Shown: piece by piece, positions 1 through 64,000 of the stretch
How the letters are laid out: every line of letters begins with the position of its first letter
How positions within the stretch are numbered: the stretch's first letter is position 1
Notes under the pieces: model-generated
The model's database searches: none
Told to the model about the DNA's origin: nothing
Seen by the model: only the letters and a program-made list of their open reading frames with translations
From: Gnetum montanum
Lineage: Eukaryota; Plantae; Gnetophyta
Assembly: GCA_015680685.1 (NCBI GenBank)
Contig: MNCI01002706.1
Coordinates: 1,020,758 to 1,084,757 of the forward strand
Direction of reading: 5' to 3'
DNA: 64,000 nucleotides
Program-made: the position numbers and the translations under genes

Positions 1-2537
1 GATCACAAGAGAAAGAAGGAAGCTGAACATGCCTACCAAAGGGCTAAGGGCAAAGCTATTATAGTAGAAGACGTTGTGGAGTCATAATTAAATGATGATG
101 GTGGGTGTGACATCTACCAATATGAACATCCTAAGGGATGTTGCCCTATTGTGTCACACTTGTAGGAATCTAGGGTGTACACTCTAAATCCTAGGCTAGC
201 AAGAAGTCAAGCATCAAGAATATTTTCTTATCCTCAAGGAAATCCTTGGAAGTTCCACCAACAACAAGCTTTTTATCCAATTGAAGCTCCACCATAGCCA
301 TATGAGCAGTAATAGTAGTGGTAGCACTCATAGTCATGAGTGATGCCACCACCAAGGCAGTAGTACCCTTACAGGTAACTAGATCTATATGGGTACTATG
401 TTCAGCAACCCATATCTCTATGTGACTTTTCTAGTCACACTTATTTTCAACATCACTACTACTCTCCAAAGTACTATAAAGCTCATTCTCCATCTCTCAA
501 TGAGAAACCCCCATTTCATTAGTGCCCTTCTCATTCTTCCACACTTGTCCCTCCTTCCTCAACCCAATTATCGCCTACTTCACCAATGTAGGGTGAGATT
601 CCCATGTAGCTACAACAACATAATACTACCAGGGTCATTAACTTACAACTAGTTCCTCCATTGAGTGGTTCAGAAGCTAGATCCAAAAAAGACCATTCAC
701 CTAAACCAATAGCCCTACAAAGCCCTCACTAACTCATGTGGCTAGTCACCCTATGTCTCCTTCATCCTCTGCATCTATTTTCTTTCAAAACCCTTCAAAC
801 CAAATGCTTTCCAAAATTTGCATAATCATGTTAACACATGATATATCCGATTCAATCAAGGGTAGCAACCTTTCAAGGAAAAGATCTAATCCTACAAGTC
901 CCCACATCTACTTGCATATTATTAGAAATGAGCCATGCAAGGCTCTTCTTGATTCAGCTTCTGGTGTCAATCTAATTTCTCACAAAATGTACAAAGCCTA
1001 GAACCATCCTCATCTCAAGAAGAGCAACATTCATTTAAAATTAGTAGATTAGTTTATCAATGTTCCCTTGGAATCAGTTGAGGACATTATGATCACTATC
1101 TATGAGTGGTTCTATCCTATCAATTTCCTGGCAATCAAGGTTGACAATTGCAAGGGGGGAATTTCCCATCATTATGTCAAGGGCTTGGTTGAGCACTATT
1201 AATGCGTGAATGAACATTAGAGATATTTCCCTAGAAATTTCAAAGGAAAATGAATTCAGAAAGATCAAGAAGAACAAAATTCCATGCATTACGTTCAACG
1301 ATATAGGGTGCAACTATGTGTAGAAGTTGAGATCTATCAAAAACACATCAATCAAAGCATGTAGACATTGTGCAGATGAATTTGAAATCCAAAAGTGCCT
1401 ATACACCATAGCCACAAAATAAGAGGGCACGCAGTGGCTAACACCTAATCCTAAAAGTAGCATATTTTTCATGGAATAGATTGAGAGCTTAACTTATGCC
1501 TATGTTGAAGACATGGATGAACTAGAGCAAGTTCATCATAAACTCTCTGATGATGAACCCGATGATACTTATTGGGAAGAGTTGGAAATCCCTAAAAATT
1601 TTAAACATGAGCCCTTAGAGTTGAAAACTCTATCTACCAACATGGAGTATGCATTCCTAAAAAATGGCAAGCTAGTAATAATCAATCCCAACCTTGCTCC
1701 TAAACAAAAAGAGAAGTTGTTGAATGTAGTTAGAAAATGGCCAACAACCTTTTCTTAGTCATATCCTGAACTCACTAAGATTGATCCTAGGATATGCCAG
1801 CATCATATCTATATTGGTCCTTCCATCAAGCAAAAGAAATAACCACAATGGCAGCTAAACCCCAAATTGAAGTAGATCTTCAAAGAAAAAATTGAACAAC
1901 TCCTCAAGGTAAGGTTCATCCATCTAATCACGGACAATGAGTGGGTTAGTCCACTTGTAATTATGTCAAAGAAATATGGCAAGTTGCAAGTCTATATTGA
2001 TTTTAGGCTATTAAACAAGGTGACCTACAAAGATCATTTTCCATTGCCATTTGTGGACTGGGTGTTGGCACTATCTCTAGGCATTGCTATTACAGCTTTT
2101 TGGATGGTTATAGTGGCTATAACCATATTCAAATTGCACCAAAGGATTAGGCCAAAATAACATTCACAAGTCTCTAGGGAACTTTTGCATATAAAAAGAA
2201 GCCTTTTGGTCTATGTAATGCCCTTGAAACATTCTAATGCCTTATCCTTAGTATTTTTGAACAAAAAATTGGTAGGGGGTGGAAGTCTTCATGGATGAAT
2301 TTTCCACCTATGGTGCTACATTTGAGAAAGCCCTGGACCACCTTTAGCAAGTTCTTAAAAGGTGTGCAAAGACAAATCTTTAACTCAATTGGCAAAAGAA
2401 CCATTTAATGATCCTGGAGGACATTGTGTTGGGGCATAGAATCTCACAAGTAGGGATTGAGGTAGACCCTGAAAAGATTAGGATCATCCAAGGAATAACC
2501 CATTAGCCAAAAATCATTAAATATTACTAATAATTCC
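1..2537 (+). pseudogene. Degenerate gag end, aspartic protease and RT N-terminal part of element A
   Basis: ORF fragments 738-1001, 1513-1758 and 1963-2160 carry gypsy PR/RT motifs. Many in-frame stops and frameshifts. Confidence 0.85.
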
Positions 2538-4195
2538 TAAAACACCACCAAATTTGGGATCTTGGGTCTCAACTACAAATTTGACTAAGTTTCAAAACTT
2601 AACAGATTTGCTCTAAGTGTTGAGACTATGTTCCAAAGCATAGTTAGCATAGTTGACACTAATAGTCTAGATTTGCAAAATTTTTCGAAGTGTCAATAGT
2701 AGCTACAAATATTTCTAAGTGTTCTGGCTATGCTCACCCTACTGAGACTATGCTCTAGAGCCTAGCTAGTGTAGTCAGCCTTGGAATGACTAGTTTTGTA
2801 GGTTTTCCTAAGTGTCAGGTCAGAGGCTGTTGAGCATGTATGGGATGAAAAAAAATAGTTTGGCAGATTTTATAACTCCTAAGCCTATAGTCCCTACTAT
2901 GCTCTAGAGCATAGTTAGCGTAGTCTACATGGGCATGTCATCTTTGCCAGATTTTTTCCAAGTGTTAAGGATATGCTCACACCACTTGAACTACACTCTA
3001 GAGTGTAGCTAGCATAGATTGCACAAAGGATCATTTTCTGGCAAGATTTGCCTAACTCATTGGGCTATGCTTCAGAGCATAGTTAGCATAGTTTTTTGAA
3101 ACTACCTTCAAAAGCTTTCAAAACTTAGCGTTGACTTGTATCTCAGCTTCAACATTCCTTCGGCAAGTAAGATCAACAATTTGCATTTCATTTGCATCCC
3201 CCCATTTTCCCCTACATTGTACTTATTCTTGACACCACTTGATAGAGTGGGCAACGTAGTCCTAGATTGTAGTCTCCAAATTGCATTATTTTACATTGTT
3301 TTCAAGAACATTGTAGTCTATTCAGCACTTGCACATGTAGTCTCAGTAGCATAGCCATAGTCTGGCAATCTCATAAGGTCCATTGGAGCACACCAACATA
3401 ACACCATTTTTCTTTAGTGGAAGCATAGTTAGGAGCTAGCATAGTCCCAACTACCCCTCTACCATGTGGTGCCCAATCTGCGACTCATGCTAACCTTAAC
3501 CCTATAAATACCCCTGCGCTTCACATTTTAGGGATTCACATTTTCATTTTGCAGTTGGCATTTTGGCATTAACACTCTTACACCCAAGCACCCTTAGCAA
3601 CTTGAAAAAATTTGGAACACCACCATAGCACCATTGTACACTTCCTAGCACACTGTAGACCATTGCAACTTGTGGGACACTGCGGCAGTCAACCTAGTAG
3701 GCTCAGACTCCACAATGGATATCAGTTCTTCATAGCTACATACCTTGAGACCATGACTATGCTCACCTACTATGCTTGTTGTACACAACATACCTCCTAA
3801 AATTTCCTTTGCAATTGACTATGCTCCCCTTTTTGAGGTGGTGCTTTTTTCTCTTGCTCCCATTCTATGCATTTTCACCTTTTTCTTATGTTTTTAGCAT
3901 TTGACTCACATTTCGCACTATTCAAGCACATGTTTGCTCATTCACACCTTCATTCTCGTGTCTAAAATCCTTGCTACACTCACACTCACAAACATCACAA
4001 ACATTGCAAAACACCATGTCCTCTTAAACACTCGTTTTGTTGTAACACTTGTAAGTCCCAGTTCAATCAACAAGATCATTCTAGACACCCCACTTCTATT
4101 TTCCAGCAGGCCCTCAAATGGGAGTAGGGTCAAGACTATGCGATCGCGGAGCTTTCATTGTCCCATTCAGGCCTTTGATGTTTTTGGTCGCTATA
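2538..4195 (+). repeat. 5' LTR of element T
   Basis: Colinear with 20085-21766 (taaaacaccaccaaat... vs tgaaacaccaccaaat...; ends ggtcgctata vs ggttgctaca). The TG and CA termini have both decayed to TA. Confidence 0.93.
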
Positions 4196-4201
4196 GTTTT
4201 T

Positions 4202-4217
4202 TGGCACTAGAAGAAGG
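4202..4217 (+). promoter_or_regulatory. Primer-binding site, tRNA-Asn type
   Basis: tggcactagaagaagg lies 6 nt after the LTR. It matches TGGCGCTAGAAGGAGG (complement of the plant tRNA-Asn 3' end, recalled from memory) with two G>A changes. Confidence 0.8.
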
Positions 4218-4589
4218 CCCCTCACCATTTCCTTCTTCAGTCATCCCTTATTACCTTGAGTGCTCTCTACACCGTTGCTATAGACTGGATCCCATTGTCA
4301 GTTTCCCTACAACCCCGCTAAACAACACCAAAGTGCATAACTTGCACTCGACCAAATTCTAGGTTCCTAATAGAGCATAGCTAGCTTTAGCGTAGTAAGT
4401 GTAGTAAGCTTTGAGCATAGTCCCAAAGTTATCATTTTCTTTAGCAATTTATAGTTAGCCATTTTTCTACATTTTTACACTTAGCTATTTTCTTAGCAGT
4501 TGCATACTTAGCTATTTTTCCACATTTTAGCACTTATCCATTTTTCTTCCTACTTTGCATAAGTAGCCTTTTGCATTTTCCTTCACACC

Positions 4590-7500
4590 ATGAACCTTGA
4601 ATAGCCTTCAAACTTTGCTCCAAGTGTGGTTGTTATCTAGCCTATTCAACGAGAAATATAGATTGACCTTCCTAGGGCTGGGAGTCCTATCTTGGCACAA
4701 AGGTAATCTCTTAGGTAGCACAACCTACCTCCTAAGGTCATGATGCTCAACAACGAGCAATATAACTTCATTTATGAGAAAATGTAGGTGGGCTTTCCTT
4801 TAGAACACTAAGAAATGGAGGCCAAACGTAGTTATAAAATCATGTACCATAACAAGAAGGAATGGCTCCCTTCTGATTTTGACTTTGTCCCACTCATGGA
4901 AGATTACCAGTGGATGCTAGACAACCTCGTCCATAACATGGGCCATGAGGGAGGGACAGACTATGAGAAGCCCCTCTAGGAGAAGCTAGAGGAGTTCAAG
5001 GCTTAATTTGAGCATAAGAACCCATACCATGCCTCACTCTAGCAGACAACCTCTACTTTTGTTCCTTCACAATCTTACAGCCCAACGTCATTGCCCAAGT
5101 TAACACTTGTGGTGGAAACCCACCAAATGTTGTAGATGCACCAGGATGTAGCTCCACCTTTTAGTCTTTCCTGTAATGTACCTTTTACCATCCCATCATA
5201 GCCTTCATAACTTGTTTAGCTTGTTCAGCCCATTCAGGTCATCCAACCTTATGTAGTAGTAACCATTGCACCTACGCAACCCTAGGTGCACACCATGCAC
5301 ATTCCTCCCCAACCATATGTGACTTAGATGTCATTCATCCTACCTATCATGCCTACACCCTTTATGATGGCCTAGCCCACAAACACGTGGTGGGGCTTGA
5401 GTGCTGTGTCCGTGGCATAGCCCACGTGATAGGCATCATGTGTGGTCACATAACACGAAATCAAGTTGTCGACCACCCAATAACCATTGCAGGTAGCACA
5501 ACCTACCATTGCAACCACACCTAGCCTAGATCAAGTATTCCAGCTGATCCAAAGCCTTACTGAAGAGTTCAAGCAACTTAAGGCTGCCTCCTTAGAAACC
5601 ATCCATGTGATGGCCTTCTACTAGGATGATCCAATCAGTCCTATAGTCCCACCACTAGCATTTCCCACAAGGGTTTCACTTCTACAATTCACCGAATACA
5701 ATGGTGAAGGGAACGCTAATGCCCATTTAGTGACCTTCTAGTCAAAATGCCTCTTACTATAGGCATGGCCAAATGCCATCATCTACATGTTCACCATGTC
5801 CCTAAATAGCAAGGCACTAGATTAGTATTGTGTGCTCCCTAGGGCCTCTATCACTTCTTTAGAGGGATTACTTATCCAATTTGTCACTCACTTCAAGTAA
5901 AACTTGAAGCCTAAGGTGACCCTAGACCAATTAATACAAGTAAAGCAAGGCCACTTAGAGCCCATGTAGAACTTTATTCAGCGATGAAGCACATCACTTA
6001 ATGTGATTCACGAGTCCATCGCAAAGACATACCTACTAGCCATTTTCAAAATCATAGTAAACAACTTCATCAATTCGAATTTGTATTACCTTGCTCCACA
6101 ATCCTTAAGCCAAGCGTTTGCTCAAACTAAGAGCATTCAGGATGCGATGGAGGCCAAAAAGGATCTAGCCTACATGGCCTACAAAAACTTGCACGCAAAG
6201 AAGGAAAAACGATAAGGAAAAAGGCAAATAAGTAATCACGACCATTGCAATGATGGCCAATGAGGCTAAGTTGGGCAACACCAAACCAATGGCCAAGTCA
6301 CCTAAGGCCCTAGCCAACAACAATAAGGTGGCCAGCCCTAGCCCAACAACAAACAACCAATCTACATCGTCAATGATCATGACACCAATTGCCATAAGGC
6401 CTAACTTCAAGCACAAGGATCACTCAAAGTATACACCATTATCCATCAAGTGGTTAAAGCTGTTGGACCAATTACTTCATGTTGGATGCATCCAATACAA
6501 GAAAATGTGCAAGGATGCTTACAAGCGGCATGATCGATACTACAAGCTCCTCAGAAATCCTTCAACTACACTGCCTAATGAGCCCCTAATCCCTAAGCAT
6601 TTTAGATTGGATCAATTTTTCTAATATCACCAACTGCAAGGTCATGACATAGAATTTTTCATGGCTTTAAAGGATGACATCCAATGCAAGATTGACAAGA
6701 GTGAGTTGGTCCTTGATGCTACCAACCTAGTGCACCCCAGAACTAGTCAATGGAGGTTTACAAGGACCTACTCAATGCAAGCAATGTCGAGTACTTCATC
6801 AATTCCATCAGCATTGATGACGATGCAGAACTGGTATGGGATCCATTCGTGGTTTGTGTGTCCTTTGGAAACACTAAGGCCTCATTAACATTGATTAGTT
6901 CGAGAACCCCTTTTATCATCAAAGCATCACCTCAAGTGCCCATAACATCCTTTGTGGTCAAGGCCCCATCACACGTCATAGTTGCAACATCCCAAACACC
7001 CTTCATTATAAGTATGATGTAAGGTGCAAGCTTCCTGCCTATTGGGAGCCCAATGATGGGTAATGCACTGGCCCCTGCTAGCCTAAGACCCCATCTTGCA
7101 AGTAGCACCAACAAACAAATGATATGGCAAACTGTAAGGCCTAAGTGCCTCATTGATCAAATGCTTAGGCAACATCAGAAGCAAAGGGCATTAGGCCCAC
7201 CAAAGCTTGTCCCCTTATCTTCCATCCCAATGGGCCAACCAACTAAAGAGGCCACTACAAGAAGTAGTCAACCACAAAGCACTGAGGCTTTGAAACAACT
7301 AAGTAGCCAACAATGGAGCACTAAGGCTTTAAAGTAAACAAAATAAGAAAGGCCCAAATCCCCTCCATGAGAGATCCATCTCTTGGGCCAAATGGAAAAG
7401 ATGAAGGCCATCAACAACAAAGACGAAAATGATGGCAAAGATTTCCTTGATGCATTAGCCCAAGTCAAGTAGGCTTTGAAAGAAAAAAAATACAACACTA

Positions 7501-8370
7501 AGCTTGTATGACCTAGTAATGACCTCCTCTACCCATCATGAAGTGTTAGTGCATATGTTGACCTCTATCCCTATCATGGAGGACATCCTAGAAGATGAGC
7601 AGACCATTGATGCTATGATGTTACCTTTGCCCTTGTAGGAATCAAGTTCAATGCCCCTAGCATTTTGTGATGAGGTGATCAAGGTGGACCCTGAGAAGGG
7701 TCAAGTCATTACCATGTCGATGTTCATTACCATCCACGTGGGGGAATGCAAAATCTACAGGGTGCATGTTGACGATAGGGCAACAACCAATGTCATCCCA
7801 TACACAGTCATTAACAAGCTTGGTCTCACTGACCAAATCCAATCAATGAAGAAAATACACCTGAAGTCCTTCAATGGGTCATGTGTTGTTGTAAGGGGAA
7901 CTATCATGATAGCCTTCATGGCAGGGGAGCAATTCCCCACCATTGTTGAATTCATAGTGGTTGAGAAGATGCCAGGGTTCAACCTAATCTTGGGTAGGCC
8001 CTAGCTGGCCCAGCTATGGACTGTCTCCTCCCCAATCCACTAGTAGATCCACCTTCTATATGAAGGTAGAGAGGTTATCATACATAGTGATAATGTAGCC
8101 CCTTTTATCATCAACAACATTGATGCCAAGAAAAGGTCAGAGGTGGAGTTCCTTGATGACATGCCTCCTGCAAAAGACAAAGGTAGAAAATGCAAAGAAA
8201 ACCAACTTGAAGAGCCAATGGAAGCCCTTGACCCTTCATAAGATACTTTGTGGGTAGAATTACCCTTCAACATAGCTGATGAAGGTTAAGGCAAGTACCA
8301 TATCATACCCTTTAGGCCCTACGCACCTCCTAACCCATACTAGATTAGAAAAAAAAATTACGCAATTAAG
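4590..8370 (+). pseudogene. Degenerate gag-protease of element T
   Basis: Retrotrans_gag-like stretch ~5660-6100 (FTEYNGEGNANAHLVTF...SLNSKALD*YCVLPRASITS). Tat-type knuckle remnant ~6610-6700 (YHQLQGHDIEF..LKDDIQ). Protease 7651-8004 (RVHVDDRATTNVIP...FNLILGRP). The start position is approximate. Confidence 0.85.
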
Positions 8371-11300
8371 GTATCCCCTTGGTCTAATAGGTGTTGGTTC
8401 CCAGCTTCCCTCACTTTTGCACACTTTACTTTTTTGCATTTTACATTAGCTTGGTTATCTATATCTTTTGCCTTATTCCTTTCTCTATGCACATTCTTTG
8501 ATTGTGCATCATGCTAAGTTTATATTTTTGCTTACTTTCTTTTAGTAATTAGTTTACACATGAAAAATTCAAAATACATAAACATCATAAAATGTAAAAG
8601 TTACAAAAGATACCATAGCTTGCTACAGCCTTAAACTGGTAGCACACGACCTACCATAGCCTTAAACTAGCAATCAATGGCCTAAAATGGCCTTAAACTA
8701 CTATGCAGCCCGCCATGGCCTAAAACTAACAATCAAATTTCCTTTATCGCTGAGGCCCAAAATGGCCTAAAACTATCAAAGTATTATCTACACATGTAGC
8801 CTGAAATGGCCTAAAACTAGCAATCACATTATCTATCGCACCATTCATGCAACACATAGCAAATAAATACAAAAATCCATTCATCATACATGCAACGTAG
8901 CAAAAATTCACATCATCTTATAAAATAGTATATGTCATCCACATCCTACAACAAAAATACACAAAATACAAAAGTGCCCAATGACAGGGCGACATCAGGA
9001 TCTACTTAACAAGTGGTGCTAGGTGGGGGTGGAGGCTCCTCTTCTTCCACCGTGCTGCTAGGGCTTGCAACATCACCTAGCACCTATCAATAACAACAAT
9101 AGCAAAGACATAAAAATTGTAAGAAAGTGTACAATATACAACTAACAGATAAAAGGCATAAAAGGCAATATAAAAAAACTAGCTTGAGAGGGTCCCACAT
9201 CGGCCATGTCTGGAGGTATTCTATCAAGGTCTTCCTCCAAGCATTAGAGGATCTCGACCTCTGATAGACATGTCTAGTCTTCCTAGCTAAATTCAACACC
9301 CACAAGGGTCTTGTCTTCATCCACTGTAATCCATGCAGGTAGCTGCATAGAAAAGATGGCAAACAAAGTCTCCCCTTAGGGCATGGAAATCTCCCACTCA
9401 GGAGAACCACTAACCACTGTGTGATAAGCGAATATCTCAAAAGCCTAACTCCCACTAATCACCTTAACAAAATCCTCAAGGTGGCGGGCTTTGACAAACT
9501 CCTCTTTGAGTTGTTGCAAATATGCGTCTCGCTCATGCTTGTAGTGGTGCTTGTGGTCCTTCTGCATGTGCCCCCACTTACACACCTTAGCATTGAAGCT
9601 CTTCCACTCCTAGCCCTTCGAGGCAAGCAGATCCATCTGTAGCCTCTACTCGATGATCTCCCAAGTTGCCTCATTCTCGTGTTGGATCATTGACCAGTAC
9701 TTAGCATAATTGATCTCTGTGGTCCATCTCCTCTTGCCCGAGCTAACAAAAAATCATATTGGAACTAAAGGTTCTCAATCTTCTCATTTTGGTTTATCAG
9801 TGTCATCTAAAGCTTGTGCATGCATTTCCACAGGTGCTCAAATCCATCATGTTTTCTCACTAGAAAGCATGCACTTGCTAGCTACCTCATACATGTGGTG
9901 AGACACTTATTCAACTTTAGGGGAATACTTGAGGACATCATCCACTTTGGCCACCTGGTTTAGATCCCAACAAAGCTTAGAACCTATTGGCATGTAACAA
10001 GCAAATTAACATTAGCCATAGACTAAGCATAAAATTGGTAAAGTAATGCAAGTAAAAAAACATGCATACTGAGCTCGAGATCTACCTGTTGTATGTAGTC
10101 CACCATGTCCTCGACTATGCCTTTCATGAAAGTGAATTTATCCGATGTCTCAACCCATGACTTCATGTAGTGGATAAGCGCATGTGATGGATCGCTAGTA
10201 GGAACATCTAAGGTTGTAACCCAACATGATGCAATATTTAGCACCAACTAAATAGCCAAAGATGCAAGAGCAAAAGAGCAAAAATAGATGGTAACTTAGA
10301 GCACTTACCACGCAAGCCCTCAAGTGTGAGAGCAACGGGATCTCCCAGCTACACACCATCAAAGAGGCTGGCAAAATCACCCTCATGAAGGTGGAATAGC
10401 CCTTCTACATCAAACTACTAGAAGGCCTCTATGGCCTTGTGTAGCTCCTCCTTGGGTGCCTTCTCCTCCTCAGCTTAAGAAGGGATTGTCTCTGCCACTA
10501 TCACTACCGCTGCTTCGGTAGCCCCCTCACCTAACTCACAAACATAACATAATAGCATTAGCATAACATACCAAGAAAATATAAAAATTATAAACATAAA
10601 AAAATTAATAATAAATGCATCTACACATGAACTAACCTGCAACATCCATGTGCAATGTTGGTATCTTAAAGTGGACTTTCTTGGTGCCCGCCTATCCAAT
10701 AGTAGGGGCAACTTTCTCTACCGAGTGTGGCCTCTTAATCTTTCTCTTCGAAGGTGCCACTATTTCTGCAATGTAATGATTGACTTTGTTCACATCCCCA
10801 ATAATAGTTGGGGGACACTCGCCTGTGCTGTCATAAGAGTAATGTGATCATGACCTCCCCAAATGGCCTTTGGTCATAACCAAATATAACTCATCAATCC
10901 CGTTTGAGGGATCCTGTGTGCAAGTGGTGGTTAATAAGTGTTTGACCCAAGGCTTGGATAATTGCTCACGATCCTACACTACCCAGTTCTCACTACCCTG
11001 GACCACCAAAAACTCCACAAACCTTCACAGATATGCTACAAAGAATGTGAAGTGCATGTGAGACCTCACCTGGAGGTTGTAGCAAAGCCTAGTAACCTTT
11101 GCTTATAGTCTAATGATGAGAAAGGAGGCCTAGTTAAACCTCGTGCCCTCCTCTAATACCTTCGCATCACTTGCACCTACTCCACCTCAAGGATTTTCCC
11201 TTGGGAGAGTAGCTTCGAAAAGGCATGAGCATGAAAAAGAGGGTAGAGCTCCCAAACATCAAGCACCTACATCTTTAACCATGATGCCTTTGTGAGATCA

Positions 11301-14300
11301 AGTGTTTTCCAACCACTCCTCAATCTCTCCTTTGTAGTCCACCTCTTTTTTGGCCTTATCAATAACCAATGAGCCCTCAAAGGGAAGGCCAAAGAGGTCA
11401 ACAAAGAAGGCATCATTAAGGACTAGGACTAACCTCACCCTGTGCATGTGGGTGATGAAGTGGTAGGCGTTACTGCTAAAGGAGTCAATAATAGTAACCA
11501 TCTCAGCCACCAGAATGCTTACGTTAAGGGCCAAGAAAAGGTCCATGAACCTAGCATGTGTGAGTTGACTCGTCAATGCCTCTAAGGCTTGATGGCATAA
11601 CTAGTGTTCTGCCCCCTCTACATCATCATACTTCATTATGAGAGTGGCCTCACTATGGCTTATGGTGACTACCATCACCTCTCTAGAAGGAACTACAACT
11701 GTAACATAGGAAAAATTAATATTAGCATTATGCAAGGGCAAATCAAAGAGTTCATGTGAGCAAGCTTAAAAGCCAAGCACACAAATGTTTACATGGAACA
11801 AATGATGTGCGAGGCAGTGGTGGCAATGCAACCAACTCCTCAAAGTTGGGCTTGCCACTCACCCACCCTTCATCAAACCAATTGAGGGTCTTGCACCACT
11901 CGAACACCTTCAAGTACTAAGTGGAGTATTTCTTTAAATCTTCTTCCACCTGCTCGATCATGGCCTTCTAAAAGTTCGTACTAAAGGAGAACACCTCTAG
12001 GGTGGTATGGGTTAAGGTAAGAGCCTCTGACTCATCATGGAGCCCTTGATCATTAACTTTAAATCTAGCATTAGGCATGAGCACTTAGCAATTAGCAAAT
12101 TTAGCATGGCCAATAGTAAGTGATACAATGCCAAATCATAAGAGCACTTACCCTCCAACATAATATACAATTCCAAGTGGGTTCTGGAACATGGTATGCA
12201 TGCGCAAAGCAATAAAAAAGATGTATCTCCTACTATAAGAGGAAAACTCTGGCATCCCCTAGATCTTGGATAAGGGACGAGAGCCCCTAGGGCCTTGCCT
12301 CGAACCACTTGCTTTGTCATCATCGATCGTGGGCTCATCAGACATGAACCTTAGTATGCCCCAGTTGGCCCTAGTTAGTAATGTCTCAGTGATGGTGGTT
12401 GCAACCTCCACTACTAGGTGTGACCACATGATCACACTAAAGTTCTGTAGCAGGAAAGCTAGGAATTCAGAGGCCCCTAGCCAAAACCATACTACCTAAT
12501 GATCCAACTTCATATCTAGTGTAGGCATGTTAGACATGGGCTTACTCATGCAACAAAGGATGTTGACAAGTTCCATGACAACTAAGATAGCCTTTAACAA
12601 TGCATTTTGTCAAAAATTTATTAATTTACACTTACCATAACTTAGAAAAATATCCTAGGGCCCTTTGGGCCTTGCGGGTATAGGACATCAACATACACAT
12701 TTGATGTGCCTGGTACTCATTAGGGTACAACATGTTAGCATAACATAAGCATTTCATTTCACATGTGTGCATGTTAGCATCATTTTGATTTGCAAGATTA
12801 GCATTATCGTAGTTTTTGGCATTATGGGCGTATGTTTACATTCAACAAAATTTTTCAAATTTTTTCTAACTCCAAGAAATGCAGCTTGGAGTAGGCACAA
12901 AAAATTCTAACTCTAGGCTACCTTTGGGAGTATAATCTAGAAACTGAAAAAGTTTTCTAACTATCAGCTACACTCCCTAAGGAGTGTTGCCCTTGAAAAC
13001 TTTAAATTCTTTAAAAAAAATTAATTGACTATTGGCCATACTCCCTAAGACTGTAGCCCCAATAGTGATCTTTTTTATAGAAGGAAATAATAGTTTGCAC
13101 TCTGCATCCCTGCTCCTCCTACCATCATGGTTGATGCCACAATGGTTGCACCACTGCCCTACCCCTCACTTCATCATATCCTCTGCCATGCATCCTACCT
13201 TACGAGCAGTGACAATCCCTGAACCCTCATGCCTACCACTACTTCCTCACCCCCACAGCATGCCCATTGATCATCATTGTAGCCCTAGACCCCACATAGA
13301 TGGCTGAAAATAATAATGATGATAGTCCCTAGTAGCACCCTCACAGTGTGGCAATCACCCATGGCTACCATCAGTGTTACTACCCTTGCCCTGTGTGCAA
13401 TCAAAAAAGAGGGGGATACAAAGATAATCACAACGATGACTCACCAAGCCTCAGTTTTGCAAGTGGTAGCCCTAGGGCCACTACCAAAACCTTAATCTAC
13501 TACCCTAATCACCCCTACAATCACTTTGATCATTGTAGTAGTTGTAGCCATTGCAACCCAAGCCCCTTGCCCCACATATAATCATGCCCATGCCTACCAC
13601 CACTCCCTCCCCTTTGCCACATGGCCACAACGATCATGGTGGCAGTGGCCTCGACCATGCCAGAGTTCCACTAATAAACCCTCCACTGCACATGAAATGA
13701 AATCAAAAAAATAATAAACAAAATATGTTCTCTTCTCCCCTCAACCCTACGCTAGCTTATGACTTCCCCACTCACAACTGCATAAATATTTGCAGTAGTC
13801 GTGGCTACTAAAACCCTTGCCTTCAAACCGCAATGCTAAAATAGAAAAAGAAAAAATAAGAAAATGAAACCCCTACCCATCATGCACTCCCTCACCATCG
13901 TGATAGTCATAATGGCCACAACAATGGCAGCCCTTGCCAAGGTAGGGTGCTTCCCATAAAACCCCAAAACCTCAAAAATGCCTAGTGCATGAGATCAAAA
14001 GAAAACACAAGAACAATGACAAAGGGATGAGTGTAGTGGCATACCTAGTAGTCGGCAGTGGTCTCCTCTCCTCCACGCATGCTTGCAGCAGGTGCTCTAA
14101 GACTTGCTTTCCTTCCTCCACATTGGCTAGGCTAGGGTGTTGACATCCACATCGATGTGACATGTTGTTGGCTACACTTTGGTAATTATGTTATGCTCTG
14201 GAAATTTTGATTTTACCTTTTGATGATGACAGTTTTACCAAGGGTAAAATGTGCTTATATATCCCTCGAACCCACTTAAATTCTTACCTACCCATTACTA

Positions 14301-14778
14301 TGCTCAATAGTGCTGAGTGTAGCCAGGTGTGAGCATAGTTTCCAGAGTTAGAAAAATTCTTAATTTTTCTGGTAGTCTCTGGACATTGAAAAATTTTAAA
14401 TTTTTCTCATCACTCAATTGGTGCCTAGGCCAATTTTACTTTTTCAATGCACCCAGCCTTGCCTTGATGATGCATTTAGTGCATTTCACCCATCTTCTAT
14501 GATGTTAAGCTGACATCCACCCATTCGCTATGACATTAAACTAGCATTTCACCTATCTGCTACGACGTTAAACTGGCATGTCATGGTCCATTAAGACCTT
14601 AAATTGGCAACCCACCCCATGGCCTACCAAGGCTCAAAAATGGCCCACGCAACCCTTGCTTTTACAATCACATTTACATACTTAGGTAGAATTTTATCAC
14701 ATTTTTTTCATTAACTCCGCATATTGCTCTCATTAAAAAAAGATGTGACTTGACATTTTTTTGGTTTTTTTTTTGCAA
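8371..14778 (+). other. Putative large intron separating protease from RT (Ogre-type intron position)
   Basis: AAG|GTATCC at 8370/8371 ends the PR frame at phase 0 and is followed by T-rich sequence. Branch-like cttgac ~14749, polypyrimidine tract, then TGCAA|GAT (ancestral TGCAG) at 14778/14779, also phase 0 with the pre-RT frame. Confidence 0.6.
8980..14262 (-). pseudogene. Antisense multi-exon accessory gene inside element T (Transposase_32/plant-mobile-domain-like region plus helical C-terminus), decayed
   Basis: Minus-strand T-rich introns at 9084-9183, 9984-10069 (GTATGC), 10208-10308 (GTAAGT), 10531-10636 (GTTAGT), 11699-11792 (GTAAAC), ~12057-12151 (GTAAGT); further donors at 12635 and 14044; TATATAA ~14256-14262. 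Exon 10637-11698 reads ...LVLNDAFFVDLFGLPFEG...EEGTRFN*ASFLII. Confidence 0.7.
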
Positions 14779-17700
14779 GATTATTGCAAGATTCACAACA
14801 TGACTACATATGAGCATTTTCATTCACCTCTAGTCCTCACTGGACCACACAATGATCTTACCCAATGCATCAATCTTCAATGCCTAAACCTTGAGCCCAT
14901 ATCCTACCATGCATACATAACATCTATAGAGGCACCACTAGACTAGCAGACCATCTAGTTAAGGCTCTAGATCTATAGGTACGTGATGTCACCAAGGATC
15001 CACCTGTTGAAGTCCCTATAGAACCATCTAGTAGCAAGGTGAAAACATTGAAACTTAGTTTTTTGTTAGATCGTCAACATGCCCAAAACATTGCAAAAGT
15101 ACTTAGCCACAACATCAAGGCATTCGTGTGGTCTTACAAAGACATGCCAAGCCTAGATCCTCATGTAGTGCAACAAAACATAATCCTCGATTCCAACATG
15201 AAACCAATCAAGCAGAAAGCCCACAAGGTTAGGCCTAAGGTGGCATTGGTAGTTCATGATGAAATCACCAAGCTCTATAAAGCTAGTTTCATCTGGGTCG
15301 TTGATTATGCAAACTGGATCTCCAACATCATTGTTGTCCCAAAGAAAAATGGAAGTATACACATCTACATAGACTTCTAGGACCTAAAAAAGGAAACCAT
15401 TAAAGATGATTTTCTGTTGCCTAGTATTGACCAATTCATTGATACTATGGCCGGTTATGCCTTGTTGTCCTTCATGGATGGGTTCTCAGGGTACAACTAG
15501 ATTCAAATCAACCTAGAGCACTAGCTCAATACTACCTTCATGATTCCTTGGGGTATGTTTAGCTACACCATGATGCCCTTTGGAGTTAAGAATGCAGGAG
15601 CAACTTATCAACAAGCTATGATGTACATCTTTAGCGATTACCTATTAGGTCTACTCAATGATTACATTGATGATATAGCAGTCAAATCTAGGGCATCACA
15701 CAATCATGCAGATGACTTAGACCTCATGCTCAAACGCTGCCTGAAGCATGAACTTAGGCTAAATCCTAAGAAATGTGTCTTTGGCATCAAGATGGGTTGC
15801 ATGCTAGGTTTTGTAGTATTTAAAGTAAGCATACAAGTAGACCCCAATAAGGTTAAGGCCATTATCAACTTAGCACCACTAGTTAACCTTAAGGAGCTAT
15901 GAGGATTAAGAGGAAAATTCTAATTCATACAATGGTTTATCGCATGGTTGATAAACAAGTTGCAGCCCATACAACATTTTCTCAAAAAGGGAGTTCACTT
16001 TGAGTGGATAGCTCAATGCCAAGTGGCATTTTACAACCTTAAATAGGAGCTGGCTCAACTTCCAACAATCTACCCTCTGTAAGGAGATAAACCATTCTAC
16101 ATCTACCTTGCTACCTTAGATGTGTTCATCGCTACTCTACTTTGTCAAAAGTAGGCCGATGGTACTGATGTCCCCATATACTACATAGGCCATGCATTAG
16201 TAGCCTACGAAGTAAAGTACAATGATGTAGAAAAGACTTGACTCACCTTAGTCTTCGCACTTAAGAAGTGGAGGCATTATCTTTTCCTCAGCCAAGTCAA
16301 CATCATCTACAAAAGTAACGTACTCCGAGCTATAATAATGAATATCTATGAGAATAGTCGCATTGCACATTGGAAAGAAATAACTACAAAGTTTAACTTG
16401 CATTACATTGTGTAAGCATTAACAAAAGGTCAGGCAATAGCCATACAACCTATGGCTTTCCCAATCAACGACCAAGCAACAATAGATCCAAAATTTCTGG
16501 ATGAGCATGTGACTAGTATAAGCCAAGTGCCTGACAACTTCAAGGCACTCTTACACTTCAATGGTGCTTCAACCTTCTAAGGAGGTAGTGCTGCTACCGT
16601 AATCACATTCCCCTCCAAGGAAATCTGACCCTTTGCATATCGCTTTGCATTTCCATGCACTAACAATGTGGCAAAGTACAAAGGTCTCCTCTGGGGCATC
16701 TTAGTAGCTCGCAACCTAGGAATCCAAAACCTAGCAGTCTAAGGTGACTTGTAACTAGTCATCAACCAAGTCACAGAGGTTTATGCTTGTAAAGCCCAAC
16801 ACTTTATGCTTTATTGTGACTTGGCAAAGCACTTGCTGAAGCAATTTGCAACTACTGATGTCTAGCATATGCCTTGCAAAAAAAAGTCCATAGTTGATGC
16901 ATTAGCTATGTTAACCTTAAGCATTGCACTTGAAATGTTTCACACATTGCCCACTATGGTGGCAAATTGCACTTTGCCTATCACACAAAAAATTGACATT
17001 ACACCTATAGCCACAATAAGCACAACCCATGCAATAGAGTGGTATGATGACATCAAGTCATACCTTCTACAAGGTGAATGTTCACAACATCTAACCACTG
17101 CCCAAAAGGATGTAGTGCAAAAGAAATCGTAGTAGTACATCATCATGGGTGATAGTACACAATGTCGCCGATCCTATGATGGCATACTACTAACATGCAT
17201 TAGGAATGACAAAGTGCAGACAATTTTTGAACAAGTCCATGAGGGACTCTGTGGAGGTCACATAGCACCCACGGCAATGATAGCAAAAATCAAACACTTA
17301 GGCTACTATTGGCCTTACATGGATCATGATTGTGTCTCCAAGGCCAAGATGTGTGACACATGTCAATGACATGGTAACTTAATGCACATGCCACCTATTG
17401 AACTACATACAACATAGATCACATGGCTATTACAACATTGAGGGGTTGGACATCATATGACCAATAACACCTACATCCTCTACAAGCCATAGCTTCATTA
17501 TAACTACCACTAAGTACTTTATGAAGTGGGTATTTTTCTTAGGAAGACTACATCACAACAGGTTTGCAAATTCATACTTGATAACATAGTATCCCATTTT
17601 GGTTTACCCATAACCATAGTCACAAGCAATAGGCCATAGTTTAGTAGTGTTGATACCAAAGCCTTTTGCAAGTGCCTCAAAATCAAACATTCCTTTTTTT

Positions 17701-18267
17701 TCACCTTACTATCCACAAGAAAATGACTAGGTGGAGGCCACAAACAAGGTCATCATCAATCTTTTAAAGAAAATGCCTCACAGTAGCAAATGGTGATGGC
17801 ATGAGCAACTAATCTATACACTCTGGGCCTACTACACGACATGAAGAACTACAATAGGTAAGATGCCATGCAATTTGATTTATGGGTTTGAAGCCATGAC
17901 AAGAATTGCAGGTCCTATTGCTTCATGTAATCCTTTCAAGCTTCATTGATGATGTTTAAAATGATGAGTTCAAAACCATAGACCTTAACTCAATAGAGGA
18001 GTGCATGTAGACACTTGGTCAAATTGAGTGGTACCAACAAATGCAATGGCAAAAGCACCATCATAGTCAACATCAACGCTTGATCAAGGAGGGTGACCTA
18101 GTTCTCAAGGCTATTTGCAAACCCACAGATTAATTCTCAGCCAACTAGGAAGGGCCTTTGTTGCTCATCAAGGCCTATGGCAATAAAGCATTCAAGTTGT
18201 TGACCATGATGGCAATGAATTCTCCAATCCGGTGAACCACTCGTACCTAAAGCTGTATTATGCCTAG
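14779..18267 (+). pseudogene. Degenerate pol of element T: RT, RNase H, archaeal-type RNase H, integrase
   Basis: FVWSYKDMPSLDP, WISNIIVVPKKNGSIHIYIDF, MMPFGVKNAGATYQQAM, DYIDDI. aRH at ~16550-16900 (HFNGAS..GGSAATVI...FPCTNNVAKYKGLL...GDL*LVINQV). Integrase zinc finger (VHEGLCGGH...GYYWP...CDTCQ), ending LKLYYA*. Confidence 0.92.
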
Positions 18268-18309
18268 TACGTAATGCCTCATTAATGATAAAGTAAGGTA
18301 AATAGTAGT

Positions 18310-18562
18310 CCACTATGACTATAAACTAACACAAAGAGTTCATTATGACTATAAACTAGCACAAATAGTCCTTGGGCCATGACACTAAAATTGGCACCCA
18401 TAGCATTCATCCACCACGACGCTTAAACTAGCATAGCTCATCCTTGCATCATGATGTTAAACTAGCACAACATCCACCATTTTCTATGACATTAAATTAG
18501 CACCCAACAATCTGCTAGGACTATAAAGTAGCATATTGCAGTCTACCAGGACCTTAAATTGG
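18310..18562 (+). repeat. Degenerate tandem array (~30-37 bp units, core ATGAC(A/G)TTAAACTAGCA) after integrase
   Basis: About 7 units such as ctatgactataaactaacac, ttatgactataaactagcac, atgatgttaaactagcac and ctatgacattaaattagcac. Related arrays at ~8620-8825 and ~14497-14610. Confidence 0.75.
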
Positions 18563-20071
18563 GTTTGTAGTTCAACACTCATAGTTCTATGGACAAGTGA
18601 GCATGAATACTTCCAATCCTCCATCATCTATCCACACCTCATGGGTAGGGCAAGGCGGGGTGTTGCAGTTCTAGAATAGAGTTCATGTCATCAAGAGAGG
18701 CCTCTGGAACATTTGTAGTGTTACCACCCTTGGCATTTTTCTAATCCTTTGGAAATGCCTTTCGGCATTTTTTTGACCATCCAGAGCTCCTGCCATGATC
18801 ACTAACAATACCAACCCTAGGCGACACTTATAGCATTACCAACCTTAGGTATTTCATTATTGGTTGGAGCTCTCACAATCAAGCCAACTCTTTGGAGTAG
18901 TGGTACCATTAGGGCCCTGGCCATCTCGCATACTCTATCAGGATCTTGCCATTGCTTGAGTACTTGCCTTTAGTGTGGTTGCTAGAGCTTTTGCAACTCT
19001 CTTGCTCTAACACCTACACTAGTTTTCCTACATTGGCGCTGCAAGCTCTTGTAACTAGTCTAGCACTTGTGGAACTTGTAACATCCTCACAACTAGTAAT
19101 TTTCTCTCATCTCATATTGTGTGGTTGTTTTGCCTCTTTTCTTAGTGTTTTATTTGTAGGACGAAGCCCCATAGGTAGTTGTGCATAAATGCATCTCATC
19201 ATAATGGTAAGACATCACATTACTTCAATGTGCATGATTAGGCTAGCTGAACCACTCAAGAGTGCAAATCCCTATTACTCCCCCTATCACTTACTTGCAT
19301 TTATCTATTGCATTTCCTTGTTTTCCCCTACATCACTAAGTTTGCAACCCCTCCAATGCACATGACACCCTCTTTACGTCAACCAGACATAACACAACTT
19401 GTTCTATGGGGAGCTTCTATAGGCTAGTCAAAGCCCAAGAAGATGTAACATGACTCATCTTGAGGAGGAAACACCTATCCTACAGATGCAACACGGTTGC
19501 ACTAAAGCAAGGCCCGTTAGGTGGCATGCAGCCCACTTGATGAAAAGCATCCCACGAGTAGCATCTCACAATAGGCAAAACCTAGAGCAAGTTAGCCTCA
19601 TAGTTAAAAATAAATAAAAATAAGGTAAAACAAGTAACCAAGCATAATTATCAGGGCTATAGTTTCGCAACTGGTCCAACCCTCAATCTGCATTGATCTT
19701 CTCATAAGCACTCAAATGAGAGGTGACAATTTTAGGAACAAACTTTTCTAGTGCCATGGATGCTAACTCTCTCAAAAGCACTCTAACAAGAGGTTACTAT
19801 TTTGACAATGAGCTACCTTGGTGCCACAATCCCTGTCAGCCATGTTGACTTCACATCTTGCAATGGCATGCATTGTTTGCATCTCATTTCCTTGTCACCT
19901 CTTAGTATACTTCCTTCATCCTTTATCCCCAGCATACCATTACACTTAGCACTCTTTAGCATGATGAAGTGACACTTAGTTAGGTACTAACAAGTGATGT
20001 TGGTGTTGGACCTATCATGGTGTTTTGTGTTCTTTGTCGATGTCTCTTGGGCCACTCCTCCAGACATCCAC

Positions 20072-20084
20072 AAAGAGGGGCCAA
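20072..20084 (+). promoter_or_regulatory. Polypurine tract of element T
   Basis: aaagaggggccaa immediately before the TG of the 3' LTR. Confidence 0.85.
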
Positions 20085-21766
20085 TGAAACACCACCAAAT
20101 TCAAGCTCTTGGGTCTCAACTGAAAATTTAACTAAATGTCAAAAATTGGCAAATTTGTTCTAAGTGTTGAGACAACGCTCCTACTACTAGGACTACACTC
20201 CAAAGCGTAGTTAGCATAGTTGATACTAATAGTCCAAATTTGCAAAATTTTTCTAAGTGTCAATAGTAGCTGCAAATATTTTTAAGTGTTTTGGCTATGC
20301 TCACCCTACTAGGACTACACTCTAGAGCATAGCTAGCGTAGTCAGCCTTGGAATGACTTATTTTGTAGGTTTGCCTAAGTTTCATGTTAAAGGCTATTGA
20401 GCATGTATTAGATGAAAAAAATAGTTTGGTAGATTTTCTAACTCTCGAGCCTACGCTCCCTACTATGCTCTAGAGCATAGTTAGCATAGTCTACATGGGC
20501 ACATCATCTTTGCTAGATTTTTTCCCAAGTGTCAAAGCTATGCTCACACCTTTGAGACTATGCTCTAGAGTGTAGCTAGCATAGCATGCATAAAGCATCA
20601 TTTTCTAGCAAGATTTTCCTAACTCCTTGGGCTACACTCCGAAGCATAGTCAATGTAGTCTGCTGAAACTACCTTCAAAAGCTTCCAAAATTTAGCATTG
20701 GCTTACATCTCAACTCCAACATTCCTTCAACAAGCAAGATCAGCAATTTGCATTTCATTTGCATCCCCTTGTTTGCCCCTAAATTGTACCCATGCTCGAC
20801 ACCACTTAAGAGAGTCGGCAGTGTAGTCCTAGAGCATAGTCTCCAAATTACACTATTTTGCATTATTGTCAGGAACATTGCAATCTGTTCGGCACTCACA
20901 CATGCAGTCTTAGCAGTGTAGTCATAGTTTGGCAGTCTCATAGGGCCCATTGGAGTGCACCAGCAGAACACCACTTTACTTGAGTAGGAGCATAGTTAGG
21001 GGCTAGCATAGTCCCAACTACCCCTCTACCACATGGTGCCCAATCTGCGACTCATGGTAACCCTAACCTTATAAACGTCCATGTACTTCATGTTTTAGGG
21101 GTTTGCATTTTTATTCAAAAATTGGCATTTTGGCATTGACACTCTTACATCCAAGCATCCTTAGCAACTTGACAAAATCTAGAACACCACCATGACACCA
21201 TTGTACACTGCCCAACACACCATACACCACCACAACTTATGGGACACCACGACAGCTAACTCAATAGGCTTAGACTCCACAGTGGACATTAGTTCTTCAT
21301 AGCTAGACATCCTTAGACTATGACTACACTCACCTACTATGCCTGTTGTACACTGTGTACCTCCTAAACTTTCCTTTGTAATTGACTACACTCCCTTGTT
21401 TGGAGTAGTGCTTTTCTCTCTTGCTCACAGTCTATGCACTTTTCACATTTTTTTTCTTAGATTTTTAGCATTTTACTCACATTTTACACTATTTAAGCAC
21501 ATATTCGCACATTCGCACCTTTGTTCTCACGTTTGAAATCCCTGCTACACTCACATCCACAGACACTGCGAACATTGCAAAACACCCCATCCCCTTTAAC
21601 ACTCATTTTGTCGTAACACCCATAACTCCTAGTTCAATTGACAAGACTGTTTTGGGCATCCCACTTCCATTTTCTTGTAGACCCTTATGCGAGAGCTGGG
21701 TCAAGACTGTGTGACCATAGACCTCTCGATGTCCCATTCTAGCCTTCAACATTTTTGGTTGCTACA
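20085..21766 (+). repeat. 3' LTR of element T
   Basis: TG...CA termini, colinear with 2538-4195, followed by TSD ATTCC. Confidence 0.95.
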
Positions 21767-21771
21767 ATTCC

Positions 21772-23670
21772 CTAGACATACTAGCTACTACCAACAATTC
21801 ATACAGAATTTCTCTAAGATCGTGAAACCATTGGTCAAGCTAATAAAGAAAGATGCTTTGTTCATATAGACTAAGAAATGAAAAAAAAAACATTCCAATA
21901 GCTTAAGCAGAAGCTTGTAGAAACTCTAATTCTATGAGCACCTGATTGGTCTCATCCATTTCATATCATGATAGATACATCAAACTATGCCTTGGGAGTT
22001 GTGCTTACATAGTTGGATGATCATAAACATCCTTATTATATCCATTGTGCAAGCTAAAGCATTGTGGATTCATAGCTTAACTACACCACAATAAAAAAAG
22101 AGCTAATGATGTTGGTGTATGCTTTGGAGAAATTTAGGCACAATGTGCTTGTATACAAAGTGTTTATGCACACTGACCATAGTGCCATTCACTTCCTTAT
22201 GAATAAGCTGACAATGAGCTCCAATGTCATACGATGGCTGGTGATCTTGTAGGATTTTGATCTTACAATGGTAAATCAAAAAGGGATTGAGAATGTGGTC
22301 GCTGAACACTTGTCTCAACTACGAAGGGACAACAAAGAGGAGGAGAGCTTACTCTCTAATCAATTTCCTGATGAACTCCTCTTTGCTGGTGTAATAAATA
22401 AACAAGTACCTAATGAACCTACATGGTATAATGGCATCCTTATTTATCTTTTCACTTAGAAGATGCCATAAGACTTAGACCATCAGAAGCAACAATAGTT
22501 TCTTCATTTGGCCAAACACTTCATGGAAATCAATAGACACCTTTACAAGGTGTGCACCGATGGCCTAGTGCATTGGTATTTCTTTGATGTTGATCAACTA
22601 CATGTTTTCCAAGATGCTCACAAGATTCCTTGTTGGGACCACTATGTAGAGAGACACACGATCATTAAAATCTTGATGGTATGGTATTACTAGCCAACAA
22701 TCTTTAGGGATTCTTAGCAATTAATCTGCTCTTGTGAACATTGTCAACAAGACAGTGGAATGACTTTTGAAATGGAGGGGCCTCAACAGCGGATTCAACC
22801 ACTAGAACCCTTTAACATTTGGGGCATAGACTTCATGGGTCCCATCATGCCCATGTCAAATGGAAAGGCGTATGTAATAGTTGTTGTTGACTATTGTACT
22901 AAATGGGTAGAAGTAGCAGTCATCATCAACTCTACATCATCTACTACTACATGGTTTGTACAAAAGAATTAAAAAAGTTTGGGGTGCCACATGCATTGAT
23001 TTTTTTACAACGGTACTCATTTTTCAGGTGCTACTTTTCATAAGCTCATGTAATTCCTGGGGGTTGAACATAAACCAACAACACCACCCCCAAGCCAATG
23101 GTCAAGCAAAGGTTACCAATAGGGAGATCAGCAAGATCTTAACTAGAATAATTAACAAGTATAGGAGGGACTAGAGCACAAAACTCAATGATGCCCTTTG
23201 GACCTACCATTACACATGAAAGCTTCCTATAGGATACTCTTCCTATGAGCTACCGTATGGGAAATTACCGACTCTTTCAATTTAATCTAAGCTCTGTACA
23301 CTTTCAACAACCTATGACCTTGATCTTGACCTTAGCCTAGTACAAAAAGAAAGATTAATCAACCTTAATGTACTAGATGAGAATTAATTGGTAGCCTTGT
23401 CCTTGAATGAAGTGCACAAATCATTTAAAAAAAAGTGTCATGACCTTAGAATAAGGAAAGTCAAATTTTAATTTGATGACAAGGTCCTTTATTGGAACCC
23501 CACACACATACCTTAAAAAACTAAGTTTCAAACATTGTGGGATGGACCTTATATCATCTATGAAATCTTTCCTTCTTAGGCCATGTTGATCTACAAACCT
23601 AAGAGCCCAAACAAGAAATAATTGGTCAACATGTAATAATTCAAACCTTTCCATGAGCCTAAGTAAGCTA
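21772..23670 (+). pseudogene. Degenerate RT end, RNase H and integrase of element A
   Basis: HTSYYQQFIQNFSKIVKPL; DTSNYALGVVL; ENVVAEHLSQL; EPFNIWGIDFMGP; VVVDYCTKWVEV; HPQANGQAKVTNREISKIL. Confidence 0.9.
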
Positions 23671-25812
23671 GTGCAAGCAACACCTCAATGGATGGACAAC
23701 CACACTCAATTTTTCGAATCTCATTTATTCAACTTAGTTGTGGGGGAGATGGCCATCCATGCTAACCATATTAATGGCTCCTCATTTTTTCTACTTTTTT
23801 GTTTTACACTTTTTTTATTTTACACTTTCTTTGTTTCTACACCTTTTTGTTTCACACTTTATTAATTTTCCAATTTTTTATTTTACAACATTGTCAATAT
23901 GTTTTATCTTTCTTGAATATTTTCCAGTTTCTTTATATTTTACTTTCTTTTTGTGTGAATTCTTACTGCTTTCTAATAAAATGCTTTGTTGCCAATAGGA
24001 CACAATGATGTTGTAGTTGTTTGCTAATGGTGGTTTATACTTAATGTTTTTGATTGCTAATGTCTCATTTCTATTTTTAAATTTTGATGACTAATACCTA
24101 AGACTAAGTCTCTTTTTCATGGAATAGGTAGTGAGTCCATGTCATCCACCTAGCCACCAACTCTATGTTCTTCCTAGTTTTGGAAGTATGAGGTTCCTTT
24201 TTCATTAATAAAACTTTCCAAACTTATGACCTTGGTAGTTTCCAAACTTTGGAAAGATTCAAACGTTTGAAAAGTATGTGACTTCAAGGGAATTCAATAC
24301 TCTTTGTGCCTTTCTACTTATTTGAGTGCAATTATGTTTTCATGGATTTCTTACCATTCCATGTTGACCAATAATAGGAAGTTAATAAGTCTTTGCATGG
24401 TGTGGTTCCTATTAAAAAATCCATAAAAACATAAAATTCAAAAAAAAAAGATTATGTAAATTCAAAGCACATCCCTTTGACAAAATAATGAGCTACAAGC
24501 ATTGGTTATGGGACTAAAAAGACATGTTGCCCATGCCTGAAGGTCCCCTCTAACTAAGGCCCTTTCTCACTTCCTACTTCTCTTTTCTTCTCAAATAAGG
24601 AATGGTGTTTGATTTGTGGGATCATTCTTGTATCTCAAATAGGTGGTCTAGTCTTCAAGTAATAATGCAAAGTCACTAAAAGTGGTTGACTTTAATCTAA
24701 ACTAAGGATGGACTTTATCAGGTCATTTAACCATAGAATCCATAAGGAACTTCATGTGACCACGATTAGGAATTCCATTCCATTTTCTCTCTCATCCATC
24801 ATGCTTTCCATAACTCACCTCACTACTGATTATCCATGTTCTTGTTCAATGTATTAGTTTGAAGGGTCTCAATTCTTAGGTAGGTTCTTCCAAATTTGGT
24901 CCTTATCTTTTCATAACCATTAATCAATTGTGGGATCCATGGACTTCTTAGTTGAGGTTATGCAAGGGTAAAAAGGGCATGGGCCTACTATGGTAAGGAC
25001 CCACTTCAATATCTCTTGGTTGGATTAGTTAAGTTCCTTATTCTTAGACATTTTAGTGATCAAATATTTCATGCACCCCATCAATGCATCCAACTATGCA
25101 CTCCTTAAGGAATTTTTCTCCAAAATTTCATTCTCCAAATCAACTTTGCTAATTTTGTGAACTTCAAATCCCTCTTGTAATGTTTTCATCATGTTCATGG
25201 CTTTTCTAAGTCTCCAAAAACATCAATTTCATGATTAAACCCTTTCCATTTTTCATATTTTTCAAAATGAAATATTTTGGACATAGGCTCCATAGATGAG
25301 TACTTGTTGACAAAGCCATGCGTAAATGGAACCCCATATATAGGATCCCATCAACACAGGGGTTCAACCACCTATATATAGGCAACCACACTTAGCAATT
25401 TTCACATTTGCTTTAAAACAAGGGGATATTTTTTCAATTTTTCAAAGCCTAGAACCTTCCAAGAGCCATATCTTCCTAATTGTTTATCCAATTCACTTAG
25501 TTCTTCAACACTGTAGCTAGTAGAGGTAAGCTCTTTGTCATGGAGGCTACAAACCTTAAGTTTTTAATAAACTTTTTTTTGGAAAAATGTCTAACTCCCA
25601 CAAGGTTTAACTAAAAATCAATATTAAAACATCAAATTATATAAGTTAAACCTTTCCAACAAGCATCATTGACATTCTAAGTGAAATAATAATAAAATAA
25701 TCAATCTACCATGGTCAAAACTTAGCCTAAGTGTAACTGCCCAATGAGAAAGGTACTTAAATGTTATAAGTTACACAATGCATGCTAATCACTAGTTATG
25801 TTTTGACCACAT

Positions 25813-28628
25813 ATGGAACCTAAAGGAAAGCACACACAAGAATGAGAACCATCCCAACCAAGGGACAAATGGCCAAGAATGGGAAGGGACCAAGAATAGC
25901 CCCATGAGTAAGCAGAGACCCATGCAATAGGACCTTTTCAAAAGGAGCCTAAAGTGAAATATGTCCAACAAATTCCCAAAGAAGCAACCATAACAAAATA
26001 TTCTTACCAAGATGAGGGACCTAAACCTAAACTAAACCTTAAGGTTACATTAATAGAAGCTTATCTTAGGAAAATCACGAACAAGGAGGTCTAGAAATCG
26101 GTACTCCAAGAGTTAAACTTCAAACCTTTCTTGAAGTCTACACCTCCAGAAGTTAAGACTCAACTATAGAACTCTCCCATGTGGACCATAATCACTTCTA
26201 ACAAAGAGTGGTACATGGGAGAAACATATTTTTTCTAGAACAATTAGCAAGCTAGTTCAATAATCAAAATCAAGGACATCTCAGTGTCCTACTTGGTGAA
26301 AGCTATCGCAAAGGCCCTAGGATTACTAGAAACTGGGGCAAATTTAGGAGAAATCCCTATGTAGGTACATCCTGGCATCAAGAAGGAATGGATGCAACAA
26401 TGTTATGGAGTCAATCATAAGGATTTTGGTGCACTCACCATGGCGGAGTGTGCATACTTAAAAATTGTGGCCTTTCACCTCAATCTAATATTGAGGCCAA
26501 GCAAGATCATAGCCTTCTTTGCTCATGTGTGTACCACTCTAAGCAGTAGATTCCCCATCAACCTTCCATAGGTTATCTATCTTAAGATAGAGAAGTAGTT
26601 TAACGAAAATGAATGTGGAAGGAAGGCACTCCCCTTCCCATGCCTCATCTAAAAATTATGCAAAAGGAGAGGAATAACCTACTACACAAATGACATCATT
26701 AGACATGCTCCCTCCACTTCTCAGGTGGATATGATGAAGGATACTATGCCTATCAAGATCATCCAAGAAGAGGAGTAGTGACCACCGCCTCCACCACCCA
26801 CTCAAGAAACAACGTCAGAGGCCTCCACTATCCTTAAGCACAGGCAAAAGATTCGAGAGTAGCTCTTGCAAGAGTAGGAGTAGCAAGTAGGAACAAGTGG
26901 TGGTGATCCATCTATGTATCACCCAACGATGAGTTACCTCAACAAAGTGGCTCAAATAATTAGCCAAATTGAGGAAGGTGGGTCAATTTTCTTAGCCCAA
27001 AGAATGTAGTTGTCCATGAGGTTAAATGTTAATGCCAAAAGGGTAACGGTATCTCTCTTACAACAACAAAAATTCCTAAAAATCTCTAGAAACATTGCTA
27101 CTTTTTCGTTGTGTTTGGAGGAGGGCAAGGGGGAAACTATCTTGATGATGCAACATCATGGATAAGAAATAGTAGCAAAGGTGGTTGCTGATAGAATTGC
27201 TAAGGCACTTAATGCACATGCAACATCTGTACCAAACTTTTCTACACTTTAAGATGTGTAGATGTCTATAGTAACAGTTAGCAACAAATTAAGTGTAGCC
27301 CATCATGAGGAGTTTCTAAATCAACTGGTGGGAACTAGGCAACTGATTCTGTATGTCTTTGACCTTCTAGATTTGATCACTATAACCTAGTCAAAGTTGC
27401 TAGAAGCAAGTGACAAGTGTATTATATTAGAGGGGCAACTCAAAATAGCTTGAGCAAAAAAACAATGCTTGGTTGCAAAGGTTGCTGAATTAAGAGCCCA
27501 TCTGCTAATCCTGCATTTCTCAACCCTGCACTGATGAGAGATGAAGCCTTCAAGTAGCTTGAAGACAAGCTCAAAAAAGTTGAGGACACAAAGGAGACAA
27601 TGGCCTTTGATCAATCCTTGGCCAACACCACAATGCATAATATCCAAAGGGCCTTGGACTAAACTCACTAGAAGAATGTGATTCTAACCATAGAGAATCA
27701 TTGCCTATGAAATGTTGATGTATAGAAGCAGTAGATGTAAGATTTTATCCATCAATAGTAGAAGCAACTAGCTATAGTGAATAATGAATTAAGGAGATTG
27801 GTAGCCAAAAACAAAAATATTTCCATGGAGAAACTTTGAAAATCTGCAATAAAGGTAGCCACTTGGAAAAACAAGGCTATCAAATTTAAGAGAGTCAAGA
27901 ACCATTACAGAGATCAGGTTGGTCTATAGAAATAAATCAATGAGAAACACATTCAAATGATGAAGGAAAAAGTTAATGAGGCCCTCCATTAACTCAAGGA
28001 AGGAGGTGATATCTAGCAGCCTATCTTTGATGGGCTCAATGACTACAATAAAGCAAAGATTTGCATGAAAGAGTCACAAATGAAGCTTTTCAATCTCCAT
28101 TATGCAAATCTAGCAATGATGACTATTAGACAACTATGGTCTGAATTGGAGAAACAAGTGGCCAATTCATACTTGTTGTACAAAGTAAAGTTCAAGTATC
28201 ACAAAGACACTAAGCAAAAGCTTGAGACTGCCAATGCCAAACTCAAGGTTCTCAAGGAAAAGCTCATTGATTGCTAAGAACCTAGCTAAGAGAATGAATG
28301 ACTACCAAGAGTTGCAAAATCTAGTCAAGGTGTTCGATGTTAAGCACAAACTTTTTGCTACCTAGTTTATCAATGTTAAGGATCTTTTTCTAGAAATGCC
28401 CTATCCCTTGCATGGTCTCACTCTAGCCCACATTCAAGATGCTACGTGAACTATGAATGATCCTAGGGAAAATGAGGAGAAGATGAAGGCACTATTGGAT
28501 GCCTTTCTTTTTCCACCAGAAGTTGTAGCTACCATAAGACAAAACAACTACCTCAACCACTATGTGCACCCAAAGTAGGAGAAGGTCCTTCGAAGCCTTA
28601 GAAGCCTTCACTGCCTAGAATCATTTGA
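25813..28628 (+). pseudogene. Accessory (env-position) ORF of element A, ~930 codons, Athila-ORF/Transposase_32-like domain plus coiled-coil, decayed
   Basis: Starts MEPKGK. ELNFKPFLKSTPPEVK...EWYMGETYFF and KALPFPCLI*KLC align with ORFs 32986-33291 and 32626-32910. ORF 28065-28277 (NLHYANLAMMTIRQLWSELEKQVA) aligns with 31003-31197. Confidence 0.8.
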
Positions 28629-28860
28629 TCTTCTTTAACATCTTCATGCCATCTAAGGAATTATGTTTGTCAATTTTGTCGTGGTGTTCAATTTTGTTGT
28701 TTTGAACACCCAAAATTTTGTAATCAATGAAAAATCATACACTTTGGGTGCTTATTTTTTGCTGTGTAGTTTGTATGTCTGTTTTGTGTGTTAGTAATCC
28801 CATACCTTCTCAAATCTTGTAAAGAAATCAAGGATAAGTTTTCATTCAATCATGGGGATA

Positions 28861-29743
28861 TGATGAAGCATCATGGTTGGCCACATTGATGGGATGCCAT
28901 CAACATGATCCCATCAATGTAGGGTTTGACCCGTTGATGTGTACCAATCAATAGGGCTCCCTGTTTCACCCATAAATACACACTCACCCAGCTGCATTTA
29001 TGGCATAAGTCTCATAATTGTAGCAAAGCTCTAGTAGTTTTTTCCACTTGAAAGTTAGAATATTTTTCTAAGTGCCCATAATAGGAGTCAAAGAGTGTAT
29101 GGATCTTTATTTAAGCACTGTTGTACCTTAGCACTATAGGATGTGTGGCAATAAAGACAATATTTCTAATAAACCTTGCAACACTTTGAAATAGACTAAT
29201 TAATTTCCTTTATGCATTTAATATTTTAAACAATTTCCTTTAATCCTTTAAGTAATTAAAGTAATTAAATTAAGCTAGATTAAGATATATTAAATAACAA
29301 TTAATTAATCACATAATTATGACCACTTTGGACATATGTTTGATACTTGGTAATCCTAGTAATGCTTAACGTTTGGTAACCTAGTAGTGTTAAACATGTT
29401 TAGGATGTGTACGGCAAGTGGGAACGGATGCTTATGTTAGGATTAGTTAAATGTTAGTTAGTTAGAGTAAATTAGCAATTAAATATATAATTCTTTATTC
29501 TTTATTTGTAGGAAACTTAGAACATAAGATATAAAAATGATAAAAATCATATGCCTCAGTTGCACTTAACCATACCTTTGCATTTCACAAGTGTAATTGG
29601 AAAGATAATGATTACAACAGTTAGTTTCACCTCCTAGAGACCAATGTACTTAGAAGGCTATAAGTCCATGAAATTTAACCAAATCATGCATGAATGCTTA
29701 GTGATTCATATGGTTGGGCATAGGGTCTACTTGCTACTCATCA
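28861..29743 (+). repeat. 3' LTR of element A
   Basis: Preceded by PPT-like catggggata. Termini TGATGA...TCATCA. The last 40 nt are the reverse complement of the LTR ends at 30025, 30133, 61140 and 61511. Confidence 0.85.
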
Positions 29744-30684
29744 CAAAGGAAAGAGTGATTCAAGCCAAACTAGTATGCAAACGAATCTATCATAAGAGTG
29801 GATCAAGATCAAGTAGGGAAAAATCGATATGGTAAGCTAACTCCATGGATTAACCAAAAATTTTCAAACATCAATTACCATCATAGAAATCAACCACTTC
29901 CACCAAAATTCAAAAATACTACTTCATACAAATTCACTATAGATTCATCAATTAATCATAATTTAATGAGTGCATAAATGGTAAAATCCAATCCCTTAAA
30001 ATTGTTGGAAATATTCTTATAATTTGATGAGGTGTGAGGTACCCCTACACTCAACCATATGAATCATAAGCATTCATGCAAGATTCGGTCAAATTCCATG
30101 GATGGGACTAATTGTGGCATCTAGATCGCTATTGATGAGTGGTGAGATACCCCTACACTCAACCATACAAATACAAGCGTTCTCACGTGAGATCCGGTCG
30201 AACTCCGCAGACGGACTAGTTGTGAAATCTAGATCATTAACCTTAGGTCGCAGTTTGCTGTCTTCCCACCTAGACTAGTATTATATTTGTCACATATGGT
30301 TTAGTCCAGAGTGAGGTGTATGATGTGGTTCCTAATCTAATGCTACTCTTGAAGGCAGTGGAAAGTAATATTAACTAAGCTAAGCTAGGAGAAAAGGGTA
30401 AGAAAATCTAATCTAGCCTAAGTGCGATGAGCAGACGATTCATTGATTATCCATACACATCTTGGACTTTGTGCACAACAACTACTGGGGTTACCAAGCG
30501 CAGATCCTAGGTACGCCACTAGGTTACCAAGTAGTCATACTTAAATGCTCGTAATCAAGTCATACTCATTCCGTGTTACACAATGGATAGGTATGGGATT
30601 ATTAAGTGGAAAAAGAAATGAAATGATGCTGCAGTGTGGGAAGACACAACACAGAAAAATACTACAACTACAAAAAATGGGAAC

Positions 30685-33437
30685 TCATGTAGTTCCTAGT
30701 GGCGATGGCTCCTCCATGGGTGCTTTCCCTTTGTCATGTGCTCCAGGCTTTGAAGCTTGATGGCGTTGAAGTATGACCTGGAGCTTCTCCTCTTCGGTCT
30801 GAGGATCTTGTGCTGTCCATGTTAGTGTTCCAATGTTTGATGGAGTCAGCGCTTCCCATGGACAAGGTAGTTGCAGGAACATCTGGTCGGCCTTGACATA
30901 CCACACTGTGGACACCCGTCGTTCCTCCTCATAGGCTCTGGCTTTGTCTTTGTATTCGTGAAGATCTATTAGCTATTGAGCCAAGTCGATTGCAACATCT
31001 TTCTATCCCTGGTAGCTTACTTTTACCACCTCAAGTTTAGAATTTGTGACATCTAGTTTCTCAACCAACTTCTTGTGCTTTGCAAATTCTGCTTCATATT
31101 TGATATGGGTGGAAGCTACTTGCTGCTCAAGCTCTGATATTGAGCATCCTGCTATTAAAATGGCAAGGTTGGCATATCTAAGGTTTTCCAACTCCATGTA
31201 TTCTGTTAAGTCTTAAATTTGCAGGTCCTGGTTCTTAACTTCCGCTTGGTGGGCGAAGGCATATGTGTCCAATATGGCCTGCCAATCAGTGTGTTGAGCA
31301 CTGATATTGTTGATTTGAGCCTTGGCCATATGGATCTCCTTCTCTAGGATTTTTTTGTACATCCCCACCTAATCACAGAAGTGCTCCTTTAGCTTCTCGT
31401 GTCATTTAGCCTCATTCCACAATGCGCTTATCTCAATTGCCGACTTTTGGCGAATAGCGCGTACCTCCTCCATTGAGAGGGTTCAATTTTCTTTGGCTAA
31501 ATGGCCTACATCTCGGTTTACCCAAATGAATTATTCTCATAATTGATGAAATTGTTCATCGAGAATGTTCTTTTGTTTCTCTACAGTGGCCAACCGAAGA
31601 TTGTCTGCAACCAATAGCTTGTTTTCTTCCTCTAAGGCCTTGAGTGCCTTAAGATGCGCATGGGTTTGCGCTTGTGATGCAGAGGCATCCCAAACAGTCG
31701 TCTCCTTTTCTCCTACCACCTTTTTATTCTCTACTATTAATTTTGTTAGCTGCTCAGTTTGAAATTTTTCTAGCTGGTCTGCGGGAACAAATTGTAGAGG
31801 ATCCCATTGTGCTACTTGTAAGGCCATGAGCTACTCTTGTAGCTTTTGCACTTCAACTTCAGCATGCTCGACCCTTACTTCAGATATGACCAGCTTCCCC
31901 TTTGTGAAAATTAGGTTTGATTGAATTGCTGTGACATCTTAAGGGATGTCAAACAGGGAAATCATTACTTGCCCTTTTTGAAGCAATATGTCAAGTACAT
32001 CCTCATGTTCAGTAGGAGTCATTGAGGTTCCAGCCAGAGTTTGAGCATCCTGTGCTCCTGAGAGATCTACCGGTGGCACAAAAGGTACATTGAAAGATTC
32101 TTTGATGTGGTCTATGACCACTTCTACAACTCCCATGGCATTCTGGTGTTGCATGACCACCACAATGGCCCCTTCACCAGTCTCTAACTACACTTGGAAA
32201 GATGTCGCGTTTCCTGAGATCTGTTGTGACCATCTACTTTCCCCTCCTCCTATTTGAATGGATAATTTGCCCCTTGTGTGACCTAATGAAACTGTAGGCT
32301 GATTGGCATCATTGATAACGCGGAAGAGGTTTGAGTCATCACGACTTCCCCAACTAAACATCTCAGCGATGGCCCTCGGTCTGTAGTCTTGCGCTGACGA
32401 TGGCTAATCCTAGTCTATGTTGGGCCCTGCTTCTTGTTGTTGGTTGGGACCTGTAGCTAGAGGTTGACTGGTTCCAACCCCTTGTTCTTCTTCTTATTCT
32501 TCTTGTTCTAGTCTCAGCTCTTCGCCAGTGCTCTTTCTTAGAGCTGGCGCCTTTAGCAATTCAGCATATGAAGCGTTTTGAGCTTTCTGGAGGACATCAT
32601 TAGTGTACCCCTAAATACCAGCATGTCAGCAAAGCTTTCTGATAAGACAGGGAAAAGGCAACGCCATCTTTCCTATCTTCTGTTCTTCGAACCACCTTAG
32701 GATCTCCGTCAAATATAGATGGGGTAGGTTAGTGTTAACCTTTCCCATCAACACTACACATCCTCTAGCCGCATATGTTGATATTCTTTTGAGGCCCTTT
32801 GTGGGGAAGAGGTGATATGTTTCGATTTTGAAATAAACTCTCTCTTCCATTGTCAATTCTCCAAATGCTTTTTCTACGCCATAATCCTTCTCTAACCAAT
32901 CCTTTCGCACATCAGGGTCTGAACGGGTAGATAACTGAGTAACCTAAGGCCCTGAGTTTGAAAGGTTTAACACTTCTGAAATTGCCTATGCAGAGAAGTC
33001 AACTGTCACACCACAAATATTAACTGTGGTGCCCTGCTCCCTATTGTGCCAAAACTGGTACGTTTCTCCTAGGTACCAGGCACCACTTTTAGAGAGGATA
33101 GGCCAAAAGGGAGATCCTTTGAGGTGAACCCTAACAGCCTCAGGAGTGAACTCTGCAAAAGATTTGAAGTTTAACTCCACAATCATCGCAGCGAATGTGG
33201 ACTTCTCATGGATAGCCTGAACATATTCTGAGGGCAACGTGAGTTGTTGTCCTAGTTCAGGTGCAGCAGTAGCTCTGCCTGCCCAGATCATCCAGTAGGA
33301 GGTTCATCTTGATAGATGCTAAATGATTGCACCTCCTATTCTGTATGTTGTCCGGCAGGGCCTTGTCTTCCACCTCTTCGAGATCATTTCGTTCCACCTT
33401 GTATAGGACCCTCCTGCTGTGCACGTTTCGGGGCCAT
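30685..33437 (-). pseudogene. Accessory ORF of element C (~915 codons), homolog of 25813-28628
   Basis: ATG GCC CCG AAA CGT (MAPKR) directly after a TGTAG acceptor. Fragments 32986-33291, 32626-32910 (MALPFPCLIRKLC), 31939-32163, 31537-31827, 31003-31197 and 30685-30915. Confidence 0.85.
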
Positions 33438-33904
33438 TCTACAATCACACAGGTCAAGCGTTAGTAAGGTTTTTTTCAAAGTCAAGTTATACCTTATTGC
33501 TTTCCTTAGTTAAAGATCTTATGTTATCACGTGTGATCATGCCTGAAATTTGTAATAATGGGTCTTGTGACTTAGGTGTTTTTCATTTTAATCCCTCGGT
33601 ATACCTAAGGGTTAAATGATTTTTAGGCACAATTATTCTAAGTGTTAAAGTTAATTACCCTAATTGATGTTCTTTGGGCAATGATAAATTTCAAAAAAGT
33701 TAGGAACTTTTCGGTAAGTGTCTCTCCCCCACGACTAAACTGAACACTCCGGGTTCAAGTAGGTTCAAACGGAATAAAAATCGGAGTACCAGTGAGCGAG
33801 ATTGAGTAAAAAAAGCAAGGGTCACGCTATCGCAAGTTGTAGAGAAAAATTTCAAAAAATCCCCCCGCGTGAATGGCAAAATGATGGTAAGTGTTGTGGT
33901 GGGG

Positions 33905-34000
33905 GTACCTATTTATAGGTAAATGGGACATGATATCGCATACGATACATCGTGTACACAATATCACATGGGATGCGATATCACGTACGCGATATCTCAT
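33905..34000 (-). promoter_or_regulatory. Putative internal promoter for the accessory ORF: GCGATATCGC-type motif array plus TATAAAT
   Basis: Same motif array plus TATA arrangement as the element's LTR at 37909-38025, about 470 nt upstream of the ATG. Confidence 0.6.
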
Positions 34001-35399
34001 CCCTAGTGATGTGAGACACCAAGGAAATACCAAATTTTTAAGAATGTTCTTGAAATTAATGTTGGAAATTGAGGACATTGGTAATTATTAAGATGTGCTA
34101 GGGTAATTTCATTGATTTGAGAGGCACCATTAACAATAATGATGTGAACTTTAGCCATAAAAATTTGGCAGTTAAGAAAAAGGAAATGTAATGGTACATT
34201 GGAACGTTAAAATTTAGAGGGATAATGGTAGGGAAAGAAAATCAATTGAAAAATTAAGCTGAGGGTAAGAAATTGTGTGTTTGAGCTATGTCATAAGCAA
34301 AGATTACAAAAGATTACACAAGTGGGTCCTCCCCAAAGCAAGTTCCAACCTATAATGCCCTTATGTAACCACACTTAAAGTGTCTGTGGGCACCAGAGGG
34401 GTTAAAGGTAATCCGCACTAACTCCATAAAACACACACATGTAATATCACCGGAATGAGATGAAAATTCTATGCTACACAGGACACGAGCTACAATTACA
34501 CGAACAGTGAGATGAGACAAACTATAGAAAGGGATCGTAGAGATTGGGACATGAGGTAACTGACCCAGGACATAGTGAATCCTGCGTGTAAAGCATGATT
34601 AATGTGTCATTAACCCATCATTCCAAGATCAGGACCAAGTCCATTCCTCTCAACAATGACATCGCATTGTTTCATCCCATAATGAGCAACTATGAGAGTA
34701 CCATAACAACAAGGCGTACGATCACTTGGCATTTAGTTCAAGGGAGGAGTGATTTTTTTTGTTTTGTGGCACTTTGTTTTTCTCTCTTTTTTTTTCTTTC
34801 TTTTGAACTTTACTGAATCCATAGAAGCTGCCAACCTTCAGGCATGGGTGCATGTCTTTCCAGTGAGACCTTCTAGAATAGCGTTTGATTTTTAAGTGCC
34901 CTTTTTGATTACTCTTACTCCCATTTTTCATTAGATCTACAAGGATCTTAGTACGACCACGTTGCATGATAACTCCCATAGATGTCACCAAAGAGAATCC
35001 ACAAGTCCCCTTGATGTCACACCCTAATCATTCCCTCTTGGTCCATCCTTCTTCATTATGGGTACAATGAACACAAGAATTAATTTTAAGTTTTTAAGAA
35101 TTTCAAGAATATCATTGTACCCTTGAACAGAACCTCTTATTTGTAGAGTGGATGAGTCGGTGTAATGGGCTCACTATCCAAATAATTGATCACTCGAGAC
35201 ACGAAAACATAGAATACACCTCAACCAATGATCCACATGAGTGTTTTATTCATAGACGAGATTACTTACAAAAATGTGAAAAGACAAAAAACACAAAAAG
35301 ATAGAAAGATAAAAAGATAAAACAAAAAGTTGAAAAATGAAAAATTGGAAAACAAAAAGTTGTAACATTAAAGAAAATGAAAAATATTTATTAATCCTA

Positions 35400-36681
35400 C
35401 TTGTTATTAGAATGGGGGATATCCCCCATAACTAATCAGTTGAGGATGGCAAGGATTAATAAATGAAGGATAAGGATCCTTGCATGTTGGTAGTATTGGG
35501 GGACGGCCATACTTATCCCCTCGGGGTTCACACACTTGATTATAATAAGCATAGTGGGGCACTTTATACGATGTAGTTCCCAGATAATGAGTTGACCCAC
35601 TACAATGTTTGGGACTGTTAGATGGTATGCAAGGATTGGGTTGATGCCTCCCATGGTTGTGTTCATTGGGTCGTGTGGTTGTTGGAGTGTTTGATGGTGG
35701 CCTTGATAAAGTTACATGAGGCGTTGGATTCGAAGATGAGGGTGCACCATAGTGTGGGACTTGTGCTGGGTTGGAAGATACAGTGGCCTTTGAATTATGT
35801 TGTCCCTTCTTACGACCGTGTTTAGAGAAGGGGTGCTTTGGATGTTGCTGAGGGTTCTCACTACTATTAGAAGTAGTAGCACAAGTGTTGTTCATGGGTT
35901 GTTGCTATGGTACAAACACCTTAGGAATAGTTGGTGGCACTATGGAAGGAGGGAAAGGATGAGAATGTGAAAAGTTAGGAGGAGGATAAGGTGCACAAGG
36001 TGGTGGTTGTATTGGAGGTATGGGCTGATAGTATTGTGGAGAATGGTATTGTGGTGAGATAGAGTATGTTGGCCCAAATGGAGAAATAGGATGTTGGACG
36101 TGATAAGCATTTGGATTCGGAAAATATGAAGGGTGCCTCCAGTCTAAGGGTGGCCTCCCCCACGACTAGGATGGTTGCCACTATGGTCTAACACAGTATC
36201 TTTGTACAAACTCTAGATGTAACGTGTTTCCCCAATGCTCTTGTAGATGTAACAATATTGGGCATTGGCCCTTGGGGTGATTGTACAGGCATATGTTGCA
36301 TTCATATGTATGATTAGCAGTTGAGCACTTATTCTCTTCATTCTTTTTTTCTAAATGCCTAATGTTTCTTCCTGCTTCTTGGGTTGTTAAAACTCTATCT
36401 CCAATATTGTTGATATATTCTCCACACTTTTGATATATCCATTCCAACATCTTATTAATCTTTGCCTCGGCTTCTTCTAACAATTGCTGTATTGGCAAAG
36501 ATGATGTCTCCACCTTGAGATTTGTTGATCTCTCCTTGTTATGATCATTTACCTTTATTATGTTGAGATTTCAGTCCCGTTGATGTTTTTCAACACTCTC
36601 CCATCTAGCTAATTCTCCTTCTTCTTTTGCTACCTGCTTAATAAGCTCTTGGATTTGATGGGTTCATAGTTCGTATAGTTG
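35400..36681 (-). pseudogene. gag C-terminal remnant of element C
   Basis: Coiled-coil, CCHC knuckle and Pro/Ser-rich tail homologous to positions 1-800 of element A. Confidence 0.7.
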
Positions 36682-37409
36682 NNNNNNNNNNNNNNNNNNN
36701 NNNNNNNNNNNNNNNNNNNNNNNNNNNNNNNNNNNNNNNNNNNNNNNNNNNNNNNNNNNNNNNNNNNNNNNNNNNNNNNNNNNNNNNNNNNNNNNNNNNN
36801 NNNNNNNNNNNNNNNNNNNNNNNNNNNNNNNNNNNNNNNNNNNNNNNNNNNNNNNNNNNNNNNNNNNNNNNNNNNNNNNNNNNNNNNNNNNNNNNNNNNN
36901 NNNNNNNNNNNNNNNNNNNNNNNNNNNNNNNNNNNNNNNNNNNNNNNNNNNNNNNNNNNNNNNNNNNNNNNNNNNNNNNNNNNNNNNNNNNNNNNNNNNN
37001 NNNNNNNNNNNNNNNNNNNNNNNNNNNNNNNNNNNNNNNNNNNNNNNNNNNNNNNNNNNNNNNNNNNNNNNNNNNNNNNNNNNNNNNNNNNNNNNNNNNN
37101 NNNNNNNNNNNNNNNNNNNNNNNNNNNNNNNNNNNNNNNNNNNNNNNNNNNNNNNNNNNNNNNNNNNNNNNNNNNNNNNNNNNNNNNNNNNNNNNNNNNN
37201 NNNNNNNNNNNNNNNNNNNNNNNNNNNNNNNNNNNNNNNNNNNNNNNNNNNNNNNNNNNNNNNNNNNNNNNNNNNNNNNNNNNNNNNNNNNNNNNNNNNN
37301 NNNNNNNNNNNNNNNNNNNNNNNNNNNNNNNNNNNNNNNNNNNNNNNNNNNNNNNNNNNNNNNNNNNNNNNNNNNNNNNNNNNNNNNNNNNNNNNNNNNN
37401 NNNNNNNNN
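36682..37409. other. Assembly gap (N run)
   Basis: Run of N. It covers the expected LTR end, PBS and gag start of element C. Confidence 0.99.
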
Positions 37410-38749
37410 TGAAGGTAGTGGAAAGTAATATTAATTAAGCTAAGCTAGGAGAAAAGGATAAGAAAATCTAATCTAGCCTAAGTGCGATGAGCAGCCAATT
37501 CCTTGATTATCCGTACACATCTTGGACTTCATGCATGACTACCACTGGGGTTACCAAGCGCAGATCCTAGGTACGCCACTGGGTTACCAAGTAGTCACAC
37601 TTAAATGCTCGTAATTAAGTCGTACTCATTCCACGTTACTAGGAGTTTAAGGGTGAGAGAGATTAACTAGGAAAGCATTAAATAACAAATAAATAAACAA
37701 AGTGAATGCTACAATGATGAAGTAATCTCGATCTTTATTGCTAGTCATGTGCGCGTCCAAGTACATCACACTCGAATAAAGAATGTCATACAATTACATT
37801 CACCACACTGCGGGTAGACACTGAAAAATAATCTAACTCTGGAGGGATCAAACTGCCAGAGTTTCACTACAATCTAAACTAGGATCCTAAACAAGGGAGA
37901 GCCGCTTCTTATTTATAGACATTGCAGTGGACTGCGATATCGCGTACGCGATATCGTGGGGGATGCAATATCACGGCGGATGCGATATCGCATATGCAAT
38001 ATCGCAGCCCATGCGATATCACGTCCCATCAGCTATGCTTTGATTATAGTTCATTATCTTCCCACTTAGACTAGTAGTAGCCATGTCATGTATGGTTTAG
38101 TCCAAAGTGAGGCATATGATGTTGTTCCTAATTTTATGCTACTCTTGAGAATGGTAAAGAGATAAATTAATTTAAACTAATGGACAATAAAAAGTAAAAT
38201 CTAACTAGCCTACATGTGGTGAGTATTCGCACTTAATCGTCCATACACATCTTAGACTTTGTGAGACTAATTTTTGGATTACAAAGTGTACATCATTAGT
38301 TGTGCCAAATGATACACTTTTAGATTACCAAGTATCTACACTTAAATGTTTGTGATTAAGGCGTACGCATTCCGCTTAATAACAGGAACAGTAAATAGCA
38401 ATAAATGTAAATATTTAACTAAAGGAAGCAATAAATAATTAACAAGTAAAAGCAACAATAATCTAAGTGGATGTTGCAATTATGGAAGTAATCTTGATCT
38501 TTATTTCTAGTCATGAAATATTTCCAAGTATGTCGCACTCAAATAAAGGTGCCATATAATTACAAACATCACACTGCAGGCATGCACTGGGAACAACAAA
38601 CTTTAAAGAGAAGAAACTAAAAACTAAAACTATCTCCTACATGCTACTAACTATTTACTACTGACTACTCTCCATCCAAGCACCCAAGTGTCATATTTAT
38701 AGGTGAACCCAAATGAGGCAATGTTGGGTATTTGACATTGCTTATTAGC

Positions 38750-38818
38750 TTTGACGTCGAGGCTCCGATGTCATGTATTTGACGTCAAGGCTCCAATGTC
38801 ATGTATTTGACGTTGAGG
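38750..38818. repeat. 28-bp tandem repeat (2.5 copies) in the U3 of the solo LTR
   Basis: tttgacgtc(g/a)aggctcc(g/a)atgtcatgta twice plus a partial copy. Confidence 0.9.
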
Positions 38819-41118
38819 CCTTACAATGATGACTCATCACAATTCCCATACCTAAAATTAGTAGAATGTACGCACAAAAAAATTTCATCAAATCACATTC
38901 CATCTACACAAAACAAAACCTTTTCACCCAAAAATAATATCATAATCATACAACAAAAATAAGCAATACTCAGCTCGTGTATGTGCATAAATCTTGTAAT
39001 CATAAACAAGGAAGAGGCCAAGATAACTCACATCTAATTTGAATGAAGAAAGCTATAAAATGGAAAAAGCAAGACAAAAAGGTTAATGCAATCTGCATAA
39101 CCAATTTGAAATCTTGTAGCACTTCCTAGCTTTAATTTTCTAGCACCTCTCCCAGATCATCAAAGTATGTGGAAGAATTGAACCATGGAATTTTAATGGA
39201 GATTAACTAGAAACAATGAAACTAAAGAAAATAAAAATTGTCCAAGCTTTTATAAAACTAAAATAAAATTATCACAAATCTTTTCCATCATACCCATAAC
39301 TTTCTCTCCCACTCATGTGACTTCCTCACATGTCAAAACCATTAAAGAGAAAAACACCATAAAATCTTACAATGCTAAAATATACTTCAAAACCTCTCAA
39401 TAAAGAAAATAAAATAAATTTAAATATAATTAATATCTAAATCACACATGTGGACATAATGAATCATCAGTCACATATCTATTTGCTTATACATGCACTC
39501 CTAGAATAAATTATTAGTATTAATTAAACAAACTATTATTTATAACCATGTCATGCTCGCAACCAAATCTAATGAGGTCCTACCACACTCAACAATAAGA
39601 TTAGTGCACACATACTAGATGATAATAAAAGATAATATATGCATGATTAAATATTAAGGACTACATAACATTAACCAAGAATCTAAAAAGCCTAAGGCTC
39701 ATCATTAACATCATCAATGTAATGCATAAAATATACCAAACCAAGCAGACATATAAACATATAGGTACAAGTACAACATTTTGCACAAAAGTCATACATA
39801 CCAAGGATGTCCAAAAATACATATTGTTATAGATGAGTAACAAGTGCCAGGTGAAGTGGGATAGGAAAGTAATTGGCCATCCATTCTAGCTAGGTTTAGG
39901 CCTAACTATGGTGGTAATATTAGATTATCTTTAAGGGATAGATGTCAAAGGAAGATAACCTAGTGAACCCTTGCAGCATGAACTAGAAACACTTATTCAT
40001 TTTCAATTTTCTTATTAATAATGGTTCTTTTCATTTCCTCTTCCATTTTCCTTATTATGTTCACTACACATAATGTTAAATGTAATGTATGTTAAACTTT
40101 TTTTATAACTTCCTAGAATGAAATATGACACACATGCTACTTAGAGGCATGGTAAAAATATACTTTCAAAAACTATGACATTAGGTAAATAATTGACCAT
40201 AGTAACTCAATGTCAAATCCTTCATTTACCTTAATGGTTAGCACACCATAGATGGGATAAAGGCTCCAATATGAAAATGATGATATGTACAATGCAAAAA
40301 CTATTCTCCAATGTAAAATTTTTCACCAATACATTAATCTAATAAGACTATAACAAAAAGATTTAATATACTTAATCCCATAAACCTAATGTAAAACTTA
40401 AGTAGAACTTTTATAATCACTGCTACCCATTGGAATTGAATTCATAAATTTAAATTTCCATATCAAGAGTCTTATGAATACACTAACACCTTATTAATTA
40501 TCCATTATTCTAAACAGTACTTGTATGTCCAAAGAATATGATAGGATTATTGAGATAAATTTTAACTATATCAGCTACTGATAGGTTGCTTAAGTGGTTA
40601 GCTCATTATCTTGTTAGGCAAGAGGTTATCAATTTTAGACATTGTTATATTTCTCTATAATTCCTCTAATGCATCATATTGACTATATGTCTTTTATATA
40701 TTAAAATTATTCCAATACCTTACCCTACATATCAATTCAATACTTTATCATAGTTTAAATAAGACCTATATACCAATACTAATACAATACTTTGTCATAA
40801 TTTAAAAACTTTAAGTCATAAGTTTAATTTTAGCGGGCAATGCTAAGTTATAAGGTTTTAATTGGACTATATATCTTAGGGTGTATCTATACTACAATTA
40901 TTTTGGGATTCCAACACCCATAATTTAAGTAAGACCATACACTAATTCGAACATAATTTATTAAAAAAGAAAAGATAATATATTTTTGTGCAATATTTTA
41001 AGAAGAGAAGTAAAGTATAGATAAGATATAGTTATAACTATTGATAAGTGATTTGAAAGGTTTGCTCATTACTTTAACTATTTATTTATTTTGAAGGAGA
41101 GAGGAGGGAAAAGGTTTA

Positions 41119-44100
41119 TGTAATGACATTACTCAAGATAAATGCTGCTTAGCAACTTTAAGTTTGAAAGTAGGCAAGTATTCTAGAGTAGACTCAAAAT
41201 GGACTACATCTCAAGAATCATAAGACCTGCACACATAACATAAGAGTACTTATAATGTTAGTTCATAGGTTAGGAGCATGGCGAGTATGCCTCATGAAAT
41301 TATATAATTAATAGAACCAATGTGGCATACACAAATGCATGACCACAAGTATAACAAGTAACCATAAATGAAACATCATTCTTCTATAAGAGCTAAGATG
41401 TGTTTCTACTACAACACATATAGCCTTAAGCCTCAATTTATAACAAAGGATGGAGGCCCAAGATTTGAAGCCAAAGATCCTCAAGCCTACATATTCGTGT
41501 AATGCATTATACAAAGGAATTAGTGTAATGTATTTCTTTGGTAACGATTATAATATCATAGAACCCATGAGGATCTCCATATTTCTCAAGCCCCCATTTT
41601 AGAGGAAAACAACCTTTAATCCACCAACAAGGCATGTTTTCCTATACTCTCCCTTGCTTGAAAGAAGTGACATTCTTGTAACTTAAGTCTTTGTTTATAT
41701 GCATGCTCAATTGTTGAGAGAACATTCAATATTAAAGGTATTAAACAACTTAAAATCCTTTTGATAATAGTAGATAAGAAGATTCCATGGCTAAGGTAAT
41801 TCATCTTAAAGCATGATTGTTGAACTTAACTTAACATCCAATCAAAGCTTGGAGATGCTAATGTAACCTAGATTAAGGAAGAAAAGACTTATCTTTTTCC
41901 ATGCAACCAATACCAACCTTTCCACTTGGAGAAAGATTTACTTAGAATGTAAACAACTACATTTTTAGTGATACAAATGTGTAGTCTTTTAGAGGTACTC
42001 ATTTCTCCACCTCTAAACTTGTGCTACCTAATCAAAGTCATAATCTTGTGCTCCCTACTTAGAATCATAATTAAGAACTTGTGCTCCTTGCTCAGAGTCA
42101 CAATCACAATCTTATGCTTCCTACTAGAGGTCATAATCATAATCATGTACTTCATACTTGAAGTCATAGTCACAATCCTATTCTTCCTACTCAAAGACAT
42201 AGTAAAAAGCAAGTTCTCCTTACTTGAAGTCATTTCACCTCATCTTGATTCACACACAATTACTTTTTTATAACAATAATTTATCCATGAAAAAAGTAGT
42301 CATAGTAGGCCAACCACATTTCATTCCTCTTGGTGCTTACTACCTATTTGAACACTAGATTCTCTATCTTATACTAAGGTGATTAGGCCCTCATGTAACT
42401 ACTACATGAAATCCAAAAGTTTCATCTCTTACTCTTATTCATCCTCATTGCAAATCATTAATGAAGCATGAGGCTAATGTTCAATTACATTCAAACTATG
42501 ATTTTCAAGTATATTAAGGGAATTCTCAAGCATAATTCTCCCCATCATAAACATAGCATTTCAAGCCTTTACAATTCAAAGGATATTAAGAAATTCCTCC
42601 AAAATATGATTATTTATTCCACAACTTATTTTTCTCTTAAGAAGCCTCACATTTCTCATACCCTAGGGAAGATGTTTGTTTACCTAAACCTTGTGTAGCA
42701 TGTGAGCCTATGAAACCACTAGAATTATTCTATCCATCACCTTTTCAAATCTTGTTACTCTCTTTATTTTTCTCAAGCAATTGTTCCACCCTACCCTTAT
42801 CTTTCTTTCCTATCATGTAATCGATTAAACTACCAACTTGGATGACCTCCTTGTATTGAGTGATTTTCCGAGTTTTGAGATCACATTGTACTCAAGGTTT
42901 GATGCCATTGAGAAATATTTTGTATTTGCTATCCTCATCCATATTTCGGATTTATATGATGATATTTTGATACTCCCAAATATAATTCTCGAGTTCTTCC
43001 ATATATTGGATCTCTTTTAGCTTCACTTAGGATTTGTCAATGGAAGTACTTAGATAGAAGTTGTCAATCAAAGCTTCTTTAAATTATTCATAGGTTCTAA
43101 TGGGCTTGGCTATCCTAGCCTTTTCCTCTTAAAGAATGCCACGCCACCATGTTTTTGCAATTCGACCCAAAAATTGGGTAGCAATGTGAGCTTGTTCCTC
43201 TATGGCATATTTACACATCTCTAGAAATTTCTTAACCTCAAATAGAAAAGCATCAATAATAGCAGCATCTCTATCACCTTCATAAATTTTTGGCTCTTTT
43301 GCTCAAAACTGGGAAACTGCTTGGCTTGATCCCAATGTCAATATCCTTGCTTACATTACCAATTGATCTTTCAGGCCCCCAATCTCATTTTCTTAGCTTT
43401 TGATCAAGGCTTGTTGGGTTTCTACCAATGATCTCAACTCTTGGATAGTAAGCTAAAGATCATTAACAACATCATTGACATACTCCACCTAATTCCTTAG
43501 TACAAATTTTTGGACAAGTCTAAGCTTATGTTTGGTGCTAGAGCTCAACTTTGATAGGAAAGGAACATTCATCAAATTAACTAGCTCTTGGATCATTCAA
43601 GCCTTCTCTATTATAGGTAAACTATACATGATTATGCTATCTACTTGTAATAATTGACCCTAGGGTTTTTGTATCTTTTCAGTAAATCTATTAATATCCC
43701 TCTTATAAATCATTTCTAGATTCTCGTCCTTGTTTACTTCCTCATACATGTTCACATTATTGTACATCTCCTCATGCACATGATTGCCTCGATTACCATC
43801 TCCAACTAGTCCATTGCGAGAATTGGGACTAAGAAAAGTATTATTGAGATTTCAACTCCCTTTACTCTTTATTTGTGTTTGCCATAGTAACACATGATTC
43901 ATGAACAACAAATCACAATCATGAACTACCATCAGCCTTGATTCACAAACCATAACTCTAATACCAAGTATAACAATATTGCTTTGGAGAAGTGTTACTT
44001 GACATTATCCTTGAATTCGAAAGTAGGCAAGTGTTTCAAAGTAGATCCAAGGTGGACTATACCTCAATGATCATAACACCTGCACACACTTCATAAGTGT

Positions 44101-44501
44101 ACATACTATGCTAGTTCATACGTCAAAGCATAGTGAATATGCCTCATGAAATTATATAGGTGACAGGATCAACATGATGCATACACATGCATAACCATAG
44201 CAATAACAAGAAACCATAAATGAGACAATATTTCCTTAGAAGTGCTAAGACATGTTCCTATTCTAATGCATCTAGTCCTACGCTATGCTTCATATATAAG
44301 GGTGGAGGTCTAAGCATCAAAGCCAAAGCTCCTTTGCAAGCCTACATATCCTTATGATGCAATACATAAAGGAATCAAGATCATGTAGTTCTTTGGTGAT
44401 GGTTATAATAGTATGGAACACCTAAGGATCTCCACATTTCTCTAGCCATCATTCTGTAGGAAAATAACCTTTGATCCACTAATAAGGCATGTTTTCCTAT
44501 A
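41119..44501 (-). mobile_element. Gag-only non-autonomous LTR retrotransposon (chromovirus/Galadriel-like gag)
   Basis: Diverged ~530-bp LTRs at 41119-41646 and 43969-44501. tRNA-Met PBS (minus tggtattagagt, 43955-43966) and PPT at 41647-41660. Gag reads AKEPKIYEGDRDAAIIDAFLFEVKKFL...ATQFLGRIAKTWWR...FLNGIKP. No pol and no TSD. Confidence 0.85.
41990..42245 (-). repeat. Degenerate ~30-bp tandem array inside the gag-only element
   Basis: Minus-strand units like gagcaggagcacaagattgtgactatgact, about 8 copies. The periodicity shows in ORFs 41968-42273 and 42024-42233. Confidence 0.8.
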
Positions 44502-45559
44502 AGGAGGATAACAAACCCAAAAAAATAATTAATAATAAGCAAAGAAAATTTAGAGTACATTATAAGCTTGACATTGAGTATACATTATCAAAAAAATAAA
44601 GAGAAAAAATATTCCAATTTTAGGGCTACCTACTTAGGTGTATGACCTTACAATTGATACTTTGAAAAAACAAATGAAGAAAATTAATGGTTAGTAGGAT
44701 GGAAGATCCTAGTTCTAACAAAATTTACATCACTTTTCAACATCCATGCTTAAACTTAAAATAGCAAAAGGATTTGAGATAGAGAATTGTGACTTAATAC
44801 CAATATTTACATTAAAGCAAGGAAGTGGTACTACTTGTGGAAGATTTTCATCTTGTTTCTTGTTATTAATCTTATATCGAGAATCTTTACCACTAAATAT
44901 TACCTTCTTTTCAACACTAGTTTTAATCTTTGAGTTAATAGTATTCTTGTTAAACAAGGCAAAATTTGCCTTATGAGCTATTTGCCTAGGTTGCTTAATA
45001 TTTTCTCTAGTACAAGTAAAAAAAAAAAAAAAATACATATGAGACTTTGTCTTTTTTGAATTCTTTATTACCATTTGATCTTATTATTAACATTAACTTG
45101 ATTTTTCATATCTTCAACTTCATATTGTTTTTTCTATCATCAGCTTTAACACATTTTTTCTTTTCTTCAAAATCATTTTTTCTTGAGCACAAAAGAACAA
45201 GCATTAATCAAATATCTTTCATGGTGGCAAAAGTTGCAAGAACTAGGAAGATTATAATTTGTAATTGGCTAAATATAAGTCATTTCTTCTACTTGTGACA
45301 CCAATTCCTTTTTATGATTGAGAAGGTTGATTTCAACCAAAAAAAAAAATGTCTACAAAAACCAAAAGTTGTATAAATAGACTTCATATGCTTAATGTGA
45401 CCAAGAAGACTAACAATTTTTTGCTCAACTTTCTAAAAAATCAACAGAAGATTATATAACTTGATAAAACATAAAACTTTAGCATATTATTCAAATTTGA
45501 CATCAAAATTTGAAGCCCACTTATGAATGATCACCACTACATACTTATGTATAAAAGAT

Positions 45560-45855
45560 CCTATATGTATGGCACGTTGCACCATCAAAACATTGCCTAA
45601 CTCAACAAGCAAAAAAAAGTGAGAATGAGACATCTTTATATTCCGATATATCTTGACTTGTATGATTACTAGCAAGACCTTATATCTAAGGCACGTTGCA
45701 CCATCAGAACATTTGCCCAACTCAACAAGTAAATAATAATAATAATAATAAGAATGAGATATCTTTATATTCCTGTATATCTTGAAGCATTGCCTAACTC
45801 AATGAGGAGGAAAAAATGAGAATAAGGCATCTTTATATTCCTATATATCTTGAAG
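45560..45855. repeat. Local triplication upstream of the S18 gene
   Basis: Three copies of cattgcctaactcaa...gagaatgagacatctttatattcc..tatatcttga; two are preceded by ggcacgttgcaccatca. Confidence 0.85.
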
Positions 45856-46330
45856 CCAAGTATAGATGTAGCTCTATTGGTTGGCACATATGATTACCAA
45901 CATCCCTTGCTAGAGGCATGTTCCAAGCATAAATATCACACTTAAGTATTCTATCATTATAAAAATAAATAAGACAAGAAAAAACATAAAAACTAAATGC
46001 AGTTCATGACTACAATAATTGAATACATTACATGATGAAGTATACAATGTATTAATTAGTAGTAAGATACTCAGTAGTTTGTATTTTTGATTCCAATGAG
46101 TAATACTGATTTATAATTTTTTTTTCTTAATTCCTTTTCCTTTTTGACAGAAATTCTAGACAGATCCGACGGATCCGGTGTTTCCCAGTAAAAAGGAAAC
46201 GAGAATCATGCAAACACGACACGAACAATGAGCGTTCACTGAAACCCTGCTGTTGTTGCTGCCAAACTGAGTTTGGATTCCAGCATAACAGTAATTGTAA
46301 CAGTCAAAGGCAGAGGCAGAGGCAGGCGTA

Positions 46331-46430
46331 ATGGCTTGGTTGAATCAGGGAAGACGTATCATTCTCGGTAGATTATCAAAAGCATCGCTTCCCTTTGCAT
46401 TCAATTCCCTGCGTTCTCTTCAATGCTCTG
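46331..46430 (+). CDS. MRPS18: bS18m exon 1 (transit peptide)
   Basis: MAWLNQGRRIILGRLSKASLPFAFNSLRSLQCS, donor G|GTACAT, phase 1 matches exon 2. Confidence 0.8.
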
Positions 46431-49400
46431 GTACATTCCTCACACTCTTTCTCGCTTTCAATTCATTGTTTCCAAGCATCTTCGCCTTTCTGAATTTGGA
46501 CTTTCTTTTTCTTTCTTTAAATATATTCTTTGTGCCCGCCGGCTTGTTTGAATACGCTGACGTGACATTTCCCTCCGATGACTAGAGAGCGTAATCTTTA
46601 CTTATTAAACATGCTGTCCTAGAGAATTGAAGTTCCGGTTTTTTATTGCAATGATATTCTCTTTTAGGTCAAGCCACAGAACATCGTCAACTTTCTGGTT
46701 TTGATGATTAGCAACATTCTAAAATTTTTCTATTTGTTAACTTGAGATCCTTTTAGTCTACTACAAGCCATGCAGTGTAGTTTTTGCCCCTGACTGTATG
46801 CCTATTAATGCTTAAAGGTTGAATGCCACATCTTATTAATTTGTGGAAAACATTTTTGAATTAATTTATGATAATGTCTTCATTCAAATTCAAGATAAGA
46901 AAACAAAAAACATACCTCTGGCTCGGAGTATGGATTGGAAAATATACTTGAAAAATAAATTGACGAACTGAATTGAATAAGTTAAGAAAAATTGCAATTT
47001 CTGTGACAAAAGTATGCCATACATTATGGTTTAACAAAAATGCCAAAGCGTTATGCCAGTGCACATCAAGTACGGATCAAAGTGCTTTAAAAATGCTTTA
47101 AAGAACTTATTGAATATTTTTTAAGAAATGTATAAGAAAGCTTTTAAAAAATACTCAAAAATTGCAATACTAGAATCTCTCAGCAGAGTTTAGCACCAAC
47201 TTTGCCTAGAAACGTTTGCTGATGAAAACCTTGCTTGTGTTTTCTTTCAACAGTAGCGAAACTTTTAAACTGAGGTTTAGCAATCTTTGTGTGTGTGTAT
47301 ATAATGAGTGACGGACAGTTTATAACAGAGCAAGCTGTAAATTAACTTTTATTCATTTTTATTGTATATTGGAGTAAAAAACCATAATTGATCACATACT
47401 GAATTAATTAATGCCCTTTTTGCAAAGACCAATAAAAAAGTAAAATAATAGTACAGTCGAACCGATAAAGAGGTGTACTGGAGAAGACATGCAATGAATT
47501 AGCCAGTTCAACTATTCACTACATTCCTCCTTGCCACAATGCATAGAATCAAGAAACGGTTCTCGATCTAAGCGTGTCAGTCAGATAGTCAGTCAGAAGT
47601 GTCAGCTGAAACACTCTGTGCAGGTTCCATGGTCTGATTCCCATCCTTCATGCATAGGTGTTTCAATGATCAAAATTTGCAAATCAATGCTATATTTACA
47701 AGAATTTTCAACCAAGTTCATGCTTAGAATCTTACATATATTTAATTTGCTAGAACCAAGGAAAAAAATGATCTTCACTGTTATTAATTACTCATGGGAT
47801 TTTTGGTTAGATCAATACCAATTTTATTAATGTTACACAGAAATTGATTTCTGGGTAAGGTATGTGAATGTTCAGCAGAGTTTGGAGGGTGTGAGATGCT
47901 TTTACCTGTAGAACATTTCCTTCTTCATTGTATTTATTATTTCTATTTTACTACATCATATGGAGGACTAACACATGAGCATTGATCAGGTAATGCGTTC
48001 AGATTGTACTCATCAGTTTATCCATGTAAGCTTCTGATTCTTATTGAGTATTTTTTTAAACCATTCTTCTGACAGTTTTTACTGATTCTTGTTTCCATAT
48101 TATCGTGTTTAGCTGGCAGCAGAGTTCCACCATTTCAAGAGCAGTTTCCTACTGAGACTGCAGATGATTTTGAAAGCAGATTGTTTGGAGATGTATTTGA
48201 TGAGGACACTGATTCTTTTTTCCGTAAGTTGGATAGAGCAGAAAAGGCCCTTGGAAAGACAAATGACCAGGAAGATTGGAATGTCAAATTTGATGAAAAT
48301 GAGCTAGAAGGGCTTACTCAGGACACATTGGCAGATGGGATGGATGAGAAGTTGAAAAATGCAGCCTTAGGTATGGACTATGGTGCTGGAAAAATTGATC
48401 CAGATTATTCATTCAGGCCTGACACTGCGTTTGAAGTTGGGACAATGTACTCAGTACAGGTACCAAAATCTCACTCTCTTCTTCGAGTTAAGTTTAACAT
48501 ATGACATGTCTATGTTAAATGTATTAATTTGTCTAATAAAGTTAAGTGACACGAAGTGGTGATTAGTAATCTGTTCAAGTCTTTTAATGAACACATTGAA
48601 ATTTTATTAAAGATTCTAAACAATTCCCAACAGAGAGGTCCAAAAGAACAGAAATGGGAAAAAACAATTCTTAGTGGAATTACATCATTAAGGGAGGGCC
48701 ATTACTTCATAAGCATAAGAAACTTCTTAATATATGTTACAATATTTATGACAGATTGTGGTAGCATTGCCATTAAAGAATCTAAATTCTCTATAAAGAT
48801 ACGTCTCATCATGCCATAACACTCAGCAGCTGAAACATTGAACAGTTTCCAAAGAAAATTTTCCTTATGAATAAGGAATAGCTGTCCTGAGTATACATTG
48901 GAGGATATTGATAATCTCGAATTACTGGAATACTGATGCAAATTTTGTAGTTTTCAACGTATTTGTCTTCAGTAAATGTTGGAAACAATTATACTAAGGC
49001 TACATATTAATTAAAAACAATTTAAAAAGAGAGAGAATCAGCTGTAAACTTCATTACATGTGTATTAGCAATTAGAGAATTTTTGCTTTTTACAATCTGA
49101 AACCATACTAGTTTCAAATCTTCCCTAGATTTGTCATCTAGCTTCTGTAGCAATTAGAGTTTGCTTTCCTATAATGGATATCAAATGACATGGGTACTTT
49201 ATTTGTTAAAAAGCTTGGGAGAAGCAAGATCTTGGAATATTGTTGCAATCAAGACAATTGAACAGAGACCATAACATCCTGCTCAACTAAGCAAATTTTG
49301 TCTCATTTCATGGAACTTTCAAAACAGAAAGTATGCAGTAACCTACTGGCGAATTAATCATATTAGAAACATGAGGCATCAAAAGATGCATTGTCAGGAA

Positions 49401-50978
49401 AATTACAGGCTAAAACAATTGGCACATTTTGCAGCATTGAATGAAGGAGATTAGAATGAGTAGTTTGTGTTTAAAAAATGAAATTGCTGTAATTGGTTAT
49501 CTTATGAAGTGATTAGCTTAAATAAGTTATAAGAGGCAATAAAAAGCTAGAACCATTTTTGGCATGCCTCCAAAAGGCCATATGGAAGGAAACATTTACG
49601 ATTAATATATGAATTTTACTATGAAGTAACATGTGCTGAGTTTTGGCAAATAATAACATAATTGTCTGGCAATACTGGCAAGGTTCCAAGATATCATTCG
49701 AACACTCTTATGTAGGGTTGCACAATTACACCCTTAATATCATGTTTGTAGTTCTTCTTTTATTTTCTTTTTAAAATTTTTTTGGGGGGTATTTTCATCC
49801 GTTGTGGGTAAACGTACATATTGAATACAGTTAACCATGCAAATGATTGTCTGTGTTTCATGCTGTAGGATCTCGATCTTACAAAACCGACTGTTCAAAA
49901 GCCTCCAAAGAAATTACAATTTGAGACCACCAGCAGGGAAGTTTTGAAGAAAGCAGATTTTAGGGTACAGTTTTCTTCCCATGGAATTTTTCCTTAACTA
50001 TTCTTTATCATTTTTTTTACATAGTAAATGCCTTCCAACAGCTTGATAAATACACGTTTCTTGCTAAATTTCATTTTTTTGTTTTAAATCTAGAAGTCTG
50101 ATAAACAGCTAGCAACTTAGTTTCAATTTAGGCTTTTTGTCATTGTCAAAATGTTTAATGACAGAATATTTTTAAACCTCTGATTGCTATTTCCTTTCCT
50201 CTGAAGTTTGTGGTCGCTTTTTTGATGTTTATTAGTCCTTTGAAAAGGAAAAACCGTATCAGAAGAATAATGTGTGCAATCCATATAAATTTCCATTATT
50301 TGGGGCACACCCCAAGACAATGAGCTAACCAAGCCACCTATCACTGGCTTAAAAAAAATTGTTATTAGTTCTATATGCATCTCTTAGCAAGCATTGTACA
50401 ACCTTTTATGTTCTTTTATGGTATCTGCACAGAAATACGTTGTATTATTATCAAGTATTTTTCTTCTTTTAAATTTAGGTATATGTTCTATGGTCTAACA
50501 TACACTTTTCATGTTCATGCAGAATGTTAAATTTTTGCAAAAATTTATCACAGAGGCTGGAATAATATATCCTCGAAAGAAGGTAGCTGTAATATATGTT
50601 GTTCTTCAAAGCTGCCTTCGTAGAGTAACGCAGACCTTTTGGTCATTTAATTTAATGAAAACGTTACTATGATAGTTCCTTGATGTTTACAGCTTAGCTT
50701 TTCAGATCAATGAGATTTTTGCTATCTAATATTAGTTTCGTTAAAATTTTGTGCAGTTTCGGATCAGTGCCAAGGCCCAGAGAAAGATTGCACGGGAAAT
50801 AAAGACAGCAAGAGCTTTTGGATTAATGCCCTTCACATGCATGGGAAAGAAACCATTTGTTTATGGTAGAACCATGGAAGATCTTGATAACGATTACTAT
50901 TTTGATCAATACAAGGATGAGGCCGATGATATTCAAGATGATGATCTTGAACTTGGTGTTGAAGAAACGGATCTTTAA
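46331..50978 (+). CDS. MRPS18: Nuclear-encoded mitochondrial ribosomal protein S18 (bS18m), 5 exons, 274 aa
   Basis: join(46331-46430,48113-48459,49869-49964,50523-50582,50757-50978) = 825 nt. All introns are GT-AG and the frame is open. N-terminus is Arg/Ser/Leu-rich without acidic residues (presequence-like). ADDFESRLFG..SFFRKLDR is followed by the S18 core ADFRNVKFLQKFITEAGII..RKKFRISAKAQRKIAREIKTARAFGLMPF. Confidence 0.93.
48113..48459 (+). CDS. MRPS18: bS18m exon 2
   Basis: Acceptor tttag|CT, donor CAG|GTACCA, in the frame of ORF 48181-48504. Confidence 0.9.
49869..49964 (+). CDS. MRPS18: bS18m exon 3
   Basis: tgtag|GAT...AGG|gtacag; DLDLTKPTVQKPPKKLQFETTSREVLKKADFR. Confidence 0.92.
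50523..50582 (+). CDS. MRPS18: bS18m exon 4
   Basis: tgcag|AAT...AAG|gtagct; NVKFLQKFITEAGIIYPRKK. Confidence 0.92.
50757..50978 (+). CDS. MRPS18: bS18m exon 5
   Basis: tgcag|TTT; FRISAKAQRKIAREIKTARAFGLMPF...ETDL*. Confidence 0.93.
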   Translation, partial: FRISAKAQRKIAREIKTARAFGLMPFTCMGKKPFVYGRTMEDLDNDYYFDQYKDEADDIQDDDLELGVEETDL

Positions 50979-51834
50979 TATCAGATTTGCGTTCTTCACC
51001 GTAAACTTGAAATGGTAGATGAAGGAAGGAGATTTGTTAGAGGGTTCTCAATTTGGAATAGTTTTTTTCTTGGGTTTCTGCGACTTTTCAGAAAAATATT
51101 TGACACGATGGAAATTCTTCATAGGAGTCAATAGTTAATGGAAGTGCAAAAATTACTAAATCTCAATTCTCTTCATGCATCGATTATAATAATAAGGTGA
51201 AGGTTGTTGATAAGGGTTGAGCTCCATCATATAAGTTGTTTTAATTCAAATAATTTATATTAAGGTATCTACCTATTATGCAAATGATAATGTTTGATAA
51301 GGTTTGATAATGAAATTTGTTGGATAGATTCTTTGGATCTTGGGGTATCTGCATGTATATGATAATGTATTAGTTTTTGTTTTATTAACTAGTGGCAAAA
51401 GTTTGCATTTGAGTTAAAATCACAACACATTCTTTCTTGTAAGTTTTCAACCATGTTAAAATAGCATAAAGTAATTAATTTTCTTTCAACTTTACCTAGC
51501 ATAAAATAAGTGATGGCTTAATAAATTATTAGTAAGCTATAGTTTACTAATTAAGAAGAGGAGCTAGTGAAAGGTCATGCAATGTAGGCTCGGCCACTAG
51601 GCCCCACCAAACAATGAGATAGAAGTTGCCATCAAAGGCATAGTGCAAAATGCCTCCTTTGTACATGTTGTCTACAACCTCCTTTGTCATGCCTTGAACC
51701 TTCTTGGGTTTTGCACCCTTCACCTTTGCCTCAACACACCCTATGCATTAGTTGCTATAGCTCTATCTATGAAGCTTTGCACTATCCATTTTGTTGTGTT
51801 TTAGGCCTTGTCACTTTGTTAAACACTAGCGGTG

Positions 51835-51984
51835 TTTGTGGACATTAGGAGGACCATTGCTTCTAACCTCTCTAGGGTTTGTCGACACTATCACTTCTAA
51901 TCTTTCTAAAGTCCTATTGACATCATCACTCTTAACTTTTTGAAGTTTGTTGGCACCATCACTCCTAATCTCCATGAAGTTTAC
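51835..51984. repeat. ~34-bp degenerate tandem repeat (about 4 units) in probable TE-derived DNA
   Basis: Units gtttgtcgacactatcacttctaatctttctaaa / gtcctattgacatcatcactcttaactttttgaa / gtttgttggcaccatcactcctaatctccatgaa. Confidence 0.75.
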
Positions 51985-52846
51985 AGTGTTGGAAAAAAGT
52001 TTGTTAATTAATGGAAAATTTTAAAAGTTAATTAGTTGATGGAAAAATTTGATTTTCAAATTGGATGGCTAGATAGGAAAATTCAAATATTTTGACATAG
52101 TCAAATTTGATCAAAGGTTCAATTTGATGGTTTGACAATAGCTGGGATAAAAATTCCATAATTAAGCATGCTCATCATAAAGTAGTATTGGGATGGATGA
52201 CCTCTTAAGAAGCTCTTAGAAAGTCTCAAAATTCATGCCCAAAATTTTGAACTTTGGAAACCCATAACTTTTGATTTTGGAGATCTTTTTCAACAAACAA
52301 AGAGTCATTTTTCCAACAGACTTTGACCTTTCAAATGCGATGGAGAAGTCAAATTCACCTATGGAACTTTGAAATTTAGTTTTTAATCTTTGTCCCGAAA
52401 TTGTGCCTCAAGAGCCTAGAAGCTTAGTTTAGCATAACTTGAGCATTCAATGTTCATTTCTAACATATGAATAGTCATTGCTAATATTTTTTTATCCTTT
52501 TGAACCTAATGGTGAGGTTCAGACTGACCATTTGAATGGTTAATAATTAGATGATACCACCTTAATAGGCCATAAACTAGACCAACTAACTATGCTTAAC
52601 AATTTAATTGTTAGGACTAACGAAGCTAACCCTTTTTGACCATCTTGGGACTTAAGATTAGGTGCTTAGCCTATGCCTATAGTTGGACATGGGTCACTAA
52701 CTCTTAGTTGTTCTTTAGTGATACCATTGGAGTTAGTTTCTTAAGGAAGGTAGAAAAGTCATTAAGATTCTAGGAAAAAGTTAACCAATTCAATAACCCA
52801 ACAATCCAAGCAATTAGAGAATCAGTTGATGAAATAAAATACATAA

Positions 52847-53946
52847 GAAGATGTATACCAATTCAACTTACAAACAAATTATTCAAAGCAAACATCAACA
52901 TCGATCATCATGGAGAATTATAATCTTGTCTCAATAAGGCACATTGTACCCATGAGAGGAAATGAGCTAGGGAAGAGCCTAGAAATAAGCATGAAGGTCA
53001 CAAAGTACAATGTGCTTATGAGATCCTTAGCTAATGAAAAATAACATCCACTATGTTCACATTGGGCCTTGGACTAGCATGAGTATTGATACTCATGTAT
53101 CCTTGCAGAATTATAACATTTGAATGATAATGTCTTGTGTCTACAAGAAGTCCTACCTTAGAAGTTTTTATACCAATTCCAACCCACTTTAAGAGAGTTG
53201 GGATATGAAACTTTCTATAAGCAAAAAGATTGTTGTGATGATTCTTTGTACAAGTCATACCTATTAGCCTACTACAAGAATCACAACATGGATAGTTGTG
53301 CAATCTTCTACAAGAAAGCCTAGTTCAAATTAATACAAAGATTCAAATGAAGATTAGAAGACATGATTTTCAAAATTCCAGCAGTCCAATTCATAGGGAA
53401 GAAAGAATGATTAAAATTCCAGAGAAGTCATAGATACTTGACATTGGCATTTAAAATGCATTCATTAAAGAGACATGTATGTCTGGTAAACATATATTAA
53501 GTCACCAAACCAACATGCCCAGATCTTAGACTCTACCAAGTGGCCTACTTGATCAACTAGATCAAGGAAAGCTTGAAGAATAAGCTATTCCTAATCCATA
53601 CCTATTTTAAGCTAGTTCCATTCATCCTCTTTGCAAACTTCAATGAAAAAGTTGGAAGTAGTGTTCGTTAACTCTTAAAATATGAACATGTAAAATATCC
53701 TTTGAAAGAGGAAACTAATTTAAAGAAGATATTTCCATCCATTCATCATACCATTTTTTTAGCTAGCACAGATTCCACCTACCTTAAATCTTCAGTAGAC
53801 AAGTTGAATTCTAGAATTCGAGAACAAATGATGCTAATGGATATTGTTCATTAAGCAAAACAATTCACCAACTATGATGTCATGACTACTAAAGATAGGT
53901 TAATATCATTTTTCAATGAGACCTTAGTTACATTTGTAATGACACA
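52847..53946 (+). pseudogene. Intronless CCR4-type deadenylase (EEP nuclease domain) pseudogene, cut at its 3' end by an LTR insertion
   Basis: One frame from 52991 gives MKVTKYNVL..SLA..HPLCSHWALD*HEY*..ILAEL*HLNDNVLCLQEV..FQPTLRELGYETFYKQK..DSCAIFYKK..HVCLVNI..PDLRLYQV..VPFILFANFN..FTNY..FNETL(DYI). These are the CCR4 motifs in the correct order and spacing, with 12 stops by my count. Confidence 0.85.
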
Positions 53947-55022
53947 TGATGAACCCCTAAATTGCTTTAGTTTTAATGCAAAAACAACTTACATTTTTAT
54001 TTTTATTTTTGTTATTTTACCATACTGAAGTACATCAAATTCCTCAATGGTACGTGATATGTACTAATCACTTTTTTAAGTCTATGTTATTGTAGGATAT
54101 AGTGGAATCAATATGTATCAATAACCTATTGATTTGCATCATGGACTTCGGCATATTCAAAGGGCAGACATATCGATCCACATTGCTAGAATCAACTTAT
54201 ATTGAGCCAAATTTTATCGATCTCCATAGCAATAGCAATAGAAATCAATAACAATGGATCAATAGAAATCTGGAACTTTCCATAGAAATGAGATATCGAT
54301 CCATGTTGTGAACACTACAAAGATTGACAATTGAGAGCTATCACCATCACGATTTAGATTGATATCTCCCTACAATAGTGTCAATCCATATCTATTTTCT
54401 TAATGAAATTGATATGTATATCTTGTAAAGTTTTTTTTTTCCAAATTTAAGATGTAAGCTCTTTTGGTATAAAATGGGGAGCACCTCACCTAAGAAGGGG
54501 GATTCAATACTTAGGAGAACCCACATCAATTTGGAATCAATCTCTTAATTCACCTTAGAATTGTTCAATGATGATTTGTTAAACCTTGTGGTAACTACAA
54601 ACCATTGGAGCCTATTGATAGGCTATTGAGGCTGCTACGTCATGATACAGCAAGGCAGAATCACAGATTGGGTGATGTCTCCATTGTGATCCTTATAACT
54701 CATGATTTGTACTCAATGATTTCAAATTTGATTTAATCATTTAACTTCCACTCTTGAACTTAAGATTAGAAGGTAGGGTAAAAGTTCATGATTTGGCTTA
54801 TGAGTGATAGTCATAAGTGTGGGATTTGATTGGATTTAAATCTAATTGTTTGTTGTCTTGATGATTTCTTTGGCTTTTAACCATTCCTCCATGGATACAA
54901 CTCATGGGTTAGTCATAGACAAGGTAACATCACTGCAACGAAAGTAATCTAGCCCTAGAATTTTGGCTAGCTCGTCAATTTGACATCCTTTCCAATGAGG
55001 TCAACAAAGTCAATCTTCATCA
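53947..55022 (+). repeat. Probable 5' LTR of element D
   Basis: 7-bp terminal inverted repeat TGATGAA...TTCATCA and internal TATAAAA ~54467. It starts exactly where CCR4 homology stops. The partner LTR is not in the window and the PBS is unclear. Confidence 0.7.
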
Positions 55023-55699
55023 AGGGTTTGGTATGTTTTTAGATTTCTTCTCATATTTGGAGTTAAATCTTAAACAAAAGGTATGCATTCTTTCTTTTAC
55101 ATTTTGGTTGTTTTTTTTTTTTAAAAAAATTAGAAATACTTTCCTTGAATTATTTTTCATGCAAAAAGAAGAATAAAAAAATTAAAACTGAGGAAAATGT
55201 ACAAGAAAGATCTCAAGAGTCAATTTCCTTAGTCCCTAAAATTGAAGAGAGTTATAAAAAGGTTGCAATTAAAGCTGTAATTACATGAGCAATAAAAATA
55301 GTTTGTAAGTTTCTAGGATTAATTTCCCATGAATGTGCCAAAGAAGATTATGTTTGTTAAATTTAATGACATCCAATAGACAATACAAAAATCCAACTCG
55401 AATTCAACCTCCTAGGGATTCTAAAAGTTACTATAAACATGATAAAACTAATTTGGAGCAACCTCAAGAAGAACTAGAACAAGAAAAACTTATTTTTGAA
55501 GGGAATAAATTTAAAGGATAAACTACTCTAAATATCCCATCAACTTCTAAAACATTTGAGACTTTCATAAAACAAGGAATTTCAATTAATAACAAGGAAG
55601 AAAGTCCAATTGAAATTTTCAACCAAGTTGAATTTTCAATACCATTTCCATTTTTAGTAGCATTTAATCCATTTTTGATAACTTGAATAATACAAACAA

Positions 55700-58600
55700 C
55701 AAACCCAATTACAATTGTAGGTTTCCAGAATCCTAATATCAACCAAATATTAAGTAACATGTCTACTGTGGAAGGGACTACTCAACTAGTAAGTATATTA
55801 AACCTTCAAACCCCTCTCATCTCAATAGCCACCTCTATTTCTATACCAAGTCCCATTGTGATTCCAATCATGGGTACTTCTTCCTTTACAATTTGATCTC
55901 CTTCGTATCATACACCTCCTCCAATTTCACAAAGTTTAATCCCTCTCTTTTTTGGAAGCATAAGCTCTAATATTCCTTTGGAGAAAGTTTATCAAGGATA
56001 AACTTTAGGGGATTTATTAAATCAAAGAACATCAACAATTCCCCAAGGACCATTAGTTTTTCTTCCAAGAAGAAACGTAGAAGTTAAGAATTTACATTTA
56101 CTACCCAACTTTAGAGGAACTAATGATGAAGACCCTATAACTCATGTTAGGGAATTTGAAATCATGATAGCTATGTTAGCACCTTAAGGGGAGGATAGGA
56201 CAAAAATGATAGCCTTCAAATATACTTTAAAAGACAAAGCTAATTTTTGGCTTCAAATCTTGCAAACTCAAATTGGCTCATGAGATGAATTTGACATGGC
56301 ATTTATTCAACACTTCCACTCTAACAATAGGATATATACCCTTAGGAAACAACTTATGAGCTTTACACAAAAGGAAGATGAGGATTATAAAAGTGCCTTT
56401 GATAGATTAAAGGGTCTATGCCTTAAAAATCCCAATCATGGATTTCTATCCCACCAATTAATTTAAATTTTTATAGAGGAGTTATTATCATACTATTGAT
56501 AGAATGTAGATTTTTCCTATAGGGGAAATATTTTAAATGTGATACCAGAAGAAGGTTGGAGAATTATTGATTCTTTAGTAGATTAAAGCAAATGTTGGCC
56601 AAAACTTGATGTCATGCAAGGTATAACCCTCCAAACTAAGCAATTAAATAGAAAGGTTGATGAATTAACTAGATTAATTAAGAAAAAATCTCATTTTGCT
56701 CAAGAGGAAGTTTGCAATTCATGTGGATATAAACAACATGACACCACAACTTGTCCAGCCTTGGTGTACTATAATGAAGAAATTCAAGAATTTGTAACAG
56801 CTTTTCAATAGTTAATAAATCAACCTCCTTCACCATTCCAACCAACACCATTGTATCAACCATTAATACCACTCTCTCAAAATAATCATAAACCATTTAG
56901 AAATCTAATTAATGAGCAATTGGATTGGTTAACTTAAAGTTTAATGACTTTCATAGAAGAGAATAGGTAATTTGTAGCCGAAATAAGAAGAAGGTTCCAA
57001 GATTTAACTAAAATTGACTTACCTTCTTAGCCTAAATCAAACCCTACAAATCAAAGAAAAGGAAAGAAATAATTACATTCTATTACCACAAGACATGGGA
57101 AAACTATTAAACCTAAGAACATTAAGAAATTTAGCTTCTAGGATAAAGTTGAAGAGACACAAGGAGAAGATTAATCACATGAAACAACTATATTAGATAA
57201 GGAAAGAAGTAAAAACCTAATGGATGTAAGAGAACAATGTTCAACATCTTCCTCATCCTTAAATAGAAGGATAAATTCACCACCATTTCCTAAAAGATTG
57301 CAAGAAAAAGTTTCCACTAAGGCACATATTAAGAAAATTTTTAAAGAATTATATTTACATATTCCCATTAAGCAAGCTTTAAAGGATACATCACTTTATG
57401 CTAAATATTTGAGGGAATTATGTACAAAAATAAGGAAAGAAAATATCCCTAGACAAATATATTTGGTTGATAACTTATCTCAACTTATAAAAAGTCATGA
57501 AATTTCAAAAATACCAATATGTGGAAGTTCCAACTATTCCTATAAGAATCAATGGAAAAAGCATAAAAAATGCCCTATTGGATCTAGGTGCTAGCATTAA
57601 TATCATGCCACTTGAAATGGCCAAAATGCTAAACTTGGCAAATATACGGAAAGTGAATATGTCAATTTCTTTAGCCAATGGCTCAACCATTAAACCTATA
57701 GGGGTAGTGGAGGATCTAATAGTGGAAGTAGAAAAGGGAAAATACCCCATGGATTTTGTTGTGTTAGAAGTAAAAGATCTAGATTATTTTCCCATCATTC
57801 TAGGGAGATCTTGGCTAGCAACCATTGATGCAATAATTAATTGTAAATCAAAAAAACTTCAATTAACCTCTGCTAATCTCACCTTTACACTTAATATATT
57901 TGATAAAACAAAGAAGGATAGAATAAAGCAAGATATTAAAGAAGCTAGGATTCTTTACACAATGCCAACATTGGCCATGCTTGAGGATAGGAAAAAATTA
58001 GCACTTAATAATTTTGAGTTGGGACCTTTAGATTCTTTTACAACTAAACAACAAAAATTCTTGAAGAAAATTTTGAATTTGGGATTAGGAAGCATTAGGG
58101 ATACTATTGAACCACTAATTAGCAACTCTTTAGAATTTCAAAAACTATCTAACACCATTAAGTATATTTTCCTTAATGAGAACAAACCATTAATAATAAA
58201 TTCTCAGCCATCCAATAAACAAGAAATGAAATTACTTGAGGTTTTAAAAAGAAAATCCAAGGCATTTGCATGGAGTTATGAGGATCTCCATCAAGAAATT
58301 TCACCCAACATATGTCAACACCACATCTATCTAGAAGACAATGTTAAACAAATTATAATTCCTTCTATATGAATCAATCTAGCATTGAAATAAATCATTA
58401 AGGATGAAGTTTCTAAACTTTGGAAGGAAGGAATTATTTATCCAAGCTTCTAGTGAATGAGTGAGTTCCATCATAGTGGTGCCTAAAAAGGGAGGAAAAT
58501 GGCAAGTCTATGTAAATTATAGGAAACTTAATCAAAACACTAAAAAGGATCATTTTCCTCTACCTTATATAGACCAAATTTTGGAAAGATTAGAAGGGCA

Positions 58601-61060
58601 TGAATTATTATTTTTTGGATTGGTTTAGTGGTTATAAGTAGGTAGCCATTTCACTAGAAGATCAACATAAAACAAATTTCATCTATTCATATGGTACTTT
58701 TGCCTATAGGAGAATGCCTTTTGGTCTCTATAATGCACCCACTATCTTCCAAAGGGTAATGATATTAGTCTTTTGTGATATGTTAGAGGAATACATGGAG
58801 GTATTTATGGATGATTTCTCACTATATGAATATATCTATGAATAAATGTTAGATTGACTAGAATTTGTCTTAGATAGATGTATAGAGAAAATTTAAAATT
58901 AAGTTGGGAAAAGAGTCATTTCATGGTAACAAGCAATGTAGTTTTAGGACTAATAATCTCTAAGGAAGGAATTAAAATGGATGATGAAAAAGTAAAGGTA
59001 ATCTCTATACTTCTAAACCCAAAAAATTTAAAAAAACTTCGATCCTTCTTAGGTCATGCTAGATATTAGAGATAGTTCATCAAGGACTTTTCAAAAAGTT
59101 CTAAACCCCTTTATATACTTTTAGAGAAAGATATTCCCTTCCCATGGATTGATGATTACCAAAAAGCATTCTCTAAACTTAAGAAAAGAGTAACTACTGC
59201 TCCAATACTTAATTAACCTAATTGGAACTTTCCCTTTGACTTAATGTATGATGCTAGTGACATAGCTATTGGGGCAGTTCTGGGTTAATACATAGAAAAT
59301 AAACCAAGAGTAATTTACTATGTTTCCAAAAGTTTAGATTAAGCTCAAGTAAACTATACAACTACAGAGAAAAAAATTTTAGCAATTGTGTATGCTTTGG
59401 ATAAGTTTAGACACTATTTAATAGGATATAAAACCATGGTAGACATTTATCATTTAATTATAGAATTCCTAGCCAAGAAAAAACTAGAAAATGCTAGGAT
59501 TATGAGATGATGTCTTCTACTTCAAGAATTTGATATTGATATTCTAGATAAAAGGGGTAGAGAAAATGTTGTGGTAGATAACATTTCTACATTGGAAAAT
59601 CTAGAGGAAAATAGGACAATAGGATTATTTAATGATAAATTTCTTGATGAACAACTCTTTTTAGTGAAAAAGGATCCTTGATTCATAAATATCACAAACT
59701 ACTTAGCCACAATGAAAACACCAACTTAATGGAGTCAATAAGAAAAGAAGTCTTTTCTAAGAAGCATCTCAAAGTATATTTAGAATGAACCATATCTCTA
59801 TCAAATATGTAAGGATAATGTGATAAGAAGATGCATGATGGAAGAAGAACAACATGAAATCCTACACATGTGTCATGATGACCTTGGAGGTACATATCTT
59901 GACAGTCGTAAAATAGCTATAAAAATAATACAAAGTGGGTTTTATTGGCCCACTATTTTTAAAGATGCTTACGTATATGTCCAAGGATGTGACAAGTGTG
60001 AACACTTAGGGGCAATGACAAGATGTTAAGAAATGTCACTTAATCCCATCTTAATAACAAAACCTTTCAATGAATGGGGTATATAATTTTTAGGACCATT
60101 CCCACCTTTCAATGGATGCTAGTGTATTTTAGTATGTATAGATTATGTTACTAAATGGGTAGAGGCTAAAGTTAATCCAACAAATGATGTTAAGGTAGTT
60201 GTAGCTTTTTTGAGAGAACACATATTAACATGATTTGGAACTCCACATGCAATTATTAGTAATCAGGGGACTCATTTTGTAAATAAAATAATGGAGAAAT
60301 TCCTTAAATCTTATAGAATCCAACATAAGATAGTCACTGCCTATCATCCACAAACTAATGGTTAAGTTGAAAATGCTAATAGAATCATTCCAAAGATCTT
60401 AACTAAAACCATTTGTGTTAAAAAGAAAGATTGGTCTAGAAAATTACAAGATGCATGCTGGGCTTGTAGGATTATTTATATAACAAACTTAGGATATTCA
60501 CCTTATTAATTAGTTTATGGTAAATAATTTTTATTTCCCATTGAAATAAAATACGAATCCCTAAGATTAGTGCATCGACTAAGTTTTGATGGAAAAATGA
60601 ATCACAACTTTAGAATGACCTAATTACATGAATATGATGTAGTGCACATGCATGAAATTGATAAAAAAAAAGAATAATTAAGAAACAAATGAAGTGTATG
60701 CACGATAAAGACATACTAAATAAATACTTCTCAAAAGGAGATAAAACCTTATTATATAATAGGAGATTACATAAATTTCTAGGAAAACTAACAACTCAAT
60801 GAGAAGACCCATACCTAGTATTACAACCCCATAGCAATGGTAGCATCCTAATTGCATCCATAGAAGACCACTTTACCTCACTCCTAGTAAACGGCCAAAG
60901 ACTTAAGCATTATCATCAACATCAAATAAAAGAACCTAGAGAGGGTGAGTTAGTAGAATTAAGTGATCCTAATTACCCTGTAGAGGAACCATGTGATGAA
61001 AATACTTTAATAGAAGTTAAATTTGTACAGAGTAATTTCAAGCAAGTACCTTATTTCATA
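55700..61060 (+). pseudogene. Degenerate gag-pol of element D
   Basis: ORF fragments 56614-56811, 57220-57594, 57497-58372 (protease), 58878-59069 and 59820-60029, with many stops between them. The start position is approximate. Confidence 0.88.
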
Positions 61061-61139
61061 ATTTAAAGGGATAATCAATAGTCTACAACTTTTATCTTGA
61101 AAAATTTAGAGGGCAATAGGAAATGTTATTGTTGGTTGG

Positions 61140-61510
61140 TGATGAGTGGTGAGGTACCCCTACACTCAACCATAAGAATACGAGCATGCATGCACGACCC
61201 GGTCGAACTCCAAGGACTAAGTGCTTATGCGCCTTATGGAACACTTAAGGTTAATCAATCGTTGTCTTCCCAAGCTTACTTGTATTTTTCACGGTTGTAT
61301 GGTTAAGTAAGCTTGAGGTATGTGATTTTTATGCCTTTTATCATTTTATCGCCTATGCTAAGAGGAGAGAGGGTGAAGAGACTAAGTAACTAACTTTCAC
61401 TAACTAATCTCTAATCGTCCTAGCATCAGTATCCATTCCCACTTGCCGTACACACCCTAAACTAGTGCAACACTATTGGGATTACCAAACGCTATTCGTT
61501 ACTGGGTTAC
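61140..61510 (-). repeat. LTR fragment of the element A/C family, interrupted at 61511
   Basis: Begins tgatgagtggtgaggtacccctacactcaacc like 30133 and is cut at gggttac by another family LTR. Confidence 0.85.
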
Positions 61511-64000
61511 TGATGAGTGGCGAGGTACCCCTACACTCAACCATATGAAACGAGCGTCGCACGTGCGATCCGGTCGAACTTCGCAGATGGACTAGTTGTG
61601 GTATCTAGATAGTTAGCCTTAGGTCGCAGTTCGCTGTCTTCCCATCTAGACTAGTTTTGCATATGTCACGTATGGTTTAGTCTAGATGAGGTGTATGATG
61701 TGTTCTAATTCTAATGCTACTCCTGATGGCAGTGGAAAATAATATTTAACTAAATCTAAGCTAAGAGGAAAAGGGTAAGAAAATCTAATCTAGCCTAAGT
61801 GCGACGAGCAACCGATTCCTTGATCAACCGTACACATCTTGGACTTCGTGCACGACTGCCACTGGGACTACCAAGCATAGGCCTAGGTACGCCACTGGGA
61901 TTACCAAGCGCAGACCCCAAATACGCCACTGGGTTACCAAGCGTAGATCCCCCTAGCTACACCACTGGGCTACCAAGCAGTCACACTTAAATGCTCGTAA
62001 TCAAGTCGAACTCGTTCCGCTTCTAGGAGTTTAGGGTTGAGAGACTAATCGCGATAAGTAACCGATTCCTTAACTAGCCGTACACACCCGTAGATGCTCG
62101 TAGTCAAGTCGTACTTACACCGCGCTATGAAAGCAATAAATAACATGAAATAAATAACAATAAATAAACTAAGTGAATGCTGCAATGATGAAGTAATCTC
62201 GATCTTTATTGCCGGTCATGTGCGTGTCCAAGTACGGCACACTCGAATAAAGACACCGTACAATCACATTCACCACACTGCGGGCAGACACGGGAAAATT
62301 CTAACTCTGGAGGGATCAAACTGCCAGAGCTTCGCTACACTAAAACTGGGATGTGAAATGAGGGAGAGCCGCCTCTTATTTATAGAAATTGCGGCTGACT
62401 GCGATATCGCATACGCGATATCGCGGCCCATGATACATCGCGACCCATGATACAACGTGGGTGCCTTATCGTGGGTGCCTTAAGGCGACCGCCAGCACTA
62501 TGAGCAATTCAGGTCTCATCATACCCCCACGACTGAATGAAAACTCGTCCTCGAGTTACAGTGATTACACAGTGGATAGGTATGGGATTATTAACTAGAA
62601 AAAGAAATGGGATGATGCCGCAGTGTGGGAAGAAAACAAAACAAAGACACAACACACAGAATATTTACAAAAATGGTGGAACTCATGTAGTTCTAGGTGG
62701 TGGTGGCTCCTCCATAGGTGTCTTTCCCTTTTCTTGCGCTCCAGGTCTGGGATTTGATAGCATTGAAGTACAGCCTGGAGTTTCTCCTCTTGTAAGGCCT
62801 TGAGTGCCTTGGCATGCATGTAAGTTTGCACTTGTGCCATAGAGGCAACCCAGAAAGCCTTCTCTTTTTCTTCTGCCACCCTTTTATTCTCTGTCAATAG
62901 TTTATTAAGTTACTGAGTTCTGAAAGTGTCCAGCTGGTTCTGAGCAACCTTTGGCCCTGTATTCGAAAGGTTTAATACTTCTAGAATGGCTTGAACAGAG
63001 AAATCAATAGTCACACCACAAATGTTGACCATGGTACCTTCTTCTTCATTGTGGCAAAATTGGTATGTTTCCCCTGAGTACCAGGCATTGCTTTCAGAGA
63101 GGGTATCTCTTACTTCTGCCTGCCCGGACCGTACGGTAGGAGGATCTTCTTGATGAACGCTGAATGATTATTCCTCCTATTCTACATGTTGTTCGGCAGG
63201 ATCTTGTCTTCCACCTCTCCGAGATTGTTCGATCGCACCTTGAGCAGGACCTTTCTGTTATCCATGTTTCAGAGCCATCTGCAATCACACGGGACCAATC
63301 GTTAGTAAGGTTGTTACCAAAGTTAGGTTATACCTTACTACTTGCCTTAATAGATTTACTTTATTTCCGTGTGATGTTAATTATTGGAAGAACATGACCC
63401 TGAAATATTATAATGTTGAGTCCTTTTTGCTTAGGTGGTTTCCAAATTTAATTTTCTGGTATACTAAGGGGATGAAATTATGTTTGACACATTTTCAACT
63501 CTTAATTTTAGAACTAATTACCCTTAAAGATGTCCTTCAGGCAATGATGAATTTCAAAAAATTTATGTGCTATTCGGCATGTGCCCCCTCCCCCATGACT
63601 AAGCTGAACACCCCGGGTTCTAGGTTCAAACGGAATGAAAATTGGAGTACCAGCAAGCGAGTTGGGGATATGAAAGCAAGGGATGCGCAATCGCAAGTCA
63701 TAGAGAATGTACCGAATTTTTAATATTTCTTTTGAAATTAATTGATGTAAACTAAGGACATATGGACTAAAGGGTTTCAGGGTAATCAACTAGTTCTGAA
63801 GGCACGAAAATTATGATGGTGTGTTATTTATCAATAAGGACCTTAGCTGGTAGGGAAAAAGGCTATGTGATGGTAATAAGGGAAAGAAAATCAATTNGGA
63901 AAAAGGTTATGTGATGGTAATAAGGGAAAGAAAATCAATTGAAAAATTAAGCTGAGGGTAAGAGATTGTGTGTTCTAGCTAGAGAATTAATGAAGATTAC
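61511..64000 (-). mobile_element. 3' portion of another element C-family copy (element E) with an internally deleted accessory ORF; continues beyond the window
   Basis: Full 3' LTR 61511-62521 (TGATGAG...CTCATCA) and PPT (minus cagtcgtgggggta, 62522-62535). 62560-64000 is colinear with 30575-34320 apart from four deletions. Confidence 0.9.

Follow-up and report, generated by a model that had tools for sequence, protein, structure and literature searches.

This locus in Gnetum montanum raised the question of how a gene interrupted by introns came to lie backwards inside a retrotransposon, and what it would do there. Where the extra ORFs of plant Ty3/gypsy elements came from, and what they do, is still debated (PMC7264820). 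The window, the whole stretch of 64,000 nucleotides analyzed here, held a complete but decayed Ty3/gypsy element of the Tat clade, an old and dead copy, and inside it a minus-strand gene of 922 codons with six coding introns, placed between the protease and the reverse transcriptase (RT). We consider it probable that this multi-copy gene is a heritable accessory gene of the element with a promoter of its own.

The host element and the space between protease and RT

The following features of the element were identified (positions in the window):

2538..4195, plus strand: 5' LTR, with the target duplication ATTCC at 2533-2537 just before it
4202..4217, plus strand: stretch resembling a primer-binding site (PBS), starting TGG, read from the sequence
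4590..8343, plus strand: gag-protease, decayed, from tblastn with homologous polyproteins (start approximate)
8291..14833, plus strand: candidate sense-strand intron of 6,543 nt around the antisense gene, with a GC donor and an AG acceptor, each in phase 1
14454..14607, plus strand: block 66-74% alike to the post-integrase block at 18439-18562
14834..18270, plus strand: RT, RNase H, additional RNase H (aRH) and integrase, decayed (Pfam RVT_1, RT_RNaseH, RVT_3, Integrase_H2C2, rve)
20072..20084, plus strand: polypurine tract (PPT)
20085..21766, plus strand: 3' LTR, with ATTCC at 21767-21771 just after it

The LTR pair was 81% identical (K2P 0.21), and a single 5-bp target duplication (ATTCC) bracketed the element with the antisense gene inside, in agreement with the first-pass annotation, which had placed the gene within a retrotransposon. 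Gag homology extended over 5505-6200 and protease homology over 7480-8130 (tblastn), and the gag-protease frame closed at the stop at 8341-8343. The layout was that of the Tat clade, with the order PR-RT-RH-INT, two LTRs, PBS, PPT and target duplication. The mark of that clade, the aRH (RVT_3, E 1e-9), lay between RT_RNaseH and Integrase_H2C2 in a Pfam scan that covered the first 37.4 kb of the window. In an RT tree of 45 rows chosen from 80 loci and 120 proteins, rooted at the midpoint and drawn without Retand references, the window RT formed a long end branch (1.12) outside a supported Ogre-type group of 38 rows. The RT query had no match among viral contigs.

The distance between protease and RT was 7.0 kb; at all 48 related loci compared, it was 0.7-1.9 kb. 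Published extra ORFs are located either 5' of gag or else 3' of pol. Neither of these sites, which are those of Ogre, was used here, the gene sitting between PR and RT, and the three minus frames of 18300-20101 gave no Pfam match and no ORF of 120 aa. The first-pass annotation had overlooked both this position and the pseudogene state of the copy. A full-text literature search, judged from its listings except for the papers cited here, found no extra gene between protease and RT and no introns in plant antisense extra ORFs; Steinbauerova 2008/2011, Gomez-Orte 2013, Zhao 2011 and additional files 1 and 3 of PMC6317226 may bear on these two negatives.

The separation of gag-protease from RT-RH-INT, flanked by phase-compatible sense splice sites, pointed to a candidate sense intron at 8291-14833, and conservation fell just inside both of its borders. 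The candidate consisted of one donor-acceptor pair; in this copy a stop immediately precedes the donor, and 14834-14943 is in a different frame from RT. No RNA joint for it was seen in four thinly covering RNA runs. We regard it as evenly balanced whether the cassette sits in such an enlarged Ogre-type protease-RT intron, which would be kept in genomic RNA and spliced for the full polyprotein. If it does, it shows how several kilobases of cargo can be accommodated within the pol of a retrotransposon that stays functional.

A backwards gene with six coding introns

The antisense gene, read from its putative promoter to its end, was composed as follows:

14220..14340, minus strand: putative promoter, with a TATA-like box at 14261-14254, LTR-type 7-mers and a multi-copy block at 14225
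12445..12635, minus strand: candidate 5'UTR intron A, 191 nt, upstream of the likely ATG at 12345
12152..12345, minus strand: coding exon 1, its inferred start being the likely ATG at 12345
12065..12151, minus strand: intron B, 87 nt, phase 2, donor GTAAGT, spanned whole by a diverged contig
11793..12064, minus strand: coding exon 2
11699..11792, minus strand: intron C, 94 nt, phase 1, donor GTAAAC
10637..11698, minus strand: coding exon 3, the best-conserved part, with a possible plant-mobile-domain (PMD) fold
10531..10636, minus strand: intron D, 106 nt, phase 1, donor GTTAGT
10309..10530, minus strand: coding exon 4, acidic
10208..10308, minus strand: intron E, 101 nt, phase 1, donor GTAAGT
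10070..10207, minus strand: coding exon 5
9984..10069, minus strand: intron F, 86 nt, phase 1, donor GTATGC, spanned whole by a diverged contig
9184..9983, minus strand: coding exon 6, 27% charged residues
9084..9183, minus strand: intron G, 100 nt, phase 0, GC donor GCTAGT
9006..9083, minus strand: coding exon 7, stop TAA
8560..9005, minus strand: putative 3'UTR, T-rich, with short repeats of a type also seen after integrase

Seven or more introns of 86-106 nt had been proposed in the first-pass annotation; six of them (B to G) were confirmed in the coding part, but a seventh of that size was not, intron A measuring 191 nt. The introns were T-rich on the minus strand, as had been claimed (38-56% T in introns B to G vs 18-30% in exons). 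The named donors GTAAGT, GTATGC, GTTAGT and GTAAAC were found in introns B to F, and the last junction, between GPSQ and VLGD, joined in frame, but its donor in intron G was GC rather than GT. A CTAAT branch-like motif lay 27-32 nt before the acceptor in four of the six introns; a branch motif was looked for in intron A and not found. Four further acceptor-like T tracts at 13982-13391 fell within a poorly conserved stretch and are candidates only. A 148-nt tandem array in the 5'UTR was not supported.

An amino-acid model trained on unrelated polyproteins chose the splice-predicted frame in all seven exons, an agreement that would be expected by chance once in 729 (six junctions), but the splice sites had been picked by eye. 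A fixed-rule intron caller recovered introns B, D and F exactly and C with other ends, missing E, G and A; it called four introns on the minus strand and none on the plus, and four were reached in 6 of 200 shuffles. The spliced frame contained 30 internal stops in 922 codons, against 46 and 89 in the other frames and approximately 53 expected at random (pol, for comparison, had 18 in 799 codons). Its 30 stops make the antisense gene a pseudogene here. The frame test showed no need to assume compensating frameshifts in exon 6.

Genomic contigs at 80% likeness were drawn from four organisms (runs X1, X5, X7 and X8), depth in them not being copy number. Summed depth in X1 was 926-8220 over the coding bins (9122-12565) vs 6912-9346 over the protease bins, while the contigs of this locus itself had depths of 3.6-7.6. 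The other three organisms gave the same depth shape, and in all four the coding part was covered about as deeply as the protease. Introns B and F were bridged whole by contigs that had diverged by 16-18%, and the coding exons were free of indels among the 12 listed of 17. None of the listed contigs joined the gene to the protease or to RT in another copy. Taken together, the frame test, the deep multi-copy cover, the retention of introns B and F in diverged contigs, and a conserved block by the TATA box support the view that the element contains an antisense gene that is spliced and present in many copies.

Four RNA runs from two studies, of which approximately 2% or 26% of each was read at 80% likeness, gave thin cover and two joints, neither at an intron of the antisense gene; the cover at 10576-10615 and at 14756-14792 was a poly(A)-like artefact. 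First mates in X10 were mostly plus over the gene and the protease alike, a pattern that, in a library of unspecified strandedness, speaks neither for nor against expression. Because no splice junction was seen in RNA, "separately transcribed" and "regulatory", the terms applied to the gene in the first-pass annotation, remain inferences.

Promoter, protein and competing explanations

The TATA box previously placed near 14256 was recovered at 14261-14254, and a second TATA-like box lay at 13079. Three LTR-type 7-mer motifs stood at 14298-14332; the window held 83 matches to this motif, with 45 in LTR bins and 5 in 14001-14500. Depth in genomic contigs beside the TATA box was 721 at 14225 vs 55 at 14205. 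The promoter region was similar to the leader of the element (63% over 104 nt, E 1.7e-4) as well as to the post-integrase block.

These flanks bear on a different origin of the arrangement, in which the accessory gene, like its counterparts in Ogre and TatIII, normally lies 3' of integrase, and this copy, or a small subfamily, arose when a deletion derivative with gag-protease and the antisense gene recombined with an RT-integrase segment. The duplication of the post-integrase block at 14454-14607 would agree with such an event, as would the near single-copy cover at 8508 (2.9-18.6) and 13050-13420 (approximately 6 in X1). Some Retand clusters have gag and protease but lack RH and INT, and according to PMC6317226 an antisense ORF is present 3' of pol in 60% of Ogre elements, in 86% of Retand elements and in 18% of those of TatIII. 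We nonetheless judge recombination rather unlikely, as neither a polypurine tract nor the remains of an LTR turned up between promoter and RT, a single target duplication was present, the listed positions at 14225-14912 were all multi-copy (101-5477 in X1), and phase-compatible sense splice sites flanked the cassette.

The first-pass annotation had likened the largest exon to Transposase_32 and PMD proteins and had proposed a check with HMMER. No Pfam family matched any exon, including PF20167 (Transposase_32), PF10536 (PMD) and PF04195 (Transposase_28), and no transposase domain was found in exons or upstream frames. The score against the window's own PF20167 ORF was reached by 75 of 1000 shuffles. 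No homolog of exon 3 was found by a word-index search at near and longer lengths (stops read as X), by HMMER over 1.84 billion representatives, among PDB sequences (one chance match at E 1.1) or among metagenome contigs, and Ogre ORF1 profiles did not match it (rank 16/1004 in one test). For exon 6 and the small exons, the search comprised Pfam and local sets only. A single-sequence AlphaFold model, made without an alignment, had a mean pLDDT of 31 and was set aside.

What survived of the proposed likeness was a weak collinear match over approximately 200 residues to the antisense ORF of the TatIII locus L028, which itself matched Pfam PMD at E 0.006. The score was 86.5, against 46 ± 7 for shuffles; it was reached by 1 and 5 of 5000 shuffles in two runs (shuffle p 0.0004-0.003), L028 having been chosen after inspection of 345 ORFs, among which unrelated ORFs reach 83. 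The pair had an hhalign probability of 1.7% (P 0.03) and a BLASTP E of 0.043. The L028 ORF and that of a second locus, L055, had a dN/dS of 0.13, and the L055 ORF alone had no Pfam match. On this sequence comparison, exon 3 is probably PMD-related.

The same anatomy could instead serve a Rev-like factor that exports unspliced genomic RNA with the 6.5-kb intron, or an antisense RNA that tunes expression. A very large retained intron would create a need for an export factor, CERV of C. elegans Cer1 exports unspliced RNA according to the available part of PMC10309623, and a regulatory role of antisense RNA has been proposed (PMC7264820). Against this, the weak PMD link points to chromatin or transcription (PMC7156037, as far as available). 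No RNA-binding domain was detected in the exons by Pfam, and the sense intron is a candidate only; we consider this explanation unlikely.

A further alternative is that the cassette landed in the element once, as an insertion able to multiply by itself, either a DNA transposon (Mutator-like or other) or a gene captured from the host. Genes of DNA transposons and of hosts typically contain many introns. Mutator-like elements also have PMD (PMC4408406), and no contig bridged protease to gene or gene to RT in another copy, among the 32 listed of approximately 198,000 pieces and 15 of 1450 joints, but such an insertion is very improbable given depth similar to the protease, flanks whose motifs and blocks recur in the LTR, leader and 3' spacer of the element, no terminal inverted repeats among the 25 longest of 97 pairs, and no transposase domain.

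As a heritable accessory gene of the element, the gene would be transcribed from the TATA box at 14261, and its introns would persist because they face backwards on genomic RNA. Its product is predicted to be a nuclear PMD-type protein helping to keep the element transcribed. It is conceivable, if on balance somewhat doubtful, that this protein acts in trans on the 7-mer clusters of the LTRs and its own promoter, countering silencing. More tentative still is the broader proposal of an undescribed deep Tat lineage whose polyprotein is split by a 6.5-kb intron carrying, backwards, a six-intron gene of fully eukaryotic build with its own promoter. A single locus might then yield three RNAs: the genomic RNA, left unspliced, a spliced one for gag-pol, and a spliced antisense mRNA encoding a PMD-type regulator. 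Antisense PMD genes with introns might be old and overlooked in Tat, and might link these elements directly to DNA transposons and hosts, whose PMD genes also contain introns.

Comparison with known systems

The closest parallels in layout were with Ogre, for which the available passages of PMC6317226 describe an aRH between RH and INT, long LTRs, a 5-bp duplication, antisense extra ORFs that are often PMD, and gag-protease set apart from RT by a spacer, which in pea and Medicago is an intron (Neumann et al. 2019). In those passages the spacer averages 274 bp, whereas here it spans approximately 6.5 kb and holds the gene; the Ogre extra ORFs are 5' in sense or 3' of pol, rather than between PR and RT, and introns in them are unmentioned. 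The position of the window RT outside the Ogre-type group may be a further difference.

Retand, Grande and RIRE2 elements (aORF-3R) likewise carry an antisense gene with short repeats around it (PMC7264820, PMC11963269), and gene23 of Grande has its own promoter and a nuclear protein (PMC7264820). Their ORFs, however, lie between pol and the 3' LTR with Transposase_28, which was unmatched here, and the word "intron" is absent from the main text of PMC11963269. The TatIII elements (Ustyantsev et al. 2015, PMC4408406; L028 and L055) also carry an antisense ORF, PMD-like and with weak collinear similarity to exon 3; in L028 the domain is followed by a 92-nt phase-1 intron, and a TATA-like box is present. 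In contrast to the present element, the aRH of L028 and L055 follows integrase, and their gene, of approximately 350 codons, lies 3' of pol with one coding intron vs six here. The brtn gene of Boty in Botrytis is also an antisense extra gene in a Ty3/gypsy element, but it is fungal and 3' of pol (as cited in PMC7264820 and PMC8365987).

Backwards extra genes are thus already known in such elements, normally at the far end and without so many introns described. What stands out here is the position between protease and RT, the most unusual feature, and the six introns. The retained introns record the backwards entry of the gene as genomic DNA, and their positions could be used to trace its donor.

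Structure and decay of the antisense gene

The antisense gene was real, multi-copy, and structurally unusual. It comprised seven minus-strand exons (2,766 nt, 922 codons) with a likely start codon, ATG, at 12345 and a TAA stop at 9006. The six coding introns (87, 94, 106, 101, 86, and 100 nt) were all T-rich with YAG 3' ends, CTAAT lay 27-32 nt 5' of the acceptor in four of them, and the last began with a GC donor. The splice-predicted frame was chosen in 7/7 exons by an amino-acid model that did not draw on the splice calls, in support of the first-pass annotation's proposal of an antisense gene with T-rich introns. At least seven introns of 86-106 nt had been claimed; six coding introns of that size were recovered, while the seventh candidate was 191 nt long and preceded the ATG. 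Introns at the additional T tracts, which reach as far as 14044, are unproven. A fixed-rule intron caller returned four introns for the minus strand, three of which coincided exactly with those above, and none for the plus strand; a count of four was reached in 6 of 200 dinucleotide shuffles. An upstream TATA box had been placed near 14256, in agreement with the first of two TATA-like boxes:

14261, TATA-like box
13079, TATA-like box

Internal stops numbered 30 in the spliced frame, compared with 46 and 89 in the two alternatives, and pol had 18 in 799 codons; the gene in this copy is therefore dead, having decayed roughly as much as pol.

The enclosing retrotransposon

The gene lies within a Tat-clade Ty3/gypsy element with the following features, LTRs being located by self-comparison with ends read from the sequence, and gag and protease by homologous polyproteins:

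2538-4195, 5' LTR
4202, start of a PBS-like stretch beginning TGG
5505-6200, gag
7480-8130, protease
20072-20084, purine tract
20085-21766, 3' LTR

The LTRs were 81% alike in self-comparison, with ATTCC at the outer side of each. Their divergence (K2P 0.21) and CpG depletion (0.23 of expectation) indicated that this copy is old. Pfam domains at ~15,300-17,700 followed the order RT, RNase H, second RNase H (RVT_3), and integrase. The passages cited from the REXdb survey define the Tat clade by a second RNase H, located in Ogre and Retand between RH and INT (PMC6317226), as it also was here. Best matches to pol were just ~30-40% identical. In a midpoint-rooted RT phylogeny built on 45 selected rows, with no Retand reference, the window's RT fell on a long branch outside a supported 38-row Ogre-type group.

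The Tat element interrupted a second Ty3/gypsy element within its pol, at a point separating RT from RNase H. This host element (1-2537 and 21772 to about 28500, plus strand) lacked aRH and carried a sense ORF, Transposase_32 plus coiled-coil-like, 3' of pol at ~26.2-28.5 kb (Pfam E 8e-5). Further Transposase_32 ORFs (E 2e-11), related to the host element's, occurred at about 31500-33300 (minus strand), oriented against neighbouring repeats, and at 62800-63700. A further, decayed gag-pol lay at 57175-60525 (plus strand), its DNA ~56-59% alike to the host's pol, and a 728-nt N run at 36682-37409 (assembly gap) was the source of six long false ORFs.

The antisense gene was located between protease and RT, in a gap measured here as 7,032 nt. 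Among 80 fetched related metagenome loci (RT identity to the window <=47%), the 48 with an upstream protease all had gaps of 723-1,907 nt. One Ogre-type polyprotein (3,053 aa, in a cluster of 122 members; P0002, loci L010 and L011) carried a precomputed PF01612 (3'-5' exonuclease) upstream of gag. Extra ORFs are classed in the cited survey passages solely as 5' or 3' and sense or antisense, from a search confined to outside the polyprotein region (PMC6317226).

Diverged copies and the candidate sense intron

Four DNA runs, each under the label of a different organism, supplied contigs that were aligned to the window at 80% likeness. In one run, X1, summed depth was 926-8,220 over coding bins, with the maximum on exon 3 (10637-11698, minus strand), 6,912-9,346 over protease, and 3.6-7.6 for the locus's own contigs. 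Depth does not equal copy number, as the mapping tool cautions; the hundredfold to thousandfold excess nevertheless indicated many diverged copies of the antisense gene. The first and fifth coding introns were spanned whole by contigs 16-18% diverged, while a near-identical piece from the same run differed by 2%, so the diverged contigs represent paralogs with introns kept. Position +5 of the second coding intron's donor was the consensus base in nearly all cover, and none of the 12 indels listed, of 17, fell in coding exons. Genomic RNA is the plus strand; minus-strand introns thus escape splicing and are copied with each transposition, and intron retention in the diverged contigs was consistent with such survival.

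Depth was 721 at 14225, adjoining the upstream TATA box, and dropped to about 50 throughout 13140-14000; of the two boxes this pattern favours the one at 14261 as promoter, followed by a variable 5'UTR. Two results count the other way: none of the 32 pieces listed, of about 198,000, joined the gene to either protease or RT, and cover fell to near single-copy at 8508 and 13050-13420. The putative antisense promoter region resembled two other parts of the element, its leader and the block after integrase, and carried a 7-mer motif that was also dense in both LTRs; these sequence likenesses argue for a cassette native to the element family. Both orientations of the 7-mer, frequently arranged as inverted pairs, were dense at 2540-4420, 14030-14340, and 20100-21500 (LTRs, leader, and antisense promoter); the motif is a candidate binding site.

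On the sense strand, splicing from a GC donor at 8291 to an AG acceptor at 14833, each in phase 1, would remove 6,543 nt; without splicing, the gag-protease frame stops 17 codons beyond the donor. Multi-copy cover in X1 (32 at 8403, 103 at 14743, 5,477 at 14912) fitted these borders; 8291-14833 is no more than a candidate sense-strand intron enclosing the antisense gene.

The encoded protein and its possible role

The first-pass annotation had likened the protein to Transposase_32 or plant mobile domain (PMD, PF10536) proteins, and no exon matched in a Pfam search. Four large searches returned no homologs of exon 3, which matched neither Ogre ORF1 profiles nor the window's own Transposase_32 ORF. 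Weak support for the PMD part of the claim came from two TatIII-layout loci, each with a 3' antisense ORF:

L028, 9695-8480, minus strand, antisense PMD-like ORF
L055, 14631-13400, minus strand, antisense PMD-like ORF

The L028 ORF matched PMD (E 0.006), the L055 ORF had no match, and dN/dS for the pair was 0.13. Exon 3 aligned collinearly with the L028 ORF over ~200 residues, spanning both motifs originally reported. The score of 86.5, for a pair picked post hoc, compared with 46±7 for shuffles and was reached in 1/5,000 and 5/5,000 (two runs), while unrelated ORFs scored up to 83 and hhalign gave the pair 1.7%. The L055 score was reached in 16/5,000 shuffles, and a reverse search ranked exon 3 first of 732 segments of the 64-kb window, narrowly (166 vs 159.5). 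PMD ancestry of exon 3 is therefore likely rather than established.

We favour, by analogy, a nuclear PMD-type protein that would be made from the gene's own promoter and act on promoter motifs common to the element, sustaining its transcription. This reading draws on Grande gene23, described in the cited passages as having its own promoter and a nuclear protein (PMC7264820), and on host PMD proteins with roles in gene expression and silencing (PMC7156037). The main alternative is a Rev-like factor, for which CERV offers a precedent in the portion cited (PMC10309623). Mapped RNA reads contained no splice junctions of the antisense introns, their cover being thin and uninformative on expression of the gene.

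Antisense accessory genes in Tat elements are already known. Like the gene described here, the L028 antisense gene was intron-bearing (a 92-nt phase-1 coding intron) with a TATA-like box; L055 kept the donor and had lost the acceptor AG, and 5'UTR introns are probable in both. Introns in 3' antisense PMD-like ORFs of TatIII-layout elements were not found in the literature searched, and introns in Tat antisense accessory genes appear wider spread than described. What is new here is the six coding introns and the location inside pol, where the 7,032-nt gap contrasts with the Ogre protease-RT spacer, given in the cited passages as a partly spliced intron averaging 274 bp (PMC6317226).
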